Part shown: piece after piece, positions 1-15,956 of the stretch
How positions within the stretch are numbered: the first letter of the stretch is position 1
Layout of the letters: each line of letters begins with the position of its first letter
IMG/VR virus record: IMGVR_UViG_2778261418_000011
Span: 1-15,956 of that record
Length of the DNA: 15,956 bases
Origin: a virus
Lineage: Duplodnaviria > Heunggongvirae > Uroviricota > Caudoviricetes
Strand: one strand, 5' to 3'
Notes under the pieces: model-generated
The model's database searches: none
Told to the model about the DNA's origin: nothing
The model's input: the letters and a program-made list of their open reading frames with translations, nothing else
Made by a program: the position numbers and the translations under genes

Positions 1-344
1 GCATCCAGAAAACGGGCGTAAACCTTACGCCGGACCACCGTTCCGCCGACCAGACTCTGCAGATCTTCCGCCATCCCTGTGACCATGCCGTGCATATTAG
101 AGACTTTCAGCGTTGGCCTTGCACTGGCTCCTTTGCCGTTCATCTCAAATCCACTTCCCTGAATGGGATAGGCCTGATACTGCCGCCCCTGCCAGGTGAC
201 TGCTTCACCTTTTTCGTTCTGCTCATTACAGAAGAAATAACGATCTCCGCCGACCTCTGTCAGATCAATTTCCCAGAGCACGACCAGCGCGGATTGCTCC
301 GTTTTAGTGCACTCATTGAGTGTTTCCTGCTGTATATCCTGCAT
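1..344 (-). CDS. L: Minor tail protein L, N-terminal ~114 aa (gene continues past the window start)
   Basis: My own minus-strand translation from the ATG at 344-342 reads MQDIQQETLNECTKTEQSALVVLWEIDLTEVGGDRYFFCNEQNEKGEAVTWQGRQYQAYPIQGSGFEMNGKG..., which matches the N-terminus of lambda gpL as I recall it. The ATG overlaps the M stop codon (ATGA). It is absent from the ORF track because it runs off the window. Confidence 0.8.
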   Translation of the reverse strand, partial: MQDIQQETLNECTKTEQSALVVLWEIDLTEVGGDRYFFCNEQNEKGEAVTWQGRQYQAYPIQGSGFEMNGKGASARPTLKVSNMHGMVTGMAEDLQSLVGGTVVRRKVYARFLD

Positions 345-685
345 CAGTGAGTGACCTCTTCAAAGGTACAGTTAAAATCGGTATACATGGCATTATCCGA
401 AATGCTCCACTCCCTGCAGACAACCCGGACAGTCCTGTTGTGTTTTGGCGGACGCCACAAAAAAGCACGAATCCCGGCATGACGGGATAAAAAACTGTCC
501 AGCGCGGCACGGGAATATTCATCTGTGACACGAAATACCGGTTTAAACGTTTTCAGATCCGCATTCAGACCACCAGCCCGTCGCTGTTCATATCCGTCAC
601 CAAACTTTACCGTAATAACTGATGGCTTTCGTGTCGTCTCCATCCCCTCACGGGGGATCCAGTTAAAAACTTCAGGCTCAGGCAC
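344..685 (-). CDS. M: Minor tail protein M
   Basis: Track ORF 344..730 contains ...KPSVITVKFGDGYEQRRAGGLNADLKTFKPVF...FLWRPP..., matching lambda gpM (FGDGY, GLNANLKT, FLWTPP as recalled). The likely start is the GTG at 685-683, which sits 7 nt after a GGAGG and gives 113 aa; the ATG at 700 is an alternative. It overlaps the tape measure stop. Confidence 0.8.
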   Translation of the reverse strand: MPEPEVFNWIPREGMETTRKPSVITVKFGDGYEQRRAGGLNADLKTFKPVFRVTDEYSRAALDSFLSRHAGIRAFLWRPPKHNRTVRVVCREWSISDNAMYTDFNCTFEEVTH

Positions 686-3600
686 TGTATAATCCTCCAT
701 CCCGACGCGATGACTGCATAATTGACACAACCCTGCTGTCGATCAGATCCACCAGTCCCCTGGCTGAGCGCGCATCTATCTCGCCATTGCTCCCTTGATT
801 CTGAATGCTGATGTGATACACGGGAGAATAAACAAATCCACCGCCACCATTCACATTGCCAATGGCTCTGACCCCAAGAGAGCCGTCCGCTGCCCGTGTC
901 AGTGGCATGATAGCTTCAGGCCCGGCCTCGCCCATCAGCCCGGCACCTTTCGCAAAAGCAAAATACGTCGGTGTATCCACAATAGTGTTACTGTAAGCAC
1001 TCAGATTTGCCGATGTGTAAACACCACCTTTTGCGTTTGCCACCGCCCCCGAAATCCATCCGCCGACCGTACCAAGCCACCCTCCGGCACCGGAGAGTGA
1101 CTTCAGTCCGTTAACAATGGCCGCATTCATCAGAATTTTTGAAACTTCCCGGAGAACTGAACTCCCCCAGTTCCTCCACTCCACAACATTCCCGGCCAGT
1201 GCATCGGAAATATTTGATACCAACCCGTCCATCGTGGAAACGACAGCATCTGCCGCCTGTGAAGCATAATCGGTGGCACTGTCTGCCCAGTTGGTCAGTC
1301 CCTCCTGGAGTCCGGCATTCCAGTTATTACGTAAAGCATCGGCCTTTGCATAATAATCCTGCTGATCGCTGAGACGCTCTTCCAGATATTTTTTATTCAG
1401 TTCTTTCTCCTGTTTCCACAGGGCTTCTTCAATTTCTCCGGCCTGATACTGTCTCAGCAGCTCGTTATTTTTCTTCTCAAACGTCTGCCGGATACTCCAC
1501 ATTTCCTGGAGTCGTTCACGCATCCGTGAGCCTTCACCATATCCCAGCAACTGCGCTTCGTCAGATGCCCGGGCACTGGCATTACTGTCCGCCAGACTGC
1601 TCTCATACGCAGCAAGCTGCTCACGAATCTTTTTCTGGTCGATGAGTGCTGCATTCTGCAAAAGCGTTTTTTTCTGCGCTTCTGACAGGGTTGATAATTC
1701 GCCCTGACTGACCTGATATTTCATCTTAGCCAGTTCAGTATTCTGCCCTGCCAGTGCTATCTGTTCTTTTTGCTGTTTAATCAGCCGTTTATAAATATCT
1801 TCTGTTTTTTCCGCTTCGGTCTTTTTATGCGCTTTTGGTTTATTTGCCTGGTTATTTCGCCAGGCATCCAGTGAGTTATTGATATAATTCTGTCTGGCTG
1901 TCTGATACGCCTCTCCCACAAAGCCGAGATCATCCGCAGCATAACCCAGGCGGGCACGCTCACGGGCTTCCCCCTTCAGGCGGGACAGAGCCAGTTCGCG
2001 CTCGCTGTTATTCAGTGCGGTCTGCTGTTTATCATCCAGGGTTGCCTGTGGTAGCCGTAACGGTACATTCACCAGCCCCTGTCGCTGCTGAAGTAATTCA
2101 TTACCGAGCCCGAGAAGGCGATTAAACTCGGTATGCTGCCCATTCATGATCAACAGGGACTGATACGCTTTGTTTTGTTCCGCCGCCTGTTGACGGATCA
2201 ACGCCACCCGTCGTTCTTCCAGCCCGGCAAGCACATCCTGAATGGATTGCGCTTTGCCCTGCATTTGAGTGAGGCGAGACTGTTCAACTGCCAGTTGATT
2301 TGTTGCTTCTGCAAGCCCTTCTGTGACAGTTTTTACCGACGTCATGTGGTTAATCATAAAACCGTTATCGGTTGTCCAGCCCGGGTTTGCCAGCACATAC
2401 TGATAGCCAGCAATTTTTTCCTGTAAGGATTTAATCTTACTTTTCTGCTCGTCAATTAACCTGTTCTGCTCCTTCAGTGCCTGTCGCGTCTTTTCCTCAT
2501 TATCTGACGCTTCAGGAAGCGACATTGCCGACGTTTTCTGGCGAATTTCGTCGATTGTTGCGGCATACTGGCGTGCAGATTCTCTGGCCTGCTCCTGATT
2601 CTGATACATCATGTACCAGGCCGCAGCCCCCAGCATGACGAGTCCCGGCACACCACCAACCAGCCCCAGCGCGCCACTTAATAAACGACTCCCCACTGAC
2701 GTAACATTATTCAGCGTTGTCTGTGCCGCTGTTCTGGCCGCAATATTACGGGTAAGTGATGCCTGGGCAGCTGTCAGCTTCGCTTCTGCTGCGGCCTGCC
2801 TTTCGGTACCGCGAGCAGCAACAACCGCCTGTTGCGCACGATAAACCGCCGCACGCGCCCTGGCAGTTGCTATCTGTGTCCCCCGAAGTTGCGCTTCAGC
2901 AAGAGACACTTCGTTTCTGGCCGCAGTGATTAGCCCGGCAGTTGCAGAGCCAGCAGAAGATGCCATATTGCCAAAATATCGGGCTACCCCGACGGCAACC
3001 AGTGCACCGGCAGCGGTTGCCACGGTGTCAATATTGCCTGCAATACTATTCAGCACACCGGAGAGCGTCTTCGTCACTCCGCTTGCCTCGTTCGCACCAC
3101 CAACCCAGGCCATAAAGGCGTTTTCAACTTTGGTTGCAGAGGATGAAACCGTATCAGGCATTGCCGCATATTCATCACGTAATGCCCCAAGCTGACTAAT
3201 CAGTGCAGGAACAACCTTATCGGCGGTCAGTTTTCCGTTATCCGCCATGGCCTTCAGATCCTTACGGGCAACTCCCATTCCCGCAGCCAGCGCACGAATA
3301 ACACGATCGCCGTTCTCATTCACCGAGTTAAACTCTTCACCGCGCAGCACTCCCTGCGCCAGTGCCTGACTGAACTGCGTGATCACCGAACTGGCTTCTG
3401 CTGTACTGGCACCGGATAATTTCAGGCCCGTGGAGATCGCCTCAGTGACTTTCAGTACTTCCTCAGAACTGTAGCCATACTCCCGCATGGAAGCTGCAGA
3501 GCGGGCAAAAAGGCTGGCGTTATCAGAAAAAGCCGTCCCCGTTCTCTGGCTGATTGCCATTAATTCGCGTTGTGATGCCTGAAAATCATCACTGGACTGT

Positions 3601-3911
3601 GAGGCCTGCTTCAGACGGGCATTGACTGAATTCCACTCATCGGCGAGAGAAATAAGATGACCGGTAGCAAAAGCCCCGGCAAATGCCCCCGCCATGTTCA
3701 GTGCCGAAGATTTAGCTGTATTTATCTGATCCGTCACTTCTGCCAGTGCACGCCGCATTTCACGGGATGCAGCAGCGGACTGTCGGCTTCCATTCTGCAT
3801 GGTGCGGTAGTAATCCTGCCCCATACGCGAAGCCCGGGAGATCTCTGACTGAAATGACCGGGAGTTTGCCGAAATTTTAATAATCAGTTCACGTAATGTC
3901 GCCACACTCAT
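678..3911 (-). CDS. H: Tail tape measure protein (lambda gpH-like), 1077 aa
   Basis: Very long Ala/Gln/Glu-rich coiled-coil ORF with a central hydrophobic Gly/Ala segment and a C-terminus ending ...RRDGGLYSA, like lambda gpH (...RDGGLFS...). It lies between the G/T chaperone and M. The ATG at 3911 is only 1 nt from a GGAG; the GTG at 3905 has 7-nt spacing and may be the true start. Confidence 0.9.
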   Translation of the reverse strand: MSVATLRELIIKISANSRSFQSEISRASRMGQDYYRTMQNGSRQSAAASREMRRALAEVTDQINTAKSSALNMAGAFAGAFATGHLISLADEWNSVNARLKQASQSSDDFQASQRELMAISQRTGTAFSDNASLFARSAASMREYGYSSEEVLKVTEAISTGLKLSGASTAEASSVITQFSQALAQGVLRGEEFNSVNENGDRVIRALAAGMGVARKDLKAMADNGKLTADKVVPALISQLGALRDEYAAMPDTVSSSATKVENAFMAWVGGANEASGVTKTLSGVLNSIAGNIDTVATAAGALVAVGVARYFGNMASSAGSATAGLITAARNEVSLAEAQLRGTQIATARARAAVYRAQQAVVAARGTERQAAAEAKLTAAQASLTRNIAARTAAQTTLNNVTSVGSRLLSGALGLVGGVPGLVMLGAAAWYMMYQNQEQARESARQYAATIDEIRQKTSAMSLPEASDNEEKTRQALKEQNRLIDEQKSKIKSLQEKIAGYQYVLANPGWTTDNGFMINHMTSVKTVTEGLAEATNQLAVEQSRLTQMQGKAQSIQDVLAGLEERRVALIRQQAAEQNKAYQSLLIMNGQHTEFNRLLGLGNELLQQRQGLVNVPLRLPQATLDDKQQTALNNSERELALSRLKGEARERARLGYAADDLGFVGEAYQTARQNYINNSLDAWRNNQANKPKAHKKTEAEKTEDIYKRLIKQQKEQIALAGQNTELAKMKYQVSQGELSTLSEAQKKTLLQNAALIDQKKIREQLAAYESSLADSNASARASDEAQLLGYGEGSRMRERLQEMWSIRQTFEKKNNELLRQYQAGEIEEALWKQEKELNKKYLEERLSDQQDYYAKADALRNNWNAGLQEGLTNWADSATDYASQAADAVVSTMDGLVSNISDALAGNVVEWRNWGSSVLREVSKILMNAAIVNGLKSLSGAGGWLGTVGGWISGAVANAKGGVYTSANLSAYSNTIVDTPTYFAFAKGAGLMGEAGPEAIMPLTRAADGSLGVRAIGNVNGGGGFVYSPVYHISIQNQGSNGEIDARSARGLVDLIDSRVVSIMQSSRRDGGLYSA

Positions 3912-3921
3912 TCTCCGGACG

Positions 3922-3943
3922 AAAAAAAACCGCCGAAGCGGTT
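3922..3943 (-). terminator. Putative intrinsic terminator/attenuator between T and the tape measure gene
   Basis: Minus strand reads AACCGC-UUCG-GCGGUU followed by a U-run (plus-strand A8 at 3922-3929): a 6-bp stem with a UUCG tetraloop and U-tract, immediately upstream of the tape measure RBS. Confidence 0.35.
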
Positions 3944-3951
3944 ATGTTGAC

Positions 3952-4242
3952 TCACTGAGACACGGTTAAAAGCGCGTTTTCCAGCCCGGCAAATGGATCT
4001 GAGGCGCCTTCTGTCTGCTCCTGCTCCCACTGAAGAAGCACATCATTCAGTGGTACTTTAACCCCCTGCGCACCGTAAACAGCTGAAACAATCTGGGCAG
4101 CCCGGATATCAGCCCGTTCGTCCCCCAGCGGGCTGAACCTGTCAAATTCTGCCCACATCATGATTTCTGATGCGGACATTTCCCGGCGTAACTCTGACAA
4201 TGTGCGCCCCATCCTGAGCGCCAGCATCATCAGAAAACGCAT
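3952..4242 (-). CDS. T: Tail assembly protein T frame (C-terminal part of the G-T fusion made by a -1 frameshift)
   Basis: 96-aa ORF in the -1 frame relative to G, starting 12 nt after the G stop. This is the position and arrangement of lambda T; the slippery site is described below. Confidence 0.75.
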   Translation of the reverse strand: MRFLMMLALRMGRTLSELRREMSASEIMMWAEFDRFSPLGDERADIRAAQIVSAVYGAQGVKVPLNDVLLQWEQEQTEGASDPFAGLENALLTVSQ

Positions 4243-4253
4243 CCCCGGAAGTG

Positions 4254-4640
4254 CTACTTTTTTTTAACCTCTCCGGCATCACTGATCAGTTCCAGAGACT
4301 GGCGAAGAAGCCGGGCATGCACCGGGCCATACACGGCAATCACCTGTTCACGATCATCCTCTGAAAATACGGGTTGCAGCCCGGTATCACACAGAACATC
4401 AATGAACAGTTCAACGTCTGCCTCCAGATTTCGGCGGGCACGCTCTGCAACAGATGGCGATGTATCATCTTCCCTGGCTTTAACGATCTCCTGCCAGCGC
4501 AACCAGGCTTCTGCAGAAGGTTCCCGTAACACAACCGTTGCTCCTTCCCATTCAGGCACATCAACGGTTTTATGGCGAAACCCCGACATCGTTGCCAGTG
4601 CCAGATTACGGATATTTTTAGTCATCACATCCATCCTCAT
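4254..4640 (-). CDS. G: Tail assembly chaperone G
   Basis: Acidic ~125-aa ORF directly upstream of the tape measure and downstream of the major tail gene, ending ...GEVKKK on a slippery A-run. The TAATG overlap with the V stop supports the 4640 start; the ATG at 4625 has a better SD (GAGGA, 8-nt spacing). Confidence 0.8.
   Translation of the reverse strand: MRMDVMTKNIRNLALATMSGFRHKTVDVPEWEGATVVLREPSAEAWLRWQEIVKAREDDTSPSVAERARRNLEADVELFIDVLCDTGLQPVFSEDDREQVIAVYGPVHARLLRQSLELISDAGEVKKK
4257..4263 (-). other. Programmed -1 ribosomal frameshift site (slippery heptamer A AAA AAG)
   Basis: Minus-strand mRNA reads GTT AAA AAA AAG TAG. The heptamer A_AAA_AAG is in the zero frame at the last three codons of G, and a -1 slip continues as GTA GCA CTT CCG GGG ATG CGT..., which is the T frame. 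Confidence 0.75.
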
Positions 4641-5344
4641 TAACTGACGGTTACAGTGCAGGAAGTGGAGGTCACTTTGTTAACCGGGCTTGCTGAATCA
4701 GAAATCTCGCAGGTATACGCACCGGCATCACCGGATGCTGCTGATGCCTTACTGAACGTTGCCGCCGTCTGTCCGGAAACAGGAGAACCACCTTTCTTCC
4801 AGACATAAGAATAAGGCGGCACACCACCGGCAGCCTCAACCACCATTTCGAGTTTCGCTCCGGCAGAAACCTGCAGCGTGCTGTTTAAATCGACCTTCAC
4901 TTTCAGCGGTTCTGTCGTCAGCACAGGTTTACCTTTCAGGCGCAGGGAAAACGTTGCAGCCACAACACCATTGGTTCCTGCAGACCAGGTATGCTGACGC
5001 ACCTCTGCCATAAAGGTAAATCCGTTTCCTGACGGAAAAATAACTTTAAAGCCATACGTGGTGTCATTGTCATAGGCACTGCGCAACGCATTCTGGGCAG
5101 CATTGAGGTAAAAGTTGCCTGACATGGAAATCTCTGACGCGGCACCAAGACCGTTAATATTTTCCTGCTCAACAGAACACAGCGTGGTGACATCAATATC
5201 CTGCTTTTGTCCTGCGGTAAACTGCACCTCTTTGATTGTACAGCTCAGGCCAAGATAGCTGGCAGAATCCAGGGTTTCTGCTGTTACCGGTGCAGACGAA
5301 ATCATAATTTTCGTCAGTTGCGAACGCTCAAAATTAGAGGACAT
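4640..5344 (-). CDS. V: Major tail protein (lambda gpV-like) with C-terminal Ig-like domain
   Basis: 234-aa ORF in the V position. The C-terminal ~90 aa (..LKVKVDLNSTLQVSAGAKLEMVVEAAGGVPPYSYVWKKGG...YTCEISDSA...) looks like a bacterial Ig-like fold. RBS GGAG is 6 nt upstream of the ATG. Confidence 0.85.
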   Translation of the reverse strand: MSSNFERSQLTKIMISSAPVTAETLDSASYLGLSCTIKEVQFTAGQKQDIDVTTLCSVEQENINGLGAASEISMSGNFYLNAAQNALRSAYDNDTTYGFKVIFPSGNGFTFMAEVRQHTWSAGTNGVVAATFSLRLKGKPVLTTEPLKVKVDLNSTLQVSAGAKLEMVVEAAGGVPPYSYVWKKGGSPVSGQTAATFSKASAASGDAGAYTCEISDSASPVNKVTSTSCTVTVS

Positions 5345-5361
5345 ACTCGTCTCCTGAAAAT

Positions 5362-5382
5362 AAAAAAAACCGCCAGCGGCGG
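5362..5382 (-). terminator. Putative intrinsic terminator/attenuator upstream of the major tail gene
   Basis: Minus strand reads CCGCC-GCU-GGCGG followed by U8 (plus-strand A8 at 5362-5369), between the stop of the upstream gene (5405) and the V RBS. Confidence 0.35.
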
Positions 5383-5404
5383 GTGGGTAAAATCATTAAC
5401 GAAC

Positions 5405-5749
5405 TCAGGCTATTACCTGAAATTCAAGCGTGGCTCTGCTCAGACGGGATTCAGGATCATAACCCTGCGTTTTAGAAATAACGGAGGGTGCAAGTTCCCT
5501 CACCGCATCAAGCGCCTGTTCCCGGATATCATCTGCGTCATCAGGCACCGTTGCCCAGACATCGATCTGCACGGTAATTCTGGATTCAGCCTGACCATCA
5601 AGCACATCAGACGCCGTGTCAGACACCACAGAAAACACCAGCCACGGCGGAGATACCGCAGGTTTTCCCTCCGTCAGCGGGACCACATAAGGATAAACCT
5701 GTCCTCCGGCCAGTTGAGACAGCAGGGAATACAGTGTGGCTTCCCTCAT
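5405..5749 (-). CDS. Tail completion / tail terminator protein (lambda gpU position; family not recognised with certainty)
   Basis: 114-aa ORF between the gp10-like gene and the major tail gene, with an ATGA overlap to the upstream stop. Assignment rests on gene order; no obvious similarity to lambda U in my recollection. Confidence 0.55.
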   Translation of the reverse strand: MREATLYSLLSQLAGGQVYPYVVPLTEGKPAVSPPWLVFSVVSDTASDVLDGQAESRITVQIDVWATVPDDADDIREQALDAVRELAPSVISKTQGYDPESRLSRATLEFQVIA

Positions 5750-6195
5750 TTACTTAAGACCTCATCAATAGCCTGATTCATTCGCTGTATGGCAACCTGC
5801 GCCGCCAGCTCCTCTGTCGTATCGAAAGCCGGGCGAATGAATGGATGCGCGGGCATGTTTATCGTTCCCAGCTCCACAAAGCGCCAGTAAAACGCATTTC
5901 GGGGATCGCTGGCTTTCATGCTGTTATCACTGTTTCCGGTTCGCAGGTTCCGTCCGCGAATATGGATACCAGAAATAATTTCCCCCCGACGCTTTGAGCG
6001 CTGAGTCAGAACAACCACATTTTTCTTCAGTTTTCCGGTTCGCTCCGGCGCACGTTCAACAACCGCATCCCGCATAACTTCAGCACCGGCACGGGTGGCA
6101 TCGCGCAGCACCTTATTGTTTTCTGCCCTGCTGAGCGTCTCCAGATCCCGTGCAATATCCGCCAGACCTGAAAAATCAAGACTGAAATCCATCAC
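5746..6195 (-). CDS. HK97 gp10-family head-tail protein
   Basis: 149-aa ORF containing ...NMPAHPFIRPAFD..., which I recall as characteristic of the HK97 gp10 family. Sits in the head-tail joining block. Confidence 0.7.
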   Translation of the reverse strand: MMDFSLDFSGLADIARDLETLSRAENNKVLRDATRAGAEVMRDAVVERAPERTGKLKKNVVVLTQRSKRRGEIISGIHIRGRNLRTGNSDNSMKASDPRNAFYWRFVELGTINMPAHPFIRPAFDTTEELAAQVAIQRMNQAIDEVLSK

Positions 6196-6530
6196 ACATT
6201 CCCCTTCAGACTGCAGAGCATTTCAAGCCGGGTGGCGCGTGCATCCGGTATTGGTGGCCCTTCTATACCAAGAGTGACCCCTTTAAATGCACCGGTCAGC
6301 ACTTTCAGACGTGAAGTCGCTGTCACATCGCGCCGAAATCGCATCCAGACTCTGACCGTAGCCTGAGCGGTTTCTGCACCTCCTGATATTCTCTCCCTCC
6401 CGCTGATCCCCTTAACTTCTGCCCATACGGTTGCCCCCTCCGTCATTGTCTCCACCGGATGCCCTGACGGAGAACGGACGGTGGTGACATTCAGAATAGT
6501 TACGCGATCACGTAATCTGCCCGCCTGCAT
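6192..6530 (-). CDS. Head-tail adaptor / head closure protein
   Basis: 112-aa ORF downstream of the gp6-like connector, with a strong RBS (AGGAGG) 4-5 nt upstream of the ATG. Assignment by size and position in an HK97-type head module. Confidence 0.65.
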   Translation of the reverse strand: MQAGRLRDRVTILNVTTVRSPSGHPVETMTEGATVWAEVKGISGRERISGGAETAQATVRVWMRFRRDVTATSRLKVLTGAFKGVTLGIEGPPIPDARATRLEMLCSLKGNV

Positions 6531-6538
6531 GGTTCCTC

Positions 6539-6856
6539 CTACAAAGGAATAAAACGATAAGGCTCCAGCAGAGAAGAAAAACCAAACGGGACTGGTGCCT
6601 TGCTGACATCTGAGGAATTTTCCCGGTTTTCGTACCAGTGTCCGACCAGCAACATGAGCGCCAGCAAAACATCATCAGCTATAAGCACCCCGTCAGGATC
6701 ACCTTCCGGCACCGTCTCCTCATAAAGCTTACGGTTGATAAAATTTTCTGCCTTGCGGCAGGCAGCCCGGAAATACAGCATCAGTAACTCATCATCAGTT
6801 GCATCATCTGTATCAATACGGCACTGCGCCCTGAGTTTTTCCACTATTGCTGCCAT
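6539..6856 (-). CDS. Head-tail connector protein (gp6-like)
   Basis: Track ORF 6539..6901 would overlap the capsid stop. The ATG at 6856 (MAAIVEKLRAQ...) has AGGAG with 6-nt spacing and is the likely start. Acidic ~105-aa protein immediately after the capsid gene. Confidence 0.65.
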   Translation of the reverse strand: MAAIVEKLRAQCRIDTDDATDDELLMLYFRAACRKAENFINRKLYEETVPEGDPDGVLIADDVLLALMLLVGHWYENRENSSDVSKAPVPFGFSSLLEPYRFIPL

Positions 6857-6900
6857 CAGAAACTCCTGCCCGCAACACTGTGCGGGCATAAAAAACCGCA

Positions 6901-8127
6901 TTACGCAGCGGCTTTCTGGCGGGTTGCGGCCCCAATTTTCATCAGCTTAATCGCCTGAGAATCCACCAGCATACCGCCGGTTCGCTTGGTGGTGTAAAAA
7001 CCCACAAACGGTTTATTGGTGTACGGATCGCGCAGGATACGGGTACCGATGCGATCAACGATGGTATAGCCACGTTTGAAGTTACCAAACGCAATGGCTT
7101 TTGCATCGGCAGCAATATCCGGCATCTGTTCATTCTCAACGATGCCATACCCTGCCAGAGAAGAAGGCTGACCCAGCTCAATACCCGGACGCCACAGATA
7201 ATTTCCGTCGTTATCCTTCAGCAGACGAATGGCAAACAGGCTGCTGTTGTTCATCATAAACTTCGCGCCGCTGCGGTGCGCCTTGCGCAGGGTGTAAATC
7301 AGTTTAATGATCGCATCGGCAGTCACGCCGGAAGCCGCACCGGAAGCAATGTGCTGAAGTTTGCCAAACGCACGGGTCTTGTCATCTTCATCGGTGGACT
7401 CGTAAGCCAGAAAACCTTTTGGTTTTTTGCTGCCGTCGCCACTGGTAAAGGCAATTTCTTCCTGCTCGGCAAATTCCAGCGCCAGCTCACTGTTGATCCA
7501 GTCTTCCACATTGAAGAAAGCATCATCGAGCATTTTCTGGGTGGCCTGCGGGTTGCCGTAGATTTCCCCCATAAAGGGTTCAATCAGACCCAGTTTTGAG
7601 GTGGCGGTTTCCGGACGAGCATCCGTTTCCCCCACCCATCCGGACGTTGTGCCGCCCAGATTCACCAGTTTTTTATAATCCGAGCCACCGAGGGTGATCA
7701 CAGTGGCTTCCTGGCGCATCACCACCTCATCTTTCAGCAGCGTCAGGATGGTACGATCCAGTTCTTCCGGAATGGCATAACCACCATCTTCATCATTACC
7801 TACCTGAAGCGCCTTACGTTCAAGTTCACGCAGACCGTCTTCACGCCCCTTGCGCATAAATCCGATAAACGCTTCTTTGTGTTCACCGGCAACTTTATTT
7901 TGCGTGCCGCCTGCCGGACGCTTGATGTCTGCCAGCTCTTTTTCCAGGTCGCTTTTCAGGTTCTCCAGCTCGCTGATTTGCCCGTTCAGGCTTTCCACCT
8001 GTTCGGCCAGCTTGCCTTTTTCCTGTTCGATCGCGTCAATGCGCTTGTCGTTTTTTGCCTTAAAATCGTCAAACTTCTGCTGCAAATCCTGCGCGACCTG
8101 TTCAACGTCTTTAATATCAACAGCCAT
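6901..8127 (-). CDS. Major capsid protein, HK97 family, with N-terminal coiled-coil delta (scaffolding) domain
   Basis: 408-aa ORF whose N-terminal ~100 aa is a heptad-rich coiled coil (..QKFDDFKAKNDKRIDAIEQEKGKLAEQVESLNGQISELENLKSDLEKELADIK..) followed by a capsid body. It sits directly after a prohead protease with no separate scaffold gene, as in HK97. Confidence 0.9.
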   Translation of the reverse strand: MAVDIKDVEQVAQDLQQKFDDFKAKNDKRIDAIEQEKGKLAEQVESLNGQISELENLKSDLEKELADIKRPAGGTQNKVAGEHKEAFIGFMRKGREDGLRELERKALQVGNDEDGGYAIPEELDRTILTLLKDEVVMRQEATVITLGGSDYKKLVNLGGTTSGWVGETDARPETATSKLGLIEPFMGEIYGNPQATQKMLDDAFFNVEDWINSELALEFAEQEEIAFTSGDGSKKPKGFLAYESTDEDDKTRAFGKLQHIASGAASGVTADAIIKLIYTLRKAHRSGAKFMMNNSSLFAIRLLKDNDGNYLWRPGIELGQPSSLAGYGIVENEQMPDIAADAKAIAFGNFKRGYTIVDRIGTRILRDPYTNKPFVGFYTTKRTGGMLVDSQAIKLMKIGAATRQKAAA

Positions 8128-8140
8128 TATTTACTCCTGA

Positions 8141-8791
8141 TTAAAATTTAAGATTTTTCAGTGCATTCAGTGCGGCATCCACATCCTCAGCATCACGCAG
8201 GGATAAAGCGCCATATCCCCCGGCCATGAATGCTTTGGCCTGGGTTCGCGAGAGTCCAACATCGCGCAAGACCCGCTCAATAATTTTCTGATCAGGGATC
8301 TCCCCACGCGCCAGCGCATTTTTCACATCGCTGATGCGTGCTTCATCATTGGAAGGAAACGTCACCAGACTGACCTCCCACAGGTCGATCTCTTTCAGCA
8401 GGAATACCCCTTTTTCCCGGTCGTACTCCCAGTCTTTCAGGATGTAGCCAATAGAAAGGCCGGTTAAAGAACCGGCCTTCATATGGGCATGTGCACGTTT
8501 TGCCAGGGGATCATCATCAATGAGTAATCGTCCCCTGACATAAAGCCCGACATCATCTTCTTTCATTTCGGTGTACACACCGATGGGCTCATCCATGCGG
8601 TGCTGCCAGAGCAACGCAGGCAGCGCCTTTTTTTCGCTCCATTTCTGGAGTGTTGTGGTAAAGGCTCCGGGGACCACCACATCATCGTGGCTGTCCTTAA
8701 CACCAAAAACAGAACCGTAACCTTCAAATTCCCCGGAATCACTGACGGATTTCAGGTTCAGCGGTATATCAAGACGCTGTTTTGTCTGCAT
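8141..8791 (-). CDS. Prohead protease, HK97 family
   Basis: Track ORF 8141..8821 lies between portal and capsid. The likely start is the ATG at 8791 (MQTKQRL...), with GGAGAG 5 nt upstream; it overlaps the portal 3' end. Confidence 0.85.
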   Translation of the reverse strand: MQTKQRLDIPLNLKSVSDSGEFEGYGSVFGVKDSHDDVVVPGAFTTTLQKWSEKKALPALLWQHRMDEPIGVYTEMKEDDVGLYVRGRLLIDDDPLAKRAHAHMKAGSLTGLSIGYILKDWEYDREKGVFLLKEIDLWEVSLVTFPSNDEARISDVKNALARGEIPDQKIIERVLRDVGLSRTQAKAFMAGGYGALSLRDAEDVDAALNALKNLKF

Positions 8792-10010
8792 CTCCACTCT
8801 CCTTTTTCTTACCGTTGTCATCGCCAGCAGAGGGACTGGTGGTCATGTTCATCGGTGTCAGATACACATCACCGCCCGGTCGGGGATTCATATCTTCCAG
8901 ATCACGGCAGTCATTAGGGGAATAAATCCCCCAGTTGATCCCCGTGGCATACGCTTCAAAGCGGGATTTCATGTCGCCACGCAACAATGCTCCGGCATTA
9001 AACTTGGCGTAAAATTTTCCCTGCTTGCTCTCCCTGACCAGCCCTGTATTGATCCGCTGCTCAATACGGGTCAGATACGGCACAAGGGAATAGTTAATGA
9101 AACCAAGCCCCAGCTCTTCAATATTGTTGAAGGTGGCGCGATCGGTGTTCTGCACCATATGCAGCGGCACGCGGAACAGGCGACAGATTTCTTCCAGCTG
9201 AAACTTGCGGGTTTCCAGGAACTGGCTGTCCTCGGCATTCAGTGCCACCGTTTTCCAGTCCAGCCCCATTTCCAGAATCATCGGACGATGAGAGTTTCCC
9301 AGCCCGACATGCCGTTCCTCAAAATCCTTTTTGATACGCGCATAAGCCTGGTCAGAAAGTTGTTGATCCGTACGCAACACACCGGATGTTACCGCGCCAT
9401 TGCCAAACAATCTGGCACCATGCTCCTCGGTTGCCGCTGCCAGTGAAATGGCCTCGCGCGCATATGCAATGGGATTCAGACCGACAAGTCCATCCAGCGT
9501 CAGGGTACGCACATGCCAGATTTCATTCTGGGTCAGCACATCCACGGAACCATCCGGAAACGTCACCTGATAAACCGGCTGCCACTGGCTGTTCAGCTTC
9601 GGTTCCACACAGCCCGGATCTATCGGAAGAAGCTCCACCACTTCCCCCAGTGCCTTTACCTTGTAGGCGTAAAAATTACCCCGCAGACACAGGCAGACGA
9701 TAACCAGTTCCCAGAATTCCTGCGGCGTCATGTAGCCATTGGGTTTTGCCGAAATCAGCTTATGCAGCCGTTCATCCACCGCCCGTGTTTTAAGGGTGCC
9801 GCTGATTTTGTAGAGACTGCAGGGCAGCATACCAACAGACTCAGCCAGCACCCTGACGCAGGAATAGACCGCCGTCAGCCGCATGGCCCGCTGGCTGCTG
9901 ATCCGCTTTCCGGTATAGGTGTCGTATGACAACCCCAGCTCTTCCGCAAGCATCCCGGGCGTTGTGACGGGGGTGTTATTTTTGCGTTGAAAAAGCCCCT
10001 GGAAAAACAT
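8769..10010 (-). CDS. Portal protein, HK97 family
   Basis: 413-aa ORF directly downstream of large terminase and upstream of the protease, with an acidic C-terminus. RBS GGAGGTGA precedes the ATG. Confidence 0.9.
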   Translation of the reverse strand: MFFQGLFQRKNNTPVTTPGMLAEELGLSYDTYTGKRISSQRAMRLTAVYSCVRVLAESVGMLPCSLYKISGTLKTRAVDERLHKLISAKPNGYMTPQEFWELVIVCLCLRGNFYAYKVKALGEVVELLPIDPGCVEPKLNSQWQPVYQVTFPDGSVDVLTQNEIWHVRTLTLDGLVGLNPIAYAREAISLAAATEEHGARLFGNGAVTSGVLRTDQQLSDQAYARIKKDFEERHVGLGNSHRPMILEMGLDWKTVALNAEDSQFLETRKFQLEEICRLFRVPLHMVQNTDRATFNNIEELGLGFINYSLVPYLTRIEQRINTGLVRESKQGKFYAKFNAGALLRGDMKSRFEAYATGINWGIYSPNDCRDLEDMNPRPGGDVYLTPMNMTTSPSAGDDNGKKKESGDADKTAS

Positions 10011-10192
10011 TACTCACCTCCGGAGGCGACCCGGTGACCGCGATCGAGATAACGCGCAACCAGCCACGACCAGCACAGACACAGCGCCCCGACAACAACA
10101 AAACCTGCCGGGGGATAAATCAGCCAGGCGCCATACGCCAGCAAAAGCGCCCCCAGCACGCCCACCAGTGGCGTGAGAATTATCAGAAACAT
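10010..10192 (-). CDS. Small hypothetical membrane protein (60 aa, two predicted transmembrane helices)
   Basis: [63 protein letters not shown] fills the 193-bp gap between terminase and portal. GAGGG lies 5 nt upstream of its ATG, and its TAA overlaps the portal ATG (TAATG). Confidence 0.45.
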
Positions 10193-10203
10193 AATGCCCT
10201 CGG

Positions 10204-11961
10204 TTAAAGCGAGCGAATACCAACGCTGACCAGATGCTCAGACAGATCCGGCTCCGGTTCACCGCCATTGACCAGCATCCGGCTCATTGCTGTAAACATC
10301 GCAACAGGACCGTCGATTTTGGCTTCAGGCGTGGATTTGTTCGGGAAGATATTGTCGTTTTTGTCCGGTTTTACCGTAACGTTAGACATCATCCAGTTCA
10401 TGACCGGGTGATTGCTGTGGTGAAAACGCCCGGCATAGACCAGTGATTCCGTTTCCTTCATAGCCTCTGACAGATTGCGGACCGTCTGCGGAACTTCCAC
10501 CAGCGGTATCCCTTCTTCAGCCAGAGCCAGACTGAACTGCATTGCACTCCACGGGTCAAATCCCAGCTCCCTCAGGTTTTCACCACCAATCCATTCCAGT
10601 AAGTCACTTTTTATCTGAGCATGATCGATAACATCACCATCCGTCAGGATGAGCTTATCCATCTCCGCCCATTTCCGGTAAAGTTCTGCCTGCTGCCGCG
10701 AGCACCGCTCCAGCCGTCCTTCCGGGAGCCAGAATTTAAAATCAGCATGAACATGTCCGTTATCGGTTCGCCAGAGTTTTGCCGCCGCACAGATATCAAT
10801 CTTATGAGCAAGGTCGACGCCGACCCACATGGGATACGTTTTAAGCTCATGTCGTGGGGCAATATATTCGCATTTCTCCCACTTAATCATGTCCATCCAG
10901 GCAGACTCTGCTGTTACCCACACATTCATGTGTTTGGTAAAAAAATTCACCCGCGCAGAGACCTGTTCTTTCGCTTTTTTCGCCAGACGACGCAGATCAT
11001 CCCAGCGTTTACAGATGCCCAAGCCGGGATTCGCTTTCTGCCAGACCGTTTCATCAAACGGATCATCTCCCTCATCGAGCGTGTAAATAATCGCAAAGTA
11101 GGAATCATCTTTTACCGCGCCCTCCACGTCGCTGTTATAGCCTCGCAATACCTTGATGGCGTAATCGCGTTGCTCGTAACAAATCCCTTCCTTGTTAAAG
11201 CCCGCCGTGGTGATACCAAATAACAGGGACTGCAGACGGGCACCGGTTGCCGTTTCCAGAACGTCCCACACGTCGCGGGTTTTATGTGCATGCAGCTCAT
11301 CAATAATGGCGCAGTGGATGTTCAGACCGTCCAGGTTGTTTGCATCCGAGGAAAGCGGTTCAAATTTTGATGCGCTCTGCTCCTGGTAAATCGCCAGCTT
11401 GTTGAAATCAAACAATCGCCCGAGTGTCGACCGGGCTTTTCTGACCATATTTTTGGCGTCTTCAAACACAATTCTGGCCTGGTCACGCGTGGTTGCGGCT
11501 GAATACACCTCAGCACCGCCTTCACCATCTGCCCCCGTCATATACAGGCCGATACCCGATGACAGGGTTGATTTTGCGTTTTTACGGGCGACTTCGTTGT
11601 ACGCCGTACGGAACCGGCGCACCATCACCGGACGTCCGCTGCCATCGCTGCGCATGACAACTTCCCCGGTCTCTTCATTAACCAGCGGAATGACAAAACC
11701 AAAAATATTAATGAGGATAAATACATGCCAGTCCATCAGTTCAATGGGCTGGCCTGCCAGCGCCCCTTTTACATGGGGCACAAATTTGTAGAAATTCAGG
11801 ATGTGCTGCGCACGGGGTTCACTGAAATAAATCCCCCGCTCTTCGCCGTACTTCAGATCATCAAGAAAACGCTGGCAGGCCAGACGGACAAATTCGCCAG
11901 CGACAATTTCTCCTGCAACAACACGTTCGGCGTAGCGGATCCCGTCAGCCACTTTTGCCAT
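10204..11961 (-). CDS. Terminase large subunit
   Basis: 585-aa ORF in the canonical position between small terminase and portal, with an ATGA overlap to the small-subunit stop. Length and composition fit an ATPase-plus-nuclease large terminase. Confidence 0.9.
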
Positions 11962-12443
11962 CAGTCTCTCGCTTTTAAAAGTTCCGCCAGCGGATCAACA
12001 TCATCCGGTCCGGCGGTATTTACTTTCGCCCGGCTTGCCGGTGACATACCAAACTCTGCAAGCATCGCCCGGATCCGCTTCCAGGCATCCGCTTTCATCG
12101 CAGCAGCCGGGTGTGCCTTAATCAGCACATCACCGTTCTGCGTTTCCGTGCGGTAGGTATAACCCTCAACATCGAGTATTTCGCAGTGATGCCGGTATTC
12201 GGTGTAGGCTTCCACCAGCAACTCGAGTGCACGCGCATCAAGCTGAGAAATGATCCCTTCCGCATTCAGTTCTTCCGCCATTCGCCTGAACCAGTACTTC
12301 CCCTGCGCCCCTAAATGTTGCGGAATTTTAGGGAGACCTTTTTCGTCCTTTTTAGCGGTTTTTTTGGGGTCTTTAACGGGGCGCTTTGATGGGTTGCCTC
12401 GTATCAAATGCAGGCGTGGCGGGGTTTTCGGGGGTCCTGACAT
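11961..12443 (-). CDS. Terminase small subunit
   Basis: 160-aa ORF with a basic N-terminus (..KTPPRLHLIRGNPSKRPVKDPKKTAKKDEKG..) immediately upstream of and overlapping the large terminase. Resembles the P27-type small terminase as I recall it. Confidence 0.75.
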   Translation of the reverse strand: MSGPPKTPPRLHLIRGNPSKRPVKDPKKTAKKDEKGLPKIPQHLGAQGKYWFRRMAEELNAEGIISQLDARALELLVEAYTEYRHHCEILDVEGYTYRTETQNGDVLIKAHPAAAMKADAWKRIRAMLAEFGMSPASRAKVNTAGPDDVDPLAELLKARD

Positions 12444-12590
12444 AATCGGTTTTACCTATCAATCGTTTAATCGCATTCCCAAAAAAAAGTTTTCGAACCT
12501 GCGGCGATGCGAGGAAAGGTCAGGCGGCGGTACTGAGCAGCCAGGGCTGCAGGGATTTTACCCGCCCCTCCCCACAAGTGAGAATAATTA

Positions 12591-12941
12591 TCACCTGATT
12601 CGTTCGCGCGCTGTTTTTGCTTTGTGGCAGGGCCAGCACAGACTCTGCAGGTTGCTGTCTGCATCTGTTCCGCCATGTGCTTTCGGGATGATGTGGTCGA
12701 CAGTTTTCGCCTCGCGCACCACACCGACACGCAGACACAACTGACACAGACCTTTATCGCGCTTCAGAATACGGGCTCGAATCACCGTCCATTTTGAGCC
12801 ATAGCCACGCTGGTGGCGGCTCAGTCCGCGCTGGTGCTGCACCCAGCCTTCACCCCGATGTTTATCGCAGTAGCCAGAGCTGTCTGTTGTTGTGCCTGCG
12901 CAACCTCGCTTACGGCATGCGCGGGGGATTCGTGATGGCAT
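12591..12941 (-). CDS. HNH endonuclease (phage packaging-associated)
   Basis: C-terminal motif ...VDHIIPKAHGGTDADSNLQSLCWPCHKAKT plus an N-terminal Cys cluster. The likely start is the ATG at 12941 (MPSRIP...), with AGGAG at 6-nt spacing. Sits upstream of the terminase genes as in HK97-like phages. Confidence 0.85.
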   Translation of the reverse strand: MPSRIPRACRKRGCAGTTTDSSGYCDKHRGEGWVQHQRGLSRHQRGYGSKWTVIRARILKRDKGLCQLCLRVGVVREAKTVDHIIPKAHGGTDADSNLQSLCWPCHKAKTARERIR

Positions 12942-13023
12942 TGGAATCTCCTTAATACCGGCATTATCGCAGCCCCTCACTGAAGGGCTGCTGTAATGCC
13001 TGTTACTCAGTAACAACTGCGCC

Positions 13024-13299
13024 TTACGGTAATTTCATGAAGGCAAATACCGGACAGCCCGGATGACGAGCATCTTCTGTTGCTTCCAGCATTGATTCAC
13101 CAAACCACTCCGTCGTGGCACGACCATCAGCAGCTTTGTAGTGGAGCAAGTACTGGTTTTCGCCATCCGCATACTGAGCGCGAGCTTTAACCTCACCCCA
13201 TTCATCACTGATGCGTACTTCCACCAGTTGTGACAGTTCAAACTTAAACGGAATAGACGCGACACCAACTAAAATCGGTTTATTTTCTGTTTTTTCCAT
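13024..13299 (-). CDS. Hypothetical protein (~92 aa), function unknown
   Basis: Track ORF 13024..13350. The only SD (AGGAG) precedes the ATG ATG pair at 13302/13299, so the true product is probably MEKTENKPILVGVASIPFKFELSQLVEVRISDEWGEVKARAQYADGENQYLLHYKAADGRATTEWFGESMLEATEDARHPGCPVFAFMKLP. No family recognised. Confidence 0.5.
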   Translation of the reverse strand: MEKTENKPILVGVASIPFKFELSQLVEVRISDEWGEVKARAQYADGENQYLLHYKAADGRATTEWFGESMLEATEDARHPGCPVFAFMKLP

Positions 13300-13473
13300 C
13301 ATCGTCTCCTGATATCGAAGCCCGTCGCCGCACCGGGCGCTGATCAACATTTGAGTATTCGCGGCGAAAGAAAGAATTTATTTTATTGAATGACCGCAAA
13401 CACAGAATTTCATGCTTTCCGGGCGCTGACGCATCCTTCATTTTTCAGCAAAATATTCTGCTCTTACGGGCGA

Positions 13474-13656
13474 TCAGTTCTGCAGACACTGCCGAACACC
13501 GTCAACAATTTCGCAGACCTGAGAAGCCGTATCGAAAAGCTGGCGCGCCTTATCCAGGCTGACGCATCCCACCAATAAAAAAGGCACCAGTATCGCTACC
13601 AGTGCCCATTTCGCCGCCGTTCGCGGCATTCTGTGTGTCCAGTGTTTTCGCGCCAT
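13474..13656 (-). CDS. Small putative lipoprotein (60 aa; lipobox LVGC, ~30-aa mature peptide with 3 Cys)
   Basis: MARKHWTHRMPRTAAKWALVAILVPFLLVGCVSLDKARQLFDTASQVCEIVDGVRQCLQN has a basic n-region, a hydrophobic h-region and an L-V-G-C lipobox. Its start lies 1 nt after the stop of the upstream 37-aa ORF. Confidence 0.45.
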   Translation of the reverse strand: MARKHWTHRMPRTAAKWALVAILVPFLLVGCVSLDKARQLFDTASQVCEIVDGVRQCLQN

Positions 13657-13657
13657 A

Positions 13658-13771
13658 TCACCACCAACGCACAGCCCAAATCAGAACAGCGACCGCCACA
13701 AGGCGAATTGCAAAGGCCGCAGCCCTTGTCAAATCAAGGCTCGCGGGAGTTTCCATTTCAATACCTTTCAT
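13658..13771 (-). CDS. Small hydrophobic peptide (37 aa, C-terminal transmembrane segment)
   Basis: My own translation of an ORF below the track's size cut-off: MKGIEMETPASLDLTRAAAFAIRLVAVAVLIWAVRWW. GAGG lies 9 nt upstream of the ATG. Positions checked codon by codon. Confidence 0.25.
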   Translation of the reverse strand: MKGIEMETPASLDLTRAAAFAIRLVAVAVLIWAVRWW

Positions 13772-13863
13772 AATGGACAACCTCAAAAAGAATCTTTTAT
13801 ACTTTCCCACGAGGATTTTCTCCCTACTCACTAATCACAATTTCCCCTTTGACGTGAAAACTA

Positions 13864-13896
13864 AAAACCCCGGACTGTTCCCCCAGCCGGGGTTTT
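13864..13896. terminator. Bidirectional intrinsic terminator downstream of the endolysin
   Basis: Perfect 10-bp stem AAAACCCCGG / CCGGGGTTTT (13864-13873 and 13887-13896) with a 13-nt loop. A/T-rich flanks on both sides give a U-tract in either orientation. Begins 8 nt after the endolysin stop. Confidence 0.55.
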
Positions 13897-13903
13897 GTTT
13901 TAC

Positions 13904-14287
13904 TTATCGCTTCAGCTGAAAGTGAGGTCCGTCTTTCAGCGTTTTCCAGTCCCCGCCCCATTCGATAGCGATCCCCAGCTCTGCGGCAGCCTGCTTAAAT
14001 GCCTGTGCGATTTTCTCGTACAGAGGCCACTCCCATGACACCTGGCTGCCGATGTAGGCCACAACATCCACCGCATCACCGGTCAGGTGGCGGCTGTTCA
14101 TGGTCTGGCTTTTCCCTTCCGCAACCAGCTGTTTCTGGCGATACTTACTGCGCAGGCCTTCCGTAATACCGAAATCAACCTCCGTCAGCTCCAGCGCACG
14201 GCGAACTACAGCAACCAGCTGTGGTTTGACACCCTCCAGATTTTTTTCACTGCGACGGCTGAATCTGAATTTACCCGGCATATTCAC
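13904..14287 (-). CDS. Endolysin, peptidase M15 family (L-alanyl-D-glutamate peptidase type), no signal-anchor
   Basis: 127-aa ORF with the metal-ligand pattern ...SRHLTGDAVDV... and ...DGPHFQL, typical of M15 zinc peptidase endolysins as I recall. Hydrophilic N-terminus. ATGA overlap with the upstream holin-like gene. Confidence 0.8.
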   Translation of the reverse strand: MNMPGKFRFSRRSEKNLEGVKPQLVAVVRRALELTEVDFGITEGLRSKYRQKQLVAEGKSQTMNSRHLTGDAVDVVAYIGSQVSWEWPLYEKIAQAFKQAAAELGIAIEWGGDWKTLKDGPHFQLKR

Positions 14288-14559
14288 CTCAACAATGGAA
14301 AGATTTTTGTGACGTTCCCGCGTGCGCGTATCACCAGCACGCAGAACAGCAGGTTAAAAAACACTTCCAGCCAGCCCGTTGCTAACGGGCGACCACACAG
14401 ATAGCTGAGGGGCGCAAAGGCATACAGCAGCATCAGCAGCCAGGCCAGCCATGACATCAGCGGTTTATGTCTGGAATCACGGCGACGATAAAAAAAGAGC
14501 GTCAGCACGATAACCGTGCATAACGCCACATTCAGCAATCCGGGAAGGTTACTTAACAT
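14284..14559 (-). CDS. Holin-like membrane protein B (91 aa, about three transmembrane helices); possible holin or antiholin
   Basis: Track ORF 14284..14613. The likely start is the ATG at 14559 (MLSNLPGLLNVALCTVIVLTLFFY...), with GGAGGAGG at 5-nt spacing. It lies directly upstream of the endolysin. Confidence 0.55.
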   Translation of the reverse strand: MLSNLPGLLNVALCTVIVLTLFFYRRRDSRHKPLMSWLAWLLMLLYAFAPLSYLCGRPLATGWLEVFFNLLFCVLVIRARGNVTKIFPLLR

Positions 14560-14941
14560 TGCCGCCTCCTCCACCCCGCAGGCGGGAAAACAGGACGGAC
14601 ACCAGCGATGCAATATCCTGTTGGTGGATAAACGACAGAATCTTTACCGACACCACCGATACCAGCACCGCACACAGTGCATCCGCCGATGTACCGTCAT
14701 AACCTGTTTTTGCTGCAATCCAGGCTGACAGCACGCGCGCTCCCAGCACGCCGACAATGAACGACACCAGAAAATGTGCCGCCACCCGCCAGGCTGAAAG
14801 CGCCTGCGGCATCGTTGCCACAAACAACGCTCCGGCGAACGCCCCAAACACAATCCCGAAATCCGTCCCGGTAAACAGTCCGAATACCGTCGCCCCGCCG
14901 AGCGCAGCGGCTGTACCAGAACCGGATAAGGGTTCAGACAT
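14549..14941 (-). CDS. Holin-like membrane protein A (130 aa, several Gly/Ala-rich transmembrane helices)
   Basis: First gene of the lysis cassette, with GGAG 8 nt upstream of the ATG. Its Gly-rich C-terminus (RLRGGGGGNVK) is encoded by the SD of the next gene. Confidence 0.6.
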   Translation of the reverse strand: MSEPLSGSGTAAALGGATVFGLFTGTDFGIVFGAFAGALFVATMPQALSAWRVAAHFLVSFIVGVLGARVLSAWIAAKTGYDGTSADALCAVLVSVVSVKILSFIHQQDIASLVSVLFSRLRGGGGGNVK

Positions 14942-15183
14942 ACTTTTTCTCCTGTAAAGAAAAAAGGGCCACCAGCAGCCCGCAAAAAAACGCCCACCAA
15001 AGGCACCCGCAGATGCCTTTGGTGTGGAGTTATTTGATGTGCGCCGGTCGTGGCGCGAGGAAGTGAAATAAGACTTACCTGAAATTAAGGTTAATCTTAT
15101 GGTTTAAACCATTTTTAATGCTTAGTAATATGAACTCGTCCCCAGAAGGGGCCAATACTTATTCTTCTTCACGGACTTTGTCC

Positions 15184-15215
15184 CGCGGCGTTAATCCGAC
15201 AGCCGCGCTTTTTTT
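15184..15215 (+). terminator. Plus-strand-oriented terminator-like hairpin
   Basis: CGCGGC (15184-15189), 12-nt loop, GCCGCG (15202-15207), then C and T7 (15209-15215). Confidence 0.4.
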
Positions 15216-15250
15216 GCGCCATATTCATCGCTGACTTATATGGCATTGCC

Positions 15251-15286
15251 ACACGGACATTATCAGTGTCCGTGTTTTCTTTTTTT
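15251..15286 (+). terminator. Plus-strand-oriented intrinsic terminator
   Basis: Perfect 9-bp stem ACACGGACA / TGTCCGTGT with a 7-nt loop, followed by TTTCTTTTTTT. Confidence 0.55.
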
Positions 15287-15297
15287 GAATTCAGAAT

Positions 15298-15324
15298 AAA
15301 AAAAACCGCCCAATGGAGGCGGTT
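15298..15324 (-). terminator. Minus-strand intrinsic terminator between the tRNA array and the lysis cassette
   Basis: Minus strand reads AACCGCC-UCCAUUG-GGCGGUU followed by U8 (plus-strand A8 at 15298-15305). Confidence 0.6.
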
Positions 15325-15688
15325 GGTCAATGCATGAGATCAATCATTTTTATTGTAATAGAAATCGAGGTGTCGGGTGCCTCCCGAAATATCCATCCCT
15401 ACAACAGATATTGTGATTCCCCGTTAAACCACTATATAAACCACCCTCGCACTGAGGAACACCTCTGCGGTGCTGTTTACAACACCAGAATGATGCTTCA
15501 CCGACCCTGCCAGGAAATACAAAATCTCCACCGATAATGCATCATTCTGCTGCCGTAAAAATTCAGCACTGAGGCTACACCCGACCTCAAATCATAGCCA
15601 GAGAACAGAATACCATTTAAACACAATCCGCTCCCACGTAATAAAAAATACGCCAGTGCTGTAATACAATAAGGCTTATTACAAATGT

Positions 15689-15763
<75 letters not shown>

Positions 15764-15766
15764 ATA

Positions 15767-15842
<76 letters not shown>

Positions 15843-15844
15843 AC

Positions 15845-15921
15845 TGGACCGCCACCGGGGACTCGAACCTCGCACACTTAACTTAAAGGGTTGACGCTCT
15901 TTCCTGATGAGCTAGTGGCGA
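15845..15921 (-). pseudogene. Degenerate tRNA-like gene (possible decayed tRNA-Arg-like member of the array)
   Basis: A 77-nt cloverleaf can be drawn (acceptor stem with U1-G72, D-arm GCUC/GAGC, T-loop UUCGAGU, encoded CCA). However the anticodon loop is CCUUUAA (C where U33 is normally invariant), and there are A-C mismatches in the anticodon and T stems. Confidence 0.4.
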
Positions 15922-15922
15922 T

Positions 15923-15956
15923 TGGTGGCCCTTGCTGGATTTGAACCAGCGACCTG
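15923..15956 (-). tRNA. tRNA 3' fragment (T-arm and acceptor end; resembles E. coli ileX-type tRNA-Ile2), truncated by the window edge
   Basis: Reverse complement ...GGTCGCTGGTTCAAATCCAGCAAGGGCCACCA gives a T-stem GCUGG/CCAGC, T-loop UUCAAAU, acceptor 3' strand and CCA. The anticodon is outside the window. Confidence 0.5.

Follow-up and report, generated by a model that had tools for sequence, protein, structure and literature searches.

The late region analyzed here contains three short GC-rich hairpins, termed A, B, and C, each of which runs directly into a tract of eight uridines. They are probably ordinary Rho-independent terminators of independent origin, predicted from sequence to act on the coding strand of a Q-type lambdoid late operon. 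The window, i.e. the whole stretch of 15,956 nucleotides examined, is part of the late region of an HK97-like lambdoid prophage of E. coli. All of its genes are carried on the minus strand, which is the coding strand and to which all features described below belong. In the order of transcription, the relevant genes encode a gp17-like tail terminator or tail completion protein (5405–5749), the major tail (tube) protein with a C-terminal Ig-like domain (4640–5344; phrog_158, E = 8e-109), the tail assembly chaperones G (4640–4254) and T (4242–3952), which together span 3952–4640 and include a −1 slippery site, A_AAA_AAG, at 4263–4257, and the tape measure protein (678–3911). The window stops short of the Q region; in close relatives, Q-type antiterminator genes are found upstream. 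In prophage L271 (M19; 94.8% identity over 98% of the window), a Q gene adjoins the tRNAs; in L275 (98.2% over 97%), a DUF1133 protein occupies the Q position and is followed by a terminator-like hairpin; and L002 carries Q.

The 13-mer AAAAAAAACCGCC is present in the window as three exact copies, at 3922–3934, 5362–5374, and 15298–15310, and a search of the window that allowed one mismatch returned no others. Dinucleotide shuffling gave an expected count of 0.04, and none of 200 shuffles reached three copies. The recurrence of a GC stem plus U8 motif, as proposed in the initial annotation, is thus well founded. Standard terminators are defined as a GC hairpin abutting a U-tract of 7–9 nt (PMC9388147). 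On the transcribed strand, A, B, and C each form a short GC-rich hairpin, with a U-tract of this length starting right after the stem at all three sites, in keeping with the earlier description of terminator-type elements within the late operon. A stricter terminator scan (ΔG ≤ −7 and at least six T in eight) identified seven sites on the coding strand of the window and one on the other strand, compared with 0.22 ± 0.48 sites in shuffled sequences. When 40–200 nt of upstream sequence was included in the folding, the three hairpins persisted at mean pair probabilities of 0.88–0.99; here, pairing was carried by the G-C core, the outer A-U and G-U pairs of B and C being weaker.

Beyond the 13-mer, A, B, and C have nothing in common, their loops and 5′ flanks being mutually unrelated, and a repeat family or mobile element was rejected as the source of the motif. 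To judge from these sequences, the common 13-mer is a convergence on terminator design, a coincidence of form. Given that the exact U8 plus GGCGG form of A is specific to the window, the identity of the three copies is to be read as coincidence and not as a conserved repeat. The original view of one and the same element recurring finds no support in this comparison, since the loops and flanks differ and the 13-mer is not kept at site A in relatives.

Element A (5362–5382; ΔG −7.0 kcal/mol, five G-C pairs) occupies the 60-nt gap between the tail-completion and major tail genes. It consists of a 5′ arm CCGCC (5382–5378), the loop GCU (5377–5375), a 3′ arm GGCGG (5374–5370), and U8 (5369–5362), and its pair probability in context is at least 0.92. 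The Shine-Dalgarno (SD) sequence AGGAG (5355–5351) of the major tail gene follows 6 nt past the U-tract and precedes the ATG at 5344–5342, these signals together spanning 5342–5355; this U-tract, SD, and ATG layout is conserved in an alignment of related loci. The exact sequence of A was found only in the window and in L003, and GGCGG followed by T8 or longer occurs at this site in about nine loci of other lineages. Most close relatives have CCCGCC-GCT-GGCGGG followed by T6–7, with a ΔG of −12.0, of which the hairpin in the window appears from its sequence to be a weakened derivative.

Conservation of site A was assessed by a structure-anchored scan of each sequence, which was also used for the counts at site B; a MAFFT alignment placed the different stem types in different registers. 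The gap measures 60–72 nt in all 241 related loci, and 227 of these have a hairpin and T-run. Loops vary freely (GCT, ACT, AGAT, TCCG, TACG, CATTGC, and others). By contrast, pairing is kept while the stem sequence changes: double changes distinguish CCCGCC/GGCGGG, GCCGCC/GGCGGC, and CCCGGC/GCCGGG, an A-T pair replaces C-G in GACCGCC/GGCGGTT, and flipped pairs are seen at three positions of the stem. That the pre-tube terminator is kept across the wide HK97-like family with compensatory changes argues for function, and the comparison suggests that A belongs ancestrally to the HK97-type tail module and has been conserved there.

The same stems bear on whether these are elements of translation, in which the U-rich tract before the SD would serve as an enhancer bound by ribosomal protein S1 and the hairpin would insulate the ribosome-binding site (RBS), boosting translation of the tube and tape measure proteins. 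The U-rich tract does reach from the hairpin to 5–12 nt before the SD in all lineages. Such a role is nevertheless very improbable: a stem held by compensatory changes and always abutting the U-tract is terminator-specific and unneeded for S1, the same design ends unrelated cargo genes, and no gene start lies near element C.

A role in gene dosage or mRNA stability is unlikely as the principal explanation, although it is compatible with intrinsic termination and not exclusive of it. Here, transcripts would in part terminate at the elements or be cut by RNase E in the U-rich tract, and the upstream segment would keep the hairpin as protection at its 3′ end. The late mRNA would thereby be divided into head, tube-plus-chaperone, and tape-measure/tip portions, whose relative amounts would be set in this way even in the presence of Q. 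The elements do flank natural stoichiometric units, one following the capsid gene, one preceding the tube gene, and one separating V-G-T from the low-copy tape measure, and a terminator-like element is present in each head-tail module gap of 40 nt or more. In HK97, too, hairpins follow the capsid and tube genes, the post-capsid one being annotated as a putative terminator. Site A is also conserved where a moron never occurs, which suggests a role in lytic growth, and partial termination is one of two possible roles proposed for intra-operon terminators, the roles of which are stated to be unknown (PMC8022706). Against this, Q-loaded RNA polymerase is described as processively ignoring terminators over thousands of base pairs (PMC9388147), and a terminator placed right before the abundantly needed tube gene would cut, not raise, its mRNA.

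Element B (3922–3943; ΔG −8.0 kcal/mol, four G-C and two A-U pairs) is made up of a 5′ arm AACCGC (3943–3938), a UUCG tetraloop (3937–3934), a 3′ arm GCGGUU (3933–3928), and U8 (3929–3922). It is followed, within 3903–3916, by the tape measure SD GGAG (3916–3913) and a probable GTG start (3905–3903), for which an ATG at 3911 is an alternative; in prophage L275, which is 98% identical, PGAP starts the gene at the corresponding GTG. The gene placement first proposed was correct for both elements, A lying 18 nt before the major tail start codon and B just before the tape measure gene. The stems of A and B are short (5–6 bp, ΔG −7 to −8 kcal/mol), and their efficiency may be modest.

In HK97, the gp15 moron is located in the slot between T and the tape measure gene. 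Among relatives, this slot contains a cargo gene in 165 of 233 loci, with inserts of 283–2029 nt representing 19 protein clusters, of which a few are frameshifted copies of another cluster. The cargo comprises varied membrane and lipoprotein genes. Filled slots share the promoter architecture GTGAC[A/T]-N17-TAGGAT, and 161 of the 165 inserts end in a hairpin and T-run just ahead of the tape measure RBS, an arrangement that fits insulation of lysogeny-expressed cargo from silent structural genes. A hairpin identical to B ends the cluster-2 cargo gene in siblings of the L028 group and in more distant lineages; in the sibling phages, whose tube proteins are 98–99.6% identical, this cargo gene encodes a membrane zinc-ribbon protein.

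A moron, as the term is passed on in PMC3594210 from Juhala et al. (2000), is a promoter, gene, and terminator inserted between neighboring late genes. Like the lambdoid morons, B occupies the classic T/tape-measure slot and is identical in sequence to the terminator of a sibling cargo gene. Unlike them, the slot in the window has no extra gene and no promoter of its own, so that at most the factor-independent terminator part is present: no ORF was found in the T-H gap (40–46 nt), and GTGAC[A/T]-N17-TAGGAT does not occur in the slot, which has GTGAGT and no −10 element. These sequences identify B as the orphan terminator of the T/tape-measure moron slot, forming its 3′ boundary.

Whether B still acts is a separate matter, and it is possible, if on the whole unlikely, that in this prophage B alone is a neutral scar, the functionless leftover of a deleted cargo cassette. 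The missing −10 element and cargo gene, the identical hairpin that ends the zinc-ribbon gene in siblings, and the HK022 example of a T-H junction that needs no hairpin in the absence of a moron are all consistent with such an origin. However, T has a normal, full-length C terminus, and neither the T C termini nor the junction sequences reveal a clear breakpoint by which a deleted slot could be told from one never filled. All 68 empty-slot loci also retain an intact hairpin that varies only in T-run length (7–9), which says little given that these loci are very closely related.

A wider proposal, speculative and rather unlikely when both of its parts are taken together, is that the T/tape-measure junction of HK97-type tails constitutes a standardized cargo slot with fixed boundaries and that the pre-tube terminator acts quantitatively in lytic growth. 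The left boundary may be the promoter, with a −35 element within the T stop codon (caGTGAC), a spacing of 17 nt, and the TAGGAT −10 element, and a terminator resident immediately ahead of the tape measure RBS may form the right boundary. Recombination may exchange unrelated lysogeny genes between these boundaries, and the orphan terminator in the window may then mark a slot that has been emptied or is yet to be filled, the terminator not being moron-borne. If the pre-tube terminator does act quantitatively in lytic growth, Q antitermination would not be absolute.

The description of the elements as attenuator-like was not upheld. True attenuators would be conditional terminators controlled by an alternative fold, a leader peptide, a ligand, or the position of a ribosome. 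One arrangement of this kind can be envisaged at B, where the T stop codon lies only 8 nt upstream of the hairpin and a terminating ribosome could occasionally mask the 5′ arm, T being translated only after a rare −1 frameshift. This reading was rejected, and its probability is negligible: with 40–200 nt of upstream context, no competing antiterminator fold was found, the regions surrounding A and B have unremarkable folding z-scores (−0.28 and −1.03), and the sequence upstream consists of structural-gene 3′ ends and not of leaders. An Rfam search of the window at gathering thresholds returned three tRNAs only, with no leader or riboswitch.

Element C (15298–15324; ΔG −11.4 kcal/mol) has the form AACCGCCU-CCAUU-GGGCGGUU with U8, in which an 8-bp stem (15324–15304; five G-C, two A-U, and one G-U pair) is followed by the U-tract at 15305–15298. 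Upstream of it lie a tRNA-Lys/Thr/Gly array and then some 365 nt of conserved non-coding sequence; the holin gene follows after about 350 nt, C thus preceding the lysis genes. Four other prophages keep the stem and show a variable loop. A permissive Rfam search of 14940–15700 gave sub-threshold matches only, the best being STnc100 (19 bits versus a cut-off of 47). Right before the holin RBS, at 14966–15024, two tandem hairpins (folding z = −5.3) comprise a 13-bp stem followed by GGCG and U7 and then GGGCUGCUGGUGGCCC followed by U6. A weak hairpin after the capsid gene, AGCCGC-UGCGUAAU-GCGGUU with U6 (6888–6913), straddles the major capsid stop codon; it is unstable in context, with pair probabilities down to 0.00–0.33, and its predicted action as a terminator is doubtful.

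Intrinsic termination thus remains the probable explanation for A, B, and C, and we infer actual termination, read-through by Q, and a biological role along the following lines. A would be the ancestral terminator of the tail module between the tail-completion and major tail genes, B would close the cargo slot from which cargo gene and promoter are absent here, and C would end the tRNA/non-coding unit. In polymerase not loaded with the late antiterminator, the hairpin would form in the exit channel and slippage on the U-tract would lead to release. Such polymerase could have started at a moron promoter or a spurious promoter, or have entered by read-in during lysogeny, so that the structural genes would stay silent in the lysogen and lysogeny-expressed cargo would be a closed unit. 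During lytic growth, Q-loaded polymerase from PR′ would read through all of the elements; dependence of downstream expression on antitermination, which the initial annotation also anticipated, is by analogy the standard lambdoid reading, with Q as the antiterminator. In the lysogen, B may have nothing to stop, because no recognizable promoter lies upstream of it in this prophage.

For annotation, the three sites and the weaker post-capsid one can be labeled predicted intrinsic terminators, and the gap before the tape measure gene is recognizable as an empty moron slot. The post-capsid element, the position of B at the 3′ boundary of the moron slot, and that of A at an HK97 putative terminator had been overlooked in the initial annotation. 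The central question for biology is the role of such elements, not their existence.

Neither A nor B is required by lambdoid design, as phage lambda has no hairpin at the U-V or T-H junction; only 7 nt separate its U and V genes, and its T gene overlaps H. HK022 has the pre-tube hairpin and lacks both moron and hairpin at the T-H junction, and a general lambdoid feature was rejected on the basis of these two phages. The logic is nonetheless that of lambda tR′ and Q, in which an antiterminator that is loaded at PR′ and stays bound to the polymerase overrides terminators, with the difference that A, B, and C are located far beyond the promoter-proximal terminator. In P22-like phage L, Rho-independent terminators are predicted inside the late operon (PMC8022706). 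As in the window, these are found at a module boundary within a single-promoter antiterminated late operon, although phage L is of another type, the junction is a different one, at the end of the procapsid module, and the sequences are not known to be related. Both roles suggested for them are among those weighed above.

The closest correspondence is with HK97, in which the genes flanking the sites match those of the window by Pfam and PHROG. As intrinsic-terminator sites, A and B are real but not new, because the HK97 RefSeq record (NC_002167) already annotates a putative terminator at both junctions, together with five more along the rightward structural-gene region, all of these being themselves predictions only. 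At both junctions, the orientation of the elements with respect to the genes is the same, as is the layout of hairpin, T-run, and RBS. HK97 8398–8422, after the gp15 moron and before the tape measure gene gp16, corresponds to the junction of B; in contrast to the cargo-free window, HK97 has gp15 and another hairpin there, CCCGC-TATCAA-GCGGG. HK97 6692–6719, before the major tail gene gp12, is the positional equivalent of A, and its stem, CCCGCC-AGAT-GGCGGG TTTTCTTTTT, is nearly identical to that of the close relatives of the window; the window's own A lacks the outer G-C pair, which has been lost, and carries two additional U. The conservation of this pre-tube terminator makes HK97 a convenient phage for a deletion test.

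All real genes of the window lie on the minus strand, with tRNA-Lys, tRNA-Thr and tRNA-Gly rightmost (15921-15689). Moving leftward, the tRNA array is followed by a gene-free stretch of ~750 nt, two holins and an M15 endolysin, an HNH endonuclease, the small and large terminase, portal, prohead protease and HK97-fold major capsid protein, four head-tail connector genes, the major tail (tube) gene (5344-4640), the chaperone genes G and T with an A_AAA_AAG frameshift site and, leftmost, the tape measure gene and minor tail gene M. The closest matches among sequenced phages, Evi and phi467 for example, are siphophages of Escherichia coli (95-96% identity), and a prophage of E. coli CM2010-0578/1 is 98% identical across 97% of the window. 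In relatives, the tRNAs are preceded, at a distance of a few kb, by either a Q-type antiterminator gene or, in the Q position, a DUF1133 gene. Given this gene content, these relatives and the upstream Q-type or DUF1133 genes, the window is, as judged from its sequence, a lambdoid late operon of the HK97 structural type.

The window contains exactly three copies of the 13-mer AAAAAAAACCGCC, where 0.04 would be expected, and all three lie where the initial annotation had placed a GC hairpin followed by U8; that observation was borne out well above chance. On the minus strand, element A (5382-5362) folds as CCGCC-GCU-GGCGG followed by U8 (dG -7.0 kcal/mol), element B (3943-3922) as AACCGC-UUCG-GCGGUU followed by U8 (dG -8.0 kcal/mol) and element C (15324-15298) as AACCGCCU-CCAUU-GGGCGGUU followed by U8 (dG -11.4 kcal/mol). 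A strict terminator scan (dG ≤ -7, at least 6 T in 8) returned seven sites on the coding strand of the window and one on the other, against a baseline of 0.22 ± 0.48 sites in dinucleotide shuffles. The standard form of an intrinsic terminator is a hairpin directly abutting a U-tract of 7-9 nt (PMC9388147), and this is the predicted form of A, B and C.

The further proposals that a single element recurs, and that it is attenuator-like, were not supported. The loops and flanks of A, B and C are unrelated, and the exact sequence of A was found in only one other locus (L003); the shared 13-mer reflects convergence on a common terminator design, in which the stem is closed by GGCGG before the U-run. 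All three hairpins persisted when folded with 40-200 nt of upstream context (mean pair probability of 0.88-0.99), no competing fold appeared within that context, and an Rfam search for a leader or riboswitch gave no match. Thus, the term attenuator, in its conditional sense, is unsupported.

Polymerase lacking the late antiterminator would most likely undergo plain termination at A, B and C, and Q-loaded polymerase would read through them. Such polymerase has been reported to ignore terminators across thousands of base pairs (PMC9388147). Intra-operon terminators were described in the phage L genome paper as not unique among lambdoid late operons and of unknown role, with two possibilities raised: partial termination that lowers downstream mRNA, or the halting of spurious transcription begun without antitermination (PMC8022706).

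The tail-completion and tube genes are 60 nt apart, and element A fills this gap; the AGGAG Shine-Dalgarno sequence of the tube gene comes 6 nt past the end of the U-tract. The HK97 reference record has a "putative terminator" at precisely this junction (CCCGCC-AGAT-GGCGGG TTTTCTTTTT). Among 269 related loci gathered from IMG/VR and GTDB genomes using three tube-protein queries, the gap measured 60-72 nt and was free of insertions in all 241 that had both flanking genes; the scan detected a hairpin and T-run in 227 of these 241. The exceptions were a group in which the stem has one mismatch, a locus carrying two mutations in the stem, and another whose T-run is interrupted. The loop and the sequence upstream of the hairpin vary freely, and stem pairing is kept through double changes (CCCGCC/GGCGGG, GCCGCC/GGCGGC and CCCGGC/GCCGGG) or, in GACCGCC/GGCGGTT, with an A-T pair in place of C-G. 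In close relatives, the majority form is CCCGCC-GCT-GGCGGG followed by T6-7 (dG -12.0). Relative to this form (L047, L004 and others), a G is replaced by T at position 5370 of the window, on the boundary of stem and T-run, leaving a shorter stem (dG -7.0 instead of -12.0) and a longer U-run, of 8. The L169 group of loci has independently acquired an analogous change. HK022 has a different tube protein, yet a hairpin and T7 precede its tube gene; lambda has no hairpin before its tube gene, and the U-V gap is 7 nt. The role of A may be either insulation or partial termination, and its conservation at a site that never holds cargo hints that it may function during lytic growth.

Element B lies within the 40-46 nt separating the T stop codon from the tape measure start. 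The latter is probably GTG at 3905 rather than ATG at 3911, given that the GTG is 7 nt after GGAG, the ATG only 1 nt after it, and PGAP picks the equivalent GTG in the 98% identical prophage. It was for HK97 gene 15, at this same T/tape measure junction, that the term "moron" was first used (PMC3594210), and the HK97 record has a putative terminator annotated directly after that gene. In a survey of this junction (the T-H slot) in 233 loci, inserts of 283-2029 nt were present in 165, and a hairpin and T-run immediately before the tape measure ribosome-binding site closed 161 of them. The last ORFs of the inserts form 19 protein clusters, a few of which are frameshifted copies of another, and include gp15/YebO-like proteins, several lipoproteins and a membrane zinc-ribbon protein. 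In the other 68 loci, all of the window's own clade, the slot is empty and the terminator retained, differing only in T-run length (7-9). In sibling phages (tube protein 98-99.6% identical), and in more distant lineages as well, the zinc-ribbon cargo gene ends in a hairpin identical to B (AACCGCTTCGGCGGTT). HK022 has neither moron nor hairpin at this junction.

Reading of the first 25 nt past the T stop codon (L132, L171, L120, L148, L086, L195, L267 and others) revealed a promoter-like layout in at least 58 of the 165 insert-bearing loci, spanning at least eight clusters of unrelated cargo genes: a -35 GTGAC[A/T] overlapping the T stop codon, 17 nt, and a -10 of TAGGAT or similar. This -10 is absent from the window, where, of the parts of a moron, the terminator alone is found, with no gene and no promoter, so that B falls outside the definition of a moron. 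From these comparisons, B is best described as a putative cargo-slot terminator orphaned in this prophage, and insulation is favored as its role because it is tied to lysogeny-expressed cargo. In one sibling phage (L070, 4393-4827), the zinc-ribbon gene is split into two ORFs, a pseudogene with its terminator intact, possibly an intermediate toward the empty slot.

Upstream of element C are the tRNA array and then a conserved non-coding stretch of ~365 nt; the lysis genes lie downstream of it. Four other prophages keep the stem of C and differ in its loop. The non-coding stretch (15324-15689, minus strand, from tRNA-Gly to C) is conserved in five prophages with an invariant block, UCGGGAGGCACCCGACACC, and may be an unannotated RNA ending at C; the only Rfam hint was a sub-threshold STnc100 match (19 bits against a cut-off of 47). 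Opposing C is a predicted plus-strand terminator (15251-15286; an 11-bp stem, then UUUUCUUUUUUU), which relatives keep through compensatory changes, with CACGGACA/TGTCCGTG in place of CACGAGCA/TACTCGTG or the reverse. To the left of this terminator, no gene is apparent on the plus strand. This arrangement resembles the convergent small-RNA pairs reported in EHEC prophages at the moron site downstream of the late promoter PR′ (PMC4104026). Directly upstream of the holin ribosome-binding site is a tandem pair of hairpin-U elements (14966-15024, minus strand), the first with a 13-bp stem and GGCG between stem and U7.

Other terminator-like hairpins were observed on the minus strand. One (6888-6913; AGCCGC-UGCGUAAU-GCGGUU and U6) spans the major capsid stop codon, and its fold is unstable in context; HK97 likewise has an annotated putative terminator past its capsid gene. 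Next come a second hairpin (GCCCGC...GCGGGC), an AGGAG and, at 6856, an ATG, which, rather than the overlapping ATG at 6901, is therefore the probable start of the predicted head-tail adaptor gene. Downstream of the endolysin, a strong 11-bp hairpin with U6 (13582-13607) falls within a 60-amino acid lipoprotein-like ORF (13474-13656; lipobox LVGC). This ORF may encode an o-spanin, and the hairpin may be a terminator or may simply be signal-peptide coding sequence. When the coding strand of the 98% identical relative (L275) was scanned from the Q position onward, terminator-like hairpins were found after the Q-position gene and the next small gene, followed by the equivalent of C, the pre-holin element, a doubtful hairpin with a poor T-run within the protease gene, the post-capsid element, A and then B. 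A weaker hairpin, AACCGCC-CCCG-GGCGGTT, with a weak T-run and below the scan threshold, was seen by eye in the gap before J (3292-3352 of L275). Every gap of at least 40 nt in the head-tail module of L275 contains such a terminator-like element. L275, the closest full-length relative, also has a TerB-family gene and a DUF3927 gene (19791-20365) inserted between its tRNA region and its holin gene.

Terminators of this kind are already known, and the initial interpretation of A, B and C was partly right and not new. To it the survey adds how widely A is conserved, the presence of inserts in the T-H slot of 165 of 233 loci and a promoter-like architecture common to many different cargos. The closest known counterparts are the putative terminators that HK97 itself has annotated at the junctions of A and B, the terminators of morons, the intra-operon terminators of phage L and the Q/tR′ logic of lambda.

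Follow-up and report, generated by a model that had tools for sequence, protein, structure and literature searches.

A likely −1 ribosomal frameshift on A_AAA_AAG joins the tail assembly chaperone genes G and T of an HK97-like Escherichia coli prophage

The window analysed here is a stretch of 15,956 nucleotides, namely positions 1 to 15,956 of IMG/VR record IMGVR_UViG_2778261418_000011, and every gene in it lies on the minus strand. Its tail genes are arranged in the order major tail protein, G, T and tape measure protein. The upstream neighbour of G (4640..5344, minus strand) encodes the major tail (tube) protein, with a C-terminal Ig-like domain; it matches phrog_158 at 7.8e-109 and the Pfam families Ig_2 and Phage_TTP_11. 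The downstream neighbour of T (678..3911, minus strand; PGAP start GTG 3905) encodes the tape measure protein, which matches Pfam Phage_HK97_TLTM (1.5e-93), TMP_3 and Tape_meas_lam_C, as well as phrog_339. An intact HK97-like late operon makes up the remainder of the window, with holins, endolysin, small and large terminase, portal, S78 protease, capsid, connectors and tail. A terminator-like hairpin, AACCGCTTCGGCGGTT followed by TTTTTT, occupies 3922..3943 (minus strand), within the 46 nt that separate the T stop from the start of the tape-measure gene. This hairpin is part of the context of the locus and lies outside the frameshift signal; HK97 has an annotated putative terminator at the corresponding site, immediately before gene H. 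Another terminator-like hairpin is found upstream of the major tail gene, and the HK97 record carries putative terminators that parallel both.

Gene G, which encodes the tail assembly chaperone, spans 4625..4254 on the minus strand and specifies 123 amino acids (MTKNIR...GEVKKK) before a TAG stop. The first-pass annotation had given 3952-4640 for the pair. In the list of open reading frames and its translation, the G frame does stay open upstream to an ATG at 4640, but the start of the gene is likely to be ATG 4625 instead. This choice is indicated by a GAGGA (4638-4634) situated 8 nt upstream of ATG 4625, by the PGAP start in NZ_CP087564, a sequence that is 100% identical, and by the Pfam and PHROG profiles, which begin at the MTKN residue. 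Against Pfam PF06222 (Phage_TAC_1), the protein scores 194.1 bits (cut-off 25; 8.5e-58), over positions 1-124 of the 124 in the profile.

At its 3′ end, G reads ...GGA GAG GTT AAA AAA AAG TAG. The last two sense codons complete a slippery heptamer, A_AAA_AAG (4263..4257, minus strand), in the X_XXY_YYZ phase. The heptamer is enclosed in a run of 8 A (4265-4258, minus strand), and the 0-frame stop that ends G (TAG, 4256-4254, minus strand) is located immediately 3′ of it. A TAA at 4266-4264 closes the −1 frame up to that point, so that it becomes open precisely at the heptamer, and G and T overlap productively by only 10 nt. Past the slip, this frame reads GTA GCA CTT CCG GGG ATG... and is open for 101 codons (VALPGMRFLMMLALRMGRTLSEL...TVSQ), up to a TGA at 3954-3952. 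The T segment that follows the slip thus occupies 3952..4257 on the minus strand. ATG 4242, which annotators use as the start of 'T', is inside the −1 frame, 12 nt past the last base of the TAG. The earlier reading of the locus, i.e., a G frame that ends on A AAA AAG at 4257-4263 and a T frame in −1 that begins 12 nt downstream, was confirmed, with the heptamer in phase. Its coordinates and description are correct once the minus strand is stated, which had been left out.

The T part matches Pfam PF06223 (Phage_tail_T) at 5.9e-20 to 1.6e-19, with 70.6-71.9 bits (cut-off 25.9). The predicted G-T fusion has the coding sequence complement(join(3952..4257,4257..4625)), on the minus strand, and comprises 123 + 101 = 224 amino acids. 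Its predicted junction reads ...GEVKKK/VALPGMRF..., and the corresponding junction peptide, ...VKKKVALPGMRF, is identical for ribosomal and for transcriptional slippage. When constructed, the fusion matches Phage_TAC_1 and then Phage_tail_T in Pfam. It also matches phrog_14766, the profile of a fused 'tail protein' with 224 positions, over positions 1-221 at 4.3e-93.

Taken as a plain string, AAAAAAG is not unusual here; both strands of the window together contain 10 copies, compared with 3.9 ± 2.0 expected. By contrast, in-phase X_XXY_YYZ heptamers are rare; there are 13 in the 3891 codons of the window genes, and A_AAA_AAG accounts for two of these. The heptamer at 4263..4257 is the sole in-phase one within G, and the sole one of the 13 that leads into a long −1 frame (101 codons) bearing a Pfam domain. 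As regards length, the exception is a T_TTA_AAA at the junction of the small and large terminase genes, which also has a long −1 continuation. Since an overlap of only 10 nt leaves a single permissive codon position, the chance of finding a heptamer there is roughly 0.3%.

Other sites in the window resemble slip signals. A second in-phase A_AAA_AAG lies in the protease gene (8633-8627), and the small terminase gene ends four codons past the T_TTA_AAA, with the large terminase encoded in the −1 frame. Neither is kept in HK97, and both were treated as chance occurrences.

The region is well represented in E. coli. Two E. coli chromosomes match a segment of 801 bp at 100% identity, and 898 of 5426 complete E. 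coli genomes contain it at a coverage of at least 80%; across these ~900 genomes, it is 95-100% conserved. Of 80 close viral relatives, 79 share GTTAAAAAAAAG TAG without change, while the flanking third codon positions vary. The run length is A8 in 79 of the 80; in the remaining one, L012, it is A7 and the frame relation is broken.

A scan of species-representative genomes, with an alignment of 7 enterobacterial sequences, yielded 73 loci, 70 of them intact. The 70 come from different species, and each carries an in-phase A_AAG where G and T overlap. The complete site is A_AAA_AAG in 45, x_GCA_AAG in 10, G_GAA_AAG in 7, G_GGA_AAG in 5, A_GAA_AAG in 2 and G_GTA_AAG in 1. This survey of the family illustrates that the conserved core of the signal would be the tRNA-Lys slip on A_AAG. 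In the 45 distant relatives with A_AAA_AAG, the run is A7 in 34, A8 in 8, A6 in 2 and A9 in 1, and a 0-frame stop follows the heptamer directly in 31 (TAG in 17, TAA in 14). The first-pass annotation had set the A-run heptamer against the G_GGA_AAG of lambda. That difference is real, but it does not represent a departure from the family, in which the A-run heptamer is the majority state.

The overlap site was also read in each of 12 relatives in a comparison of named phages. A_AAA_AAG is found in Stx2 phage 1717, phi1026b and Bcep176, and in the Morganella and Serratia relatives; G_GGA_AAG in Salmonella SW-37 and mEp390; A_AAA_AAA/C in KS9, which has A_AAA_AAA, and in Halomonas phage relatives; G_GAA_AAG in HK97 and SaltyDalty; and GCA_AAG in a Klebsiella phage relative. 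In the T frame, the linker before the first Met is conserved as K-V-A-x-P-G/E-x-x-F-L-M, even in relatives lacking an ATG that corresponds to ATG 4242. At that position, Stx2 phage 1717 has no ATG but E-I, HK97 has G-V, and KS9 is without a nearby Met. Conservation of the linker without conservation of the ATG argues that the linker is translated by ribosomes coming from G. In addition, the fact that the non-homopolymeric G_GGA_AAG alternates with the A run at the same position points to ribosomal, not polymerase, slippage.

Several relatives have this arrangement annotated. In HK97 (NC_002167), gp13 (G) and gp14 (G-T) are represented by a record with a joined CDS, 'translated due to a -1 frameshift'. 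HK97 gp13 is 65% identical to the G of the window, and the two loci have in common Phage_TAC_1 and Phage_tail_T, the synteny of major tail, G, T and tape measure, the location of T in the −1 frame, and the tRNA-Lys slip on A_AAG. The sites themselves differ, in that HK97 has G_GAA_AAG, an imperfect X_XXY_YYZ, 5 codons before the G stop and in an overlap of 52 nt, whereas the A_AAA_AAG of the window abuts the stop. A moron, gp15, is inserted between T and H in HK97 but is absent from the window. In the Burkholderia phages KS9 and Bcep176, joined −1 frameshift CDSs are annotated at A_AAA_AAA and A_AAA_AAG, respectively. Stx2 phage 1717 and the E. coli O157 prophages have the same junction as the window, namely A_AAA_AAG and then TAG, with K-V-A-x-P in the T frame. 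The G of Stx2 phage 1717 is 67.7% identical to that of the window, and its A run is 6 nt long (AGA AAA AAG), compared with 8.

The G/G-T system of lambda is reportedly the subject of Levin, Hendrix and Casjens in 1993 and of Xu, Hendrix and Duda in 2004, 2013 and 2014. Lambda and the window share the position in the tail operon, the −1 relation, the family of T (PF06223), and, close to the 3′ end of G, an in-phase heptamer whose last four bases are A_AAG. In lambda, however, the in-phase heptamer is G_GGA_AAG and G runs 5 codons beyond it, whereas in the window the heptamer is A_AAA_AAG and G ends there. Moreover, lambda G belongs to Phage_TAC_2 (PF06894), whereas the G of the window matches PF06222 only. 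Pairwise BLASTP of G and T of the window against G and T of lambda gave nothing significant (E 0.2-5; 5.3 for G against G). Direct pairwise homology was therefore rejected, and the link to lambda is through the common Pfam family of T only. Taken together, the Pfam matches and the comparison with lambda show the locus to be a member of the HK97 gp13/gp14 family, one that would work like lambda G/G-T. In lambda, the functional species is the fused G-T; the tape measure protein is bound by G and by the G portion of G-T, and the major tail protein by T, with G and G-T at a ratio of 30:1 (PMC5009743).

Frameshifting has been measured at the junction of a relative. The first insert of the 'Phage_TAC' cluster of Antonov et al. 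2013 gave 7% frameshifting in E. coli (PMC3711429), and we find that this insert (their Table S2) is the G/T junction of Stx2 phage 1717, with 75 of 75 nt in agreement (AGA_AAA_AAG_TAG). A member of the same cluster with G_GGA_AAG gave 6% (PMC3711429). According to Sharma et al. 2014, A_AAA_AAG, G_GGA_AAG and C_CCA_AAG are the most efficient heptamers in E. coli, with an efficiency of ~0.3% without a stimulator and up to ~3.7% with a favourable 3′ context (PMC4066793).

The same heptamer is used outside this family. In dnaX gamma/tau, an identical A_AAA_AAG is read by the one tRNA-Lys that E. coli has (PMC5009743). It is stimulated there by a Shine-Dalgarno-like element ~10 nt upstream and by a strong stem-loop just downstream, and ~50% shifting leads to a shorter trans-frame product (PMC3711429). 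At the window, by contrast, we found no conserved stimulators, an efficiency of a few percent is expected, and the trans-frame product would be the longer one. In the orfA-orfAB genes of IS3- and IS1-family transposases, the dominant sites are A_AAA_AAG or A_AAA_AAA, and the −1 shift produces a longer fusion (PMC4066793), as it would in the window. The proteins are unrelated, however, and a hairpin or pseudoknot usually lies downstream of the site in the IS elements, whereas no conserved one was found at the site in the window.

We examined the flanks of the heptamer for the two kinds of stimulator known from dnaX. A Shine-Dalgarno stimulator ~10 nt upstream was not found; the distance from a GGAGAGG (4274-4268) to the heptamer is only 4-7 nt, and most close relatives have GGCGAGG or GGTGAGG instead. 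Among the 45 distant relatives, only 22 have a Shine-Dalgarno-like core within 16 nt upstream, a count that is confounded by codons for acidic residues. An upstream stimulator of this kind is not supported, as the GGAG varies in close relatives and only about half of the distant ones have such a core. A stable stem-loop a few nt downstream was not found either. The nearest predicted hairpin begins 21 nt past the heptamer and is only marginally better than shuffled sequences (z = −2.1); it is not conserved in ten diverse relatives, across which there is no consensus downstream structure (−0.08 kcal/mol), and was rejected. A hairpin that would enclose the slip site, CCGGAG...CUUCCGG, was discarded because the shifting ribosome would enclose its 5′ arm, which also differs among close relatives with no compensatory change. 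The label 'dnaX-type' in the first-pass annotation thus fits the heptamer alone, and does not extend to the stimulators. As to the adjacent 0-frame stop, it could act as a slowly decoded 'shifty stop' that favours P-site slippage; the recurrence of a stop after the heptamer may equally be a mere reflection of the conserved T-frame valine codon, GTA.

From these data, we conclude that, with high probability, G and T of this HK97-like E. coli prophage specify two products from one translational start, by way of a −1 slip on A_AAA_AAG. The conserved G/G-T mechanism that had been proposed for the locus is supported by the identity of the genes, their order, their frame relation, the slip site, the presence of A_AAG in 70 of 70 loci, the annotation of HK97 and the 7% measured for the junction of Stx2 phage 1717. 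We envisage that most ribosomes would translate G (123 amino acids) and terminate at the TAG. A small fraction, probably a few percent, would slip back by 1 nt on A_AAA_AAG, with the two tRNA-Lys re-pairing from AAA-AAG to AAA-AAA; alternatively, the P-site tRNA-Lys might slip on A_AAG while the TAG waits in the A site. The slipped ribosomes would then read GTA GCA CTT... in the T frame and produce the 224-residue G-T. If the locus behaves as in lambda, the tape measure protein would be coated by G together with the G portion of G-T, and the T part would recruit the major tail protein; the efficiency of the slip would set a fixed, low ratio of G-T to G. The efficiency that we infer for this locus, i.e., a few percent, would suit a chaperone that is needed at a low ratio of G-T to G, although on the heptamer alone it could be as low as ~0.3% (PMC4066793).

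It is possible, although we think it unlikely, that G-T is produced by two superimposed routes, namely the ribosomal −1 slip, perhaps enhanced by the shifty stop, and the insertion of one A by the polymerase. This reading arises from the invariant A8 that abuts the TAG in this E. coli lineage, compared with the A7 of most relatives, and a secondary contribution of polymerase slippage on the A8 run to the production of G-T is possible. If both routes do operate, the ratio of G-T to G would be higher, or differently regulated, relative to the roughly 3-7% of lambda and of the Stx-phage relative.

We consider it appreciably less probable that transcriptional slippage is the main mechanism. The polymerase would in this case add one A to the A8 run in some transcripts, and these A9 transcripts would read GTT AAA AAA AAA GTA GCA... 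and encode an identical G-T protein. Runs of more than 7 A have been implicated in transcriptional realignment (cited in Antonov et al., PMC3711429), and the trans-frame product climbs with the length of the run, from 10% at A7 to 40% at A9 and 63% at A11 (PMC3711429); the A8 of the window and of nearly all its close relatives would be consistent with such a process, as would the A7 of L012, which indicates that the run is length-unstable at some level. However, most relatives with A_AAA_AAG have only A7 (34 of 45) or A6, and the relative that was tested, Stx2 phage 1717, has only A6 and yet gave 7%. Furthermore, the family includes non-homopolymeric sites, namely the 5 with G_GGA_AAG and another 20 with x_GAA_AAG, x_GCA_AAG or x_GTA_AAG. 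Polymerase slippage would need no in-phase heptamer, whereas the element that is conserved in 70 of 70 loci is a phase-specific A_AAG, i.e., a translational feature.

Very improbable, in our assessment, is that T is a separate protein, initiated or reinitiated at ATG 4242 or at the conserved ATGs at 4227-4222, and that the heptamer is incidental. PGAP and the annotators of phage genomes do call a CDS of 96 amino acids, ATG 4242 is merely 12 nt from the G stop, a distance compatible with termination-reinitiation, and an in-phase A_AAA_AAG can occur by chance, as it does in the protease gene. Nevertheless, ATG 4242 has no Shine-Dalgarno sequence at a usable distance, as the GGGG abuts the ATG, and it is not conserved in relatives, whereas the T-frame peptide upstream of it is. 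In several lineages, moreover, the −1 frame opens exactly at the heptamer, and the fusion fits the full-length profile of a fused PHROG. Frameshifting has been measured in a relative, and it is the fused G-T that is functional in lambda (PMC5009743). Finally, it is scarcely credible that a homopolymer frameshift mutation in a decayed prophage split one gene into G and T, leaving no programmed function, for although homopolymer runs are indel hotspots and some relatives have extra breaks (the A7 of L012; ON470580, with T split into two CDSs), 70 of 73 species-level loci share the two-frame layout, as do viable phages (HK97, Stx phages), the late operon of the window is wholly intact, and the sequence is 95-100% conserved in ~900 E. 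coli genomes.

Programmed ribosomal frameshifting at G/T, which we favour here, brings no new principle to the family. The mechanism, the family itself and the use of A_AAA_AAG within Phage_TAC_1 are already known, having been described and measured, and our survey adds none; public annotation lacks only the joined CDS. In the records of identical or near-identical sequences that we examined, G and T are given as two CDSs, labelled 'tail assembly chaperone' and 'tail assembly protein T', and no ribosomal slippage is annotated. The main value of this analysis is therefore in annotation, where RefSeq/PGAP and several phage records split the locus and omit the joined −1 CDS. Prophages of this type are present in ~900 of 5426 complete E. 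coli genomes.

Additional frame breaks are present in some close relatives. In IMGVR_UViG_2529292907_000015 (L012, 1501-1983), the slip-site run is A7 instead of A8, so that G continues in the +1 frame; in ON470580.1 (L002, 1902-2229), T is annotated as two overlapping CDSs. Sequencing errors in the homopolymer or genuine decay could account for these frame breaks, which show that the A-run at the slip site is length-unstable at some level.

A subgroup of relatives does not have the perfect heptamer. This subgroup comprises the Klebsiella phage ST13-OXA48phi12.4 (L089, ~1190-1215) and about 10 genome loci, among them L115, L117, L121 and L132-L139. Its junction carries only GCA_AAG, with TAA directly next (…GCA AAG TAA AAA TG…). 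A shift here would therefore depend on a single tRNA-Lys A_AAG slip beside the stop. In some of these loci, a T-frame ATG lies just downstream.

The other in-phase heptamers of the window include the following two, both on the minus strand. The first, T_TTA_AAA at 11973-11979, lies in the small terminase gene, four codons ahead of its stop. Since the ORF for the large terminase occupies the -1 frame relative to that gene, with a 1-nt overlap (TGATG), a slip at this site would yield a TerS-TerL fusion. The corresponding junction in HK97 is different and has no overlap, and the heptamer probably occurs by chance. The second, another A_AAA_AAG (8627-8633), falls in the gene for the S78 prohead protease (8821..8141), at codon 64, and the -1 frame that follows is open for 12 codons only. 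As the surrounding segment is poorly conserved and the HK97 protease has no counterpart of this site, it is probably incidental.

Downstream of T, ATG 3911 (-) opens the longest ORF for the tape measure, with GGAGA (3916-3912) directly abutting this ATG. In an identical genome, PGAP places the start at GTG 3905 (-); the Shine-Dalgarno spacing is then normal. The 46 nt that separate the T stop from the start of the tape measure contain an intrinsic-terminator-like hairpin, AACCGCTTCGGCGGTT followed by TTTTTT (3922-3943, minus strand), and a similar element, CCGCCGCTGGCGG with the T run TTTTTTTT (5360-5382, minus strand), closely precedes the major tail gene. Putative terminators are annotated at the equivalent positions in HK97, where one of them comes after the moron gp15, a gene that the window prophage lacks. 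Partial termination at the two hairpins may tune tail-protein stoichiometry.

Follow-up and report, generated by a model that had tools for sequence, protein, structure and literature searches.

A conserved small gene for a predicted two-helix membrane protein between the terminase and portal genes of a tailed phage

The window analysed here is a stretch of 15,956 nucleotides from a tailed phage (IMG/VR record IMGVR_UViG_2778261418_000011), and the genes considered here are all encoded on its minus strand. The large terminase gene, TerL, ends with a TAA at 10206-10204, and the HK97-family portal gene begins with an ATG at 10010-10008. The spacer between them (10011-10203, 193 bp) contains a single open reading frame of 60 codons, which is separated from TerL by an 11-nt gap and overlaps the portal gene by 1 nt, such that the last A of its TAA stop (10012-10010) is also the first base of the portal ATG. 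The sequence GAGG at the position of its Shine-Dalgarno sequence is kept in relatives with either type of TerL. The coordinates of these genes, together with those of the smaller features discussed below, are collected in Table 1.

Table 1. Genes, protein segments and RNA features at the terminase-portal junction of the window
Feature	Coordinates	Strand	Description and basis
Large terminase gene (TerL)	10204..11961	-	585 aa; PF03354 and PF20441, phrog_9; upstream neighbour
Shine-Dalgarno GAGGG of the 60-codon gene	10197..10201	-	4 nt before its ATG, 3 nt after the TerL stop; sequence
Small membrane-protein gene, PHROG 502 member	10010..10192	-	60 codons plus TAA; translation, phrog_502 match, conservation, pN/pS
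Predicted transmembrane helix 1, residues 2-25	10118..10189	-	hydropathy, AlphaFold2; family-invariant G14 and G21
Predicted tight periplasmic turn Y-P-P-A-G, residues 26-30	10103..10117	-	family signature SYGAWxIYxPAG[FY]
Predicted transmembrane helix 2, residues 31-47	10052..10102	-	hydropathy, AlphaFold2; invariant G35, LCLxWSW motif of the enterobacterial branch
Predicted short basic cytoplasmic tail, residues 48-60	10013..10051	-	weakly constrained except for the last Gly-Gly codons
Portal Shine-Dalgarno GGAGG	10017..10021	-	encoded by codons Gly58-Gly59 of the 60-codon gene (dual coding); sequence
TAATG overlap of the 60-codon gene stop and the portal start	10008..10012	-	sequence
Predicted RNA hairpin	9995..10027	-	portal Shine-Dalgarno paired with portal codons 2-4, stop/start in the loop; minimum free energy
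HK97-family portal gene	8769..10010	-	413 aa; PF04860 E=8e-107, phrog_12; downstream neighbour, probably translationally coupled

The encoded protein has the appearance of a membrane hairpin. Its Kyte-Doolittle hydropathy, calculated in 15-residue windows, is 1.1-2.6 over residues 1-50, with a dip at the YPPAG turn, and an AlphaFold2 model of the 60-aa protein shows helices at residues 2-25 and 27-57 with a mean pLDDT of 75. The first-pass annotation had described a 60-aa reading frame with two hydrophobic helices, its own Shine-Dalgarno sequence and a TAATG overlap with the portal start, and this description is borne out by the sequence, the hydropathy profile and the AlphaFold2 model. In 213 family members, the loop contains 0.06 lysine plus arginine residues per protein, compared with 0.85 for the N-terminus and 1.76 for the C-terminal tail, which is a positive-inside distribution. 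The low charge of the loop compared with both ends therefore points to an N-in/C-in topology, in which the protein would span the inner membrane and its two termini would face the cytoplasm. Distant members included, the turn retains P28 without exception, and conservation of A29 and G30 is at least 90%. In addition, natural tandem duplications of the hairpin give rise to four-helix versions, and these may be a hint of oligomerization.

The protein matches phrog_502 ("membrane protein") with E=3.8e-25 and 88 bits, its residues 1-54 aligning with profile positions 3-56 of 58, and it displays the features of that family, namely a length of about 55-65 aa, two hydrophobic helices, a YxPAG turn and a location in the slot between TerL and portal. 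It is 98% identical to a protein known from 987 contigs; the reading frame in the window is thus an ordinary, already catalogued one, a near-identical copy of a database protein belonging to a family without an assigned function. This family comprises 162 clusters at 90% identity, and an exhaustive profile search recovered 414 cluster representatives at 50% identity with a shared motif. Distant relatives (P0253, P0212, and P0234) match phrog_502 at 1e-10 to 5e-12, and a tblastn search with P0253 gave no match among sequenced phages. Members have been annotated previously in phiP27, SfI/SfII, ST64B (Sb3), YeP1-3 (Yersinia), Klebsiella phages, and Burkholderia phiE125, those of phiP27 and SfII (SfII_03) under the label "putative integral membrane protein." Pfam, NCBIfam, PADLOC, and PDB sequence searches returned nothing meaningful for the 60-aa protein, and a search of the literature on the phrog_502 family (SfII/SfIV/phiP27, ST64B sb3), DUF1056, and D3 orf3 found no paper on function.

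The position of the gene is as constant as its predicted architecture. It is found between TerL and portal in SfII, ST64B, YeP1, PY54, and Burkholderia phiE125 (gp3), and a match to the 601-bp junction region is present in roughly one in five complete E. coli genomes. Each of six distant members, for five of which neighbours were identified with Pfam, lies immediately upstream of the next gene; Phage_portal (PF04860) was recognized in four and an upstream TerL in three, two short contigs carrying no Pfam data, and the position holds even where an S49 protease replaces S78. At SfII-type loci, the C-terminus of TerL is about 35% identical, the hairpin 77-80% and the portal 83%; exchange of the terminase evidently leaves the hairpin gene linked to the portal. 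Judged from these loci, the gene appears to be a fixed syntenic part of a head-module lineage and not an odd insertion. A membrane gene inside the head block had at first been regarded as unusual, a view that finds no support in the existence of PHROG 502, the prior annotations, the 414 clusters, and the constant slot.

Conservation was examined at the homologous loci that could be fetched. The 60-codon gene is intact in 97 of 98 such loci and absent from none; the one damaged copy, from Shigella flexneri, has lost 1 nt, and the length of the encoded protein stays within 52-64 aa across all 97 intact loci. The pooled pN/pS is 0.30 in the annotated frame and 1.00 and 2.15 in the two shifted frames. 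By region, it is 0.33 for codons 1-47 and 0.78 for codons 48-60, the tail being nearly neutral, and in the membrane core the three codon positions have entropies of 0.45, 0.24, and 0.89 in turn. The 60-codon reading frame is a real gene under purifying selection.

It had been suggested that this gene might be a moron, expressed together with the late operon, and the two parts of this suggestion fared differently. A promoter scan found 2 promoter-like sites compared with 3.6 expected, and a terminator scan found 5 terminator-like sites compared with 4.3 expected; none of either kind frames the reading frame. Because the hairpin gene has no transcription signals of its own, it is most simply regarded as expressed with the late operon, as had been proposed. 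A terminator annotated inside SfII_03 and the terminator-like matches in the window were rejected, since their frequency is that expected by chance and a real terminator at this place would cut off the head genes. The GC content of the reading frame is 0.60, compared with 0.51-0.54 for its neighbours, an excess that is accounted for by Gly, Ala, Leu, Val, and Pro codons, and its GC3 of 0.64 is similar to that of the portal gene (0.62). A moron would be present in some close relatives and absent from others; the hairpin gene is present at 98 of 98 homologous loci. The lack of a framing promoter/terminator pair and the fixed synteny speak against a moron, third codon positions show no compositional anomaly, and we infer that the 60-codon gene behaves instead as a fixed accessory of the head module.

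At the junction with the portal gene, a G-rich portal Shine-Dalgarno sequence lies 6-8 nt before the start, within the last codons of the hairpin gene, in 27 of 27 distinct junctions. A one-nucleotide overlap (TAATG, TAGTG, or TGATG) occurs in all distinct junctions except for one variant represented by three loci (L058, L060, and L061). Of the six distant members, three share this arrangement, a fourth overlaps the next gene by 4 nt, and short gaps occur in the remaining two. The TAATG overlap probably couples termination of the 60-codon reading frame to initiation of the portal. Because the portal Shine-Dalgarno sequence consists of the last two glycine codons of the hairpin gene, ribosomes finishing this gene would be expected to start translation of the portal.

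The slot between TerL and portal was also inspected in 21 diverse phages with PF04860 portals. The two genes had been assumed to be normally adjacent, and this holds for 10 of the 21; the other 11 carry inserts, a two-helix membrane reading frame in five cases and other inserts in the rest. The architecture of the hairpin recurs in this slot in Pseudomonas D3 orf3, Vibrio pVa-1, Vibrio K260, Lactococcus BK5-T ORF4, and Clostridium PhiS63 gp3, in families without demonstrated homology. D3 orf3 and the 68-aa reading frame of pVa-1 (phrog_4810), like K260_0002 (phrog_7105), are small two-helix proteins (54-68 aa), and their genes overlap the TerL stop and the portal start in the same slot. Homology of the phrog_502 family to D3 orf3 is unsupported by profile comparison (hhalign probability 2%). 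K260 gives weak cross-matches to phrog_502 (2e-4) and phrog_4810 (0.05), which could reflect either deep homology or a shared transmembrane composition.

BK5-T ORF4 (DUF1056, PF06341, phrog_1142) is similar in that it has 69 aa, two hydrophobic helices, and a location between TerL and an HK97-type portal; its gene overlaps both neighbours, and the protein ends in GGD, comparable to the GG[E/D/K] ending of the phrog_502 family. However, DUF1056 differs from the window family in coming from a Gram-positive host. Although BK5-T ORF4 scores 121 bits to PF06341, the window protein and six relatives gave no match to this profile at E<=1, and homology to DUF1056 was not supported upon alignment of the family with BK5-T ORF4 (hhalign probability 1.1%).

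Unrelated cargo is found in the slot elsewhere, including a MerR regulator, a toxin-antitoxin-like pair, and a methyltransferase fragment, and the small slot reading frames of Moraxella Mcat22 and Mycobacterium Kevin1 do not encode membrane proteins. In SPP1, short reading frames in the TerL-portal slot are dispensable (PMC6316719). Phages with PF04860 portals that lack any such gene include WBeta, Pm34 (HK97-like), Burkholderia E175, Acinetobacter fLi-Aba03, Sitara, Sebastisaurus, and Labrenzia V1, and the capsid-forming island EcCIEDL933 is also without a two-helix gene in the slot. Because many phages with this type of portal do without the hairpin gene, it is not generally required for portal function. 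In EcCIEDL933, "hypothetical gene 1792," mutation of which severely reduced transfer, was considered as a homologue and rejected after the island had been located in EDL933: its small hypothetical genes (60 and 93 aa) encode hydrophilic proteins and lie outside the TerL-portal slot.

These features lead us to favour, tentatively, the idea that the hairpin serves head morphogenesis as a membrane accessory made late and coupled to the portal, and that it acts as an oligomer at the inner membrane. Our confidence in this reading is low to moderate, and we give almost the same weight to a membrane effector that serves lysis or exclusion or is directed at the host. The hairpin gene would be transcribed with the late packaging and head operon, its translation leading into that of the portal, and its product would oligomerize in the inner membrane via the small-residue heptad formed by G14, G21, P28, and G35. 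It would then act on head morphogenesis at the membrane during late infection, most plausibly by recruiting synthesis of the portal, or nucleation of its ring, to this site. The usual view locates head assembly in the cytoplasm, but older studies of T4 and recent ones of SPP1 place assembly that is initiated by the portal at the membrane. In T4, the portal forms on the inner membrane with the participation of gp40 and the host protein YidC (PMC4493910); gp40, a phage-encoded membrane factor that assists the portal in initiating the head there, may be a functional parallel to the hairpin. Similarly, procapsid precursors of SPP1 at the membrane need the portal, and the mechanism of their anchoring is stated as unknown (PMC13212656).

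There are also features that fit this proposal less well. PHROG and Pfam scans of the 60-aa protein returned no head-assembly family. Unlike the hairpin gene, gene 40 of T4 lies apart from the portal gene. The conserved residues of the hairpin are located within the membrane or at the periplasmic turn, and its only cytoplasmic part here would be the 13-residue tail; with the tail nearly neutral, this is therefore a poor fit to direct binding of a cytoplasmic portal. Positional conservation could, moreover, result partly from tight operon packing rather than from function.

The strongest alternative, and a real possibility, is a late membrane effector unrelated to capsid assembly. It might, for instance, adjust the timing of lysis in the manner of a holin or antiholin, prevent superinfection or re-entry of DNA, or be a small regulator of a host membrane protein. 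Its gene would be kept upstream of the portal only because cargo is tolerated at this junction and the genes of the operon are closely packed, and the unrelated cargo at the TerL-portal junction of other phages, as well as the absence of the hairpin gene from many phages of the same portal family, is consistent with this. In its size, predicted two-helix N-in/C-in topology, and charged C-terminal tail, the hairpin resembles class II holins (including pinholins) and small exclusion proteins such as T4 Imm. Conserved intramembrane and periplasmic residues are also what would be expected of action on a membrane target, and PHROGs places phrog_502 in the category "moron, auxiliary metabolic gene and host takeover."

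However, no holin, exclusion, or defence model in Pfam, PHROG, or PADLOC matches the protein, and its PHROG matches consist only of phrog_502 and weak unknowns, with no exclusion family among them. Unlike a class II holin or pinholin, the hairpin has no holin Pfam match and is encoded outside the lysis cassette (13474-14941), where the phage already has two holin genes, Phage_holin_8 and Phage_holin_3_7 (PF16931 and PF05449), beside an M15 endolysin. HK97 gp15 and T4 Imm are small phage-encoded inner-membrane proteins of the exclusion or moron type; the hairpin differs from this class in showing no HMM similarity, in having no promoter or terminator of its own, and in not being variably present. 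Nor does the hairpin gene carry its own promoter for expression in the prophage state. Furthermore, very divergent phages retain the gene at this position, and the occurrence of at least four separate two-helix families in the same slot is hard to explain as chance cargo. Should the hairpin prove to act in lysis or exclusion, it would nonetheless belong to the most widespread small membrane proteins that are still uncharacterised in temperate enterobacterial phages.

Returning to a role in head morphogenesis, a bolder version, which we consider unlikely, is that the hairpin and its look-alikes in the slot of Pseudomonas, Vibrio, Lactococcus, and Clostridium phages represent the missing membrane receptor of HK97-type portals. 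The hairpin would be inserted co-translationally just before the coupled portal is made, and the portal ring would be tethered or nucleated at the inner membrane, a single portal starting each procapsid. If true, this would explain the portal-dependent, membrane-bound procapsid precursors whose anchoring is unexplained. [quoted passage not shown] With no known anchor outside T4, the hairpin family is a directly testable candidate for a membrane anchor.

It is improbable that the reading frame is mainly a translated leader, which would set the level of the portal by termination-reinitiation and opening of a hairpin around the portal Shine-Dalgarno sequence, with the peptide being incidental. 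The portal is needed in low copy number, and the conserved stop/start overlap and the portal Shine-Dalgarno sequence in the last codons would suit such a device. The RNA hairpin predicted at the junction has a minimum free energy of -19 kcal/mol, but its z is -0.71; likewise, the portal Shine-Dalgarno sequence is predicted to be paired with a probability of at least 0.8 in 12 of 14 divergent junctions, yet composition-matched shuffles pair almost as often. Sequestration of the Shine-Dalgarno sequence thus recurs and, being no better than in such shuffles, is suggestive only. Against an incidental peptide stand the purifying selection on it and the invariant residues and motif kept over hundreds of diverged clusters, and coupling may well coexist with a function of the peptide.

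A counterpart of the lambda head-tail joining protein gpW is a very remote prospect. gpW occupies the same slot in lambda-type modules, and records ON470580, ON470584, ON470603, and PQ793804 carry its label; however, lambda gpW is a soluble head-completion protein, whereas the window encodes a dissimilar, almost wholly hydrophobic protein that is predicted to form a membrane hairpin. No gpW family is found among its Pfam or PHROG matches, and genes for a gp6-like connector (PF05135) and for a head completion protein (PF05521) are already present in the window. Naming the gene "W," as some records do, is therefore a positional misannotation. Least credible of all is an untranslated chance reading frame in an intergenic spacer, which the short length and the missing annotation in PY54 and SfIV might suggest but which is contradicted by the near-universal intactness, the frame-specific pN/pS, the retained Shine-Dalgarno sequence, and the narrow length range.

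Finally, it should be noted that the portals encoded after a hairpin gene were considered for a special N-terminus, an idea that was rejected: the F-rich sequence MFFxG is common and also begins portals whose genomes have no hairpin gene.

The window is a section of an HK97/P27-type prophage in which every gene lies on the minus strand, and its features are collected in the table together with ORFs found in the slot between the large terminase (TerL) and portal genes of other phages. From the TerL stop to the portal start there are 193 bp, which hold a single ORF of 60 codons. GAGGG sits 4 nt ahead of its ATG, and its TAA has one A in common with the portal ATG. The two holin genes of the lysis cassette carry the Pfam accessions PF16931 and PF05449.

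Features of the window and ORFs in the TerL-portal slot of other phages
Source	Feature	Position	Strand	Remarks
Window	Three tandem tRNA genes (Gly-tcc, Thr-tgt, Lys-ttt)	15689-15921	-	Upstream of lysis cassette
Window	Phage_holin_8, 130 aa		-	Lysis cassette (cassette + HNH: 13474-14941 and 12591-13016)
Window	Phage_holin_3_7, 109 aa		-	Lysis cassette; overlaps Phage_holin_8 gene
Window	M15 endolysin (M15_4)		-	Lysis cassette
Window	Lipoprotein-like ORF, 60 aa		-	Lysis cassette; LVGC motif
Window	HNH endonuclease		-	Just before TerS
Window	TerS (small terminase)		-	After HNH endonuclease, before TerL; PF05119
Window	TerL	11961..10204	-	PF03354 + PF20441
Window	Small ORF	10192..10010	-	60 codons
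Window	Portal	10010..8769	-	PF04860
Window	S78 protease, then HK97-fold capsid protein		-	After portal
Window	gp6-like connector, head completion protein, tail tube, tape measure		-	After capsid, in this order
Streptococcus phage Javan108 (L101)	MerR-family regulator	1463-2188		In slot
Acutalibacteraceae phage NatCom_991 (L122)	Two small ORFs, toxin-antitoxin-like pair	787-1418		In slot
Mcat22	Methyltransferase fragment + another ORF			In slot
Kevin1	Small non-membrane ORF			In slot
D3 (orf3) and Vibrio pVa-1	Two-helix slot ORFs			phrog_4810
Vibrio K260	Two-helix slot ORF			phrog_7105
Lactococcus BK5-T	ORF4, two-helix slot ORF			Pfam DUF1056, phrog_1142
Clostridium PhiS63	gp3, two-helix slot ORF

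Of 98 homologous loci (4 phage records, 14 species genomes, and 80 viral contigs), 97 have an intact small ORF, and these give 53 distinct proteins of 52-64 aa. The sole disrupted copy is a second copy in Shigella flexneri SFBU0723 (locus L018, about 4060), which is frameshifted by the loss of 1 nt from the C5 run within its Tyr-Pro-Pro codons. Among 50 distinct 183-nt alleles, pN/pS is 0.30 in the annotated frame versus 1.00 and 2.15 in the others, and Nei-Gojobori counts give 0.33 for codons 1-47 versus 0.78 for the C-terminal tail. Individual divergent pairs are significant (Fisher p 4e-7 to 7e-5), with p=0.024 for the closest pair. This intactness and frame-specific constraint indicate a real gene that is translated and whose peptide is selected.

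Hydropathy and AlphaFold2 (mean pLDDT 75) concur on two helices, residues 2-25 and 27-57, linked by Y-P-P-A-G. The first-pass annotation was accurate in its gap length, hydrophobic helices, Shine-Dalgarno (SD) sequence, and TAATG overlap. Basic residues average 0.85 per protein at the N-terminus, 1.76 in the C-terminal tail, and 0.06 in the turn; because they lie at both ends and almost never in the turn, an N-in/C-in membrane protein with a periplasmic turn is predicted. G14, G21, P28, and G35, spaced exactly seven apart, are invariant across close and distant relatives, and the consensus motif is G-A-x-L-x-S-Y-G-A-W-x-I-Y-x-P-A-G-[FY]-I-V-x-G. Natural tandem duplications among the profile-search proteins (P0160, P0167, P0206, and P0215) form four-helix proteins of 102-122 aa, a hint that single hairpins function as dimers or larger oligomers. 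Dual coding best accounts for the conserved C-terminal Gly-Gly-[Glu/Asp/Lys], as the same codons form the SD of the portal gene.

The protein belongs to an already catalogued family, PHROG 502 ("membrane protein"; E=3.8e-25), and its novelty is low; Pfam, NCBIfam, PADLOC, and PDB gave no match to it. Same-slot homologues are present in phiP27, SfI, SfII, SfIV, ST64B (Sb3), 118970_sal3, Klebsiella prophages, Yersinia YeP1-3, PY54, and Burkholderia phiE125 (gp3). The 601-bp junction region is matched by 1113 of 5426 complete E. coli genomes, and a word-indexed search returned 162 clusters at 90% identity from Escherichia, Salmonella, Shigella, Citrobacter, Klebsiella, Enterobacter, Yersinia, Hafnia, Plesiomonas, and Lelliottia. 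At 50% identity, an exhaustive profile search yielded 414 representatives, almost all of which measure 47-90 aa. Genomic context was checked for six distant members. The hairpin gene lies directly 5' of the next gene in all six, with a one-nucleotide overlap in three, a 4-nt overlap in one, and short gaps (8 and 25 nt) in two. Pfam identifies that next gene as Phage_portal in four and places TerL upstream in three; for the short contigs P0242 and P0181 flanking-gene sizes are compatible, Pfam identification coming only from the other distant members. This position is kept even with an S49 protease in place of S78.

A membrane protein inside the head block had been considered unusual and possibly a moron. 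With same-slot homologues in so many phages the first point does not hold, and moron identity is rejected on its testable defining features (signals and presence/absence): promoter and terminator signals neither exceed chance nor frame the ORF, and variable presence was not seen among the 98 loci. Third-position GC of the ORF matches that of the portal gene. PHROG lists the family under "moron, auxiliary metabolic gene and host takeover," which is just the category that takes in generic membrane proteins. A complete lysis cassette is encoded elsewhere in the phage. What stands of the proposal is a real membrane protein of the late operon.

The loci group by terminase type. Between the SfII/ST64B group and the window, the TerL C-terminus is ~35% identical, the hairpin 77-80%, and the portal 83%. 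The TerL value refers to the C-terminal 200 aa, and two unrelated TerL types accompany one small ORF and portal (loci L001, L066, and L084). By sliding nucleotide identity, mosaic joints fall into two classes, one located at the stop codon of TerL and the other around codon 36 of the small ORF, whose first ~110 nt form an identity island (83-95%) common to all groups. The island (window 10080-10210) also takes in the last TerL codons (IRSL-stop), with mosaic joints on either side. From this pattern, the hairpin travels with the portal/head module under either terminase, and the island may be a recombination linker that joins terminase and head modules. In addition, all 27 distinct overlapping junctions combine a TAATG, TAGTG, or TGATG stop/start overlap with a G-rich SD in the last codons, which argues for translational coupling from the small ORF to the portal; one three-locus variant (L058, L060, and L061) lacks the overlap. 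In a predicted RNA hairpin (window 9995-10027, minus strand), the portal SD GGAGG pairs with portal codons 2-4 (UUUCC) and the overlap falls in the loop. This structure could enforce coupling. Prediction finds the pairing at 12 of 14 divergent junctions; as it does no better across the 14 than composition-matched shuffles, it stays a suggestion.

Among 21 diverse phages with portals homologous to that of the window, ten have TerL next to portal, with at most a short gap devoid of annotated genes in between (WBeta, Burkholderia E175, Proteus Pm34, Acinetobacter fLi-Aba03, Rhizobium 16-3, Vibrio 3.058.O, Sebastisaurus, Sitara, phi2958PVL, and Labrenzia V1). In another four the slot holds unrelated cargo or a small ORF that is not a membrane protein, and the junction therefore tolerates insertions. 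Five have a two-hydrophobic-helix ORF of 54-69 aa overlapping or abutting the portal start. A two-helix membrane hairpin is found at this junction again and again, in phages of Gram-negative and Gram-positive hosts alike, whether by deep divergence or by convergence; weak cross-hits join the four PHROGs, and profile comparison did not demonstrate homology of the window family to D3 orf3 (2%) or DUF1056 (1%). The capsid-forming island EcCIEDL933 (E. coli EDL933, L121, 10329-24760) runs capsid, protease, portal, connectors, HNH, 60-aa ORF, TerS, TerL, and 93-aa ORF. A membrane hairpin gene is lacking there, and therefore HK97-type capsids can form in its absence.

These comparisons demonstrate a selected gene in a conserved position before the portal. 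Much more tentatively, the hairpin gene would serve head morphogenesis at the membrane; its most plausible task would be to direct the synthesis of the portal, or the nucleation of its ring, to the inner membrane. Precedents are T4, in which gp40 and YidC take part in assembling the portal on the membrane (PMC4493910), and SPP1, in which open procapsid precursors are found on the membrane only when portal is made, by a mechanism its authors state to be unknown (PMC13212656). Against such a role, the conserved residues lie within the membrane and turn, the cytoplasmic tail is nearly neutral, the gene is missing from many phages with the same portal family and from EcCIEDL933, and the SPP1 short ORFs occupying the slot are dispensable (PMC6316719). 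Nearly as likely is a membrane effector unrelated to assembly that acts on lysis timing, exclusion, or a host target. Because the peptide itself is selected, the ORF is unlikely to be purely a leader. For head morphogenesis, the hairpin is a testable candidate for how portals meet the membrane, given its conserved coupling to the portal gene and the repeated occurrence of look-alikes.

Homologues are variously labeled "putative integral membrane protein," "hypothetical," or "head-tail joining protein W," or are unannotated, as in PY54 (AJ564013, 2295-2492) and SfIV (KC814930, 2304-2483). The W label, seen in GenBank ON470580, ON470584, ON470603, and PQ793804, is a positional misannotation. In pVa-1 (L129), pVa1_0062 is annotated as 49 aa but is probably 68 aa long (1199-1405), with its start at an ATG overlapping the TerL stop; two hydrophobic helices are present in this longer version, which matches the family of D3 orf3.

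Follow-up and report, generated by a model that had tools for sequence, protein, structure and literature searches.

A 41-nt hairpin lying immediately upstream of an HNH endonuclease gene, in the 15,956-nucleotide stretch of caudoviricete phage DNA analysed here (the window), is a discrete, conserved and strand-specific RNA unit whose upper stem covaries freely. Hundreds of Enterobacterales contigs, from both prophages and phages, carry the same hairpin with unrelated flanks. Comparison of these copies in pairs shows homology between phages beginning or ending at the edges of the hairpin, which marks it, as judged from sequence, as a point at which modules are swapped. The element is tentatively interpreted as an intercistronic mRNA processing and 3’-stability signal, with RNase III the most likely agent, that would double as a crossover point; the likelihood given to this interpretation is substantial but somewhat short of even.

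An inverted-repeat search of the window recovered a large dyad with 23-nt arms (12957-12979 and 12981-13003) that are 83% complementary, and the coordinates that the original prediction had given for a 41-nt dyad, 12960-13000, were borne out. The fold proposed for it was not. In place of a stem of about 16 bp with a 9-nt loop, the minus-strand (mRNA-sense) RNA folds into two stems, a lower one of 7 bp and an upper one of 10 bp, which are separated by a 2x2 internal loop (CA/GA) and capped by a 3-nt apical loop; positions within the element are numbered from 13000 (position 1) to 12960 (position 41). Folding of the minus-strand RNA, which had been proposed as a check, gave a strong structure. 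An 87-nt RNA reached -37 kcal/mol as compared to -20.9 +/- 3.3 for shuffled sequences (z = -4.9), and a 51-nt core reached -30.8 kcal/mol (z = -7.0), a value that none of 200 shuffles matched. On the plus strand the fold is weaker (-31.9 kcal/mol), since a U-G pair is replaced there by A-C. A search of the window with covariance model R1 detected a single copy, scoring 64.3 bits (E = 2.5e-13) on the minus strand and 32.4 bits on the plus strand.

Table. Coordinates of the hairpin, its parts and the neighbouring features in the window
Feature	Position	Strand	Remarks
Conserved hairpin element, 41 nt	12960..13000	minus	5’-GGCAUUA CA GCAGCCCUUC AGU GAGGGGCUGC GA UAAUGCC-3’
Lower stem 5’ arm, GGCAUUA	12994..13000	minus	CAUUA nearly invariant in the family (position frequencies, pair tables)
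Internal loop 5’ side, CA	12992..12993	minus	Kept in divergent Yersinia and Edwardsiella copies, located by BLAST with no pattern imposed
Upper stem 5’ arm, GCAGCCCUUC	12982..12991	minus	Covaries with 12969-12978
Apical loop, AGU	12979..12981	minus	Sequence variable; mostly 3 nt, otherwise 2-8 nt
Upper stem 3’ arm, GAGGGGCUGC	12969..12978	minus	Contains A24 and G25 of the conserved U-A/U-G doublet adjoining the loop
Internal loop 3’ side, GA	12967..12968	minus	Conserved 2x2 loop
Lower stem 3’ arm, UAAUGCC	12960..12966	minus	Last two bases variable, mostly pyrimidines pairing with G1 and G2
HNH endonuclease gene, 351 nt	12591..12941	minus	Pfam PF01844, 1.9e-16; phrog_144, 4.7e-43; same length as phiP27 L34
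Terminase small subunit gene (terS)	11961..12443	minus	phrog_83, 5.7e-55
Site homologous to the annotated phiP27 cos, between HNH and terS	12520..12529 (about)	minus	Homology only; sequence differs from phiP27
Upstream gene, phrog_1935	13024..13302	minus	phrog_1935, 1.6e-52, function unknown; homologue of phiP27 L33 and cdtI orf60
Perfect palindrome TGTTACTCAGTAACA	13001..13015		Outside the element; ancestral 3’ end (V-V-T-E-stop) of the upstream gene

Covariation was assessed in 84 distinct copies picked solely by the pattern CATTACA-N23-GATAATG. In this set 94.5% of pair cells were paired, as compared to 35-49% when the partners were slid, and the covariation score of 0.293 was not equalled in any of 500 shuffles (0.149 +/- 0.008). 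Compensatory pairs were found at 11:31 (C-G in 49 copies, A-U in 24, G-U in 7), at 14:28 (C-G 40, G-C 28, G-U 10) and at 16:26 (A-U 46, C-G 28). Next to the apical loop, U18-A24 was present in 81 of the 84 copies and a U17-G25 wobble in 68. The covariation falls mostly in a few haplotypes, and the independent events are modest in number. The upper stem measures 10 bp in every variant, though the loops span 2-8 nt. The conserved base of the element reads (G)GCAUUA-CA...GA-UAAUG, with both arms equally conserved, and positions 40 and 41 are 78-82% pyrimidine across family copies.

The strand on which the structure is maintained was indicated by the wobble pairs. Among 114 copies, G-U was found at U17-G25 in 104 and at G10-U32 in 68, and outer-pair G-U numbered 74 as compared to at most 16 A-C; at the outer two pairs of the lower stem the G-U counts were 46 and 28, versus A-C counts of at most 6. 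Because G-U pairs far outnumber A-C pairs, the structure is placed on the sense RNA. Family copies scored 48-68 bits with the covariance model on the sense strand and 24-32 bits on the antisense strand. When CA...GA and pairing alone served as the definition, 345 sense matches were obtained versus 7 antisense matches.

At least 119 viral contigs carried the hairpin in each of three scans. It was also present in 26 phage records, in 71 species-representative genomes, essentially all of them Enterobacterales, and in 382 of 5426 E. coli genomes, with a median of one copy per carrier and a maximum of 7. Carriers include phiP27, cdtI, Fels-1 and phi80, as well as phages of Klebsiella, Yersinia and Edwardsiella. 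Conservation in relatives, the lack of which would have counted against the original prediction, was found. RNase III sites have been mapped in E. coli K-12 (PMC6212723). In that strain the comparison covered the prophages DLP12 and Qin, and the hairpin is absent from both.

All copies whose context was examined belong to the late region of a prophage or phage. In each annotated phage checked, the hairpin is situated between the lysis genes and terminase or cos, and in the whole genomes of phiP27, phi80 and KPP5665-2 the matches were confined to the late region between lysis and packaging genes. Where the coding strand was clear, the hairpin was co-oriented with the upstream flank in 121 of 130 cases and with the downstream flank in 120 of 130. 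The element commonly starts 0-2 nt past a stop codon: the gap was between -2 and +2 nt in 149 of 253 cases and amounted to 9 nt in 65 of them. A role as a coding or readthrough extension was rejected, since the upstream stop codons are in differing frames relative to the element. Often a small ORF and a hairpin alternate in tandem arrays with a spacing of ~260-310 nt. The genes in these arrays are small and have accessory or anti-defence roles; Acb2/Tad1-like sponges, DUF2560 and DUF826 are among them.

The flanks themselves are highly diverse, falling into at least 32 upstream and at least 75 downstream ORF clusters. HNH or terS is the next gene in ~28% of copies, and in Fels-1 and phi80 the DNA beyond the copies is unrelated or convergent. 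An intrinsic terminator directly precedes at least 6 of 66 genomic copies, and in the Edwardsiella phage EPP-1 a separate canonical terminator is located 3’ of the hairpin. When pairs of copies with the same upstream but different downstream flanks were compared, 545 of 797 lost similarity at positions 40-42; for pairs with different upstream but the same downstream flanks, 77 of 183 regained it at positions -2 to +1. The apical variant travels with the upstream flank (48 pairs) or with the downstream flank (33 pairs).

Searches for an earlier description were made in Rfam and in the literature. Rfam 15 at the gathering threshold returned only three tRNAs from the whole window and nothing at the hairpin, and a permissive scan of 12900-13080 gave weak matches that scored far under that threshold, mostly spurious miRNA precursors along with a few other RNA families, all with E >= 0.14. 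Literature searches by the literal strings GGCATTACAGCAG and CATTATCACAGGCA retrieved just unrelated eukaryotic papers, and those on conserved stem-loops in lambdoid mosaics and on DUF2560 retrieved nothing about the hairpin. This widespread 41-nt hairpin of the temperate phages of enteric bacteria has apparently gone undescribed so far.

In the favoured interpretation, the hairpin would be transcribed within the Q-dependent late transcript, where it would punctuate the cistrons from the lysis cassette to the packaging genes and act post-transcriptionally as a processing and 3’-stability signal. Host RNase III would recognise the UA/UG distal box adjoining the apical loop and would nick a single strand where the internal loop lies, ~11 bp further down. 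On the assumption of the T7 register, the cut is predicted between 12966 and 12965, ~1 nt 3’ of GA, as extrapolated from T7 sites and from PMC1540722. The upstream cistron would then keep the hairpin at its 3’ end as a barrier to exonucleases, and the cut would release the downstream mRNA, in the window that of HNH-terS-terL. As a by-product, the ~40 nt of near-identity among otherwise unrelated phages would favour crossovers at the element by the short-homology recombinases that the phages encode, and for this reason the hairpin would mark mosaic junctions.

Several features of known RNase III substrates can be compared with the element. In a canonical distal box a UA pair comes first and a UG pair next (PMC1540722), and this is the doublet formed by U18-A24 and U17-G25 in most copies. 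Internal loops limit RNase III cleavage to one bond, leaving a protective 3’ hairpin, and the minimum loop-to-cleavage distance is 11 bp (PMC1540722); the CA/GA loop is found beneath an upper stem of exactly 10 bp in all variants. With 7 + 10 bp and the stacked 2x2 loop, the helix amounts to ~19 positions, which is at the lower limit for RNase III (PMC1540722), a signal of this type calling for roughly two helical turns of largely double-stranded RNA. The proximal box, however, departs from the rule. Its canonical form is G-C, A-U/U-A, A-U, A-U/U-A, and C-G or G-C at position 2 strongly inhibited RNase III binding in a minimal substrate (PMC1540722), whereas the window copy reads A-U, C-G, G-C, A.G in the T7 register. 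An A-U pair at proximal-box position 2 was found solely in the GAAG/CUUC variants. RNase III rules do not account for the strict conservation of the A/U-rich lower stem and of the CA/GA loop, which could point to a different reader, such as RNase E or a phage protein, or to a DNA-level function.

The closest architectural likeness is to the RNase III sites of phage T7. T7 R0.3, R0.5, R1, R1.1 and R1.3 are, like the present hairpins, repeated, sequence-related intercistronic hairpins in the sense orientation of one polycistronic phage transcript. In R0.3, R0.5, R1 and R1.1 an upper stem of 9-10 bp stands above an unpaired stretch, as does the 10-bp stem here; R1.3 differs in that its 13-bp stem is uninterrupted. 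At the tip of R1.1, the 5 bp CAUUC/GAGUG are identical to the family consensus (phi80 type), wobble included, and the window copy, CCUUC/GAGGG, has 8 of 10 nt in common with them, including the U-A/U-G doublet. The cleavage coordinates of R0.3, R0.5 and R1.1 fall 3 nt 3’ of the stem. The T7 hairpin remains on the upstream mRNA as a 3’ protector, and the same is proposed here. The T7 sites differ from the hairpin in the sequence of the lower stem and internal loop, and as compared to T7 the hairpin’s proximal box is non-canonical, with C-G at position 2 in the window copy. The biology also differs: T7-like phages are lytic, whereas the hairpin is carried by temperate prophages of the lambdoid or HK97-like kind, whose late operon is Q-dependent and in which cleavage is a prediction. 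When the T7 genome was searched with covariance model R1 with filters off, the best match reached 15 bits (E = 0.29) and was not at an RNase III site. The T7 sites were accordingly rejected as members of the family, the likeness being one of architecture plus a 5-bp match.

If the processing interpretation is correct, the late transcripts of temperate phages would join T7 early mRNA among the systems in which hairpins cut polycistronic RNA into stable messages. The sharp mosaic junctions would be explained by ~40 nt of conserved functional RNA sequence acting as a crossover point. The 41-nt motif would provide a search handle for the accessory-gene slot of lambdoid and HK97-like enteric prophages, a slot that gathers anti-defence genes (Acb2/Tad1 homologues) and other small unknown genes, and the hairpin could serve as a compact insulator or processing part in synthetic operons.

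An unlikely alternative is that the element is chiefly a recombination linker or cassette boundary for the swapping of accessory genes, like a PeSL or, in a more radical version, an attC-type site of single-strand recombination, with any RNA role secondary. This would account for the homology breakpoints at the edges of the element, the cassette replacement seen in tandem ORF-hairpin arrays and the large number of ORF clusters in the flanks, and PeSLs are a documented precedent (PMC4122927, PMC2839356). The PeSLs of T4-like phages are also short stem-loop motifs repeated between small variable ORFs, where they coincide with indels and replacements (PMC2839356, PMC4122927). A PeSL, however, combines a terminator-like stem-loop with a recognisable early promoter (PMC2839356, PMC4122927). 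In the hairpin just GATAAT was recognised and no credible promoter; the element is also unrelated in sequence, occurs in a different phage group and is associated with late instead of early transcription.

Integron attC sites offer a second parallel to such a linker. They too form imperfect hairpins in which the base is conserved, the spacer unpaired and the tip variable. In both cases one such hairpin stands behind every ORF of a tandem array, and exchange junctions coincide with the element. In contrast to attC, the hairpin lacks R’’/R’ cores and extrahelical bases, and its crossovers appear on both sides of the element. No attC cores (RYYYAAC ... GTTRRRY) were found in the consensus GGCATTACAG...GATAATG. 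In the annotated phages the arrays have no IntI-type integrase beside them, nor was a dedicated recombinase gene seen in their vicinity. Sequence identity alone would suffice for a linker, which needs neither self-complementarity nor a fixed 10-bp stem, G-U asymmetry or co-orientation. The passage of the apical variant with either flank also fits crossovers anywhere in or near the element better than crossovers at a single fixed site.

A 3’ element of a passive or translation-coupled kind, acting without RNase III, is rather unlikely; it might be an exonuclease barrier, a hairpin at the stop codon that tunes termination and the expression of the gene upstream, or a site for another RNase such as RNase E. 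The position so close to the stop codon in 149 of 253 cases and the stable, GC-rich upper stem are consistent with this, and where a separate terminator follows, as in EPP-1, the hairpin could protect a processed 3’ end. REP/BIME elements offer a model. Their hairpins are likewise imperfect and GC-rich, with intercistronic or 3’ untranslated locations that are often near stop codons. REPs stabilise the upstream mRNA and, within ~15 nt of the stop codon, affect translation. They differ from the hairpin in consensus, in numbering hundreds of chromosomal copies per genome as compared to 0-7 per E. coli genome, and in their association with RAYT transposases. The low prevalence and single median copy among E. 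coli genomes do not resemble a REP/BIME distribution. RNase E prefers RN↓WUU (the arrow marks the cut), to which GGC↓AUUA in the 5’ arm conforms, but this candidate site is base-paired. In addition, a mere barrier needs no CAUUA/UAAUG base, CA/GA loop or fixed 10-bp stem, and the copies that are 9 nt away from the stop codon or that follow a terminator instead of an ORF also weigh against this explanation.

A broader proposal joins the two roles. The hairpin would be the boundary signal of an unrecognised, integron- or PeSL-like cassette system within the late operon of temperate Enterobacterales phages, in which every small gene of an array closes with this structure. It would govern the expression of each cassette through RNase III-type processing and would also be the site of cassette gain, loss and exchange. 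This was considered distinctly unlikely.

A DNA-level promoter or operator is considerably less probable. Under this explanation the 3’ arm, CTGYGATAATG, would be an extended -10 element (TGnGATAAT) and the dyad a regulator site, giving each cassette its own promoter. GATAAT is indeed invariant, many downstream start codons are found 20-30 nt past it, and the copies that directly follow an intrinsic terminator have the PeSL-like layout of terminator then promoter. However, no -35 element is present at a spacing of 16-18 bp, the nearest -35-like hexamer, ATTACA, being 23 bp away, and a consensus promoter scan was silent at the hairpin. The GAAG/CUUC and GGAG/CUUC variants have lost the TG, and the opposite arm has changed in compensation, which indicates that the pairing is conserved and not the TG. 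Both arms are conserved alike, and a dimer operator would not retain the CA/GA asymmetry or a self-complementary centre. The sigma-28 promoter, DnaA box and IHF site consensus sequences, compared with the element by eye, gave no convincing match. A mobile MITE-like insertion with a TAA target duplication was set aside, the copies being limited to a single genome region.

An intrinsic terminator closing the lysis or accessory unit would agree with a strong GC-rich hairpin right after a stop codon, but is highly improbable given that no variant has a U-tract, that the sequence varies from the first downstream base, that a terminator scan made no call at the hairpin, that EPP-1 has its own canonical terminator after it, and that the essential late genes HNH, terS and terL lie directly downstream in the same operon.

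Equally improbable is a specific connection to packaging or to HNH expression. Of the three roles that the original prediction had entertained, RNA processing is now the favoured one, and a tie to HNH translation or to packaging found no support. The dyads were proposed to bind the terminase small subunit or the HNH protein, or to control HNH translation, and the proximity is real: the HNH Shine-Dalgarno sequence (AAGGAG, 12948-12953; start codon 12939-12941) begins 7 nt past the hairpin, the phiP27 copy has the same spacing, and HNH or terS follows more than a quarter of copies. The Shine-Dalgarno sequence, however, is not sequestered in the predicted fold, and for most copies the downstream gene is unrelated or missing. 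Phage vB_EcoM-606R7, a close relative, has the same HNH/terS/terL module, arranged as Rz, 42 nt and then HNH, with no hairpin. The cos of phiP27 is located between HNH and terS, and the putative cos position in the window is likewise on the opposite side of HNH from the hairpin, which is not kept together with terminase. On these comparisons the hairpin is without a specific tie to HNH or to DNA packaging, and the window dyad is no evidence of a special control site.

The second dyad described in the original prediction, the palindrome at 13001-13015, is present, but neither its prominence nor its union with the hairpin as one unit withstood comparison. Dinucleotide shuffles contained 4.4 +/- 2.3 perfect inverted repeats with arms of >=7 bp and a spacer no longer than 3 nt, and the window itself has 6; the dyad is not conserved in the relatives. 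Its frequency at chance level, its lack of conservation and its origin as coding sequence led to its rejection as a second structural element. The counterpart of 13001-13015 in phiP27 and cdtI codes for the terminal ...V-V-T-E-stop of the upstream gene. In the window this stretch falls between genes for the sole reason that GAA->TAA at 13024-13026 shortens the phrog_1935 gene by 7 codons. The likely start of that gene is the ATG at 13300-13302, and the mechanical ORF extends to 13350.

The large inverted repeat of the original prediction is real, and minus-strand RNA folds it into a strong hairpin. Its lower stem is 7 bp long (GGCAUUA/UAAUGCC) and is followed by a symmetric 2x2 internal loop with CA facing GA, a 10-bp upper stem (GCAGCCCUUC/GAGGGGCUGC) that includes one U-G pair, and a 3-nt apical loop. 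The 51-nt core reached -30.8 kcal/mol, whereas dinucleotide shuffles gave -12.2 +/- 2.7 (z = -7.0), and the 87-nt intergenic RNA gave z = -4.9. The plus strand, on which the wobble pair turns into an A-C mismatch, consequently folds less well by 5 kcal/mol. Minus-strand gene order at the dyad is the order in which the late operon is read. Window positions 12560-13360 are 93.9% identical to Stx2e phage phiP27, whose genes L33 (unknown) and L34 correspond to the phrog_1935 gene and HNH.

Coordinates of the dyad, neighboring genes and tandem small-ORF and hairpin arrays in related Klebsiella-type contigs
Feature	Sequence	Position	Strand	Remark
Three tandem tRNA genes	window	15692-15921	-	65.6, 64.2, 31.9 bits; upstream of lysis genes
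Holin	window	14552-14941	-	
Holin	window	14287-14613	-	
Endolysin	window	13907-14287	-	
60-aa ORF, phrog_7528	window	13477-13656	-	
phrog_1935 gene	window	13024-13302	-	function unknown; between 60-aa ORF and dyad
Palindrome	window	13001-13015		
Dyad (hairpin positions 1 to 41)	window	13000-12960	-	
HNH endonuclease gene	window	12591-12941	-	after dyad
terS	window	11961-12443	-	
terL	window	10204-11961	-	
Array	L030	6388-7321		
Array	L095	5357-6581	-	
Array	L104	1432-3064	-	
Array	L157	5636-6861		

The dyad had been paired with an adjacent perfect palindrome. Both sequences are present, but only the dyad stands as an element and the two do not form a pair; the palindrome is ordinary. The window contains six perfect 7-bp dyads with short spacers, as compared to 4.4 +/- 2.3 in shuffles. 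In phiP27 and phage cdtI the same bases are the upstream gene's final codons (GTT GTT ACT GAG TAA), and in other relatives the left arm is degenerate or missing. Relative to phiP27 L33 and cdtI orf60, a GAA to TAA nonsense change at window 13024-13026 shortens the phrog_1935 gene by 7 codons, and the former 3' end of this gene is therefore now 'intergenic'.

The hairpin is kept as a discrete unit across many Enterobacterales phages. By BLAST, it is the only sequence that Salmonella phage Fels-1 has in common with the window (40-47 nt, 96-100% identity, unrelated flanks). A sensitive search placed it in 26 phage records, including cdtI, phi458, phi80 and Klebsiella, Yersinia and Edwardsiella phages. 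It is found in 382 of 5426 complete E. coli genomes (median 1 and maximum 7 places per positive genome) and in at least ~120 IMG/VR contigs in each of three pattern scans. With each prokaryotic species represented by one genome, a complete scan gave 71 stretches. Essentially all are from Enterobacterales (Enterobacteriaceae, Erwiniaceae, Pectobacteriaceae and Yersiniaceae), and contamination probably accounts for two odd records. Near-identical copies occur under non-enterobacterial host labels, in Actinobacillus phage vB_Apl-pPE4 (L295), Elizabethkingia phage EKP1 (H35), Chryseobacterium sp. 18061 (L344) and a Methanobacteriota MAG (L348). Either these host assignments are doubtful or the records contain contamination.

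The basal part of the hairpin keeps its sequence from copy to copy, (G)GCAUUA-CA ... GA-UAAUG, with the two outermost pairs joining G to a pyrimidine (G-C or G-U). The upper stem is 10 bp in all copies, and the loop is 2 to 8 nt. Covariation was assessed in 84 distinct copies picked solely by CATTACA-N23-GATAATG, a pattern that places no constraint on the upper 23 nt. Standard pairs fill 94.5% of pair cells, as compared to 35-49% after a shift of the 3' partners by 1-3 columns, and the covariation score is 0.293 versus 0.149 +/- 0.008 in shuffles, none of 500 scoring as high. In these copies, pair 11:31 is C-G in 49, A-U in 24 and G-U in 7; pair 14:28 is C-G in 40, G-C in 28 and G-U in 10; and pair 16:26 is A-U in 46 and C-G in 28. 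Independent covariation events are modest in number because the changes cluster in a few upper-stem haplotypes: GCAG/CUGY (tips GCAUUC or CCCUUC), GAAG/CUUC and GGAG/CUUC, with AAGC/GCUU and GAGC/GCUC rarer. The helix is clearly maintained.

The structure is that of the late-operon mRNA strand, as three results indicate. The first is an excess of G-U pairs at places where A-C would stand on the other strand: U17-G25 in 104 and G10-U32 in 68 of 114 copies, with outer pairs often G-U and A-C or C-A mismatches rare. Secondly, a covariance model of 61 copies gives the sense strand 48-68 bits and the antisense strand 24-32 bits. Finally, a search in which just CA and GA of the loop were fixed and pairing was required gave 345 sense versus 7 antisense matches.

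In all annotated phages examined, the hairpin follows the lysis genes and precedes terminase or cos. Model scans of the whole phiP27, phi80 and KPP5665-2 genomes (128 kb total) gave matches confined to this segment, with a Q-type antiterminator upstream in all three. Where the strand was clear, flanking genes were coded in the sense of the hairpin on the upstream side in 121 of 130 cases and on the downstream side in 120 of 130. The distance from the upstream stop codon to the hairpin start is -2 to +2 nt in 149 of 253 cases; in 65 more it is 9 nt. Upstream ORFs fall into at least 32 clusters, including DUF2560, DUF826, an Acb2/Tad1-like family, Rz-like spanins, Rha and phrog_1935. Downstream ORFs form at least 75, HNH (35 loci) and terS (41 loci) being a minority. 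In six genome contigs (L302, L303, L307, L312, L324 and L341) the hairpin instead lies 3-10 nt past a canonical intrinsic terminator, in the order terminator, hairpin, gene.

Many Klebsiella-type contigs carry 2-4 hairpins in one orientation, spaced about 260-310 nt, with a small gene before each and the next gene starting ~24 nt after. In the four tabulated arrays, one recurrent ORF family matches Pfam Acb2/Tad1, an anti-CBASS/anti-Thoeris sponge (PF24729, 1.6e-18), and other ORFs are DUF2560 and DUF826. Homologues of the phrog_1935 gene recur within arrays with a diverged hairpin, so gene and hairpin are a long-standing pair. A further but improbable reading is that the hairpins delimit a cassette system for accessory and anti-defence genes.

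Junctions were analyzed by pairwise comparison of 219 distinct contexts. In 797 pairs the upstream flank is common and the downstream flank is not, and similarity is lost at positions 40-42, right past UAAUG, in 545 of these. In 183 pairs the downstream flank alone is common, and similarity begins at positions -2 to +1 in 77. The apical variant travels with the upstream side in 48 pairs and with the downstream side in 33. Such a pattern is what homologous exchange in or beside a common ~40-nt sequence would give, and it argues against one fixed, attC-like crossover point. Lambdoid phages carry Red/RecT-type recombinases, active on homologies as short as ~40 nt. Overall, the element is very probably a conserved RNA hairpin of the sense strand, one that punctuates cistrons and marks the points of exchange. 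It looks undescribed so far, since Rfam 15 has no matching family and text searches of the literature, by sequence and by concept, found nothing on it. Like in kind are the intercistronic RNase III sites of T7 and the T4-type PeSL motifs, which mediate modular shuffling (PMC2839356, PMC4122927).

The nearest working model, by analogy, is most likely the RNase III processing signals between T7 early genes. The T7 sites were folded around cleavage coordinates that we presume to be correct. In R0.3, R0.5, R1 and R1.1 the upper stem has 9-10 bp, resembling the 10 bp of the hairpin, and unpaired nucleotides come next, whereas R1.3 is an uninterrupted stem of 13 bp. The cut, which we take to fall between CCUUUAU and GAU, lies 3 nt past the stem on its 3' side in R0.3, R0.5 and R1.1. 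R1.1 is identical to the family consensus in its five apical pairs (CAUUC/GAGUG), U-G wobble included. [quoted passage not shown] The distal-box pairs are the best-kept pairs of the variable region (U18-A24 in 81 and U17-G25 in 68 of 84 copies), and the fixed 10-bp stem sets the CA/GA loop at the cleavage distance expected for RNase III. By analogy with T7, the upstream cistron would retain the hairpin as an exonuclease block and the downstream message, here HNH-terS-terL, would be set free. This specific form, RNase III-type processing plus stabilization, is tentative because several points count against it: the proximal box of the window's copy is non-canonical, with a C-G at position 2 that is inhibitory to binding in a minimal substrate (PMC1540722); the covariance model does not detect the T7 sites; and RNase III rules give no explanation for the strict conservation of the A/U-rich base.

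A promoter in the 3' arm is a weak alternative and probably not correct. TGnGATAAT is present, but a -35 element is lacking, CUUC variants have other bases in place of the TG with compensation on the opposite arm, and conservation is equal on both arms. The suggested translational operator of HNH does not agree with the predicted fold, which leaves the HNH Shine-Dalgarno free. The proposed links to packaging and to HNH fail on phage vB_EcoM-606R7 (matching 80% of the window at 92% identity), which has the same HNH/terS/terL module in the order Rz, 42 nt, HNH and lacks the hairpin. In this close structural-module relative (L370 2184-2225) the phrog_1935 gene and hairpin are both missing, and homology to the window therefore stops exactly at the HNH start codon. 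An intrinsic terminator is rejected: no variant has a U-tract after the hairpin, a terminator scan made no call, EPP-1 has the hairpin and then a separate canonical terminator, and at least six genomes have a terminator directly before the hairpin.

The experimentally annotated cos of phiP27 lies between HNH and terS, and the dyad is on the other side of HNH. When window 12440-12600 was compared to phiP27, ~75 nt directly past the HNH stop were near-identical, and similarity collapsed from the annotated cos position onward (window ~12520-12529; CGCCGCCTGA versus CGCCCGCCCC). Because the terS upstream region is unrelated to phiP27, cos itself is the site of a further sharp mosaic junction. Within the 60-aa ORF there is a hairpin that resembles a terminator, T-run included (GGGCACTGGTAGCGATACTGGTGCCT TTTTTATT; window 13582-13607, minus strand), which casts doubt on one of the two, the ORF call or the terminator. 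tRNA genes are also present in the corresponding region of phiP27.

Follow-up and report, generated by a model that had tools for sequence, protein, structure and literature searches.

The lysis cassette of the phiP27-like E. coli prophage analysed here has a predicted fourth gene, a 60-aa open reading frame (ORF) that appears to encode an o-spanin-like lysis lipoprotein without an i-spanin. The protein has already been catalogued, with a partner that is doubtful. Judged by its sequence and its surroundings, it could be a late, Sec/Lol-sorted, amphipathic lipopeptide of 30 residues that performs the outer-membrane step of lysis with no phage i-spanin, a reading that we believe about as readily as we doubt it.

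In approximately 13–15% of the phages that infect Gram-negative bacteria no spanin can be recognised, and the disruptin is the only alternative that has been shown to work. If the lipoprotein alone does the outer-membrane step, it would represent a novel lysis effector of very small size, open to direct testing by complementation of lambda Rz/Rz1. In that case the published spanin assignment of phiP27 and the RefSeq annotation of this phage would also be corrected. Among the carriers of the lipoprotein cassette are Shiga-toxin phages, whose toxin is released by lysis.

Organisation of the lysis cassette

The window (the whole stretch of 15,956 nt that was analysed) is part of a phiP27-like E. 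coli prophage. It is 97–98% identical to many E. coli chromosomes and, over parts of its length, 90–95% identical to the phages phiP27 and phiSTEC1575-Stx2k. All genes of interest are carried by the minus strand. In the downstream direction the tRNA genes are followed by a hairpin, the two holin-like genes (Phage_holin_8, then Phage_holin_3_7), the M15 endolysin, a second hairpin, the small membrane peptide, the lipoprotein and a 108-aa ORF. The product of the latter is not a membrane protein, and an HNH endonuclease and the small and large terminase subunits come after it. For coordinates see Table 1.

Table 1. Features of the lysis region in the window.
Feature	Position	Strand	Remarks
Three tRNA genes	15689-15921		
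Terminator-like hairpin, strong, 13-bp stem and T-run	14985..15024	-	just 5' of the first holin gene
Holin-like membrane protein, Pfam Phage_holin_8	14549..14941	-	Pfam
Second holin-like protein, Pfam Phage_holin_3_7	14284..14559	-	91-aa ATG start as in the RefSeq homologue
M15 family endolysin, L-alanyl-D-glutamate peptidase type	13904..14287	-	family search
Two-way terminator hairpin, CCCCGG/CCGGGG, with flanking A- and T-runs	~13857..13901	.	3' of the endolysin
Promoter-like site TGGACA-18-TATACT	13774..13803	+	opposite strand to the peptide; speculative
Small membrane peptide, 37 aa (50 aa from GTG 13810), C-terminal transmembrane helix	13658..13771	-	PHROG 4493/1115
Putative prolipoprotein, 60 aa, lipobox LVGC	13474..13656	-	PHROG 7528; Rz/Rz1 position
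Terminator-like hairpin and U-tract within the signal-peptide codons, GGGCACUGGUAGCGAUACUGGUGCCUUUUUUAUUGG	13572..13607	-	
Soluble ORF, 108 aa, PHROG 1935, = phiP27 L33	13024..13350	-	between the lipoprotein and the HNH/terminase genes

Terminators are thus located before the holin genes, after the endolysin and within the lipoprotein gene. In related loci, genes of the antiterminator Q lie 5' of the cassette. A tR'-type site at the hairpin in front of the first holin gene would imply that only antiterminated polymerase reads the lysis cassette.

The lipoprotein and its embedded hairpin

The 60-aa ORF satisfies the PROSITE lipoprotein rule PS51257, with Arg or Lys in the first seven residues, the core AILVPFLLVGC and Cys31. 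This bears out the original prediction of a lipoprotein with the lipobox LVGC and three cysteines in its mature part (Cys31, Cys48 and Cys57). The mature protein comprises 30 residues and has a net charge of -1, hence it is not cationic. The only hydrophobic stretch of the protein is the signal peptide, and the predicted residue +2 is Val, not Asp. All three cysteines are invariant across the family, and the substitutions seen in the lipobox are without exception permitted ones (Val, Ala, Met or Ser at position -2, Gly or Ser at -1).

Both the lipoprotein ORF and the peptide ORF are genuine genes under purifying selection. For the lipoprotein, dN/dS is approximately 0.17 (49 distinct alleles). 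The body of the peptide differs between the window and phage GER2 by 19.5 synonymous changes at 27 sites and by 5.5 non-synonymous changes at 84 sites.

The N-terminus M-x-R-K-H-W-T-H-R is kept among the lipoprotein homologues, which shows that the 60-aa start is the real one, as opposed to the 51-aa start that RefSeq often annotates. The motif K-H-W-T-H-R-x-P-R is conserved as protein, and the n- and h-regions of the signal peptide are unusually conserved at this level. Simple signal-peptide function does not explain the conserved KHWTHRxPR tail. This cytoplasmic tail is the chief indication that some activity may reside in the precursor or in the signal peptide after its release.

The lipoprotein family comprises 156–188 clusters at 90% identity and is confined to the Enterobacterales, with E. 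coli, Shigella, Salmonella, Citrobacter, Cronobacter, Yersinia, Enterobacter and Lelliottia as hosts. The gene is common: it was found in 317 of 5426 complete E. coli genomes (~6%), in up to seven copies per genome, and the cassette occurs in Salmonella, Citrobacter, Yersinia and Enterobacter/Lelliottia as well. Only 24 relatives, all of the same small type, emerged when 1.84 billion representative proteins were searched exhaustively with an HMM, so that there is no link to a larger family. Sequence searches of Pfam (E ≤ 1), NCBIfam, PADLOC and the PDB gave no match for either the lipoprotein or the peptide. Both proteins match only PHROG families without a known function, which are 7528 in the case of the lipoprotein and 4493 and 1115 in that of the peptide.

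In the AlphaFold model the lipoprotein forms a single long helix (residues 12–59; pLDDT 68, i.e. moderate confidence) with a hydrophobic moment of 0.4–0.65. If the helix is straight, Cys48 and Cys57 lie on opposite faces. They would then form intermolecular disulfides or, if the helix bends at a conserved Asp-Gly, a C-x8-C loop.

The signal-peptide codons also contain a hairpin (13607..13572) with an 11-bp stem, which is followed by UUUUUUAUU. The hairpin folds with an energy of -21.7 kcal/mol (z = -3.25). Its nucleotides hardly vary among ten sequences from E. coli, Salmonella, Citrobacter, Yersinia and Lelliottia, even where protein identity falls to 60%. Among codons with an invariant amino acid, 5 of 7 in the hairpin are nucleotide-invariant versus 1 of 10 elsewhere (one-sided Fisher p = 0.018), and synonymous divergence in the hairpin stretch is about half of that in the remaining gene. 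In phiSTEC1575-Stx2k a Leu-to-Pro change converts a G-U pair of the hairpin to G-C. Where the lipoprotein gene directly follows the endolysin, the embedded hairpin is the first terminator after the endolysin. It would plausibly halt non-antiterminated transcription before a full-length lipoprotein message is made, and such control would fit a lipoprotein that is harmful whenever it is exported.

The lipoprotein in the place of Rz/Rz1

To describe the surroundings of the gene, approximately 100 related loci were gathered and 84 non-redundant ones were classified. In 40 of the 84 the lipoprotein directly follows the endolysin, with neither peptide nor terminator in between (34 after an M15 enzyme with a gap of 14 nt, 6 after a GH108 enzyme). 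In the Yersinia loci and in locus L101 endolysin and lipoprotein share a 4-nt ATGA start/stop overlap. The lipoprotein is translationally coupled, or nearly so, to the endolysin. The short peptide of the window is present in 20 loci, at variable spacing to an M15 or GH108 endolysin, and in 15 loci a longer homologue (48 or 60 aa) takes its place. Between this long peptide and the lipoprotein there is usually a second small membrane peptide (PHROG 4906). A few loci carry other inserts, namely a 93-aa ORF, a KilA-N gene or a phiP27-specific insert of ~490 nt. An endolysin lies at most ~1.1 kb upstream of every intact lipoprotein copy with enough upstream sequence among the 84 loci.

The partners of the gene vary. 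It accompanies two endolysin families (M15 and GH108), three holin families (the Phage_holin_8/Phage_holin_3_7 pair or a lambda-S-type holin) and several unrelated packaging modules, which indicates that the lipoprotein travels with the endolysin end of the lysis cassette. A holin-specific partnership was rejected on the same grounds, since the holin families vary.

The original prediction placed the two genes where spanins are expected, and the same position is indeed occupied by Rz/Rz1 in other phages. The lipoprotein stands in for Rz/Rz1 in three contexts: directly behind the endolysin, behind the short peptide, and behind the long and second peptides. Phage PhiR12_2 has the order R, long peptide, second peptide, Rz/Rz1; locus L043 has the same two peptides, but then the lipoprotein. 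In Sashavirus, which carries close relatives of the M15 endolysin, annotated i- and o-spanins come next.

Rz/Rz1, Sasha-type or other i-spanin-like genes were found at none of the intact-lipoprotein loci among the 84, and tblastn searches with four spanin pairs were likewise negative there for lambda-type or Sasha-type homologues. No i-spanin, meaning an inner-membrane protein whose N-terminal transmembrane domain is joined to a long periplasmic domain, is encoded in the window, the 84 loci, phiP27 or phiSTEC1575-Stx2k. When the window and the complete genomes of phiP27 and phiSTEC1575-Stx2k were scanned for lipoboxes, no other candidate emerged in a lysis context, and the idea of a second lipoprotein or of an Rz1-like ORF embedded elsewhere was rejected. 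The original prediction had also depended on there being no canonical Rz/Rz1 pair elsewhere in the prophage; none is present anywhere in the complete relatives phiP27 and phiSTEC1575-Stx2k. Decayed lipoprotein copies, with several in-frame stops each, were found only twice, in GER2 and in the O104:H4 prophage. Both are Stx phages that have Rz/Rz1. This decay is consistent with redundancy with spanins, although the two cases effectively represent one Stx-phage lineage.

One member of the family has been assigned a role in the literature. Kongari et al. (2018, PMC6139136) list phiP27 as having a "separated" two-component spanin with a periplasmic length of 62 residues, the minimum of their range of 62–300 residues for two-component spanins, and predict 83% helix for its o-spanin (20706..20861 of the phiP27 record). 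This o-spanin is the direct homologue of the lipoprotein in the window (95% identical). The listed i-spanin (20348..20542) is a 64-aa ORF with a TTG start and no PHROG match. It runs antisense to a 90-aa ORF that matches phrog_36812 (PHROG 36812) over its full length, and it lies in an insert found only in the phiP27 subtype and absent from the window and most loci. We therefore rejected it as a conserved partner, and the published phiP27 pair is very probably half wrong. In addition, RefSeq CDS L32 of phiP27 is in the wrong frame with respect to the conserved lipoprotein ORF. Literature searches retrieved no experiments on the lysis genes of P27 or on an o-spanin that lacks a partner.

The listing of the phiP27 homologue leaves room for a true o-spanin with an unrecognised inner-membrane partner, which could be a host envelope protein, a holin or the protein's own uncleaved precursor, held in the inner membrane by the conserved signal peptide and disulfide-linked to mature copies in the outer membrane. 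The conserved cysteines would fit such a partnership, as would the unusual protein-level conservation of the n- and h-regions of the signal peptide. In Rz1, intermolecular disulfides matter. We nevertheless regard this explanation as unlikely. A conserved phage partner is missing, given that the phiP27 "i-spanin" is matchless, antisense and situated in an insert that most loci lack; the variation in holin families speaks against the holin, and conservation of the h-region is at least partly due to the RNA hairpin. The likeness to o-spanins of the lambda Rz1 type concerns a small predicted outer-membrane lipoprotein after the endolysin, conserved cysteines and a precursor of 60 aa, as in Rz1. 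Unlike Rz1, which is proline-rich and unstructured, the lipoprotein has no i-spanin, and its mature part of 30 residues is predicted to be helical and contains no proline. As the original prediction held, neither small protein resembles a classical i-spanin or a proline-rich Rz1, and the lipoprotein matches no known spanin family by sequence. The unimolecular spanin gp11 of phage T1 is similar in that a single gene of the lysis cassette encodes an N-terminal lipoprotein signal. The protein studied here, however, has no C-terminal transmembrane domain and ~30 instead of ~100 periplasmic residues, and thus cannot bridge two membranes.

Based on these observations we propose the following course of events, which would start with the synthesis of the lipoprotein only late, from antiterminated transcripts that pass three terminators, one of them intragenic. 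The prolipoprotein would be exported by Sec, lipid-modified and cleaved at Cys31 (Lgt, Lsp, Lnt), and the Val at +2 would direct it through Lol to the outer membrane, where it would sit in the inner leaflet. Cys48 and Cys57 would be available for disulfide-linked oligomers. Once the endolysin has removed the wall, the amphipathic helix would weaken or rupture the outer membrane, and one lipoprotein gene would replace the whole spanin complex. The mode of action may be direct perturbation of the inner leaflet, activation of PldA, or pairing with a host protein or with the protein's own uncleaved precursor. In its most specific form the proposal is that P27-type and related Enterobacterales prophages, including Stx2e/Stx2k phages, have a third kind of outer-membrane lysis step. 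A single lipid-anchored helical 30-mer on the inner face of the outer membrane would act there with no inner-membrane partner, perhaps together with its conserved signal peptide, and would be silenced by the embedded terminator until late antitermination. We put this version forward tentatively and consider it possible but doubtful.

Several points count against a stand-alone lysis lipoprotein. Thirty residues are too short to span the periplasm, and we know of no demonstrated mechanism for a stand-alone outer-membrane lipoprotein in phage lysis. The mature protein resembles neither the disruptin nor the colicin lysis proteins, and the site after the endolysin is a known cargo hot spot in which KilA-N and other ORFs are inserted.

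The last point raises a cargo or lysogenic-conversion gene in a hot spot, e.g. a superinfection-exclusion or surface-modifying lipoprotein like Cor, Llp or Bor. The junction between endolysin and packaging genes holds varied inserts, a terminator parts the gene from the endolysin in the window, and up to seven copies per genome would suit a cargo gene. In most loci, however, the lipoprotein start overlaps the endolysin or is only 14 nt away, with no promoter of its own. A terminator lies within the gene, which was never encountered away from an endolysin in the surveyed loci; its product matches no defence or exclusion family, and decayed copies occur only where Rz/Rz1 is present. We assign a small probability to cargo. 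If the lipoprotein has no role in lysis, these phages would join the spanin-less group, and the gene would be a conserved cargo that needs another explanation.

A release-type lysis lipoprotein was among the possibilities named in the original prediction. A stand-alone lysis lipoprotein fits the data best and a colicin-like mechanism is possible, but membership in the family of the colicin lysis and bacteriocin release proteins (Pfam Lysis_col) did not hold. In such a mechanism the small lipoprotein, possibly with a stable signal peptide, would activate PldA and render the outer membrane leaky. Colicin lysis genes are guarded by terminators and the cloacin release protein has a conserved, stable signal peptide. 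The gene studied here is also guarded by terminators, which would limit its expression, and encodes a conserved signal peptide. With its lipobox LVGC and ~30 mature residues the protein falls into the same size class (28–33), and, like the Lysis_col proteins, it might be able to act on the outer membrane by itself. It matches neither Lysis_col nor any other family, though, its composition is different (helical and Cys-rich, not Gly/Ser-rich), and it is encoded in a phage lysis cassette and not in a colicin operon. Colicin-like action is decidedly unlikely.

The stand-alone lysis lipoprotein can finally be compared with the disruptin (phiKT gp28), which is a small amphipathic helical protein as well and replaces the spanins in a spanin-less phage. 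The disruptin is cationic and neither exported nor lipid-anchored, whereas the protein of the window is a predicted Sec/Lol lipoprotein with the negative net charge given above.

The small membrane peptide

The sequence of the peptide, read from the ATG at 13771, is MKGIEMETPASLDLTRAAAFAIRLVAVAVLIWAVRWW. Its strongest 17-residue hydrophobic stretch is formed by residues 18–34, is located at the C-terminus and is the sole one. The TGA stop is followed by one base and then by the ATG of the lipoprotein. The original description of a 37-aa peptide with a C-terminal transmembrane segment and a 60-aa ORF 1 nt further on was therefore correct in its coordinates and in the hydrophobic stretch.

The start may be ATG 13771 (37 aa) or GTG 13810 (50 aa), with evidence both ways. 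Divergent homologues keep a start codon 13 codons 5' of the ATG, which corresponds to the GTG, and they show a similar upstream basic stretch (M-x-K-Y-K-x3-L-R-L). Low synonymous divergence upstream of the ATG suggests a regulatory stretch; a coding stretch, or both, is also possible.

The description of peptide and lipoprotein as a two-gene unit could not be maintained. Roughly half of the lipoprotein loci lack the peptide, which is far commoner upstream of Rz/Rz1 and is therefore an independent mobile accessory gene. In GER2 and in the O104:H4 Stx2 prophage the order is holin S, lysozyme R, terminator, 37-aa peptide, 1 nt, and Rz with embedded Rz1. The junction of peptide and Rz was found in 669 of 5426 complete E. 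coli genomes (401-nt probe, at least 80% covered), compared with 126 of 5426 for the terminator-peptide module of the window (at least 80% covered). The two-way terminator is conserved with the peptide in all variants of the module. Terminator and peptide together appear to be a mobile insert that lands between the endolysin and the next gene for the outer-membrane step. In most E. coli prophages carrying the insert, this next gene is the canonical Rz. Conservation beside M15 endolysins in relatives, which the original prediction had suggested to check, accordingly holds for the lipoprotein (the 34 loci directly after M15) and fails for the pair, in which the peptide is optional.

The same survey bears on a minimal two-component spanin, in which the peptide (N-out, with a C-terminal anchor) and the outer-membrane lipoprotein would form a complex that fuses the membranes after degradation of the wall. 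The spacing of 1 nt between stop and start suggests coupled translation, the N-terminal tail of the 37-aa form has a net charge of -1 that is compatible with translocation, and i-spanins with a C-terminal anchor have been raised as a possibility (Kongari et al. 2018, PMC6139136). The peptide is missing, however, from the 40 direct-junction loci and several others, and an identical peptide precedes canonical Rz in the 669 genomes mentioned above. If the 50-aa start is used, the N-terminal tail has a net charge of +3 and would be cytoplasmic. Even in the favourable case the peptide contributes at most ~16 periplasmic residues, which together with the 30 residues of the mature lipoprotein fall short of a periplasm-spanning length. 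The context survey led us to reject the peptide as an i-spanin, and the minimal spanin pair, one of the possibilities named in the original prediction, is very improbable.

Among the possible roles of the peptide are a modulator of lysis timing and a toxin-like small membrane peptide. Small single-pass membrane proteins are also known from other lysis cassettes, e.g. Lcc6 of the Shewanella phage LambdaSo and the antiholins. The peptide has no homology to these proteins, and it differs from them in being optional and in having its own upstream terminator.

For the peptide only, a module like those of type I toxin-antitoxin systems was also considered, in which the hydrophobic toxin would be paired with a cis-antisense RNA transcribed from the promoter-like site (13774-13803) as far as the two-way terminator. 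Speculatively, this antisense RNA could be ~85 nt long. The size of the peptide (37 or 50 aa, below 60) and its hydrophobicity are typical of such toxins, the terminator is of the two-way type, and the 5' stretch of the peptide is low in synonymous divergence. This low divergence may instead reflect a ribosome-binding site or a recombination boundary. The promoter-like site matches at 10 of 12 positions, and one such site was found where about 1–1.5 are expected by chance, a count no higher than chance. An Rfam scan of the region gave sub-threshold noise only and no family match. The idea is weak and we consider it decidedly improbable. The fold z-score that goes with the antisense site is -2.8, and in the divergent long-peptide variant the same promoter spacing was read by eye on the strand opposite to the peptide.

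Lipoprotein gene: internal hairpin and decayed copies

The gene for the 60-aa prolipoprotein contains a terminator-like hairpin with a U-tract (see the table below). Between genera, even where protein identity drops to 60%, the nucleotides of this hairpin stay almost invariant, third codon positions included, and its stem is made stronger by one Leu-to-Pro change. Decayed copies of the gene are found in phage GER2 and in the E. coli O104:H4 Stx2 prophage. Rz/Rz1 and an ais-like phosphatase gene precede each copy, and the terminase comes immediately after it.

In phiP27 (NC_003356.1, record 20348-20861) the RefSeq annotation gives CDS L32 a wrong reading frame, one that differs from that of the conserved lipoprotein ORF. 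As the phiP27 i-spanin, Kongari et al. (2018) list a 64-aa ORF that runs antisense to a 90-aa ORF matching PHROG 36812.

Features of the window and of related loci
Feature	Location	Strand	Context
Terminator-like hairpin + U-tract	window 13572-13607	minus	within lipoprotein signal-peptide codons
Promoter-like site	window 13774-13803	plus	opposite peptide gene, directed toward two-way terminator (13857-13901)
Strong terminator	window 14985-15024		immediately upstream of first holin
tRNA genes Gly-tcc, Thr-tgt, Lys-ttt	window 15689-15921
Decayed lipoprotein gene, several in-frame stops	L097 about 2989-3168		phage GER2
Decayed lipoprotein gene, several in-frame stops	L103 3442-3609		E. coli O104:H4 Stx2 prophage
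Second small membrane peptide, about 43 aa, PHROG 4906	L043 3862-3996; L096 (PhiR12_2) 2698-2829		after long-peptide variant

Surroundings of the peptide gene

From the promoter-like site opposite the gene of the 37-aa membrane peptide, a candidate antisense RNA of ~85 nt could be transcribed; it would overlap the ribosome-binding site as well as the upstream start codon of the peptide. In the long-peptide variant (48- or 60-aa homologues) the spacing of promoter-like site and two-way terminator, as read by eye, matches that of the window. The PHROG 4906 peptide is followed by either Rz/Rz1 or the lipoprotein.

Toxin genes and Yersinia relatives

No toxin gene was found in the window between the terminator preceding the holins and the tRNA genes, which occupy the same place where related phages have tRNA genes and stx. 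In a Yersinia kristensenii prophage (L100 5988-7140) the same lysis cassette is followed, a few genes further on, by genes for heat-labile-enterotoxin-like A and B subunits, recognised by their Enterotoxin_a and LT-IIB domains. Yersinia phage vB_YenM_281 (L093 1851-2479) encodes two proteins annotated as hypothetical after its related M15 endolysin, first a membrane protein of 112 aa and then a lipoprotein of 76 aa with the lipobox LISGC; they may constitute another unannotated pair for the outer-membrane step.

Follow-up and report, generated by a model that had tools for sequence, protein, structure and literature searches.

Two small genes directly ahead of an endolysin gene, each encoding a different multi-helix membrane protein, raise the question of how their products share the work of lysis: whether one opens the inner membrane and the other holds it back, or whether both act in the same direction. 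We followed this question at a locus of the window (the whole stretch of phage DNA analysed, 15,956 nucleotides), where both genes and the endolysin gene are located on the minus strand, and where the original prediction had proposed a holin/antiholin pair. Re-reading of the sequence returned the same coordinates and lengths for the pair, and the same Shine-Dalgarno (SD) sequence for the second gene, as before. As a finding, the pair is already known, because near-identical genes have been annotated as holins since 2002 and both families are in Pfam. The window itself reveals nothing new in this respect, and the mechanistic detail that remains is the division of labour.

Two holin-family genes in a lambdoid late region

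Gene 1 (14549..14941, minus strand; 130 aa; start ATG 14941..14939, stop TAA 14551..14549) is preceded by the SD AGGAG (14949..14953, minus strand), 7 nt from its ATG, and is followed by gene 2 (14284..14559, minus strand; 91 aa; start ATG 14559..14557, stop TGA 14286..14284). HMM comparison placed both proteins in 'putative holin' families of Pfam: gene 1 in Phage_holin_8 (PF16931; E = 6e-23, residues 1-124 of 130, 81.7 bits against a curated cut-off of 26.4), and gene 2 in Phage_holin_3_7 (PF05449; E = 6e-22, full-length, 77.9 bits against a curated cut-off of 25.4). The PHROG assignments, phrog_198 for gene 1 and phrog_217 for gene 2, are likewise holin groups. The gene 2 family is large: a profile search returned about 513 clusters (50% identity), the best 150 of which had lengths of 55-131 aa, mostly 88-131 aa. 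In pairwise comparison of close relatives, the median dN/dS was 0.18 in gene 1 and 0.28 in gene 2; these values indicate purifying selection, and both genes are real.

Topology prediction bore out the claim that these are two multi-helix membrane proteins. Gene 1, which is rich in Gly and Ala and ends in ...RLRGGGGGNVK, showed four hydrophobic (predicted transmembrane) helices and an amphipathic C-terminal helix, located by hydropathy and AlphaFold secondary structure at residues 7-24, 28-42, 50-79, 84-107 and 110-122; hydropathy and the positive-inside rule are most simply reconciled with an N-in/C-in arrangement. The same analysis of gene 2 gave three hydrophobic helices (5-27, 33-54 and 63-90). 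Its first loop (RRRDSRHK) is strongly basic, and an RGNV motif is conserved together with a basic C-terminal tail; with the loop, the motif and the tail in the cytoplasm, gene 2 is predicted to adopt the N-out/C-in topology of a class I holin. In the two alignments of gene 2, G81, N82 and V83 were invariant and H31 nearly so, and R26 was nearly invariant in one of the two. The AlphaFold2 models (mean pLDDT 51 for gene 1 and 61 for gene 2) agreed with hydropathy on the helix boundaries, but were too low in confidence for fold searches and were used for secondary structure, so that the topologies rest on hydropathy and the positive-inside rule alone. Both ORFs are thus conserved and both have a predicted membrane topology, and each is a small transmembrane protein beside an endolysin in a late operon, as is characteristic of the holin class.

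In layout, gene 2 corresponds to the class I holin lambda S105/S107 (about 100 aa, three transmembrane domains (TMDs), N-out/C-in, basic cytoplasmic C-terminus), and like lambda S it belongs to a lambdoid late operon preceded by Q-read-through terminators; lambda S, however, belongs to another Pfam family, and the partner in the window is a separate, unrelated protein. We considered a dual-start holin/antiholin as in lambda S, P22 13 or phage 21 S and rejected it, because neither gene has a dual-start motif. The N-termini, MSEPLSG in gene 1 and MLSNLPG in gene 2, contain neither a second Met nor a basic residue, and no SD was seen before the in-frame TTG (14613) that lies 18 codons upstream of gene 2 inside gene 1. 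With a single Met start each and no extra upstream basic residue, the expectation of separate genes rather than dual starts held.

The endolysin gene (13904..14281, minus strand; 125 aa, Peptidase_M15_4, phrog_465 endolysin) starts with its ATG (14281) 2 nt beyond the gene 2 stop, and its SD GAGG (14287..14290, minus strand) falls within the final codons of gene 2. No hydrophobic segment was found in this M15 enzyme by hydropathy, in agreement with the earlier view that the pair precedes a soluble endolysin; a pinholin/SAR-endolysin system was ruled out, as an N-terminal signal-anchor is missing from the enzyme.

Judged from its sequence, the window comes from a phiP27-like lambdoid prophage of E. 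coli. Its lysis region is 99% identical in DNA to prophages of ovine E. coli and 91-92% identical to L28, L29 and L30 of the Stx2e phage phiP27; the whole cassette shows 91.7% nucleotide identity to that of phiP27, which has its genes in this order too and shares the 11-nt overlap, and the proteins of gene 1, gene 2 and the endolysin gene are 88.5%, 98.9% and 96% identical, respectively. The same cassette is present in phiSTEC1575-Stx2k, Rac-SA53 and SerU-LTIIb ('holin1/holin2'), the last of which combines the same pair with a different endolysin, followed by the LT-II operon. The genes are arranged as in a lambdoid late region, from tRNAs (15689-15921; the sole RNA families detected by an Rfam scan) through hairpins, gene 1/gene 2 and the endolysin to small ORFs, an HNH endonuclease and the terminase. 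In a near-identical (99%) prophage, a Q antiterminator gene and a methylase gene precede the tRNAs, and the Q gene is located about 2.7 kb upstream of the pair. Two tandem intrinsic-terminator-like hairpins (14966..15024, minus strand) lie directly 5' of the gene 1 SD, which is the layout expected for a late operon with antiterminator read-through. In phiP27, the stx2e operon occupies the interval from the tRNAs to gene 1, immediately upstream of the pair, whereas the corresponding slot of the window contains the hairpins and two ORFs of 38 and 53 aa without family assignment.

The junction between the two genes

The two genes overlap by 11 nt (ATGTTAAGTAA; 14549..14559, minus strand) in different frames, a geometry typical of translational coupling. 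The SD of gene 2, GGAGGAGG (14565..14572, minus strand), coincides with codons Gly123-Gly126 of gene 1 (GGT GGA GGA GGC), and 5 nt separate its last G from the gene 2 ATG; the claim that the second SD is embedded in the Gly-rich C-terminal codons of the first gene was therefore accurate. The pair thus combines the start/stop overlap and the SD within the upstream ORF by which coupled genes are recognised, and we infer that translation of gene 2 is coupled to that of gene 1.

The position of the SD is kept far beyond the window. Of 114 distinct junctions, 83 have a GGAG or GAGG core 4-16 nt ahead of the gene 2 start, compared with 3.3% of control windows taken inside gene 1. Within the window's clade, the Gly124 codon was GGA in all 51 distinct sequences and the Gly125 codon in 48 of the 51, and the third base of neighbouring Gly codons was variable. 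The peptide encoded at this place varies as well (RGGGGGNVK, RWRGGTNGNK, IPGRKDDDQS, SDIGGPK and LFRKG), and the embedded gene 2 ATG dictates Asn/Asp-Val/Gly residues near the end of gene 1. We conclude from these codon patterns that the Gly-rich tail of gene 1 mainly reflects selection at the RNA level for the initiation region of gene 2: as the tail peptide is unconserved while the SD is kept, the tail is read largely as a by-product of encoding the SD and start of gene 2 and not as a functional peptide motif. Folding of the RNA at the junction revealed no structure beyond that of shuffled controls (z = -0.14) and no sequestering hairpin.

Among the Enterobacterales, overlaps of 11 or 14 nt, which place gene 2 in the same relative frame, predominate; in other lineages the genes overlap by 8, 4 or 1 nt or are separated by gaps of 1-7 nt. 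Rare fusions of gene 1 and gene 2 (217-219 aa; P0033, P0094 and P0119) arise by a shift into the gene 2 frame within the G-rich tail, presumably through a 1-nt indel. We set them aside as evidence of interaction, because each forms a cluster of 1-2 sequences and is probably an error or a pseudogene.

Conservation of the pair and its endolysin partners

HMMs built from family sequences and run over all collected loci detected the adjacent pair in the same order in 360 loci with 114 distinct junction sequences, counts that overstate independence, as many loci are near-identical and the independent observations correspond to about nine clades. When gene 2-type genes served as anchors, 122 of 123 loci carried a gene 1-type gene immediately upstream, and the single exception begins at a contig end. 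With gene 1-type anchors, a gene 2-type gene was found downstream in 76 of 80 close relatives (contig ends or truncated genes account for the others), in 56/57 Enterobacterales species genomes with room for it, in 34/34 complete phiCTX-like loci and in 80/80 D3-like loci. The one clean exception is a metagenome-assembled Enterobacter locus (L247), in which no PF05449 gene was found and a gene 1-type gene is followed directly by a GH19 endolysin and then by a DUF7940 two-TM protein; an orphan gene 1-type copy, 'holin1a', also exists on one duplicated fragment. A gene 2-type gene without a gene 1-type gene was never seen among the examined loci, an asymmetry that rests on this one metagenome-assembled genome and one duplicated fragment.

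The pair occurs in the lambdoid phages HK639 and mEp390 and in Cronobacter ENT39118, in the epsilon15-like Enterobacter phage BUCT554, and in Casjensviridae (Klebsiella Seifer, KPN U2874 and Pectobacterium MA11). Both Pfam families, again with gene 1-type first, are also found in the P2-like Burkholderia phages KS5 (gp35/gp34), KS14 (gp29/gp28), KL3 and AP3, in phiCTX (ORF9/ORF10), in the P2-like Ralstonia phage RSY1 (ORF13/ORF14) and in Pseudomonas D3 (orf89/orf90). Relative to the window, these pairs are distant (18-30% identity for gene 1, about 30% for gene 2), and their two genes are 1-4 nt apart or overlap by 4-8 nt instead of 11 nt; in KS5, KS14, KL3, AP3 and phiCTX, the first gene contains the SD within its last codons, as in the window. 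The Burkholderia, phiCTX and RSY1 pairs directly precede the endolysin, a PG_binding_1 muramidase, whereas the D3 pair does not. Read from these genomes, gene 1 and gene 2 are a conserved, widespread two-gene module. Among close relatives, the identities of gene 1 and gene 2 vary independently, suggesting that recombination has taken place between the two genes too.

In 282 loci, an ORF of a Pfam-confirmed endolysin class starts no more than 200 nt after the pair. The partner enzymes are of the types GH19, PG_binding_1+Muramidase, M15_4, GH108+PG_binding_3, GH24 and CHAP, and sort into four large groups and some singletons, one of which had no Pfam match; a strongly hydrophobic N-terminus was absent from all partner groups. 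By domain assignment, at least six unrelated types of soluble endolysin accompany the pair. Since the partners are unrelated, folded, cytoplasmic enzymes, large non-specific holes would be needed for their release, and not a pinholin/SAR system.

Temperate phages that infect E. coli, Klebsiella, Salmonella, Pseudomonas, Burkholderia and Ralstonia commonly carry the module, and it is located directly downstream of toxin genes in Stx2e and LT-II phages, so that its timing function bears on the release of toxin after antibiotic induction.

Division of labour between the two proteins

Published names for the two genes disagree, and databases are inconsistent, listing them as holin/holin or antiholin/holin. 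L28 and L29 of phiP27 have carried holin annotations since 2002 (Recktenwald & Schmidt 2002, as cited by PMC12571312). For Burkholderia P2-like phages, Lynch 2010 (PMC3091744) and Roszniowski et al. (PMC5247547) named the upstream gene a 'putative antiholin' and the downstream DUF754 gene a 'holin', and the GenBank record of Seifer has 'hypothetical Holin-antiholin' on both genes. The idea of a holin and an antiholin encoded as separate genes is therefore not new for this module. Literature searches by Pfam name and number returned no functional study of PF16931 or PF05449.

The one experiment found on an orthologue of gene 1 concerns toxin release (PMC12571312). When the 130-aa gene (WP_032083190) was replaced in two porcine STEC strains, the enrofloxacin-induced release of Stx2e was abolished, and a plasmid with this gene restored release and also conferred it on two non-responsive strains; the protein was framed by those authors as a toxin-release factor. 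We mapped the published primers on the window and found that the replaced segment corresponds to 14549..14941, that the deletion therefore also took the SD and the first 11 nt of gene 2, and that the complementing fragment contained gene 1 only. By our reading of the primers, the kanamycin ORF has no stop codon and enters gene 2 out of frame. A truncated gene 2 product may still have been made from an internal start. Because gene 1 alone restored release with the gene 2 start deleted, the result argues against gene 1 as a pure inhibitor. The release assay was an ELISA on overnight supernatants with over-expression from a multicopy plasmid, in strains said to be without endolysin, and is not a clean holin test; taken together with the primer mapping, it provides moderate evidence that gene 1 acts positively. 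Of the proposed holin/antiholin pair, the part that stands is thus two conserved holin-family membrane proteins encoded by separate genes; the inhibitor role found no support, the orthologue of gene 1 being pro-release.

We have high confidence that the two proteins are a co-translated holin module, and that for a soluble endolysin this module governs lysis at the inner membrane. As to the roles, the reading we prefer, with moderate confidence and a probability of roughly one half, is that the two genes are coupled in translation and encode a holin system of two proteins: gene 1, acting pro-lytically, would be a hole-former or an essential component of the holin, and gene 2 would be its co-holin or its partner in timing. 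The late transcript would pass through the upstream terminators, and ribosomes that end gene 1 would feed gene 2, with the strong SD adding to this supply, so that both proteins might be made at a fixed ratio. Both would build up in the inner membrane and, at a set time, permeabilise it with holes that could pass the folded cytoplasmic endolysin. The enzyme released in this way would be an M15 peptidase in the window and any of at least five other types in relatives. Assigning gene 1 a pro-lytic role departs from the textbook scheme in which the upstream gene is the antiholin and the downstream gene the holin. Besides the restored toxin release, the asymmetry of the exceptions speaks for this role, gene 1-type genes being the ones that were met without their partner. 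Against this role, gene 2 has the more canonical look of a holin (three TMDs, N-out/C-in, a basic C-terminal tail, next to the endolysin), and several groups have labelled gene 2 the holin and gene 1 the antiholin.

A serious rival, possible though somewhat unlikely by our estimate, is the conventional arrangement, in which gene 2 is a class I holin that makes the holes and gene 1 a separate antiholin, which would form heterodimers with gene 2 and hold back triggering in the way put forward for P2 Y and LysA. Gene 2 has the topology, the basic tail and the place directly before the endolysin that this arrangement calls for, an inhibitor encoded upstream would be made first, and the labels on the homologues in KS5, KS14, KL3 and AP3, as well as the Seifer record, match. 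P2 Y and LysA, a three-TMD and a four-TMD protein encoded by separate genes of one cassette, are the usual model for such a pair, and gene 1 is like LysA in size and number of TMDs (141 aa; four TMDs, PMC3091744). The model does not extend to sequence: Y belongs to PF04550, LysA has no family match, and the pair has no homology to either, so that the attempt to identify gene 1 as a LysA-type antiholin by homology failed (no shared family; BLASTP E = 4.4 with LysA). In P2, moreover, the endolysin gene K stands between Y and LysA, and LysA is non-essential. Antiholins are usually dispensable and patchy in distribution, yet gene 1 was never missing beside gene 2, and the matching labels in PMC3091744 and PMC5247547 were based on position and TMD counts alone. 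The restoration of toxin release by gene 1 with the SD and start codon of gene 2 gone is likewise difficult to explain by an inhibitor.

More doubtful, in our opinion, is the proposal that a PF16931 and a PF05449 protein are both required to build one heteromeric holin, with neither partner an inhibitor, and that phages of Gram-negative bacteria thereby have a separate class of two-component hole-formers. If this were true, the 'antiholin' label of databases for the upstream gene would be wrong, and the fixed gene order and overlap would set the stoichiometry of the complex. Two different small membrane proteins that jointly set lysis timing are described for phages of Gram-positive bacteria and mycobacteria, namely SPP1 (gp24.1/gp26) and the F1 cluster (LysF1a/LysF1b); they belong to unrelated families, in hosts with different envelopes.

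The strict synteny of the pair fits poorly with the two other explanations. Two independent, redundant holins, each able to release the endolysin and kept for robustness or host-dependent timing, would agree with the 'holin' names of both families, with the independent variation of gene 1 and gene 2 identities through free recombination among close relatives, and with the multiple holins for one endolysin reported in P. aeruginosa; we consider this improbable, because redundancy is normally lost in some lineages, while phages from Burkholderia to E. coli have kept both genes in one order and with a tight junction, singletons being essentially absent from the examined loci. That either protein has no part in lysis and is only carried along in the late operon, acting for example in the exclusion of superinfecting phages or the export of toxin, is highly improbable, for although a biochemically characterised member was not found for either family, the 130-aa protein was cast as a toxin-release factor (PMC12571312) and no endolysin follows the pair in D3, an endolysin starts within 200 nt of the pair in the 282 loci, whatever the type of enzyme or phage architecture, and cargo genes (morons) do not keep such fixed synteny.

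Possible links lead to some Pseudomonas proteins. ORF9 of phiCTX belongs to PF16931 by Pfam assignment, and the pyocin holin Hol (PA0614) of P. aeruginosa is reported to resemble it. Pattern scans aimed at PA0614, PA0908 and PA0909 gave matches to phiCTX-like and D3-like prophages only, and cluster look-ups aimed at the same proteins led to Achromobacter, Collimonas, a Burkholderiales metagenome bin and metagenome proteins. AlpB and AlpC have been called holin and antiholin, and alpB is needed for self-lysis (PMC7969949).

Two small ORFs follow the endolysin gene. As guides to them we tried L31 and L32 of phiP27, which were dropped because, as annotated, they do not look like spanins. The first, a 37-aa ORF of uncertain status with one C-terminal hydrophobic helix (13658..13771, minus strand), ends 1 nt ahead of the start of a lipoprotein gene and was found in 36 related loci; it is carried as hypothetical in RefSeq. 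The second, 3' of the endolysin, encodes this 60-aa lipoprotein with the lipobox LLVGC (13474..13656, minus strand; phrog_7528, unknown function) and was found in 67 related loci including phiP27, where it is unannotated; the lipoprotein is a candidate for an o-spanin-like outer-membrane component of lysis.

Exceptions to the two-gene arrangement

Among the relatives of the pair at 14284-14941, three database proteins (P0033, P0094 and P0119; 155-219 aa), of a type rare in databases, carry both Pfam domains in a single protein. In these fusions the gene 1 (PF16931) frame gives way to that of gene 2 (PF05449) inside the G-rich gene 1 tail (...SRLR/VEEAAMLSNL...), presumably through a 1-nt indel. 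Because each of their clusters comprises only 1-2 sequences, the fusions probably reflect sequencing errors or pseudogenes. In only one locus does an endolysin come directly after a gene 1-type gene that lacks its partner: in L247 (2501-3791), from a metagenome-assembled Enterobacter genome, the PF16931 gene lies before a GH19 endolysin, a PF05449 gene is absent, and an 87-aa DUF7940 protein with two transmembrane segments follows the endolysin instead. L002 (SerU-LTIIb) contains at 4922-5346 an additional, orphan copy of gene 1 ('holin1a') and a gene 2 fragment of 43 bp, placed upstream of a second tRNA pair, which points to duplication of the tRNA-holin junction.

The locus was regarded as one holin gene in a study of porcine STEC (PMC12571312). 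Comparison of the published 'holin' knock-out with positions 14499-14991 of the window revealed that the ribosome-binding site and the first 11 nt of gene 2 were lost together with gene 1; as we read the reverse primer, the construct carries a kanamycin ORF that has no stop codon and enters gene 2 out of frame.

Terminator-like hairpins, the stx2e slot and tRNAs

On the minus strand, two terminator-like hairpins stand in tandem immediately upstream of gene 1 (14966-15024), and another, followed by a T-run, lies directly 3' of the endolysin stop codon (13870-13888), separating the endolysin from the small ORFs downstream; farther upstream of gene 1 there is a bidirectional terminator-like pair (15251-15324, both strands). 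The interval of ~750 bp between the tRNAs and gene 1 showed no convincing ORF in the window; the matching slot of the Stx2e phage phiP27 is occupied by stx2e.

The phage-borne tRNA cluster itself (Gly-UCC, Thr-UGU and Lys-UUU; 15689-15956, minus strand) is located upstream of the lysis genes, and the window end cuts a fourth tRNA, of which only the start is included and which is Ile in a 99%-identical prophage. In Pseudomonas phage D3, tRNAs for Gly, Asn and Thr occupy the equivalent place, directly before that phage's own copy of the holin pair, and an HNH endonuclease gene lies downstream.

Small ORFs and the HNH gene downstream of the endolysin

Downstream of the endolysin, also on the minus strand, an ORF of 37 aa that encodes a single hydrophobic helix (13658-13771) precedes a 60-aa lipoprotein ORF (13474-13656; lipobox LLVGC), the mature part of which comprises 30 aa with three Cys. 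The lipoprotein ORF is kept in 67 related loci; phiP27 has it too, but there the annotation shows only L32, which overlaps it. In a survey of spanins (Kongari 2018, PMC6139136), those of phiP27 are listed as singleton families whose periplasmic span is the shortest. The two ORFs may represent this spanin pair, but a periplasmic domain is almost absent from the 37-aa protein.

An HNH endonuclease gene (12591-13016, minus strand; Pfam HNH, E 3e-16) adjoins the terminase small subunit gene, just upstream of it, in the order typical of HK97-like cos packaging modules, an arrangement common to the window, phiP27 (L34) and D3 (orf96).

Follow-up and report, generated by a model that had tools for sequence, protein, structure and literature searches.

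Tandem terminator-like hairpins, conserved in sequence and pairing, precede the holin gene of a phiP27-like Escherichia coli prophage

The DNA analysed here (15,956 nucleotides, hereafter the window) contains, immediately upstream from its first lysis gene, two hairpins followed by runs of U residues, HP1 with U7 and HP2 with U6. We consider it probable that these are tandem intrinsic (Rho-independent) terminators, which would stop Q-independent transcription before the holin gene and let Q-modified polymerase through. The two hairpins are conserved in sequence and in pairing, they are distributed among prophages as a module, they lie far from the late regulator gene Q and they have counterparts at the same position in other prophages. 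The window belongs to an E. coli lambdoid prophage that is phiP27-like and mosaic; none of the loci compared matches it as the same phage along its full length. Its late genes are carried by the minus strand. The features referred to in the text are as follows.

15956..15689, minus strand: clustered tRNA genes for Gly, Thr and Lys, with just the 3′ end of a fourth (Ile in the related locus L001), from tRNA calls
15324..15304, minus strand: upstream sense terminator, 8-bp stem and U8, at the end of a weak STnc100/PasD-like match
15056..15041, minus strand: HP0, small GC hairpin (GCGCC-ACGACC-GGCGC), -10.1 kcal/mol, z -2.8
14995..15024, minus strand: HP1, 13-bp hairpin with a UGCG loop, from folding, terminator scan and pairing conservation
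14990..14984, minus strand: U7 tract of HP1, after a GGCG spacer (14994-14991)
14981..14966, minus strand: HP2, 5-6 bp GC-rich hairpin (GGGCU-GCUGGU-GGCCC), from terminator scan, folding and pairing in 34 variants
14965..14960, minus strand: U6 tract of HP2, directly after the stem
14953..14939, minus strand: Shine-Dalgarno sequence of the holin gene (AGGAG, 14953-14949) and its ATG (14941-14939), from the sequence
14941..14549, minus strand: first lysis gene, 130-aa holin, PF16931 (Phage_holin_8), from ORF and Pfam analysis
14559..14284, minus strand: second holin, PF05449, coordinates transferred from the L001 annotation
14281..13904, minus strand: endolysin, M15 peptidase, PF13539, coordinates transferred from the L001 annotation
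13607..13582, 5382..5370 and 3943..3928, minus strand: sense terminator-like sites inside the late operon, from the consensus scan

HP1 is made of 13 contiguous pairs between a 5′ arm at 15024-15012 (CACCAAAGGCAUC) and a 3′ arm at 15007-14995, closed by the UGCG loop (15011-15008). Two extra pairs (CC/GG) extend the stem beyond a one-base bulge, and additional pairs between an A-tract and the U-tract can carry it as far as ~15035 and ~14984. The U7 tract thus lies 2 nt from the extended stem and 4 nt from the perfect stem. Folded alone, HP1 has an energy of -25.8 kcal/mol (z = -5.83), and none of 200 shuffled sequences folded equally well. Among the terminator-like sites listed by the consensus scan for the whole ~16-kb window HP1 ranked at the top, its 13 pairs being the most listed for any site, and its sequence occurs just once in the window. 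Six terminator-like sites, HP1 and HP2 included, were flagged between positions 14000 and 15956, versus 2.3 ± 1.5 in shuffled sequences. In most relatives the stem of HP1 comes in two parts, 9 bp on the inside (AAAGGCAUC/GGUGCCUUU) and AACACC/GGUGUU on the outside, with a 5x5 internal loop between them; the outer part abuts the U-tract, with which an upstream A-tract is also able to pair; the sequence of the loop and stem is near-invariant across these relatives. With its 2-4 nt spacer in the window and the 5x5 internal loop in the relatives, HP1 is not a textbook terminator.

A GC dinucleotide separates the U7 tract from HP2 on the minus strand. In HP2, positions 14981-14977 pair with 14970-14966 (GGGCU/GGCCC) around a loop at 14976-14971. 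Its folding energy, -8.4 kcal/mol (z = -0.81), was equalled in 44 of 200 shuffles and is within what is expected by chance; it is the shape of HP2 and its conservation that carry weight. Only 6 nt (CUUUAC) lie between the end of its U-tract and the Shine-Dalgarno sequence, which is 12 nt from the end of the stem. A promoter would not fit between HP2 and the holin gene, so that every holin transcript must cross both hairpins. The original prediction had described a structured leader directly ahead of the first lysis gene, and both hairpins are indeed found there on the minus strand, including the weaker GGGC...GCCC hairpin whose U6 runs into the holin ribosome-binding site. As to HP1, its strand, place and U7 had been correctly identified; the stem, given as 9 bp, comprises 13, and the spacer to the U-tract, given as 6 nt, measures 2 to 4.

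Among 87 related holin loci, both hairpins are retained in 65, whose sequences fall into 32 distinct variants. A search of genome contigs with the holin as query gave five loci, a number insufficient for statistics, and these were used as distant comparisons. In a 34-row alignment of distinct variants, 96.5% of the cells predicted to pair do so, as compared to 47-55% after a shift of the 3′ partners by 1-3 columns. Pairs changed on both sides number 8, against 1.6 ± 1.1 in shuffled alignments (0 of 500 reaching 8), most of them contributed by one or two divergent rows (L004 and L066), so that the independent events are few. Compensatory changes include an A-U to G-C replacement in L086 and a C-G to U-A replacement in L003; in a Salmonella locus (L004) a largely re-written HP1-like stem surrounds the same loop. 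HP2 is paired in 98.8% of cells across the 34 variants, and the changes that it has undergone are solely of the wobble type (G-C to G-U and C-G to U-G). Shared ancestry would explain part of this conservation, the remaining variants being close relatives. At the sequence level, HP1-HP2 show the traits by which intrinsic terminators are recognised: a stable GC-containing hairpin (weak in the case of HP2), an adjacent U-tract (0-2 nt from the stem) and maintained pairing.

Terminators unrelated in sequence occupy the same position in other prophages. Two sense terminators, ending ~55 nt before the class II holin gene, are found in prophage PP2 of EPEC strain E2348/69; a single, different sense terminator lies ~110 nt before essD in the DLP12 prophage of strain K-12, the region before essD lacking the HP1-HP2 element. 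One and two sense terminators precede the holin genes of an Enterobacter and a Leclercia prophage, respectively, whose holins are 43-48% identical to that of the window. Like the module, these terminators are situated 50-110 nt before the first lysis gene, in the same orientation and often in tandem; unlike it in sequence, they are analogues in position and presumed function rather than homologues. Counter-examples exist as well. In one group of loci (L011) the holin is 98-99% identical, the module is absent and two co-directional ORFs reach the holin gene; no terminator was seen near the holin in this group. The Salmonella locus keeps the HP1-like hairpin and has neither the U-tract nor HP2, which makes a role other than termination possible for HP1.

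HP1-HP2 most likely terminate transcription, yield to Q-modified polymerase and insulate the holin gene. In lambdoid phages, Q loads at the pR′ promoter and renders RNA polymerase resistant to downstream terminators. In a lysogen, Q-independent transcripts originating from tRNA, sRNA or accessory-gene promoters, or from leakage past tR′, would enter the region from upstream and would be stopped first by the 15324..15304 terminator and next by HP1 and HP2, so that the holin gene would stay silent. The tRNA cluster is a likely source of such transcription, and the 15324..15304 hairpin would be an additional barrier between the tRNAs and the holin gene. For Stx phages, expression of the phage tRNAs during lysogeny has been traced to a promoter located downstream of tR′ (PMC7547250). 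Following induction, Q would load onto polymerase at pR′, a site beyond the window and over 1.6 kb upstream, and the resulting terminator-resistant polymerase would pass HP1-HP2 and the other internal terminators (13607..13582, 5382..5370 and 3943..3928) into the lysis and structural genes. Q-modified polymerase has been found to ignore downstream terminators (PMC7547250). Since all holin transcription crosses two terminators, we propose that lysis would be strictly Q-dependent.

Elements of this general kind are known from the internal or accessory ("moron") terminators of lambdoid late operons, which also consist of sense hairpins and U-tracts placed inside the Q-dependent late unit. They are found at the 3′ end of accessory genes (DUF3927 and TerB; the stx2e region in phiP27), before the lysis genes, and are expected to stop Q-independent transcripts only. 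The stx1AB genes, "bookended" by a terminator and an sRNA, provide an example of internal late-operon terminators (PMC7547250). The module differs from these in being a specific ~85-nt tandem which persists without accessory genes, as in the window, and which is common to two unrelated holin families. It is an ordinary kind of element, of which we found no description in this particular version in the literature searched; papers on the Stx2e holin, on the comparison of pR′ regions and on the Q-S region do not discuss terminators before this holin.

The hairpins might also be viewed, chiefly, as the 3′ end of an Hfq-binding regulatory sRNA, in the manner of StxS, PasA/PasC or AgvB. The species in question, ~85-110 nt in length, would comprise HP0, the A/U-rich linker and the HP1 terminator with its U7, and would be made in lysogens through termination or processing of upstream transcripts, or as the 3′ UTR of the DUF3927 mRNA. 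We regard this as unlikely. The architecture fits, with a hairpin, a single-stranded A/U-rich stretch (the A-rich linker between HP0 and HP1 reads CAUCAAAUAAC) and a stable terminator with at least 7 U. The near-invariance of the HP1 loop and stem points in the same direction, as does a neighbourhood which, in lambdoid prophages, is rich in Hfq-bound sRNAs: StxS originates from pR′-tR′ (PMC7547250), PasD and STnc100 are reported in a 2026 preprint to be related prophage sRNAs encoded downstream of Q (bioRxiv 10.64898/2026.05.13.724894), and PasA/PasC adjoin the holin-lysozyme operon (bioRxiv 10.64898/2026.05.13.724894; PMC8550237). The Pas, AgvB, AsxR and STnc100 sRNAs resemble the module in lying between Q or accessory genes and the holin, and in possessing a terminator hairpin with a long U-tract, the typical Hfq-binding end. 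Against such a reading, no Rfam family rises above noise on the element. At gathering thresholds the tRNAs alone match in the whole window; an E-value scan of positions 14850-15720 gave the element noise only (suhB/mmgR with 22.9 bits versus a gathering score of 41, MIR477 and anti-hemB), with no match on it for models of AgvB, AsxR, Esr41, STnc100 or StxS-like RNAs. No sequence or covariance-model match links the module to PasA/PasC of EPEC, PasD/STnc100 or AgvB/AsxR of EHEC, the Pas sequences having been compared by eye. The conserved block begins at or just before HP0 or HP1, so that no conserved promoter exists within the module, a difference from the prophage sRNAs, and PasA/PasC are antisense to the late genes. 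Direct homology of HP0-HP2 to PasA, PasC or PasD was considered and rejected, no similarity being apparent by eye with the E2348/69 PP2 sequence and PasA being antisense.

Production of an sRNA is in any event compatible with a terminator role and would constitute an addition to it rather than an alternative. In its strongest form, which we likewise hold to be doubtful, the proposal is that HP0-HP1-HP2 release in lysogens an abundant Hfq-binding RNA, ending at the U-tract of HP1 or HP2 and regulating host or prophage genes; tRNA, sRNA or DUF3927 transcripts could be its source. In a related scenario, a factor might recognise the near-invariant HP1 loop and set the amount of late transcription that reaches the holin gene. 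Were the sRNA proposal true, ~10% of E. coli genomes would also possess an antitermination by-product sRNA of the StxS kind on the distal side of the accessory region, next to the lysis genes.

A post-transcriptional action of the hairpins on the lysis mRNA, as a processing or stability element or through translational control, seems improbable to us. The hairpins would either provide a protected 5′ end or allow the HP2 U-tract, paired with the Shine-Dalgarno sequence of the holin gene, to adjust how much holin is made and when lysis occurs. The U6CUUU tail of HP2 can in fact pair with the Shine-Dalgarno region GGAGAAAAAG (14942-14965, minus strand; ten pairs, G-U included), and this pairing over the Shine-Dalgarno sequence appears both in the minimum-energy fold of the 121-nt region and in the consensus fold; the Salmonella relative, with its HP1-like hairpin devoid of a U-tract, is likewise in line with a post-transcriptional role. 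However, the helix consists of weak A-U and G-U pairs, as base composition predicts, its sole C-G pair is lost in most relatives (C to A), and the pairing is absent where the module precedes a P21-type holin gene. The helix is probably a base-composition effect, and a translational switch built on it was discarded on these grounds. The hairpin that exerts "sdi" control over the lambda S gene overlaps the Shine-Dalgarno sequence or the start of a dual-start holin gene. Here the holin starts with MSEPL, without a Met-Lys/Arg-Met dual-start motif of the sdi-controlled kind, and HP2 ends upstream of the Shine-Dalgarno sequence.

Returning to the terminator interpretation, the distribution of HP1-HP2 among prophages shows them to be a discrete ~85-nt module, situated where a variable cargo slot meets the lysis cassette. 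Among relatives, the slot contains a methylase gene, tRNAs, sRNA-like RNAs, the TerB-DUF3927 pair or toxin genes such as stx2e. In most loci the homology with the window sets in at 15034-15068, shortly before HP1 on its 5′ side, whatever the upstream cargo, and the DNA between the tRNAs and this starting point varies from 0.2 to 3.4 kb; in one family of relatives the conserved module has HP0 as its left edge. HP0 shows a compensatory change in L026 (GCGCU...AGCGC). Loci of the L017 type (L017, 3190-3910) have a ~665-nt insert between HP0 and HP1 which carries TerB (PF05099) and DUF3927 (PF13064); the latter is a 50-aa gene, preceded by the TerB-like gene, and its stop codon falls inside the A-tract of HP1. 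In many relatives, where the DUF3927 stop abuts HP1, the module would then also end an accessory transcription unit. The TerB-DUF3927 pair is absent from the window (15033-15044) and the module is present nonetheless. A remnant alone of the DUF3927 gene is left in phiP27, and in another group of relatives HP1 is lost and the terB leader is fused to HP2. Short similar sequences (GCGCA-ATC-AATAAC) at both junctions of the insert suggest that TerB-DUF3927 was gained or lost through recombination at microhomology.

The module is equally separable from the genes on its right. A pattern of the two hairpin cores matches 119 viral contigs, 90 of which have a holin of the MSEPLSG.. type (PF16931-like) or a near variant; in 28 the module leads into an unrelated holin of the P21 type (PF04971), joined immediately behind the HP2 U-tract, and one is without an ORF call. 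Two Q families, PF06323 and PF06530, accompany the module. The 119-nt element is present in 532 of 5,426 complete E. coli genomes, in up to six copies, and none of the matches listed bears an annotation for the module itself, the overlapping features being neighbouring or hypothetical ORFs. We find it very improbable that such a module is a functionless linker, conserved merely through recombination between mosaic lambdoid prophages. Homology junctions do lie on both of its edges and short similar sequences do flank the TerB-DUF3927 insertion or deletion; but pairing has been kept through wobble and compensatory changes, and a passive linker would not predict unrelated terminators at the same position elsewhere.

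The position of Q relative to the hairpins was deduced for the window's prophage from L001, an E. coli chromosomal locus that shares 99.5% identity with the window along 1,457 nt from the tRNAs to the holin gene, and from other relatives. In L001, Q (PF06323) ends 2.7 kb before the holin gene, the order being RusA, Q, a 65-aa ORF, a DNA methyltransferase gene, tRNAs Ile/Lys/Thr/Gly, ~750 nt of non-coding DNA and the holin gene. Similarly, phiP27 (L002) has Q (PF06530), two ORFs, a methylase gene, tRNAs, stx2e, the same hairpins and the holin gene. A Q homologue was detected by tblastn in the 4-6 kb upstream flank of 18 of the 87 holin loci, and in all 18 it ends 1.6-5 kb before the holin gene. 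Directly 3′ of the L001 Q stop codon lies TTGCAA-17-TACATT, which we read as a promoter candidate and which scores under the scan threshold, then a ~60-nt leader and a hairpin, GCCCGC-CGCUGA-GCGGGU, with U7. This region looks like a pR′-leader-tR′ unit. Counting its tR′-like hairpin, five sense terminators separate Q from the holin gene in L001. In the window, the ~750-nt non-coding gap between the tRNAs and the holin gene contains, besides the module, one further sense terminator and two terminators on the opposite strand. A consensus scan, which weak promoters may escape, found no promoter-like site from tRNA-Gly to the holin ATG; the single promoter match between 14000 and 15956 falls inside the tRNA genes.

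A lambdoid late leader (pR′-qut-tR′) lies directly downstream of Q, with a sigma-70 promoter ~50-260 nt before the terminator. HP1-HP2 are neither adjacent to Q nor, by the consensus scan, close to such a promoter. They share with the pR′-6S RNA-tR′ unit of lambda, and with its StxS version in Stx phages, a hairpin and U-tract in the path of the late genes that would block them until Q acts, and constitutive termination at such a site can yield a short stable RNA; they differ from it in being located 1.6-5 kb downstream of Q, with no promoter or Q-binding/pause elements upstream, unlike the leader-like element of L001, which directly follows Q. That HP1-HP2 might nonetheless be the tR′-type terminator of a short late leader, with pR′ and a Q-loading site just upstream, is suggested by their resemblance to lambda tR′ ahead of late genes and is hardly credible given that Q is distant in every relative where it was found, that L001 has a separate promoter-like site, leader and hairpin with U7 directly after Q, that the consensus scan is negative from tRNA-Gly to the holin ATG, that a methylase gene, tRNAs and accessory genes intervene and that in many relatives a coding gene (DUF3927) reaches up to HP1. 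Rather, the remote Q, the intervening genes and the lack of a promoter-like site indicate that HP1-HP2 would be distal internal terminators at the boundary between cargo and lysis genes, and they are reasonably viewed as overcome only through antitermination. The original prediction had likened the hairpins to a short leader and terminator under antitermination control. Their terminator shape and their location on the sense strand of a lambdoid late operon agree with this proposal; the short-leader arrangement does not hold, Q being 2.7 kb away in L001 with its own candidate promoter, leader and hairpin. The late regulator had also been expected beyond coordinate 15956, as borne out by the place of Q in L001 and in the other relatives.

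Tandem terminators at this boundary would explain how transcribed tRNA, sRNA and accessory or toxin genes can reside a few hundred bases upstream from a lethal holin gene without killing the host. The same module precedes the gene for the holin on which fluoroquinolone-induced release of Stx2e depends in porcine STEC (PMC12571312), and the strength of the module could therefore influence toxin release. The module also constitutes a compact and common landmark for the right-hand edge of the cargo slot in these prophages.

Several features of the related loci deserve mention. For the phiP27 holin gene L28 (L002, 5739-6107) the annotation puts the start inside HP2, 42 nt before the conserved ATG; this start, which makes the gene run through HP2, is probably wrong. 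ORF L27 of phiP27, on the opposite strand, overlaps the DUF3927 remnant and is probably spurious. In phage SerU-LTIIb (L088, 1122-4127) a unit made of two tRNAs, a spacer, HP1/HP2 and the holin gene occurs as a tandem duplication; in its first copy HP1/HP2 are degenerate, and the holin gene is followed by no more than a fragment of the second holin gene. The LT-IIb toxin genes of this phage come after the endolysin gene, outside the cargo slot that precedes the holin gene. Four loci (L020, L045, L062 and L052) have four or five sense hairpins stacked in ~230 nt before the holin gene, in the order STnc100-like terminator, GCUCGC-UACG-GCGAGC with U5, HP0, HP1 and HP2.

Within the window, the late-operon site at 13607..13582 comes after the lysis genes, and those at 5382..5370 and 3943..3928 are within the structural gene block; terminator-like sites so distributed along the operon fit a need for processive antitermination throughout. 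The tRNA-Lys(UUU) gene (15845-15921, minus strand) scores 31.9 bits with the Rfam tRNA model versus 64-66 bits for its neighbours and may specify a divergent phage tRNA. A weak full-length Rfam match to STnc100 was obtained at 15294-15493 on the minus strand (E 0.098; 19 bits, with gathering set at 47); the 15324..15304 terminator and its U8 form the end of this match, which may represent a divergent member of the PasD/STnc100 group. The block 15033-15221 is the best-conserved part of the tRNA-holin spacer, with 86-91% identity in nine loci. Two terminator-like hairpins with U-tracts are found on the plus strand, at 15184-15215 and 15251-15285, one being CGCGGC...GCCGCG with U7, the other having a stem of 11 bp (z -4.4) and, after it, UUUUCUUUUUUU. 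The conserved block may encode one or more antisense sRNAs, in a position and orientation like those of PasA/PasC and with no similarity to them by eye.

Follow-up and report, generated by a model that had tools for sequence, protein, structure and literature searches.

Analysis of the late region of a lambdoid prophage supports the presence of a conserved, unannotated gene for a regulatory RNA of about 78 nt, predicted to be transcribed antisense to the late genes from a site just upstream of the lysis genes. Comparison of DNA sequences leads us to infer that a small plus-strand RNA is transcribed from this locus with the exact ends given below. We place at roughly 60% the probability that the RNA acts in trans as a base-pairing small RNA (sRNA), and this estimate includes the probability that the RNA is transcribed at all.

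The window (the whole stretch of 15,956 nt that was analyzed) corresponds to the late region of an E. coli prophage resembling phiP27 (phiP27/HK97 type), in which all supported genes are on the minus strand. Minus-strand open reading frames (ORFs) were assigned by Pfam to a holin, a second holin, an M15 endolysin, TerS, TerL, portal, prohead protease, capsid and tape measure proteins, and the same minus-strand gene annotation was found in a 99% identical RefSeq prophage of E. coli ECL27977; both bear out the statement in the earlier note that places all protein genes on the minus strand. In the ECL27977 prophage, antiterminator Q is followed by a short ORF, the gene of a DNA methyltransferase and four tRNA genes, after which an unannotated stretch of about 750 bp precedes the holin. 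The small-RNA locus is within this tRNA-to-holin spacer, which is a moron site downstream of PR'. In strain P13-6, terB/DUF3927 is inserted in the spacer, and in the LT-IIb prophage SerU-LTIIb the small-RNA block is present at the same spot. Phage phiP27, which we take to carry stx2e (Shiga toxin 2e) in this spacer, was found by sequence comparison to be without the block. The small-RNA gene points away from the holin gene, and the features of the locus are as follows.

14549-14941, minus strand: holin gene (Phage_holin_8; Pfam PF16931, E 6e-23; annotated 'putative holin' by RefSeq in a relative), the first gene of the lysis cassette.
14966-15024, minus strand: a tandem pair of terminator hairpins on the sense strand, separating the small-RNA promoter from the holin ribosome-binding site.
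15103-15131, plus strand: sigma-70-type candidate promoter of the small RNA (-35 TTTAAA at 15103-15108, 17-nt spacer, -10 TAATAT at 15126-15131).
15138-15215, plus strand: small RNA of about 78 nt, predicted from folding and covariation, that starts at G15138 and ends with terminator T1.
15138-15153, plus strand: predicted 5' hairpin of the small RNA.
15154-15172, plus strand: predicted single-stranded C/U-rich seed of 19 nt, AAUACUUAUUCUUCUUCAC.
15173-15183, plus strand: small hairpin, GGACUUUGUCC.
15184-15215, plus strand: terminator T1 (stem 15184-15207, U7 15209-15215), the predicted 3' end of the small RNA.
15216-15286, plus strand: degenerate, 5'-truncated tandem copy of the 3' scaffold of the small RNA, matched by covariance model R1 and ending in terminator T2.
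15294-15324, minus strand: intrinsic terminator for the sense (phage-direction) transcript that arrives from the tRNA side (stem 15324-15304, 8 bp; U-rich tail to 15294).
15294-15493, minus strand: structured sense RNA segment, weakly STnc100/PasD-like (subthreshold Rfam match), the putative convergent partner of the small RNA.
15689-15921, minus strand: tRNA-Lys, tRNA-Thr and tRNA-Gly cluster (ARAGORN and Rfam), on the 3' side of the small RNA.

Terminator scanning coupled with folding located all three of the hairpins previously described as back-to-back terminators, two plus-oriented (15184-15215 and 15251-15286) and one minus-oriented (15298-15324). In T1, the stem is followed by a C and then U7 (-12.0 kcal/mol, z -2.2); this terminator was missed by the scan because its 10-nt loop exceeds the 8-nt limit that was set. 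T2 (stem of 11 bp at 15251-15275, then the U-rich tail UUUCUUUUUUU at 15276-15286; -14.6 kcal/mol, z -6.4) was found to be the strongest plus-strand terminator-like site of the window. The minus-strand terminator at 15324-15304 (-11.5 kcal/mol, z -3.2) has a stem that is invariant in relatives and a loop that varies freely. On the holin side, the sense terminator at 15024-14995 has 13 bp (-24.1 kcal/mol, z -5.5), the one at 14981-14966 is weaker, and the tandem pair is kept as far out as phiP27. Terminator-like sites in the window number 33 compared to 17.0 +/- 4.3 in shuffled sequences, with only 6 of these sites on the plus strand, and it is only in the plus-strand reading that T1 and T2 are followed by U-tracts. 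As judged from the alignments, the hairpins are not a chance occurrence, since diverged copies preserve them through compensatory changes. The loop of T1, UUAAUCCGAC, is invariant, an uncommon property among ordinary terminators and one that hints at a role beyond that of a simple seed model.

The candidate promoter described in the earlier note, TTTAAA and TAATAT separated by 17 nt, was found to exist, but about 4 nt rightward of the position assigned to it there (15099-15127). Its match to consensus is weak (8/12), and it was therefore not listed by a promoter scan with a cut-off of 9/12. In 32 distinct homologues, most positions of the -35 hexamer, the first T, second-position A, fifth-position A and final T of the -10 hexamer, and a G located 7 nt downstream of the -10 are invariant. 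The promoter and this +1 G are also conserved across 10 E. coli prophages of 72-99% identity. In the L117 type, a diverged member of the family, the upstream sequence differs, yet TAAAAT is present at an equal distance from the 5' hairpin. Transcription from the sigma-70-type promoter at 15103-15131 would start at about G15138, and T1 would end most transcripts near 15215 (about 78 nt), with read-through to T2 (about 147 nt). Thus, of the transcript once proposed to run from roughly 15030 to 15290 on the plus strand, the strand was retained, the start was moved from 15030 to near 15138, and the main end was placed at T1 (about 15215) with a read-through end at T2.

In an alignment of the spacer with E. 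coli relatives (72-99% identity), conservation was found to be higher within the block at 15040-15340 than in its flanks. Invariant or near-invariant in the 32 distinct sequences are a single-stranded CUUAUU(C/A)UUCUUCA stretch, the small hairpin and the stem and loop of T1. The structure named above pairs in 95.7% of alignment cells for these sequences compared to 38-49% when the 3' partners are slid, and a similar picture was obtained with a broader alignment, in which 93.9% of cells pair. Fully compensated pairs were detected in the 5' hairpin (UA in 18 and CG in 14 sequences) and in T1 (CG in 20 and UA in 12), and G·U pairs were found at two positions (UG in 15/32 and 29/32 sequences), where the minus strand would have A·C. 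The folded molecule is taken to be the plus-strand RNA because the G·U pairs and the U-tracts fit this strand only. By energy, the 78-nt fold is only modestly better than shuffled sequences (z -2.2), at -22.9 kcal/mol compared to -23.1 kcal/mol for the reverse strand. Covariance model R1 scores 93.6 bits on 15138-15215. The homologues are closely related to one another, and independent compensatory events among them are few.

No conserved ORF was found over the small-RNA block on either strand of the relatives' alignment. A 133-residue "hypothetical protein" of ETEC1732 was rejected as coding, its ORF running straight through the hairpins; ORFs annotated here in other records were likewise rejected, since their strand and frame differ between records, and an indel in the 5' hairpin shifts the reading frames. 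Taken together, the conserved promoter, the covarying stems and the G·U pairs and U-tracts confined to the plus strand support, on comparative grounds, the small plus-strand non-coding RNA that was previously suggested as one of two explanations for the hairpins.

Approximately 140 copies of the block were gathered, of which 113 were classified for their neighbors. A conserved 31-nt pattern recovered 102 IMG/VR contigs; in all, the block was detected in at least 119 IMG/VR contigs and in 301 of 5426 complete E. coli genomes (about 5.5%). When the strict 31-nt pattern was applied to one genome per species, only Escherichia ruysiae matched, and diverged copies would escape this pattern. The carrier strains listed are largely livestock, enterotoxigenic (ETEC), environmental or commensal isolates, and E. 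coli W (ATCC 9637; NC_017635, 1518360-1519165) shows 83% identity across the tRNA-holin spacer. Among the 113, all copies whose neighbor could be assigned are antisense to it. The 3' side of the copies is occupied by tRNAs, with a methyltransferase gene nearest in 2 loci, and on the promoter side the next start codon, at a distance of about 220-250 nt, belongs to a holin (Phage_holin_8, EssD or class II type) or a TerB/DUF3927 moron. In L008 and L058, the promoter side is occupied by STnc100 and a tRNA instead.

By scanning with the T1 scaffold only, members were found that have the same 3' scaffold and other single-stranded stretches, namely CUUAUGAUUCUUCAU, CUUAUGAGUCUUCAU, AAUGUAAUUAAGUCAAACUUCAU, ACUAAUCCUUCUUCGC and CCUGAAAUUUUUCAACUAUCUAUCAC, the last of these with a different promoter that carries TAAAAT. 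These seed-swapped members are all in the same synteny. The seed classes comprise CUUAUUCUUCUUCAC, CUUAUGAUUCUUCAU, the L119 type and the L117 type; at least six seed types occur on one near-invariant 3' scaffold, and the single-stranded stretch ranges from 19 to 26 nt across the family. Seed type was not found to be tied to the type of neighboring gene, as the same seed occurs beside three different holin types or TerB.

The segment between T1 and T2 appears to be related to the small RNA itself. Model R1 matches 15218-15284 weakly (19.7 bits, E 0.012 in 73 kb) and matches the equivalent place in L001, L008, L144 and L145. In class 2 copies, the commonest class, this segment keeps GGACGUUGUCC, a CACGAG..CUCGUG stem and U7, that is, a small hairpin and a terminator like those at the 3' end of the small RNA, and the T2 stem covaries between classes. 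T2 is therefore read as the terminator of a decayed, promoter-less tandem copy, which would catch read-through from T1 and give the predicted isoform of about 147 nt. In class 2, the tail of T1 is weaker, with a poor U-tract (CUACUUUUC), and U7 is at T2; because of this poor U-tract at T1, the long form may be dominant in that class. Class 3 loci have the promoter, the RNA and T1, are without T2 and without the STnc100-like piece, and have T1 directly opposite another minus-strand terminator and tRNA. As class 3 loci are without T2, the core unit extends from the promoter to T1.

Known RNAs were compared to the small RNA by sequence and by layout. At gathering score, Rfam detected only the three tRNAs in the whole window, and the lone plus-strand match at E<=10 within 14900-15700 was to a miRNA and was rejected as chance. 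Searches of the full-text literature with six 15-16-mers of the seed and scaffold (both strands, in DNA and RNA spelling) gave no match, and the seed was not found in the supplements of Tree et al. 2014 (PMC4104026). That study described O157 prophages in which the moron site downstream of PR' contains sRNAs arranged as convergent pairs. For example, in Sakai Sp5, STnc100 (3923-4128, plus strand, 208 bits) and AsxR (4182 to 4130, minus strand, 88 bits) were found here to end two bases apart, after stx2B. AsxR and AgvB (RF02703 and RF02702; EcOnc01-03) share with the small RNA a location in the moron site 3' of PR', an orientation antisense to the late genes, membership of a convergent pair and back-to-back terminators; the same layout is seen in the window, as judged from the gene order of the RefSeq relative and the orientation over the 113 loci. 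Both also have a conserved 3' and a variable 5' region. By contrast, their 3' sequences are unrelated to that of the small RNA, and AsxR/AgvB are 51-60 nt in length (about 42 nt of conserved 3' and 14-18 nt of variable 5' sequence) compared to the approximately 78 nt predicted here, where a 5' hairpin and an extra small hairpin are present. The AsxR and AgvB Rfam models gave no plus-strand match at E<=10 within 14900-15700, so that the small RNA is not assigned to these families; the 88-bit score of AsxR in Sakai Sp5 was the positive control. Model R1 found nothing in the AsxR locus or the Pas loci. The sole AgvB match (14.3 bits; gathering score 56) overlapped the sense terminator on the minus strand; it was rejected as a generic terminator match, as were the minus-strand matches to isrK and OmrA-B.

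A further likeness in layout and size is to the Pas RNAs. PasA and PasC (EcOnc51/52) of enteropathogenic E. coli (EPEC) E2348/69 are convergent, located just upstream of the holin, bind Hfq and were validated by Northern blotting (PMC8550237), and their placement beside the holin operon and dependence on Hfq are described by Pearl Mizrahi et al. 2021 (PMC8550237) and Zhu, Shabalina & Storz 2026 (doi 10.64898/2026.05.13.724894). PasA has a major form of 85 nt and a minor form of 236 nt that ends at a second terminator (PMC8550237, table S6). Like the small RNA, the Pas RNAs are about 80 nt, convergent with the neighboring phage genes, immediately upstream of the holin-lysozyme operon and in many cases close to TerB/DUF3927, and Pas variants have a common 3' end with different 5' ends, the same pattern as in the small-RNA family. 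The window has the corresponding layout, convergent upstream of the holin operon with tandem terminators T1 and T2 and predicted short and long isoforms, and the second terminator of PasA belongs to a related tandem copy, as T2 does here. In sequence, by contrast, blastn at word size 7 against the PasA, PasB, PasC and PasD loci of E2348/69 (L010-L013) gave a best E of 0.16 and no similarity, whereas the Pas definition of Zhu et al. is a blastn query coverage of >75% (doi 10.64898/2026.05.13.724894). The Pas RNAs are enriched in EPEC and enterohemorrhagic E. coli (EHEC), which differs from the largely livestock, ETEC, environmental or commensal origin of the listed small-RNA carriers. The general build of an Hfq-type sRNA is seen here, with its own promoter, an unstructured seed and, after a further stem-loop, a terminator with U7 (at least 6 U being the criterion). 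Lambda OOP and P22 Sar are short constitutive phage antisense RNAs with intrinsic terminators, located opposite a phage operon; these overlap coding sequence or ribosome-binding sites (cII, ant), whereas the small RNA overlaps only a non-coding leader and has swappable seeds. Thus, the locus appears to represent a new sequence family of a known type of prophage element, the comparison to unnamed EcOnc candidates covering Sakai Sp5 only.

The trans-acting role, favored with the probability given above, would divide the RNA into two parts. The 3' scaffold would be a protein-binding or stability module, for which Hfq is the obvious candidate, and the variable single-stranded stretch would provide seed pairing with other RNAs in trans; this division is proposed because the scaffold is near-invariant and the stretch is exchanged between copies. 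When duplexes were scanned within the phage, no convincing trans target was found, and the perfect self-site was best by far (-33.7 kcal/mol). Start regions at 6195 and 3911 gave -19.8 and -17.6 kcal/mol; purine-rich start regions score well generically in such a scan, as C/U-rich seeds pair with any Shine-Dalgarno region. The holin start region, in which 12 of 13 pairs with GGAGAAAAAGUAU could be aligned by hand, was considered as a specific trans target and rejected because it ranked 12th in the scan (-13.6 kcal/mol) and the same seed is found beside three different holins or TerB. AsxR/AgvB-type anti-sRNAs antagonize a core-genome sRNA through mimicry of its target; inspection of the small RNA by eye revealed no complementarity to the seeds of the common core sRNAs considered.

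In addition, late transcription driven by Q would be expected to occlude the small-RNA promoter and to titrate the RNA, and its activity would in this way be tied to lysogeny. An extension of the trans-acting role, which we regard as speculative and rather improbable, is a lysogeny-coupled switch in which an RNA that combines a fixed protein-binding scaffold and exchangeable seeds is produced only as long as the late operon stays silent, and reprograms host or prophage transcripts. If this were the case, Q-dependent transcription would shut the promoter and titrate the RNA at commitment to lysis, seed swapping between prophages would amount to retargeting of host regulation, and the invariant T1 loop would make a second, kissing-loop contact with the late RNA.

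A cis-acting role, which we consider unlikely but the main alternative, holds that the RNA is made and that its target is the tRNA-holin leader of the late or read-through transcript, to which it is perfectly complementary. In the lysogen, pairing and convergent transcription would destroy stray sense transcripts or block them from proceeding toward the lysis genes. Once the phage is induced, polymerase modified by Q would read across the promoter, and the small RNA would be titrated by the plentiful late RNA. The uniform antisense orientation of copies with an identifiable neighbor, the constant spacing of about 220-250 nt from the following start codon and the first rank of the self-site among duplexes are consistent with such a role. 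The three flanking sense terminators (15324-15304, 15024-14995 and 14981-14966) fit a need for silent lysis genes, and the lack of a link between seed type and neighbor type fits the locus itself as the target. The T1 loop begins with UUAA, presumably a YUNR-type motif typical of antisense kissing loops, and read in this way the invariant loop would suit a kissing contact. By contrast, a purely cis-acting role leaves unexplained why a near-invariant 3' scaffold is joined to a 5' stretch that is swapped wholesale, and in L008 the unit lies between Q and STnc100/tRNA, far from any holin. Furthermore, AsxR, AgvB and PasA, which occupy the analogous position, act on or bind partners in trans (PMC4104026, PMC8550237). 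Trans and cis roles are not mutually exclusive.

It is very unlikely that no functional RNA is made at all, the plus-strand hairpins being insulators or recombination leftovers and the promoter hexamers coincidental. Such a reading is consistent with the weak match of the promoter to consensus, with the UTAK-3 type copies, in which the T1 stem and U-tract are lost, and with the region being a known hot spot of module exchange (TerB moron, varied holins and varied tRNA sets). However, the hexamers, the +1 G, the 5' hairpin with its compensatory changes and the scaffold each exceed the flanks in conservation, and there is no downstream plus-strand source that would need insulation, because all Pfam-supported ORFs are on the minus strand. 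Insulation of the late operon from antisense transcription, which the earlier note had offered as the other explanation for the plus-oriented terminators, is not wrong but secondary, in that T1 and T2 would halt transcription of the small RNA itself before an antisense run into the tRNAs.

Still less probable is that the structures act on the minus strand, within the late leader, as a processing or stability element or as a signal for antiterminated polymerase. The reverse complement folds about equally well (-23.1 kcal/mol), and the neighboring sense RNA is highly structured (z -5.1). On the other hand, the G·U pairs at two positions would become A·C mismatches on this strand, the U-tracts follow the hairpins on the plus strand only, and the conserved hexamers and +1 G are meaningful on the plus strand only. 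A type I toxin-antitoxin system, in which the plus-strand RNA would be the antitoxin and a small peptide from the minus strand the toxin, is extremely unlikely: a 25-codon minus-strand ORF (MPYKSAMNMAQKKRGCRINAAGQSP) does overlap T1, but its peptide is not hydrophobic, it is not conserved (its start region at 15216-15250 is replaced in class 2, a stop appears and hairpin indels shift the frames), and no small hydrophobic ORF is conserved across the classes.

The trans-acting small RNA would introduce no new principle but would carry the AsxR/AgvB and Pas theme beyond EHEC and EPEC, into phiP27-like, DLP12-like and LT-II prophages. The site is where related phages carry morons such as TerB, and a conserved unannotated sRNA gene would add a regulator there, at a place that annotation pipelines now cover with spurious "hypothetical proteins". 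One scaffold with at least six seeds is a natural series for the study of how prophage sRNAs gain targets, and the same series could reveal whether convergent placement relative to the late operon links sRNA activity to lysogeny.

The strand opposite the small RNA may contribute a second RNA. The opposing minus-strand terminator would end a sense transcript from the tRNA side and would complete a convergent sRNA pair of the kind typical of the moron site. Rfam STnc100 (RF02076) matched the minus-strand segment with 19.1 bits and E 0.09, below its gathering score of 47, and this likeness concerns the strand opposite the small RNA. The segment, read from 15493 to 15294, has the CGGGAGGCACCCG motif common to STnc100 and PasD, and is like STnc100/PasD/EcOnc27 and EcOnc13 in this motif, in its similar length and in a terminator that faces an antisense RNA. 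In L008, a bona fide STnc100 (129 bits) adjoins the same plus-strand small RNA.

Three sense terminators were found between the tRNA genes and the holin gene, counting the minus-strand terminator at 15324-15304. The other two lie in tandem; the first (15024-14995) was found to have 13 bp with a predicted energy of -24 kcal/mol, and the second is at 14981-14966. This arrangement fits with lysis genes that are reached solely by antiterminated polymerase. In strain P13-6, the insertion point of a terB/DUF3927 moron is located just upstream of this tandem pair.

Features of the spacer and its surroundings.
Window 15845-15921, minus strand: tRNA-Lys(UUU) (Rfam tRNA model, 31.9 bits)
Window 15296-15690, minus strand: structured sense stretch from tRNA-Gly to the minus terminator (folding versus shuffled sequences)
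Window 14966-15024, minus strand: two tandem sense terminators directly upstream of the holin ribosome-binding site (terminator scan and folding)
Window 6188-6227 and 3901-3940, minus strand: start regions best paired with the single-stranded stretch of the small RNA (duplex scan)
Comparison loci L003 2278-2676, L005 606-731, and L145 1406-1531 and 1639-1956, differing strands and frames: "hypothetical proteins" annotated over the spacer (public records)

The structured sense stretch (~400 nt) folded at -135 kcal/mol with a z-score of -5.1 relative to shuffled sequences, includes a long hairpin of ~90 nt at 15562-15473 and was kept among relatives by alignment. The STnc100/PasD motif CGGGAGGCACCCG was also present, and the score of the stretch against the STnc100 model was only 19 bits. 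This region may be a diverged sense sRNA of STnc100/PasD type or a structured tRNA trailer. The 3' end of this sense RNA (15296-15345, minus strand) was observed to consist of GAUUGAUCUCAUGCAUUGACC followed by the terminator, similar to the GAGUAUCUCAUGCAAUUGCCC plus terminator of AsxR (4130-4182 of its locus in Sakai Sp5, L143). By contrast to AsxR, which is antisense to late genes, the segment in the window is in sense orientation. Its match to the Rfam family AgvB was only 14 bits, and the likeness to AsxR may have arisen by chance or through recombination of a module.

tRNA-Lys(UUU) scored far below the adjoining tRNA-Thr and tRNA-Gly (64-66 bits by the same model) and has several non-canonical pairs; its slot is occupied by tRNA-Arg in some relatives. 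The "hypothetical proteins" that span the spacer differ in strand and frame between public records, and the frame of one (ETEC1732, 133 aa) passes through all three terminator hairpins. These annotations look like artefacts over non-coding RNA genes.

In E. coli FDAARGOS_1295 (L008, 327-958), the small-RNA unit was found immediately after Q, with a bona fide STnc100 (129 bits) on its promoter side and then tRNA-Ile; the unit therefore moves independently of the holin. In the LT-IIb toxin prophage (phage SerU-LTIIb, KU052038), the unit is upstream of holin1a, and a duplicated array of tRNAs plus a partial holin is present downstream. This layout points to recombination at the site on more than one occasion.

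Outside its own locus, the single-stranded stretch of the small RNA paired best with the ORF start region at 6195 (-19.8 kcal/mol); pairing with the tape-measure gene start region at 3911 was -17.6 kcal/mol. Both pairings are considered a weak lead only, because C/U-rich seeds generally pair with Shine-Dalgarno regions.

Follow-up and report, generated by a model that had tools for sequence, protein, structure and literature searches.

The window, by which we mean the whole 15,956-nucleotide stretch of DNA analyzed here (IMG/VR record IMGVR_UViG_2778261418_000011), is the late region of a lambdoid prophage, and all of its genes are on the minus strand. ARAGORN placed genes for tRNA-Lys, tRNA-Thr, and tRNA-Gly at 15689-15921, likewise on the minus strand. 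The full order of the array is Ile2/CAT, which is cut by the window end, then Lys, Thr, and Gly, and it is complete in a 99%-identical locus from the chromosome of a sheep E. coli isolate (L003). In that locus the genes run Q, a short open reading frame (ORF), a DNA methyltransferase, four tRNAs, the spacer, two holins, an M15 endolysin, and terminase. The initial annotation had singled out 15325-15688 as a 365-bp noncoding spacer between the tRNA array and the lysis genes. The region is indeed noncoding, but it is merely part of a gene-free stretch of approximately 747 nucleotides (14942-15688), and its lower limit, 15325, simply abuts the stem of a minus-strand intrinsic terminator (15324-15296). 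The tRNA-Lys of the window (15845-15921) scored merely 31.9 bits against the Rfam tRNA model and has several noncanonical pairs, and among relatives the tRNA upstream of tRNA-Thr varies in its anticodon, being Lys(ttt), Arg(tct), or Phe(aaa).

Matches to the 364-bp region were obtained in 422 of 5,426 complete E. coli genomes, where lambdoid prophages carry it; strain ECL27977 is a carrier, and E. coli W has a homologue. In 226 of those genomes the match covers at least 80% of the region length, at approximately 80 to 92% identity. Among relatives, the spacer block is flanked by differing Q types (Q, DUF1133) and holin types (EssD, a 130-amino-acid holin), and the block thus moves as an independent unit. 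Phage SerU-LTIIb (L002), an LT-IIb toxin phage, carries a duplication of the unit consisting of tRNA-Gly, the trailer that follows it, and holin1; the second copy is approximately 75% identical and is located upstream of the lysis and eltIIb genes.

Folded as RNA, the minus strand of the region has an energy of -135.3 kcal/mol (z = -5.3) and the plus strand an energy of -86.6 kcal/mol (z = -2.8). Two structured modules were delimited (Table 1). In the alignments of relatives, G·U cells outnumbered A·C cells by 67 to 4 in module 2 and by 287 to 38 in module 1. The RNA structure belongs to the minus strand, on which the tRNAs and the late genes are also read.

Table 1. Coordinates of tRNA-Gly and of the features that follow it in the window
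Feature	Positions	Strand	Description
tRNA-Gly(tcc)	15689..15763	-	ARAGORN; Rfam tRNA model, 65.6 bits; last gene of the array and 5' neighbor of the trailer
Linker, 28 nt	15661..15688	-	from the encoded CCA end of tRNA-Gly to the cloverleaf
Module 1, overall	15660-15476	-	96-nt cloverleaf, U-run, hairpin of ~27 bp
Domain I, cloverleaf, 96 nt	15565..15660	-	7-bp closing helix around three hairpins
Single-stranded linker GAAUUUUUAC	15555..15564	-	U-run directly after the closing helix
Domain II, hairpin of ~27 bp, nearly perfect	15476..15559	-	ACGGCAGCAGAAUGAUGCAUUAUCGG...UCGGUGAAGCAUCAUUCUGGUGUUGU
P0, putative alternative hairpin	15469..15486	-	GGUGUUG-UAAA-CAGCACC; compensatory variants, e.g., GAUGUU/AACAUC in alignments A2 and A4
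Module 2, overall	15466-15296	-	five-helix junction, A/U-rich tail, intrinsic terminator
Module 2 core	15362..15466	-	five-helix junction like that of STnc100
P1	15465-15460 with 15372-15367	-	one pair: UA 40, CG 28, UG 7
P2	15457-15454 with 15448-15445	-	one pair: UA 53, CG 21
P3	15444-15439 with 15418-15413	-	one pair: GC 48, GU 19, AU 8
Repeat of the initial annotation	15426..15444	-	RNA GUGGUUU-AUAUA-GUGGUUU: covers the 5' arm of P3 and extends into its loop
P4	15411-15404 with 15396-15389	-	31 distinct segments, every one folding to a single hairpin
P5 (CGGGAGGCACCCG hairpin)	15387-15383 with 15377-15373	-	invariant
Tail, A/U-rich, mostly unpaired	15325..15366	-	consensus fold; the equivalent position in PasD holds its seed
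Intrinsic terminator	15296..15324	-	AACCGCC-UCCAU-UGGGCGGUU, then U8; terminator scan

Module 1 starts a short distance past tRNA-Gly. The helix that closes its cloverleaf (domain I) is formed by AGCACUG (15660-15654) and CAGUGCU (15571-15565), with 97% of cells paired. Sequences only approximately 64% identical to the window each fold alone to the same cloverleaf, despite different hairpin sequences. Across 26 diverse sequences, 85.5% of the cells in module 1 are paired versus 39 to 49% when the partners are slid, and 30 pairs have changed on both sides, with none of 500 shuffles as high. The three inner hairpins of the cloverleaf are 72 to 78% paired, lower figures that are owed partly to MAFFT misalignment between divergent groups. 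The domain II helix, with a folding energy of -38.3 kcal/mol, contains 27 pairs, of which 13 show changes on both sides, and 92.7% of its cells are paired. Between the two domains the pattern CAGTGCTG-T(5-8)-AC is conserved (alignment A4) and was also matched in fetched loci; its U-run is 5 nt long in the window and mostly 6 to 8 nt in relatives. Hairpin P0 overlaps the 3' arm of domain II, and thus P0 and domain II are mutually exclusive. The likeness of domain I to tRNA is one of cloverleaf shape only. Indeed, ARAGORN found no tRNA in domain I, even at -ps80, and Rfam gave no match in 15565-15660 at an E value of ≤10, the tRNA clan included.

For module 2, IMG/VR was scanned for TTCGGGRGGCACCCGAC, yielding 113 stretches and from these 76 distinct sequences. 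An alignment collected by bait in this way is a biased sample of sequences that are related to one another, and P5 is invariant because the P5 17-mer served as the bait. Over 51 distinct cores, 96.6% of cells are paired, compared with 43 to 51% when partners are slid; 13 pairs have changed on both sides, and none of 500 shuffles reached the observed values. The minimum-energy fold of the window sequence alone did not reproduce P1. In the terminator that follows the tail, the stem is conserved and the loop variable, and in some relatives the stem itself is changed (ACAGCC/GGCUG, ACCACC/GGUGG). This terminator is predicted to mark the 3' end of the STnc100-like RNA, and a polymerase moving from the tRNAs toward the holin would meet it as the first barrier.

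In all, three minus-strand terminators separate the tRNAs from the holin, at 15324-15296, 15024-14995, and 14981-14966, the latter two in tandem (14966-15024) directly upstream of the holin ribosome-binding site. The 750-nt gap contains at least five terminator-like hairpins versus approximately 1.1 expected by chance. A plus-strand terminator (15251-15285) stands back-to-back with the minus-strand terminator at 15324-15296. The plus strand also has, at 15103-15215, a further unit that resembles a small RNA and runs antisense to the late genes. Its promoter-like TTTAAA (15103-15108) is separated by 17 nt from TAATAT (15126-15131); these are followed in order by a first hairpin (GUCCCCAGAAGGGGC), a U/C-rich single-stranded segment that is conserved (CAAUACUUAUUCUUCUUCA), a second hairpin (GGACUUUGUCC), and a terminator of the form CGCGGC-12 nt-GCCGCG then U7 (15184-15215). 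Ten relatives show compensatory changes in this unit (CCCC/GGGG to CUCC/GGAG; GGC/GCC to GGU/ACC). [quoted passage not shown]

An Rfam scan, one of the checks proposed along with the initial annotation, gave a suggestive result that fell short of the curated standard. The STnc100 model (RF02076) matched the minus strand of the window at 15294-15493 over its full length (model positions 1 to 206) with 19.1 bits (E = 0.08), but the window does not reach the gathering cutoff of 47 bits, and true copies score 94 to 147 bits. The CGGGAGGCACCCG hairpin and a GGUG/CACC closing helix are common to the window and the Rfam STnc100 alignment. Other Rfam matches at an E value of ≤10 were rejected: those to AgvB, isrK, Phe_leader, and anti-hemB come from the terminator only, and those to miRNA families reflect nothing but the long hairpin.

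The comparison was also made in the other direction with R1, a covariance model built from the core of the window family. R1 scores 109.8 bits on the window and, with all five helices aligned, 38.6 bits (E of approximately 4e-9) and 30.7 bits on loci that Rfam scores as true STnc100 (132 to 147 bits). Noise was calibrated by scanning species-representative genomes with the 17-mer, which gave 81 stretches. R1 confirmed one of these, from Escherichia ruysiae, at 114 bits; the others, from unrelated, mostly high-GC taxa, scored at most 26.7 bits or went undetected. Since unrelated genomes with the exact 17-mer reach no more than 26.7 bits under R1, the 38.6-bit match to STnc100 is above noise. 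Part of the R1 score on STnc100 stems from the common 13-nt hairpin, and the STnc100 copy of E. coli 06-00048 (L014) scored only 25.6 bits, within the chance range. On PasD (L018, L019), R1 gave approximately 7 bits, which is not significant; the tail at 15325-15366 does not contain UGUGAG, the seed of PasD, and blastn against the PasA, PasC, and PasD regions of E2348/69 found no similarity. The Rfam STnc100 model, for its part, scores PasD1 and PasD2 at 41.4 and 37.7 bits. We conclude from these alignments that module 2 is a divergent branch of the STnc100 family, having the same architecture and slot while falling below the curated cutoff. The STnc100/PasD family is thus larger than the Rfam cutoff captures. 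PasD and STnc100 have themselves been regarded as homologues (Zhu, Shabalina and Storz 2026, bioRxiv 10.64898/2026.05.13.724894). STnc100 copies are transcribed in EHEC cultures, one of them confirmed by Northern blot (PMC5331693), and PasD is Hfq dependent and abundant, with many RIL-seq partners (Pearl Mizrahi 2021, PMC8550237).

Two further settings of these RNAs were observed. One locus (L137:1388-1730) has a second, partial STnc100-like copy (…CGCATGATGAATCCCCCTAAGCGGTGGGG…) between the tRNA array and the true STnc100, which shows that the family can occur in tandem. Plasmid p48B2a (L013) and an 88-kb plasmid (L016) carry copies or fragments of the STnc100-like core with its upstream hairpin amid IS elements, where the neighbor is a gene for a heptose-phosphate phosphatase or an HTH gene and no tRNA lies close by.

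The position of module 2 relative to the tRNAs is nearly fixed. Of 117 informative loci, 96 have the P5 motif 285 to 306 nt past a tRNA on the same strand, and that tRNA is usually that of a Thr-Gly pair and sometimes Arg(tct). Canonical STnc100 also usually follows a same-strand array, Ile2-Arg-Arg, at 100 to 1,450 nt. Module 1 can stand apart from module 2. The cloverleaf starts 23 to 35 nt past tRNA-Gly in 20 further IMG/VR loci, and in these the P5 motif was not found in the available downstream sequence (up to 2.5 kb). The cloverleaf pattern is also present in relatives that are without the STnc100-like core (L004, L015, L017) and in L014, where the core is approximately 1.5 kb away; it is absent from all canonical STnc100 loci fetched. 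A loose search of IMG/VR with the cloverleaf pattern was set aside as yielding mostly chance matches, only 20 of the 107 new ones lying after tRNA-Gly. In the cargo-bearing relatives (L004, L014, L015, L017), homology to the window stops at 15469-15474, right after the module 1 hairpin, and the inserted genes (TerB, DUF3927, and others) are directly 3' of domain II. An exact cargo slot is thereby defined just past that hairpin, within the interval from the tRNAs to the lysis genes where Stx phages have stx. In some prophages (L012, L014, L017), module 1 is separated by TerB, DUF3927, and other genes from a canonical STnc100, which scores 94 bits in L014, and iraM and the holin lie beyond the STnc100 copy. 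L017 retains module 1 and the terminator region with approximately 55 nt in place of the core; the core is thus dispensable for the phage.

The statement in the initial annotation that no ORF with an SD sequence is present was borne out, as no credible ORF was detected, and a conserved in-frame ORF was not found in the region among the homologues compared. A 74-amino-acid plus-strand ORF (15313-15537) and a minus-strand frame that PGAP calls a hypothetical protein in two relatives were both rejected, each having stops or frameshifts in most of 10 homologues. Hypothetical proteins are nonetheless annotated in RefSeq and GenBank records over the RNA block at L005:2846-3244, L004:2837-3097, and L001:4230-4547 (WP_064226585.1, WP_000904532.1, and URC09393.1). 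Annotations of this kind could be taken to mean that the region is a decayed protein-coding gene, with RefSeq giving ORFs of 86 and 132 amino acids in L004 and L005 and a 105-amino-acid ORF being annotated in phage 683R6. Those ORFs, however, start at GTG and traverse terminator hairpins, their frame is not preserved but is interrupted by stops or frameshifts in the window and most relatives, and the annotated strand differs between records. The annotated proteins are probably spurious, and descent from a decayed gene is extremely improbable. A different proposal, made in the initial annotation, concerned the direct repeat AAACCAC-TATAT-AAACCAC, which was suggested as a possible late promoter, a binding element for a regulator, or a piece of a small RNA. 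The repeat exists exactly where it was reported (AAACCAC at 15426-15432, TATAT at 15433-15437, AAACCAC at 15438-15444), in a region that precedes the lysis genes. The region contains 2 exact 7-mer direct repeats whose gaps are at most 10 nt, versus a mean of 0.36 in 2,000 dinucleotide shuffles, but a fraction of 0.087 of the shuffles also reach 2 (P ≈ 0.09), and the whole window averages 0.5 per 364 nt. Among relatives, both GTGGTTT copies were kept in only 14 of 76 distinct sequences, and the TATAT core varied (AAAAG, TAAAG, TAGAT, TATGT). With the repeat neither significant nor conserved, the regulator-binding claim fell away. The promoter claim fared no better: the recommended promoter prediction, run over 14800-15956, found no sigma-70-like match of at least 9/12 (spacing of 16 to 18 nt) in 15325-15688 on either strand, and the sole match in the scanned interval sits within the tRNAs. 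The best match by eye, TTTCCT-16-CATCAT (7/12), is inside the module 1 hairpin, and an RNA from it would start at P0 (15486-15469). Scans of tRNA-less relatives gave near-chance 9/12 matches only. In L006, the candidate promoters TTGCGA-16-TATTAT and TTGCCT-18-TATATT are upstream of tRNA-Thr and downstream of a strong terminator after a Q-like gene. The candidate late terminator in related loci adjoins Q, well upstream of the tRNAs, which suggests that the late promoter is there too. Moreover, sequence change in the region obeys RNA pairing, with G·U pairs on one strand only. We therefore regard a promoter or regulator site at the repeat as highly improbable. The small-RNA option was the sole survivor of the three, the repeat being located in a covariation-supported minus-strand RNA. 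In the modeled STnc100-like core, the 5' GTGGTTT (15444-15438) is the 5' arm of helix P3, and the second (15432-15426) falls in the P3 loop, where most relatives read GUCGGUUU or ACUGUUU; this structure explains the repeat.

Conservation could instead act at the level of DNA, with the block serving as a recombination linker for swaps of lambdoid late modules and its structure being incidental. The block is common to prophages with different Q and holin types, and cargo enters at one fixed junction, at approximately 15470-15474, as would suit such a linker. This is very unlikely, however, given compensatory changes on both sides of 13 pairs in module 2 and 30 pairs in module 1, the strong excess of G·U pairs on one strand, and the retention of the same folds by groups that are only approximately 64% identical. 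More deserving of weight, though still unlikely, is that the RNA acts only in cis, as a structured leader or trailer governing how the tRNA/late transcript is processed, stabilized, or terminated (an RNase III, E, or P site plus a tR'-like terminator) and with no role as a trans-acting small RNA. The constant spacing to the tRNA, the finding of module 1 without module 2, the three minus-strand terminators from the tRNAs to the holin, and the lack of a promoter match would all fit, and a five-helix junction with almost no linker bases exceeds most Hfq small RNAs in complexity. Against it, discrete RNAs accumulate from both homologues, STnc100 and PasD, the latter with its Hfq dependence and many RIL-seq partners, and an A/U-rich tail with a U8 terminator is the usual 3' end of an Hfq small RNA. 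On balance, we consider it probable that the spacer serves as a transcribed 3' trailer to the tRNA array of the prophage, made up of two separable conserved RNA modules of which module 2 is a divergent small RNA of the STnc100/PasD family, and that it is not a promoter. Module 2 is probably an Hfq-associated regulatory RNA made in lysogens, by analogy to its better-known relatives, and we infer that module 1 is a processing or insulating element.

If the spacer is such a trailer, the tRNAs and trailer would be read as one RNA, either from a promoter ahead of the array or from the late operon. RNase P, E, or III may then cut at module 1, freeing the tRNAs and parting them from what is downstream, which is the small RNA here and cargo genes in relatives. 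The STnc100-like RNA would be excised from the tRNA transcript or made from its own weak promoter, would end at 15296, and may act via Hfq in lysogens as do PasD and STnc100. After induction, presumably only Q-modified polymerase would pass the terminators at 15324-15296, 15024-14995, and 14981-14966 to reach the holin. A limited search of Rfam 15 and the literature gave no description of a tRNA-linked prophage RNA like module 1, and its cloverleaf and hairpin constitute a new RNA motif supported by covariation. As a tentative idea that we put forward with some doubt, module 1 might represent a previously undescribed class of phage RNA tied to tRNA-Gly, possibly one that mimics a tRNA to draw RNase P, Z, or III to the late or tRNA transcript for cleavage. 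If so, cutting at module 1 would shield the tRNAs from the variable cargo that follows and would define where the STnc100-like RNA begins, and the fixed tRNA-to-small-RNA spacing would mean that tRNAs near Pas/STnc100 genes are cotranscribed phage genes and not remnants of integration sites.

In hundreds of E. coli genomes, the block is unannotated or mislabeled with spurious hypothetical proteins. One branch of the STnc100/PasD family is physically fused to a phage tRNA array, which points to cotranscription and processing, in contrast to a recent survey that took nearby tRNAs for integration hot spots.

Among the closest known systems is STnc100. Its copies share with the window the five-helix junction, the identical CGGGAGGCACCCG hairpin, the GGUG/CACC closing helix, a P2 loop containing GUGCG, and a terminator 45 to 60 nt past the core, and they occupy the same strand and slot in the lambdoid late region, between Q or the tRNAs and the lysis genes, usually downstream of a tRNA array. 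They differ in that their 5' leader and promoter region (AAATTTTTAAATAC..TTGACT) is missing in the window, where module 1 stands in its place, in the sequences of tail and terminator, and in the neighboring tRNAs, which are Ile2-Arg-Arg for STnc100 and Thr-Gly for the window family. PasD1 and PasD2 of EPEC E2348/69 likewise lie upstream of the holin in the late region, oriented with late transcription, and have a structured core, an A/U-rich tail, and a terminator; PasD is itself a subthreshold relative of STnc100. Unlike the window RNA, PasD is immediately preceded by a promoter-like TTGACT and does not adjoin a tRNA, and it is without detectable similarity to the window branch. The 3'ETS-leuZ and RtT of tyrT are RNAs that follow the final tRNA of an operon, ahead of the operon terminator, so that tRNA processing can release them; both are chromosomal and shorter than the window RNA. 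In the window, too, the RNA is flanked on one strand by the last tRNA and by the terminator, but its sequence is unrelated to these trailers of the 3'ETS type. StxS arises at a late-operon terminator that Q overrides, the terminated RNA being an Hfq small RNA in lysogens (PMC7547250). StxS starts at PR' right after Q, whereas the window RNA follows a methyltransferase gene and four tRNAs, with another terminator-like site nearer Q. StxS and lambda 6S RNA nevertheless resemble the predicted window RNA in being short transcripts ended by a late-region terminator.

Follow-up and report, generated by a model that had tools for sequence, protein, structure and literature searches.

The second gene of the tRNA array lying at the end of the analyzed DNA is, judging by its sequence, a descendant of argN, which stands second in the ileZ-argN-argO array of the lambdoid late region. 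The DNA in question (hereafter, the window) is the whole 15,956-nt stretch of the IMG/VR record IMGVR_UViG_2778261418_000011, and the positions of the tRNA genes within the array are referred to as slots. For slot 2 we observe homology to argN, defects in the anticodon loop and in the stems, a graded loss of the match to the tRNA model, excess diversity and lesions private to the window copy. We consider it probable that slot 2 is a relic of argN evolving under relaxed constraint, still tRNA-shaped, probably still processed and hitch-hiking in a successful prophage, with the window copy having decayed further than its relatives.

Layout and genomic context of the array

The window corresponds to the late region of a lambdoid E. 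coli prophage. Every gene, including those for the tail tape-measure protein, the head, the terminase and lysis, is on the minus strand. ARAGORN detected three tRNAs in the window, Gly(UCC), Thr(UGU) and 'Lys(UUU)', all on the minus strand. Their scores against the Rfam model RF00005 are 65.6, 64.2 and 31.9 bits, respectively (for the last one, E = 0.0024; the gathering score is 29). The array and the features discussed below are as follows.

15923-15956, minus strand: 3'-terminal 34 nt of an ileZ-type tRNA (anticodon CAU, annotated as tRNA-Ile), interrupted by the window end
15922, minus strand: single spacer base A between ileZ and slot 2, read from the sequence
15845-15921, minus strand: slot 2, argN-family tRNA gene with the loop CCUUUAA (C33, anticodon UUU), identified by ARAGORN, RF00005 and homology
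15883-15889, minus strand: anticodon loop of slot 2, C32 C33 U34 U35 U36 A37 A38, with C33 at 15888 and the anticodon at 15887-15885
15879, minus strand: A42 of slot 2, mismatched with C28 (15893) and private to the window by comparison with relatives
15858-15870, minus strand: T arm of slot 2 with the mismatch A51 (15870)·C63 (15858) and the intact T loop UUCGAGU (RF00005)
15767-15842, minus strand: slot 3, tRNA-Thr(UGU), host thrU with one private change, A23C (ARAGORN, RF00005 and comparison with K-12)
15689-15763, minus strand: slot 4, tRNA-Gly(UCC), host glyT with a compensated C6U/G66A pair at 15758/15698 (ARAGORN, RF00005 and comparison with K-12)
15304-15324, minus strand: terminator-like hairpin with a T run after it, located in the array-to-holin gap; kept in ECL27977

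Just 1 nt separates ileZ from slot 2, and 2 nt separate slot 2 from Thr. The closest complete genome, ECL27977, has an array that is 99.4% identical, embedded in the gene order Q antiterminator, DNA methylase, ileZ, slot 2, Thr, Gly, a gap of ~750 nt and holin; the order in Stx2a_F349 is the same up to slot 2. The 3' end of ileZ present in the window is identical to ileZ of both ECL27977 and Stx2a_F349, and complete ileZ copies in relatives score 72.5 bits with RF00005.

In the window, the gap of ~750 nt between tRNA-Gly and the holin gene (14942-15688, minus strand) contains no convincing gene; Stx and LT-II phages have their toxin genes at this position. Five terminator-like hairpins are present in the region 14900-15956 against 1.2 expected by chance, those with the longest stems being at 15324-15304 (minus), 15251-15275 (plus) and 15024-14995 (minus). 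The gap could be a source of small RNAs; an Rfam search of it returned no family above threshold. Tandem copies of STnc100-family sRNA together with an AgvB/AsxR-type anti-sRNA occur just downstream of the tRNA arrays of related prophages (L010, 2265-3380, and L069, 2558-2809); none of either type was found in the window at the gathering threshold. The best matches to the whole window in complete genomes end inside the array (at 15786, 15843 and 15847), indicating mosaic recombination junctions within or between tRNA genes.

Structure of slot 2

Slot 2 is a 77-nt cloverleaf on the minus strand with an intact T loop and an encoded CCA. An earlier note, made from the sequence alone, had described it in these terms, and both ARAGORN and RF00005 find the tRNA at 15845-15921. 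The acceptor stem (UCGCCAC/GUGGCGG) contains a U1·G72 wobble, and the D arm is intact, with U8, A14, G18, G19 and A20 all present. Mismatches in two stems, also reported in the note, are C28·A42 in the anticodon stem (UCAAC/GUUAA; 15893/15879) and A51·C63 in the T stem (CGAGG/CCCCG; 15870/15858). The T loop is UUCGAGU, and the 3' end consists of the discriminator U73 followed by CCA. With these two non-standard pairs and U1·G72, the gene clears the RF00005 gathering score marginally, as a full-length match (model positions 1-71). All of the conserved tertiary nucleotides and the T loop signature G53-T54-T55-C56-R57-A58 are present in the window copy.

The anticodon loop is CCUUUAA, as originally read. 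It has the 7 nt and the purine at position 37 (A37) of a canonical elongator tRNA around the anticodon UUU, but has C33 (at 15888) in place of U33, the near-universal uridine that makes the anticodon U-turn. Other registers of the anticodon stem, shifted by one base in either direction or with a 9-nt loop, provide neither better pairing nor U33, so that no other register yields a canonical loop. A sequencing or assembly error could be rejected for C33, since the loop is present in hundreds of independent genomes; the occurrence of the same gene at the same position in hundreds of prophages likewise excludes a chance match. Such an error may, on the other hand, lie behind the private A42 of slot 2 or the private A23C of the tRNA-Thr.

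The change G42A weakens the cloverleaf from -20.0 to -13.6 kcal/mol. The cloverleaf of the window copy lies 8.7 kcal/mol above the minimum free energy (MFE), as against a distance of 2.7 in the major allele and of 0-2.1 in canonical ones; these gaps are meaningful only comparatively, as MFE folding alone is not decisive. Neither the window copy nor the major allele has the cloverleaf as its MFE fold, and Stx2 argN and the window tRNA-Thr misfold likewise; even the ileZ cloverleaf is 4.5 kcal/mol above its MFE.

The note had called the gene degenerate and held that a normal, high-scoring call by tRNA scanners would speak against this. Scanners still call a tRNA (Lys), which makes degeneracy a matter of degree.

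Ancestry of slot 2

Alignment to the ileZ/argN/argO arrays, proposed in the earlier note, places slot 2 in the argN slot. It aligns without gaps with argN from the ileZ-argN-argO array of Stx2 phages (loop CUUCGAA) and base for base with the canonical tRNA-Arg(UCU) alleles of prophages, which have CUUCUAA or UUUCUAA as the loop. These canonical alleles occupy the same slot of other four-slot arrays, namely those of strain 720632 (L003) and of the IMG/VR loci L303 and L329. Outside the loop, slot 2 is 91% identical to Arg(UCU) of L303, 86% to that of L003 and 84% to Stx2 argN; the values for host argU and K-12 lysT are 63% and 51%. The proposed derivation from an Arg(UCU)-type tRNA with the loop CUUCUAA is thus well founded. 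In a sensitive BLAST search with the 77-nt slot 2, the family was found in 2127 of 5426 complete E. coli genomes, a number too low for the universal host tRNA-Lys genes to be among the matches. Given also the 51% identity to lysT, an origin from host tRNA-Lys was rejected.

The argN-slot family is evidently a genuine tRNA family, since among 57 distinct alleles five pairs show compensatory changes and 96.7% of cells are paired, far above slid controls, although the percentage is inflated by pre-filtering of the allele set to at most two unpaired pairs.

By its position, directly 3' of ileZ in the late region between Q and the lysis genes, slot 2 belongs to the argN family. Its anticodon does not: A20 is kept, but UUU (U35) is found instead of UCU or UCG with C35, the principal ArgRS identity nucleotide. 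We therefore regard slot 2 as a descendant rather than a functional member of the family. That it might still serve as an arginine tRNA in the manner of argN, in spite of the altered loop, agrees with the Arg-type body and A20, but is hardly conceivable, because C35 has given way to U and a UUU anticodon cannot read Arg codons. Nor is slot 2 an ordinary tRNA-Lys(UUU). Its anticodon has the LysRS identity set U34-U35-U36, but the body does not correspond, being only 51% identical to lysT and carrying U73 rather than A73.

With one genome considered per species (185 579 species), the slot 2 allele was found only in E. coli and Shigella flexneri, which suggests that it is young. Alleles with the loop CAUUUAA (A33) were not counted as an independent second origin of a UUU loop without U33: they have diverged strongly, carry C8, are devoid of CCA and go undetected as tRNAs. 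Possibly they belong, in decayed form, to the same lineage. A search for ileZ, argN and argO within the library of papers covered found nothing.

Taken from its ancestor to the present state, the probable course of events would be the following. The ancestral gene would have had the loop C/U-U-UCU-A-A and read AGA. Two substitutions, C35U and U33C, would have turned this loop into CCUUUAA, the first of them removing the main ArgRS identity base and creating a Lys anticodon, and the second removing the U-turn uridine. The gene would still be co-transcribed with its neighbors in the late transcript, between the Q antiterminator and the lysis genes, and, owing to its intact acceptor stem, T arm and CCA, it probably continues to be excised by RNase P and the 3' trimming enzymes. 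Its decoding is likely poor or abolished, and it probably evolves under relaxed constraint. It would persist mainly by hitch-hiking, as a 77-nt insert with 1-2 nt spacers between maintained tRNAs in a successful prophage lineage.

Graded decay, diversity and dispensability

The RF00005 scores of the family form a descending series: 55.6 bits for canonical Arg(UCU) in slot 2, 53.2 for the allele of locus L010 (loop CUUUUAU), 44.4 for the major CCUUUAA allele, 43.0 for Stx2 argN, 39.6 for slot 2 of ECL27977 and 31.9 for the window copy, the weakest that is detectable. Six further slot 2 alleles went undetected by RF00005 at E ≤ 5. They comprise a 1-nt deletion in the D stem, a U8C/C11U haplotype, CAUUUAA, a scrambled anticodon arm, a deleted anticodon arm and the allele of L196, with a destroyed T loop. 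The neighbors in these same loci score 72.5 (ileZ), 73.8 (Thr) and 65.6 bits (Gly).

Nucleotide diversity is similarly uneven. Across 103 arrays of the CCUUUAA clade, anchored solely on the junction of slots 2 and 3, it amounts to 0.035 per site in slot 2, compared with 0.004 in ileZ and 0.016 in both Thr and Gly, i.e. slot 2 is two to eight times as diverse as the neighboring tRNAs. The unequal maintenance of individual array members, which the earlier note had suspected, is apparent both from these values and from the undetected siblings that stand beside neighbors of 65-74 bits. About 25% of slot 2 copies in the clade carry U8C, while the window copy keeps U8; other copies have D-stem deletions or G18A and are not detected as tRNAs.

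Slot 2 also appears to be dispensable. It is scrambled or deleted, and unpairable in any register, in 40 of the 229 loci that hold the ileZ 3' end, and ARAGORN did not find it in 29 ileZ...argO arrays. Thr-Gly arrays frequently do without any ileZ or slot 2 (91 of 123).

The window copy goes beyond its relatives in having G42A and C1U, and in this respect appears to be past them in decay. A42 is private to it, every relative having G42, and no complete E. coli genome matches the window slot 2 at 100%. Both differences between the window and ECL27977 arrays fall in stems; with a background divergence of ~2% over the whole window, this is statistically unremarkable.

A change in codon usage does not account for the loss. 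In the late genes, 4.5 of every 1000 codons are AGA and 5.0 are AGG, above the E. coli averages of roughly 2 and 1-2. Since these codons are still in use, the Arg function has been lost rather than made redundant.

Decay is not confined to slot 2 everywhere. For the hits from mouse strains M6 to M19 (H63-H67), PGAP annotates only tRNA-Ile and tRNA-Gly across an array that is 94% identical, i.e. slots 2 and 3 are both below the threshold of the caller.

Evidence for possible retention

A number of observations point in the opposite direction. The exact major allele of slot 2 is present in 279 complete E. coli genomes and the CCUUUAA clade as a whole in 798 of 5426 (about 15%), compared with 34 for the canonical Arg(UCU) sister. 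Among 114 gapless four-slot arrays, 99 have the loop CCTTTAA and 11 have CTTCTAA. The sequence C33-UUU-A37-A38 is unchanged in all 103 clade members, with the loop varying only at position 32. This invariance is not significant by itself: at ~0.4 variant alleles per site, it has roughly a 10% chance of occurring. Stem variants that preserve pairs (C4U, C11U and C63U) are frequent, while those that break pairs are present in one to three copies each. Some structural constraint would produce such a pattern, but the argument loses force through linkage. The T loop UUCGAGU is likewise invariant, with no variant alleles at loop positions 55-61 in the clade. Of the two stem mismatches in the window copy of slot 2, A51·C63 is ancestral and shared with Stx2 argN, whereas the sister alleles have U63 and are fully paired; host thrU has an analogous A·C in the T stem one pair along (52-62 rather than 51-63).

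L010 carries the same body with the canonical loop CUUUUAU, U33, perfect stems and a compensated acceptor pair. The L010 array consists of two tRNAs only, and its ileZ shows a compensated change in the anticodon stem (GCGGC...ACCGC versus GCGAC...ATCGC). PGAP labels the better slot 2 copies as tRNA-Lys without a pseudogene flag and leaves the more decayed ones unannotated. Taken one by one, these points are not significant, and linkage together with hitch-hiking could explain them; nevertheless, they keep a functional reading alive, and an allele so widespread and with an invariant loop might have retained a function.

One possible function would depend on shape rather than on decoding. Slot 2 might act as processing punctuation that helps RNase P and 3' exonucleases to free ileZ and Thr, or as a decoy for an anticodon nuclease or a modification enzyme. 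Either role would fit the tight spacers of 1 and 2 nt, the predominance of pair-keeping variants, and the fact that the acceptor stem, the T arm and CCA are the best preserved parts and the T loop is invariant in the clade. As regards the decoy, over-expressed viral tRNAs have been considered as possible inhibitors of the nuclease AriB by competition (PMC12409363). Such a role is hard to reconcile with the 91 of 123 Thr-Gly arrays in which slot 2 is missing and with the ileZ...argO arrays that tolerate a scrambled one. The decoy version is further opposed by the finding that the resistance of a phage tRNA-Thr to OLD is not due to competitive inhibition (PMC12445682). We consider a role of this kind very unlikely, and relaxed constraint remains our preferred explanation.

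Neighboring slots and anticodon switching

Slots 3 and 4 (15689-15842, minus strand) reproduce host thrU and glyT of the tufB operon almost exactly. These two genes are 209 nt apart in K-12, with tyrU in between, while the phage copies are separated by TAT only. Both slots thus look captured from the host and then trimmed. In slot 3, A23C creates the mismatch U12·C23 in the D stem (15831/15820), the one that the earlier note had seen in tRNA-Thr; it is private to the window and accompanies a score of 64.2 bits, against 73.8 for thrU and for the major phage allele. The compensated pair noted in tRNA-Gly is likewise real, consisting of C6U and G66A relative to K-12 glyT, which co-occur in 19 of 97 clade loci.

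Anticodon changes have also taken place in slot 3. UGU was replaced by UUU in seven loci on an unchanged thrU body, always together with A26G (PGAP annotates these genes as tRNA-Lys), and by UCU in phage SerU-LTIIb. The slot 3 switches are located at L003 1115-1190 and L004 1006-1081, and in the IMG/VR loci L154, L173, L189, L191, L216 and L202. They represent anticodon remolding by point mutation within the prophage array.

Other parts of the thrU-like genes vary as well. Roughly one-third of them in 123 IMG/VR loci have U16C in the D loop, with or without U20C; the window has U16. In 4 of the 123 loci, the 3' strand of the anticodon stem, UCAGU, is changed to UCACC or UCAUC, leaving a shorter stem without the CAG (CNG) motif; resistance to P2-OLD has been reported for changes of this type. 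A further sign that single members of the array are inactivated from time to time comes from IMG/VR, where 4 of 116 four-slot arrays show a 1-nt insertion (GTCGGGCACC) within the 3' acceptor strand of their thrU-like gene.

Possible relation to tRNA-cleaving defenses

UUU and UGU match the anticodons of host tRNAs that defense systems cleave. Cleavage of E. coli tRNA-Lys by AriB is abolished by U39A and impaired by A41C and U16C, and phage T5 evades PARIS by means of its own Lys, Thr and Asn tRNAs, infection being rescued by the first two (PMC12409363). Killing by P2-OLD results from cleavage of tRNA-ThrU at CNG motifs within the anticodon stem. Protection is conferred by the tRNA-Thr(UGU) that lambdoid phage 21 encodes, but not by additional host thrU (PMC12445682).

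In this context, slot 2 could be read as a working tRNA that is charged by LysRS via UUU, reads AAA and AAG, and has been selected because its Arg body escapes PARIS AriB or the PrrC/RloC-type nucleases that destroy host tRNA-Lys(UUU). Together with the Thr(UGU) of slot 3, the array would then replace the two prime AriB targets. Having U36-A-A-G-U-U41 (rather than U-A-A-U-C-A) and C16, slot 2 lacks the AriB site. The determinants set out in PMC12409363 are therefore altered next to a UUU anticodon, as one would expect of a replacement tRNA of the T5 tRNA-Lys type. However, the absence of the site was inherited from the Arg body and did not evolve, and in form slot 2 is not a canonical replacement, considering C33, the mismatches and the low score. 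In favor of selection, the CCUUUAA allele is far commoner than its Arg sister, its loop is invariant in the clade, and UUU recurs both as the canonical allele of L010 in the same body and, independently, in slot 3, so that this anticodon may itself be selected; the rescue by T5 tRNAs (PMC12409363) and the action of the phage 21 tRNA-Thr(UGU) against P2-OLD (PMC12445682) provide precedents.

Several features are nonetheless difficult to accommodate in a functional lysine tRNA. These are C33 in place of U33, the discriminator U73 rather than the A73 of tRNA-Lys, the U8C present in ~25% of clade copies, and the D-stem deletions or G18A that leave others undetected as tRNAs. In five arrays where slot 2 is CCUUUAA, slot 3 is a canonical Lys(UUU), an indication that the Lys function does not come from slot 2. 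In the window, slot 2 has the additional C28·A42 mismatch, and slot 3 keeps the anticodon arm of host thrU, including the CUG/CAG motif and the UAAUCA site, as well as U16. Slot 3 of the window should therefore be sensitive to both AriB and OLD, and so would be cleaved. Overall, we judge a working lysine tRNA in slot 2 to be unlikely.

A wider proposal can also be formulated. The CCUUUAA allele would be a selected Arg-bodied tRNA with a Lys anticodon, sustaining AAA decoding or decoying the enzyme when AriB/PrrC-type nucleases destroy host tRNA-Lys(UUU). The array would be a counter-defense cassette that evolves by point switching of anticodons (UCU to UUU in slot 2; UGU to UUU or UCU in slot 3) and that, with slot 3, covers the two prime AriB targets. 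We find this distinctly unlikely. A relic of argN under relaxed constraint, carried along by the prophage, remains the reading that we favor.

Implications

As a decaying gene, slot 2 is a modest but clean case of uneven maintenance inside a phage tRNA array. It also carries a warning for annotation, because many of the 798 complete E. coli genomes with the clade bear the label 'tRNA-Lys' in spite of the Arg body and the missing U33. Of possibly greater importance is the broader pattern: in one and the same prophage array, anticodons are switched by single point mutations, slot 2 passing from Arg to 'Lys' and slot 3 from Thr to either Lys or Arg. UUU and UGU, the anticodons seen here, also belong to the host tRNAs hit by PARIS and P2-OLD, which makes a link between the arrays of temperate phages and tRNA-cleaving defense testable. 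The novelty is modest, since both the family and the phenomenon are known, and what is new is a variant within them.

Comparison with known systems

The closest known counterpart of slot 2 is argN of Stx-converting and other lambdoid prophages. Both immediately follow ileZ, with Q upstream and the toxin or lysis genes downstream, and they share the length, the type of D loop, the T arm including A51·C63, U73 and CCA, with an overall identity of 82-84%. They differ in the loop, which in argN is CUUCGAA (anticodon UCG) with U33 and C35, compared with CCUUUAA in slot 2, and in what follows: the window array continues with thrU-like and glyT-like genes and the Stx argN array with argO. The canonical Arg(UCU) alleles (L003, L303 and L329) belong to the same four-slot array (ileZ, slot 2, Thr or Lys, Gly) and are 86-91% identical outside the loop. 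Unlike slot 2, they have U33, C35 and fully paired stems, score 55.6 bits and are rare (34 versus 798 complete genomes).

In a more general sense, slot 2 resembles tRNA pseudogenes and anticodon-shifted ('remolded') tRNA genes, in which an anticodon point change on the body of another isotype is likewise followed by the accumulation of lesions. In contrast to those, the slot 2 allele predominates in arrays of its type and has a fixed loop.

Two phage tRNAs with counter-defense activity invite comparison as well. Phage T5's anti-PARIS tRNA-Lys(UUU) (PMC11464382, PMC12409363) is, like slot 2, phage-encoded, has a UUU anticodon and differs from host tRNA-Lys at AriB determinants (39, 41 and C16). 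However, it is a genuine Lys tRNA whose loop is canonical and whose function has been demonstrated, whereas slot 2 has an Arg body, C33, U73 and stem mismatches. The tRNA-Thr(UGU) of phage 21, active against P2-OLD (PMC12445682), is a lambdoid tRNA with the same anticodon as slot 3 of the window and demonstrates that lambdoid tRNAs can act as counter-defense. Its resistance requires a shortened anticodon stem and an altered CNG motif, whereas slot 3 of the window keeps the arm of host thrU.
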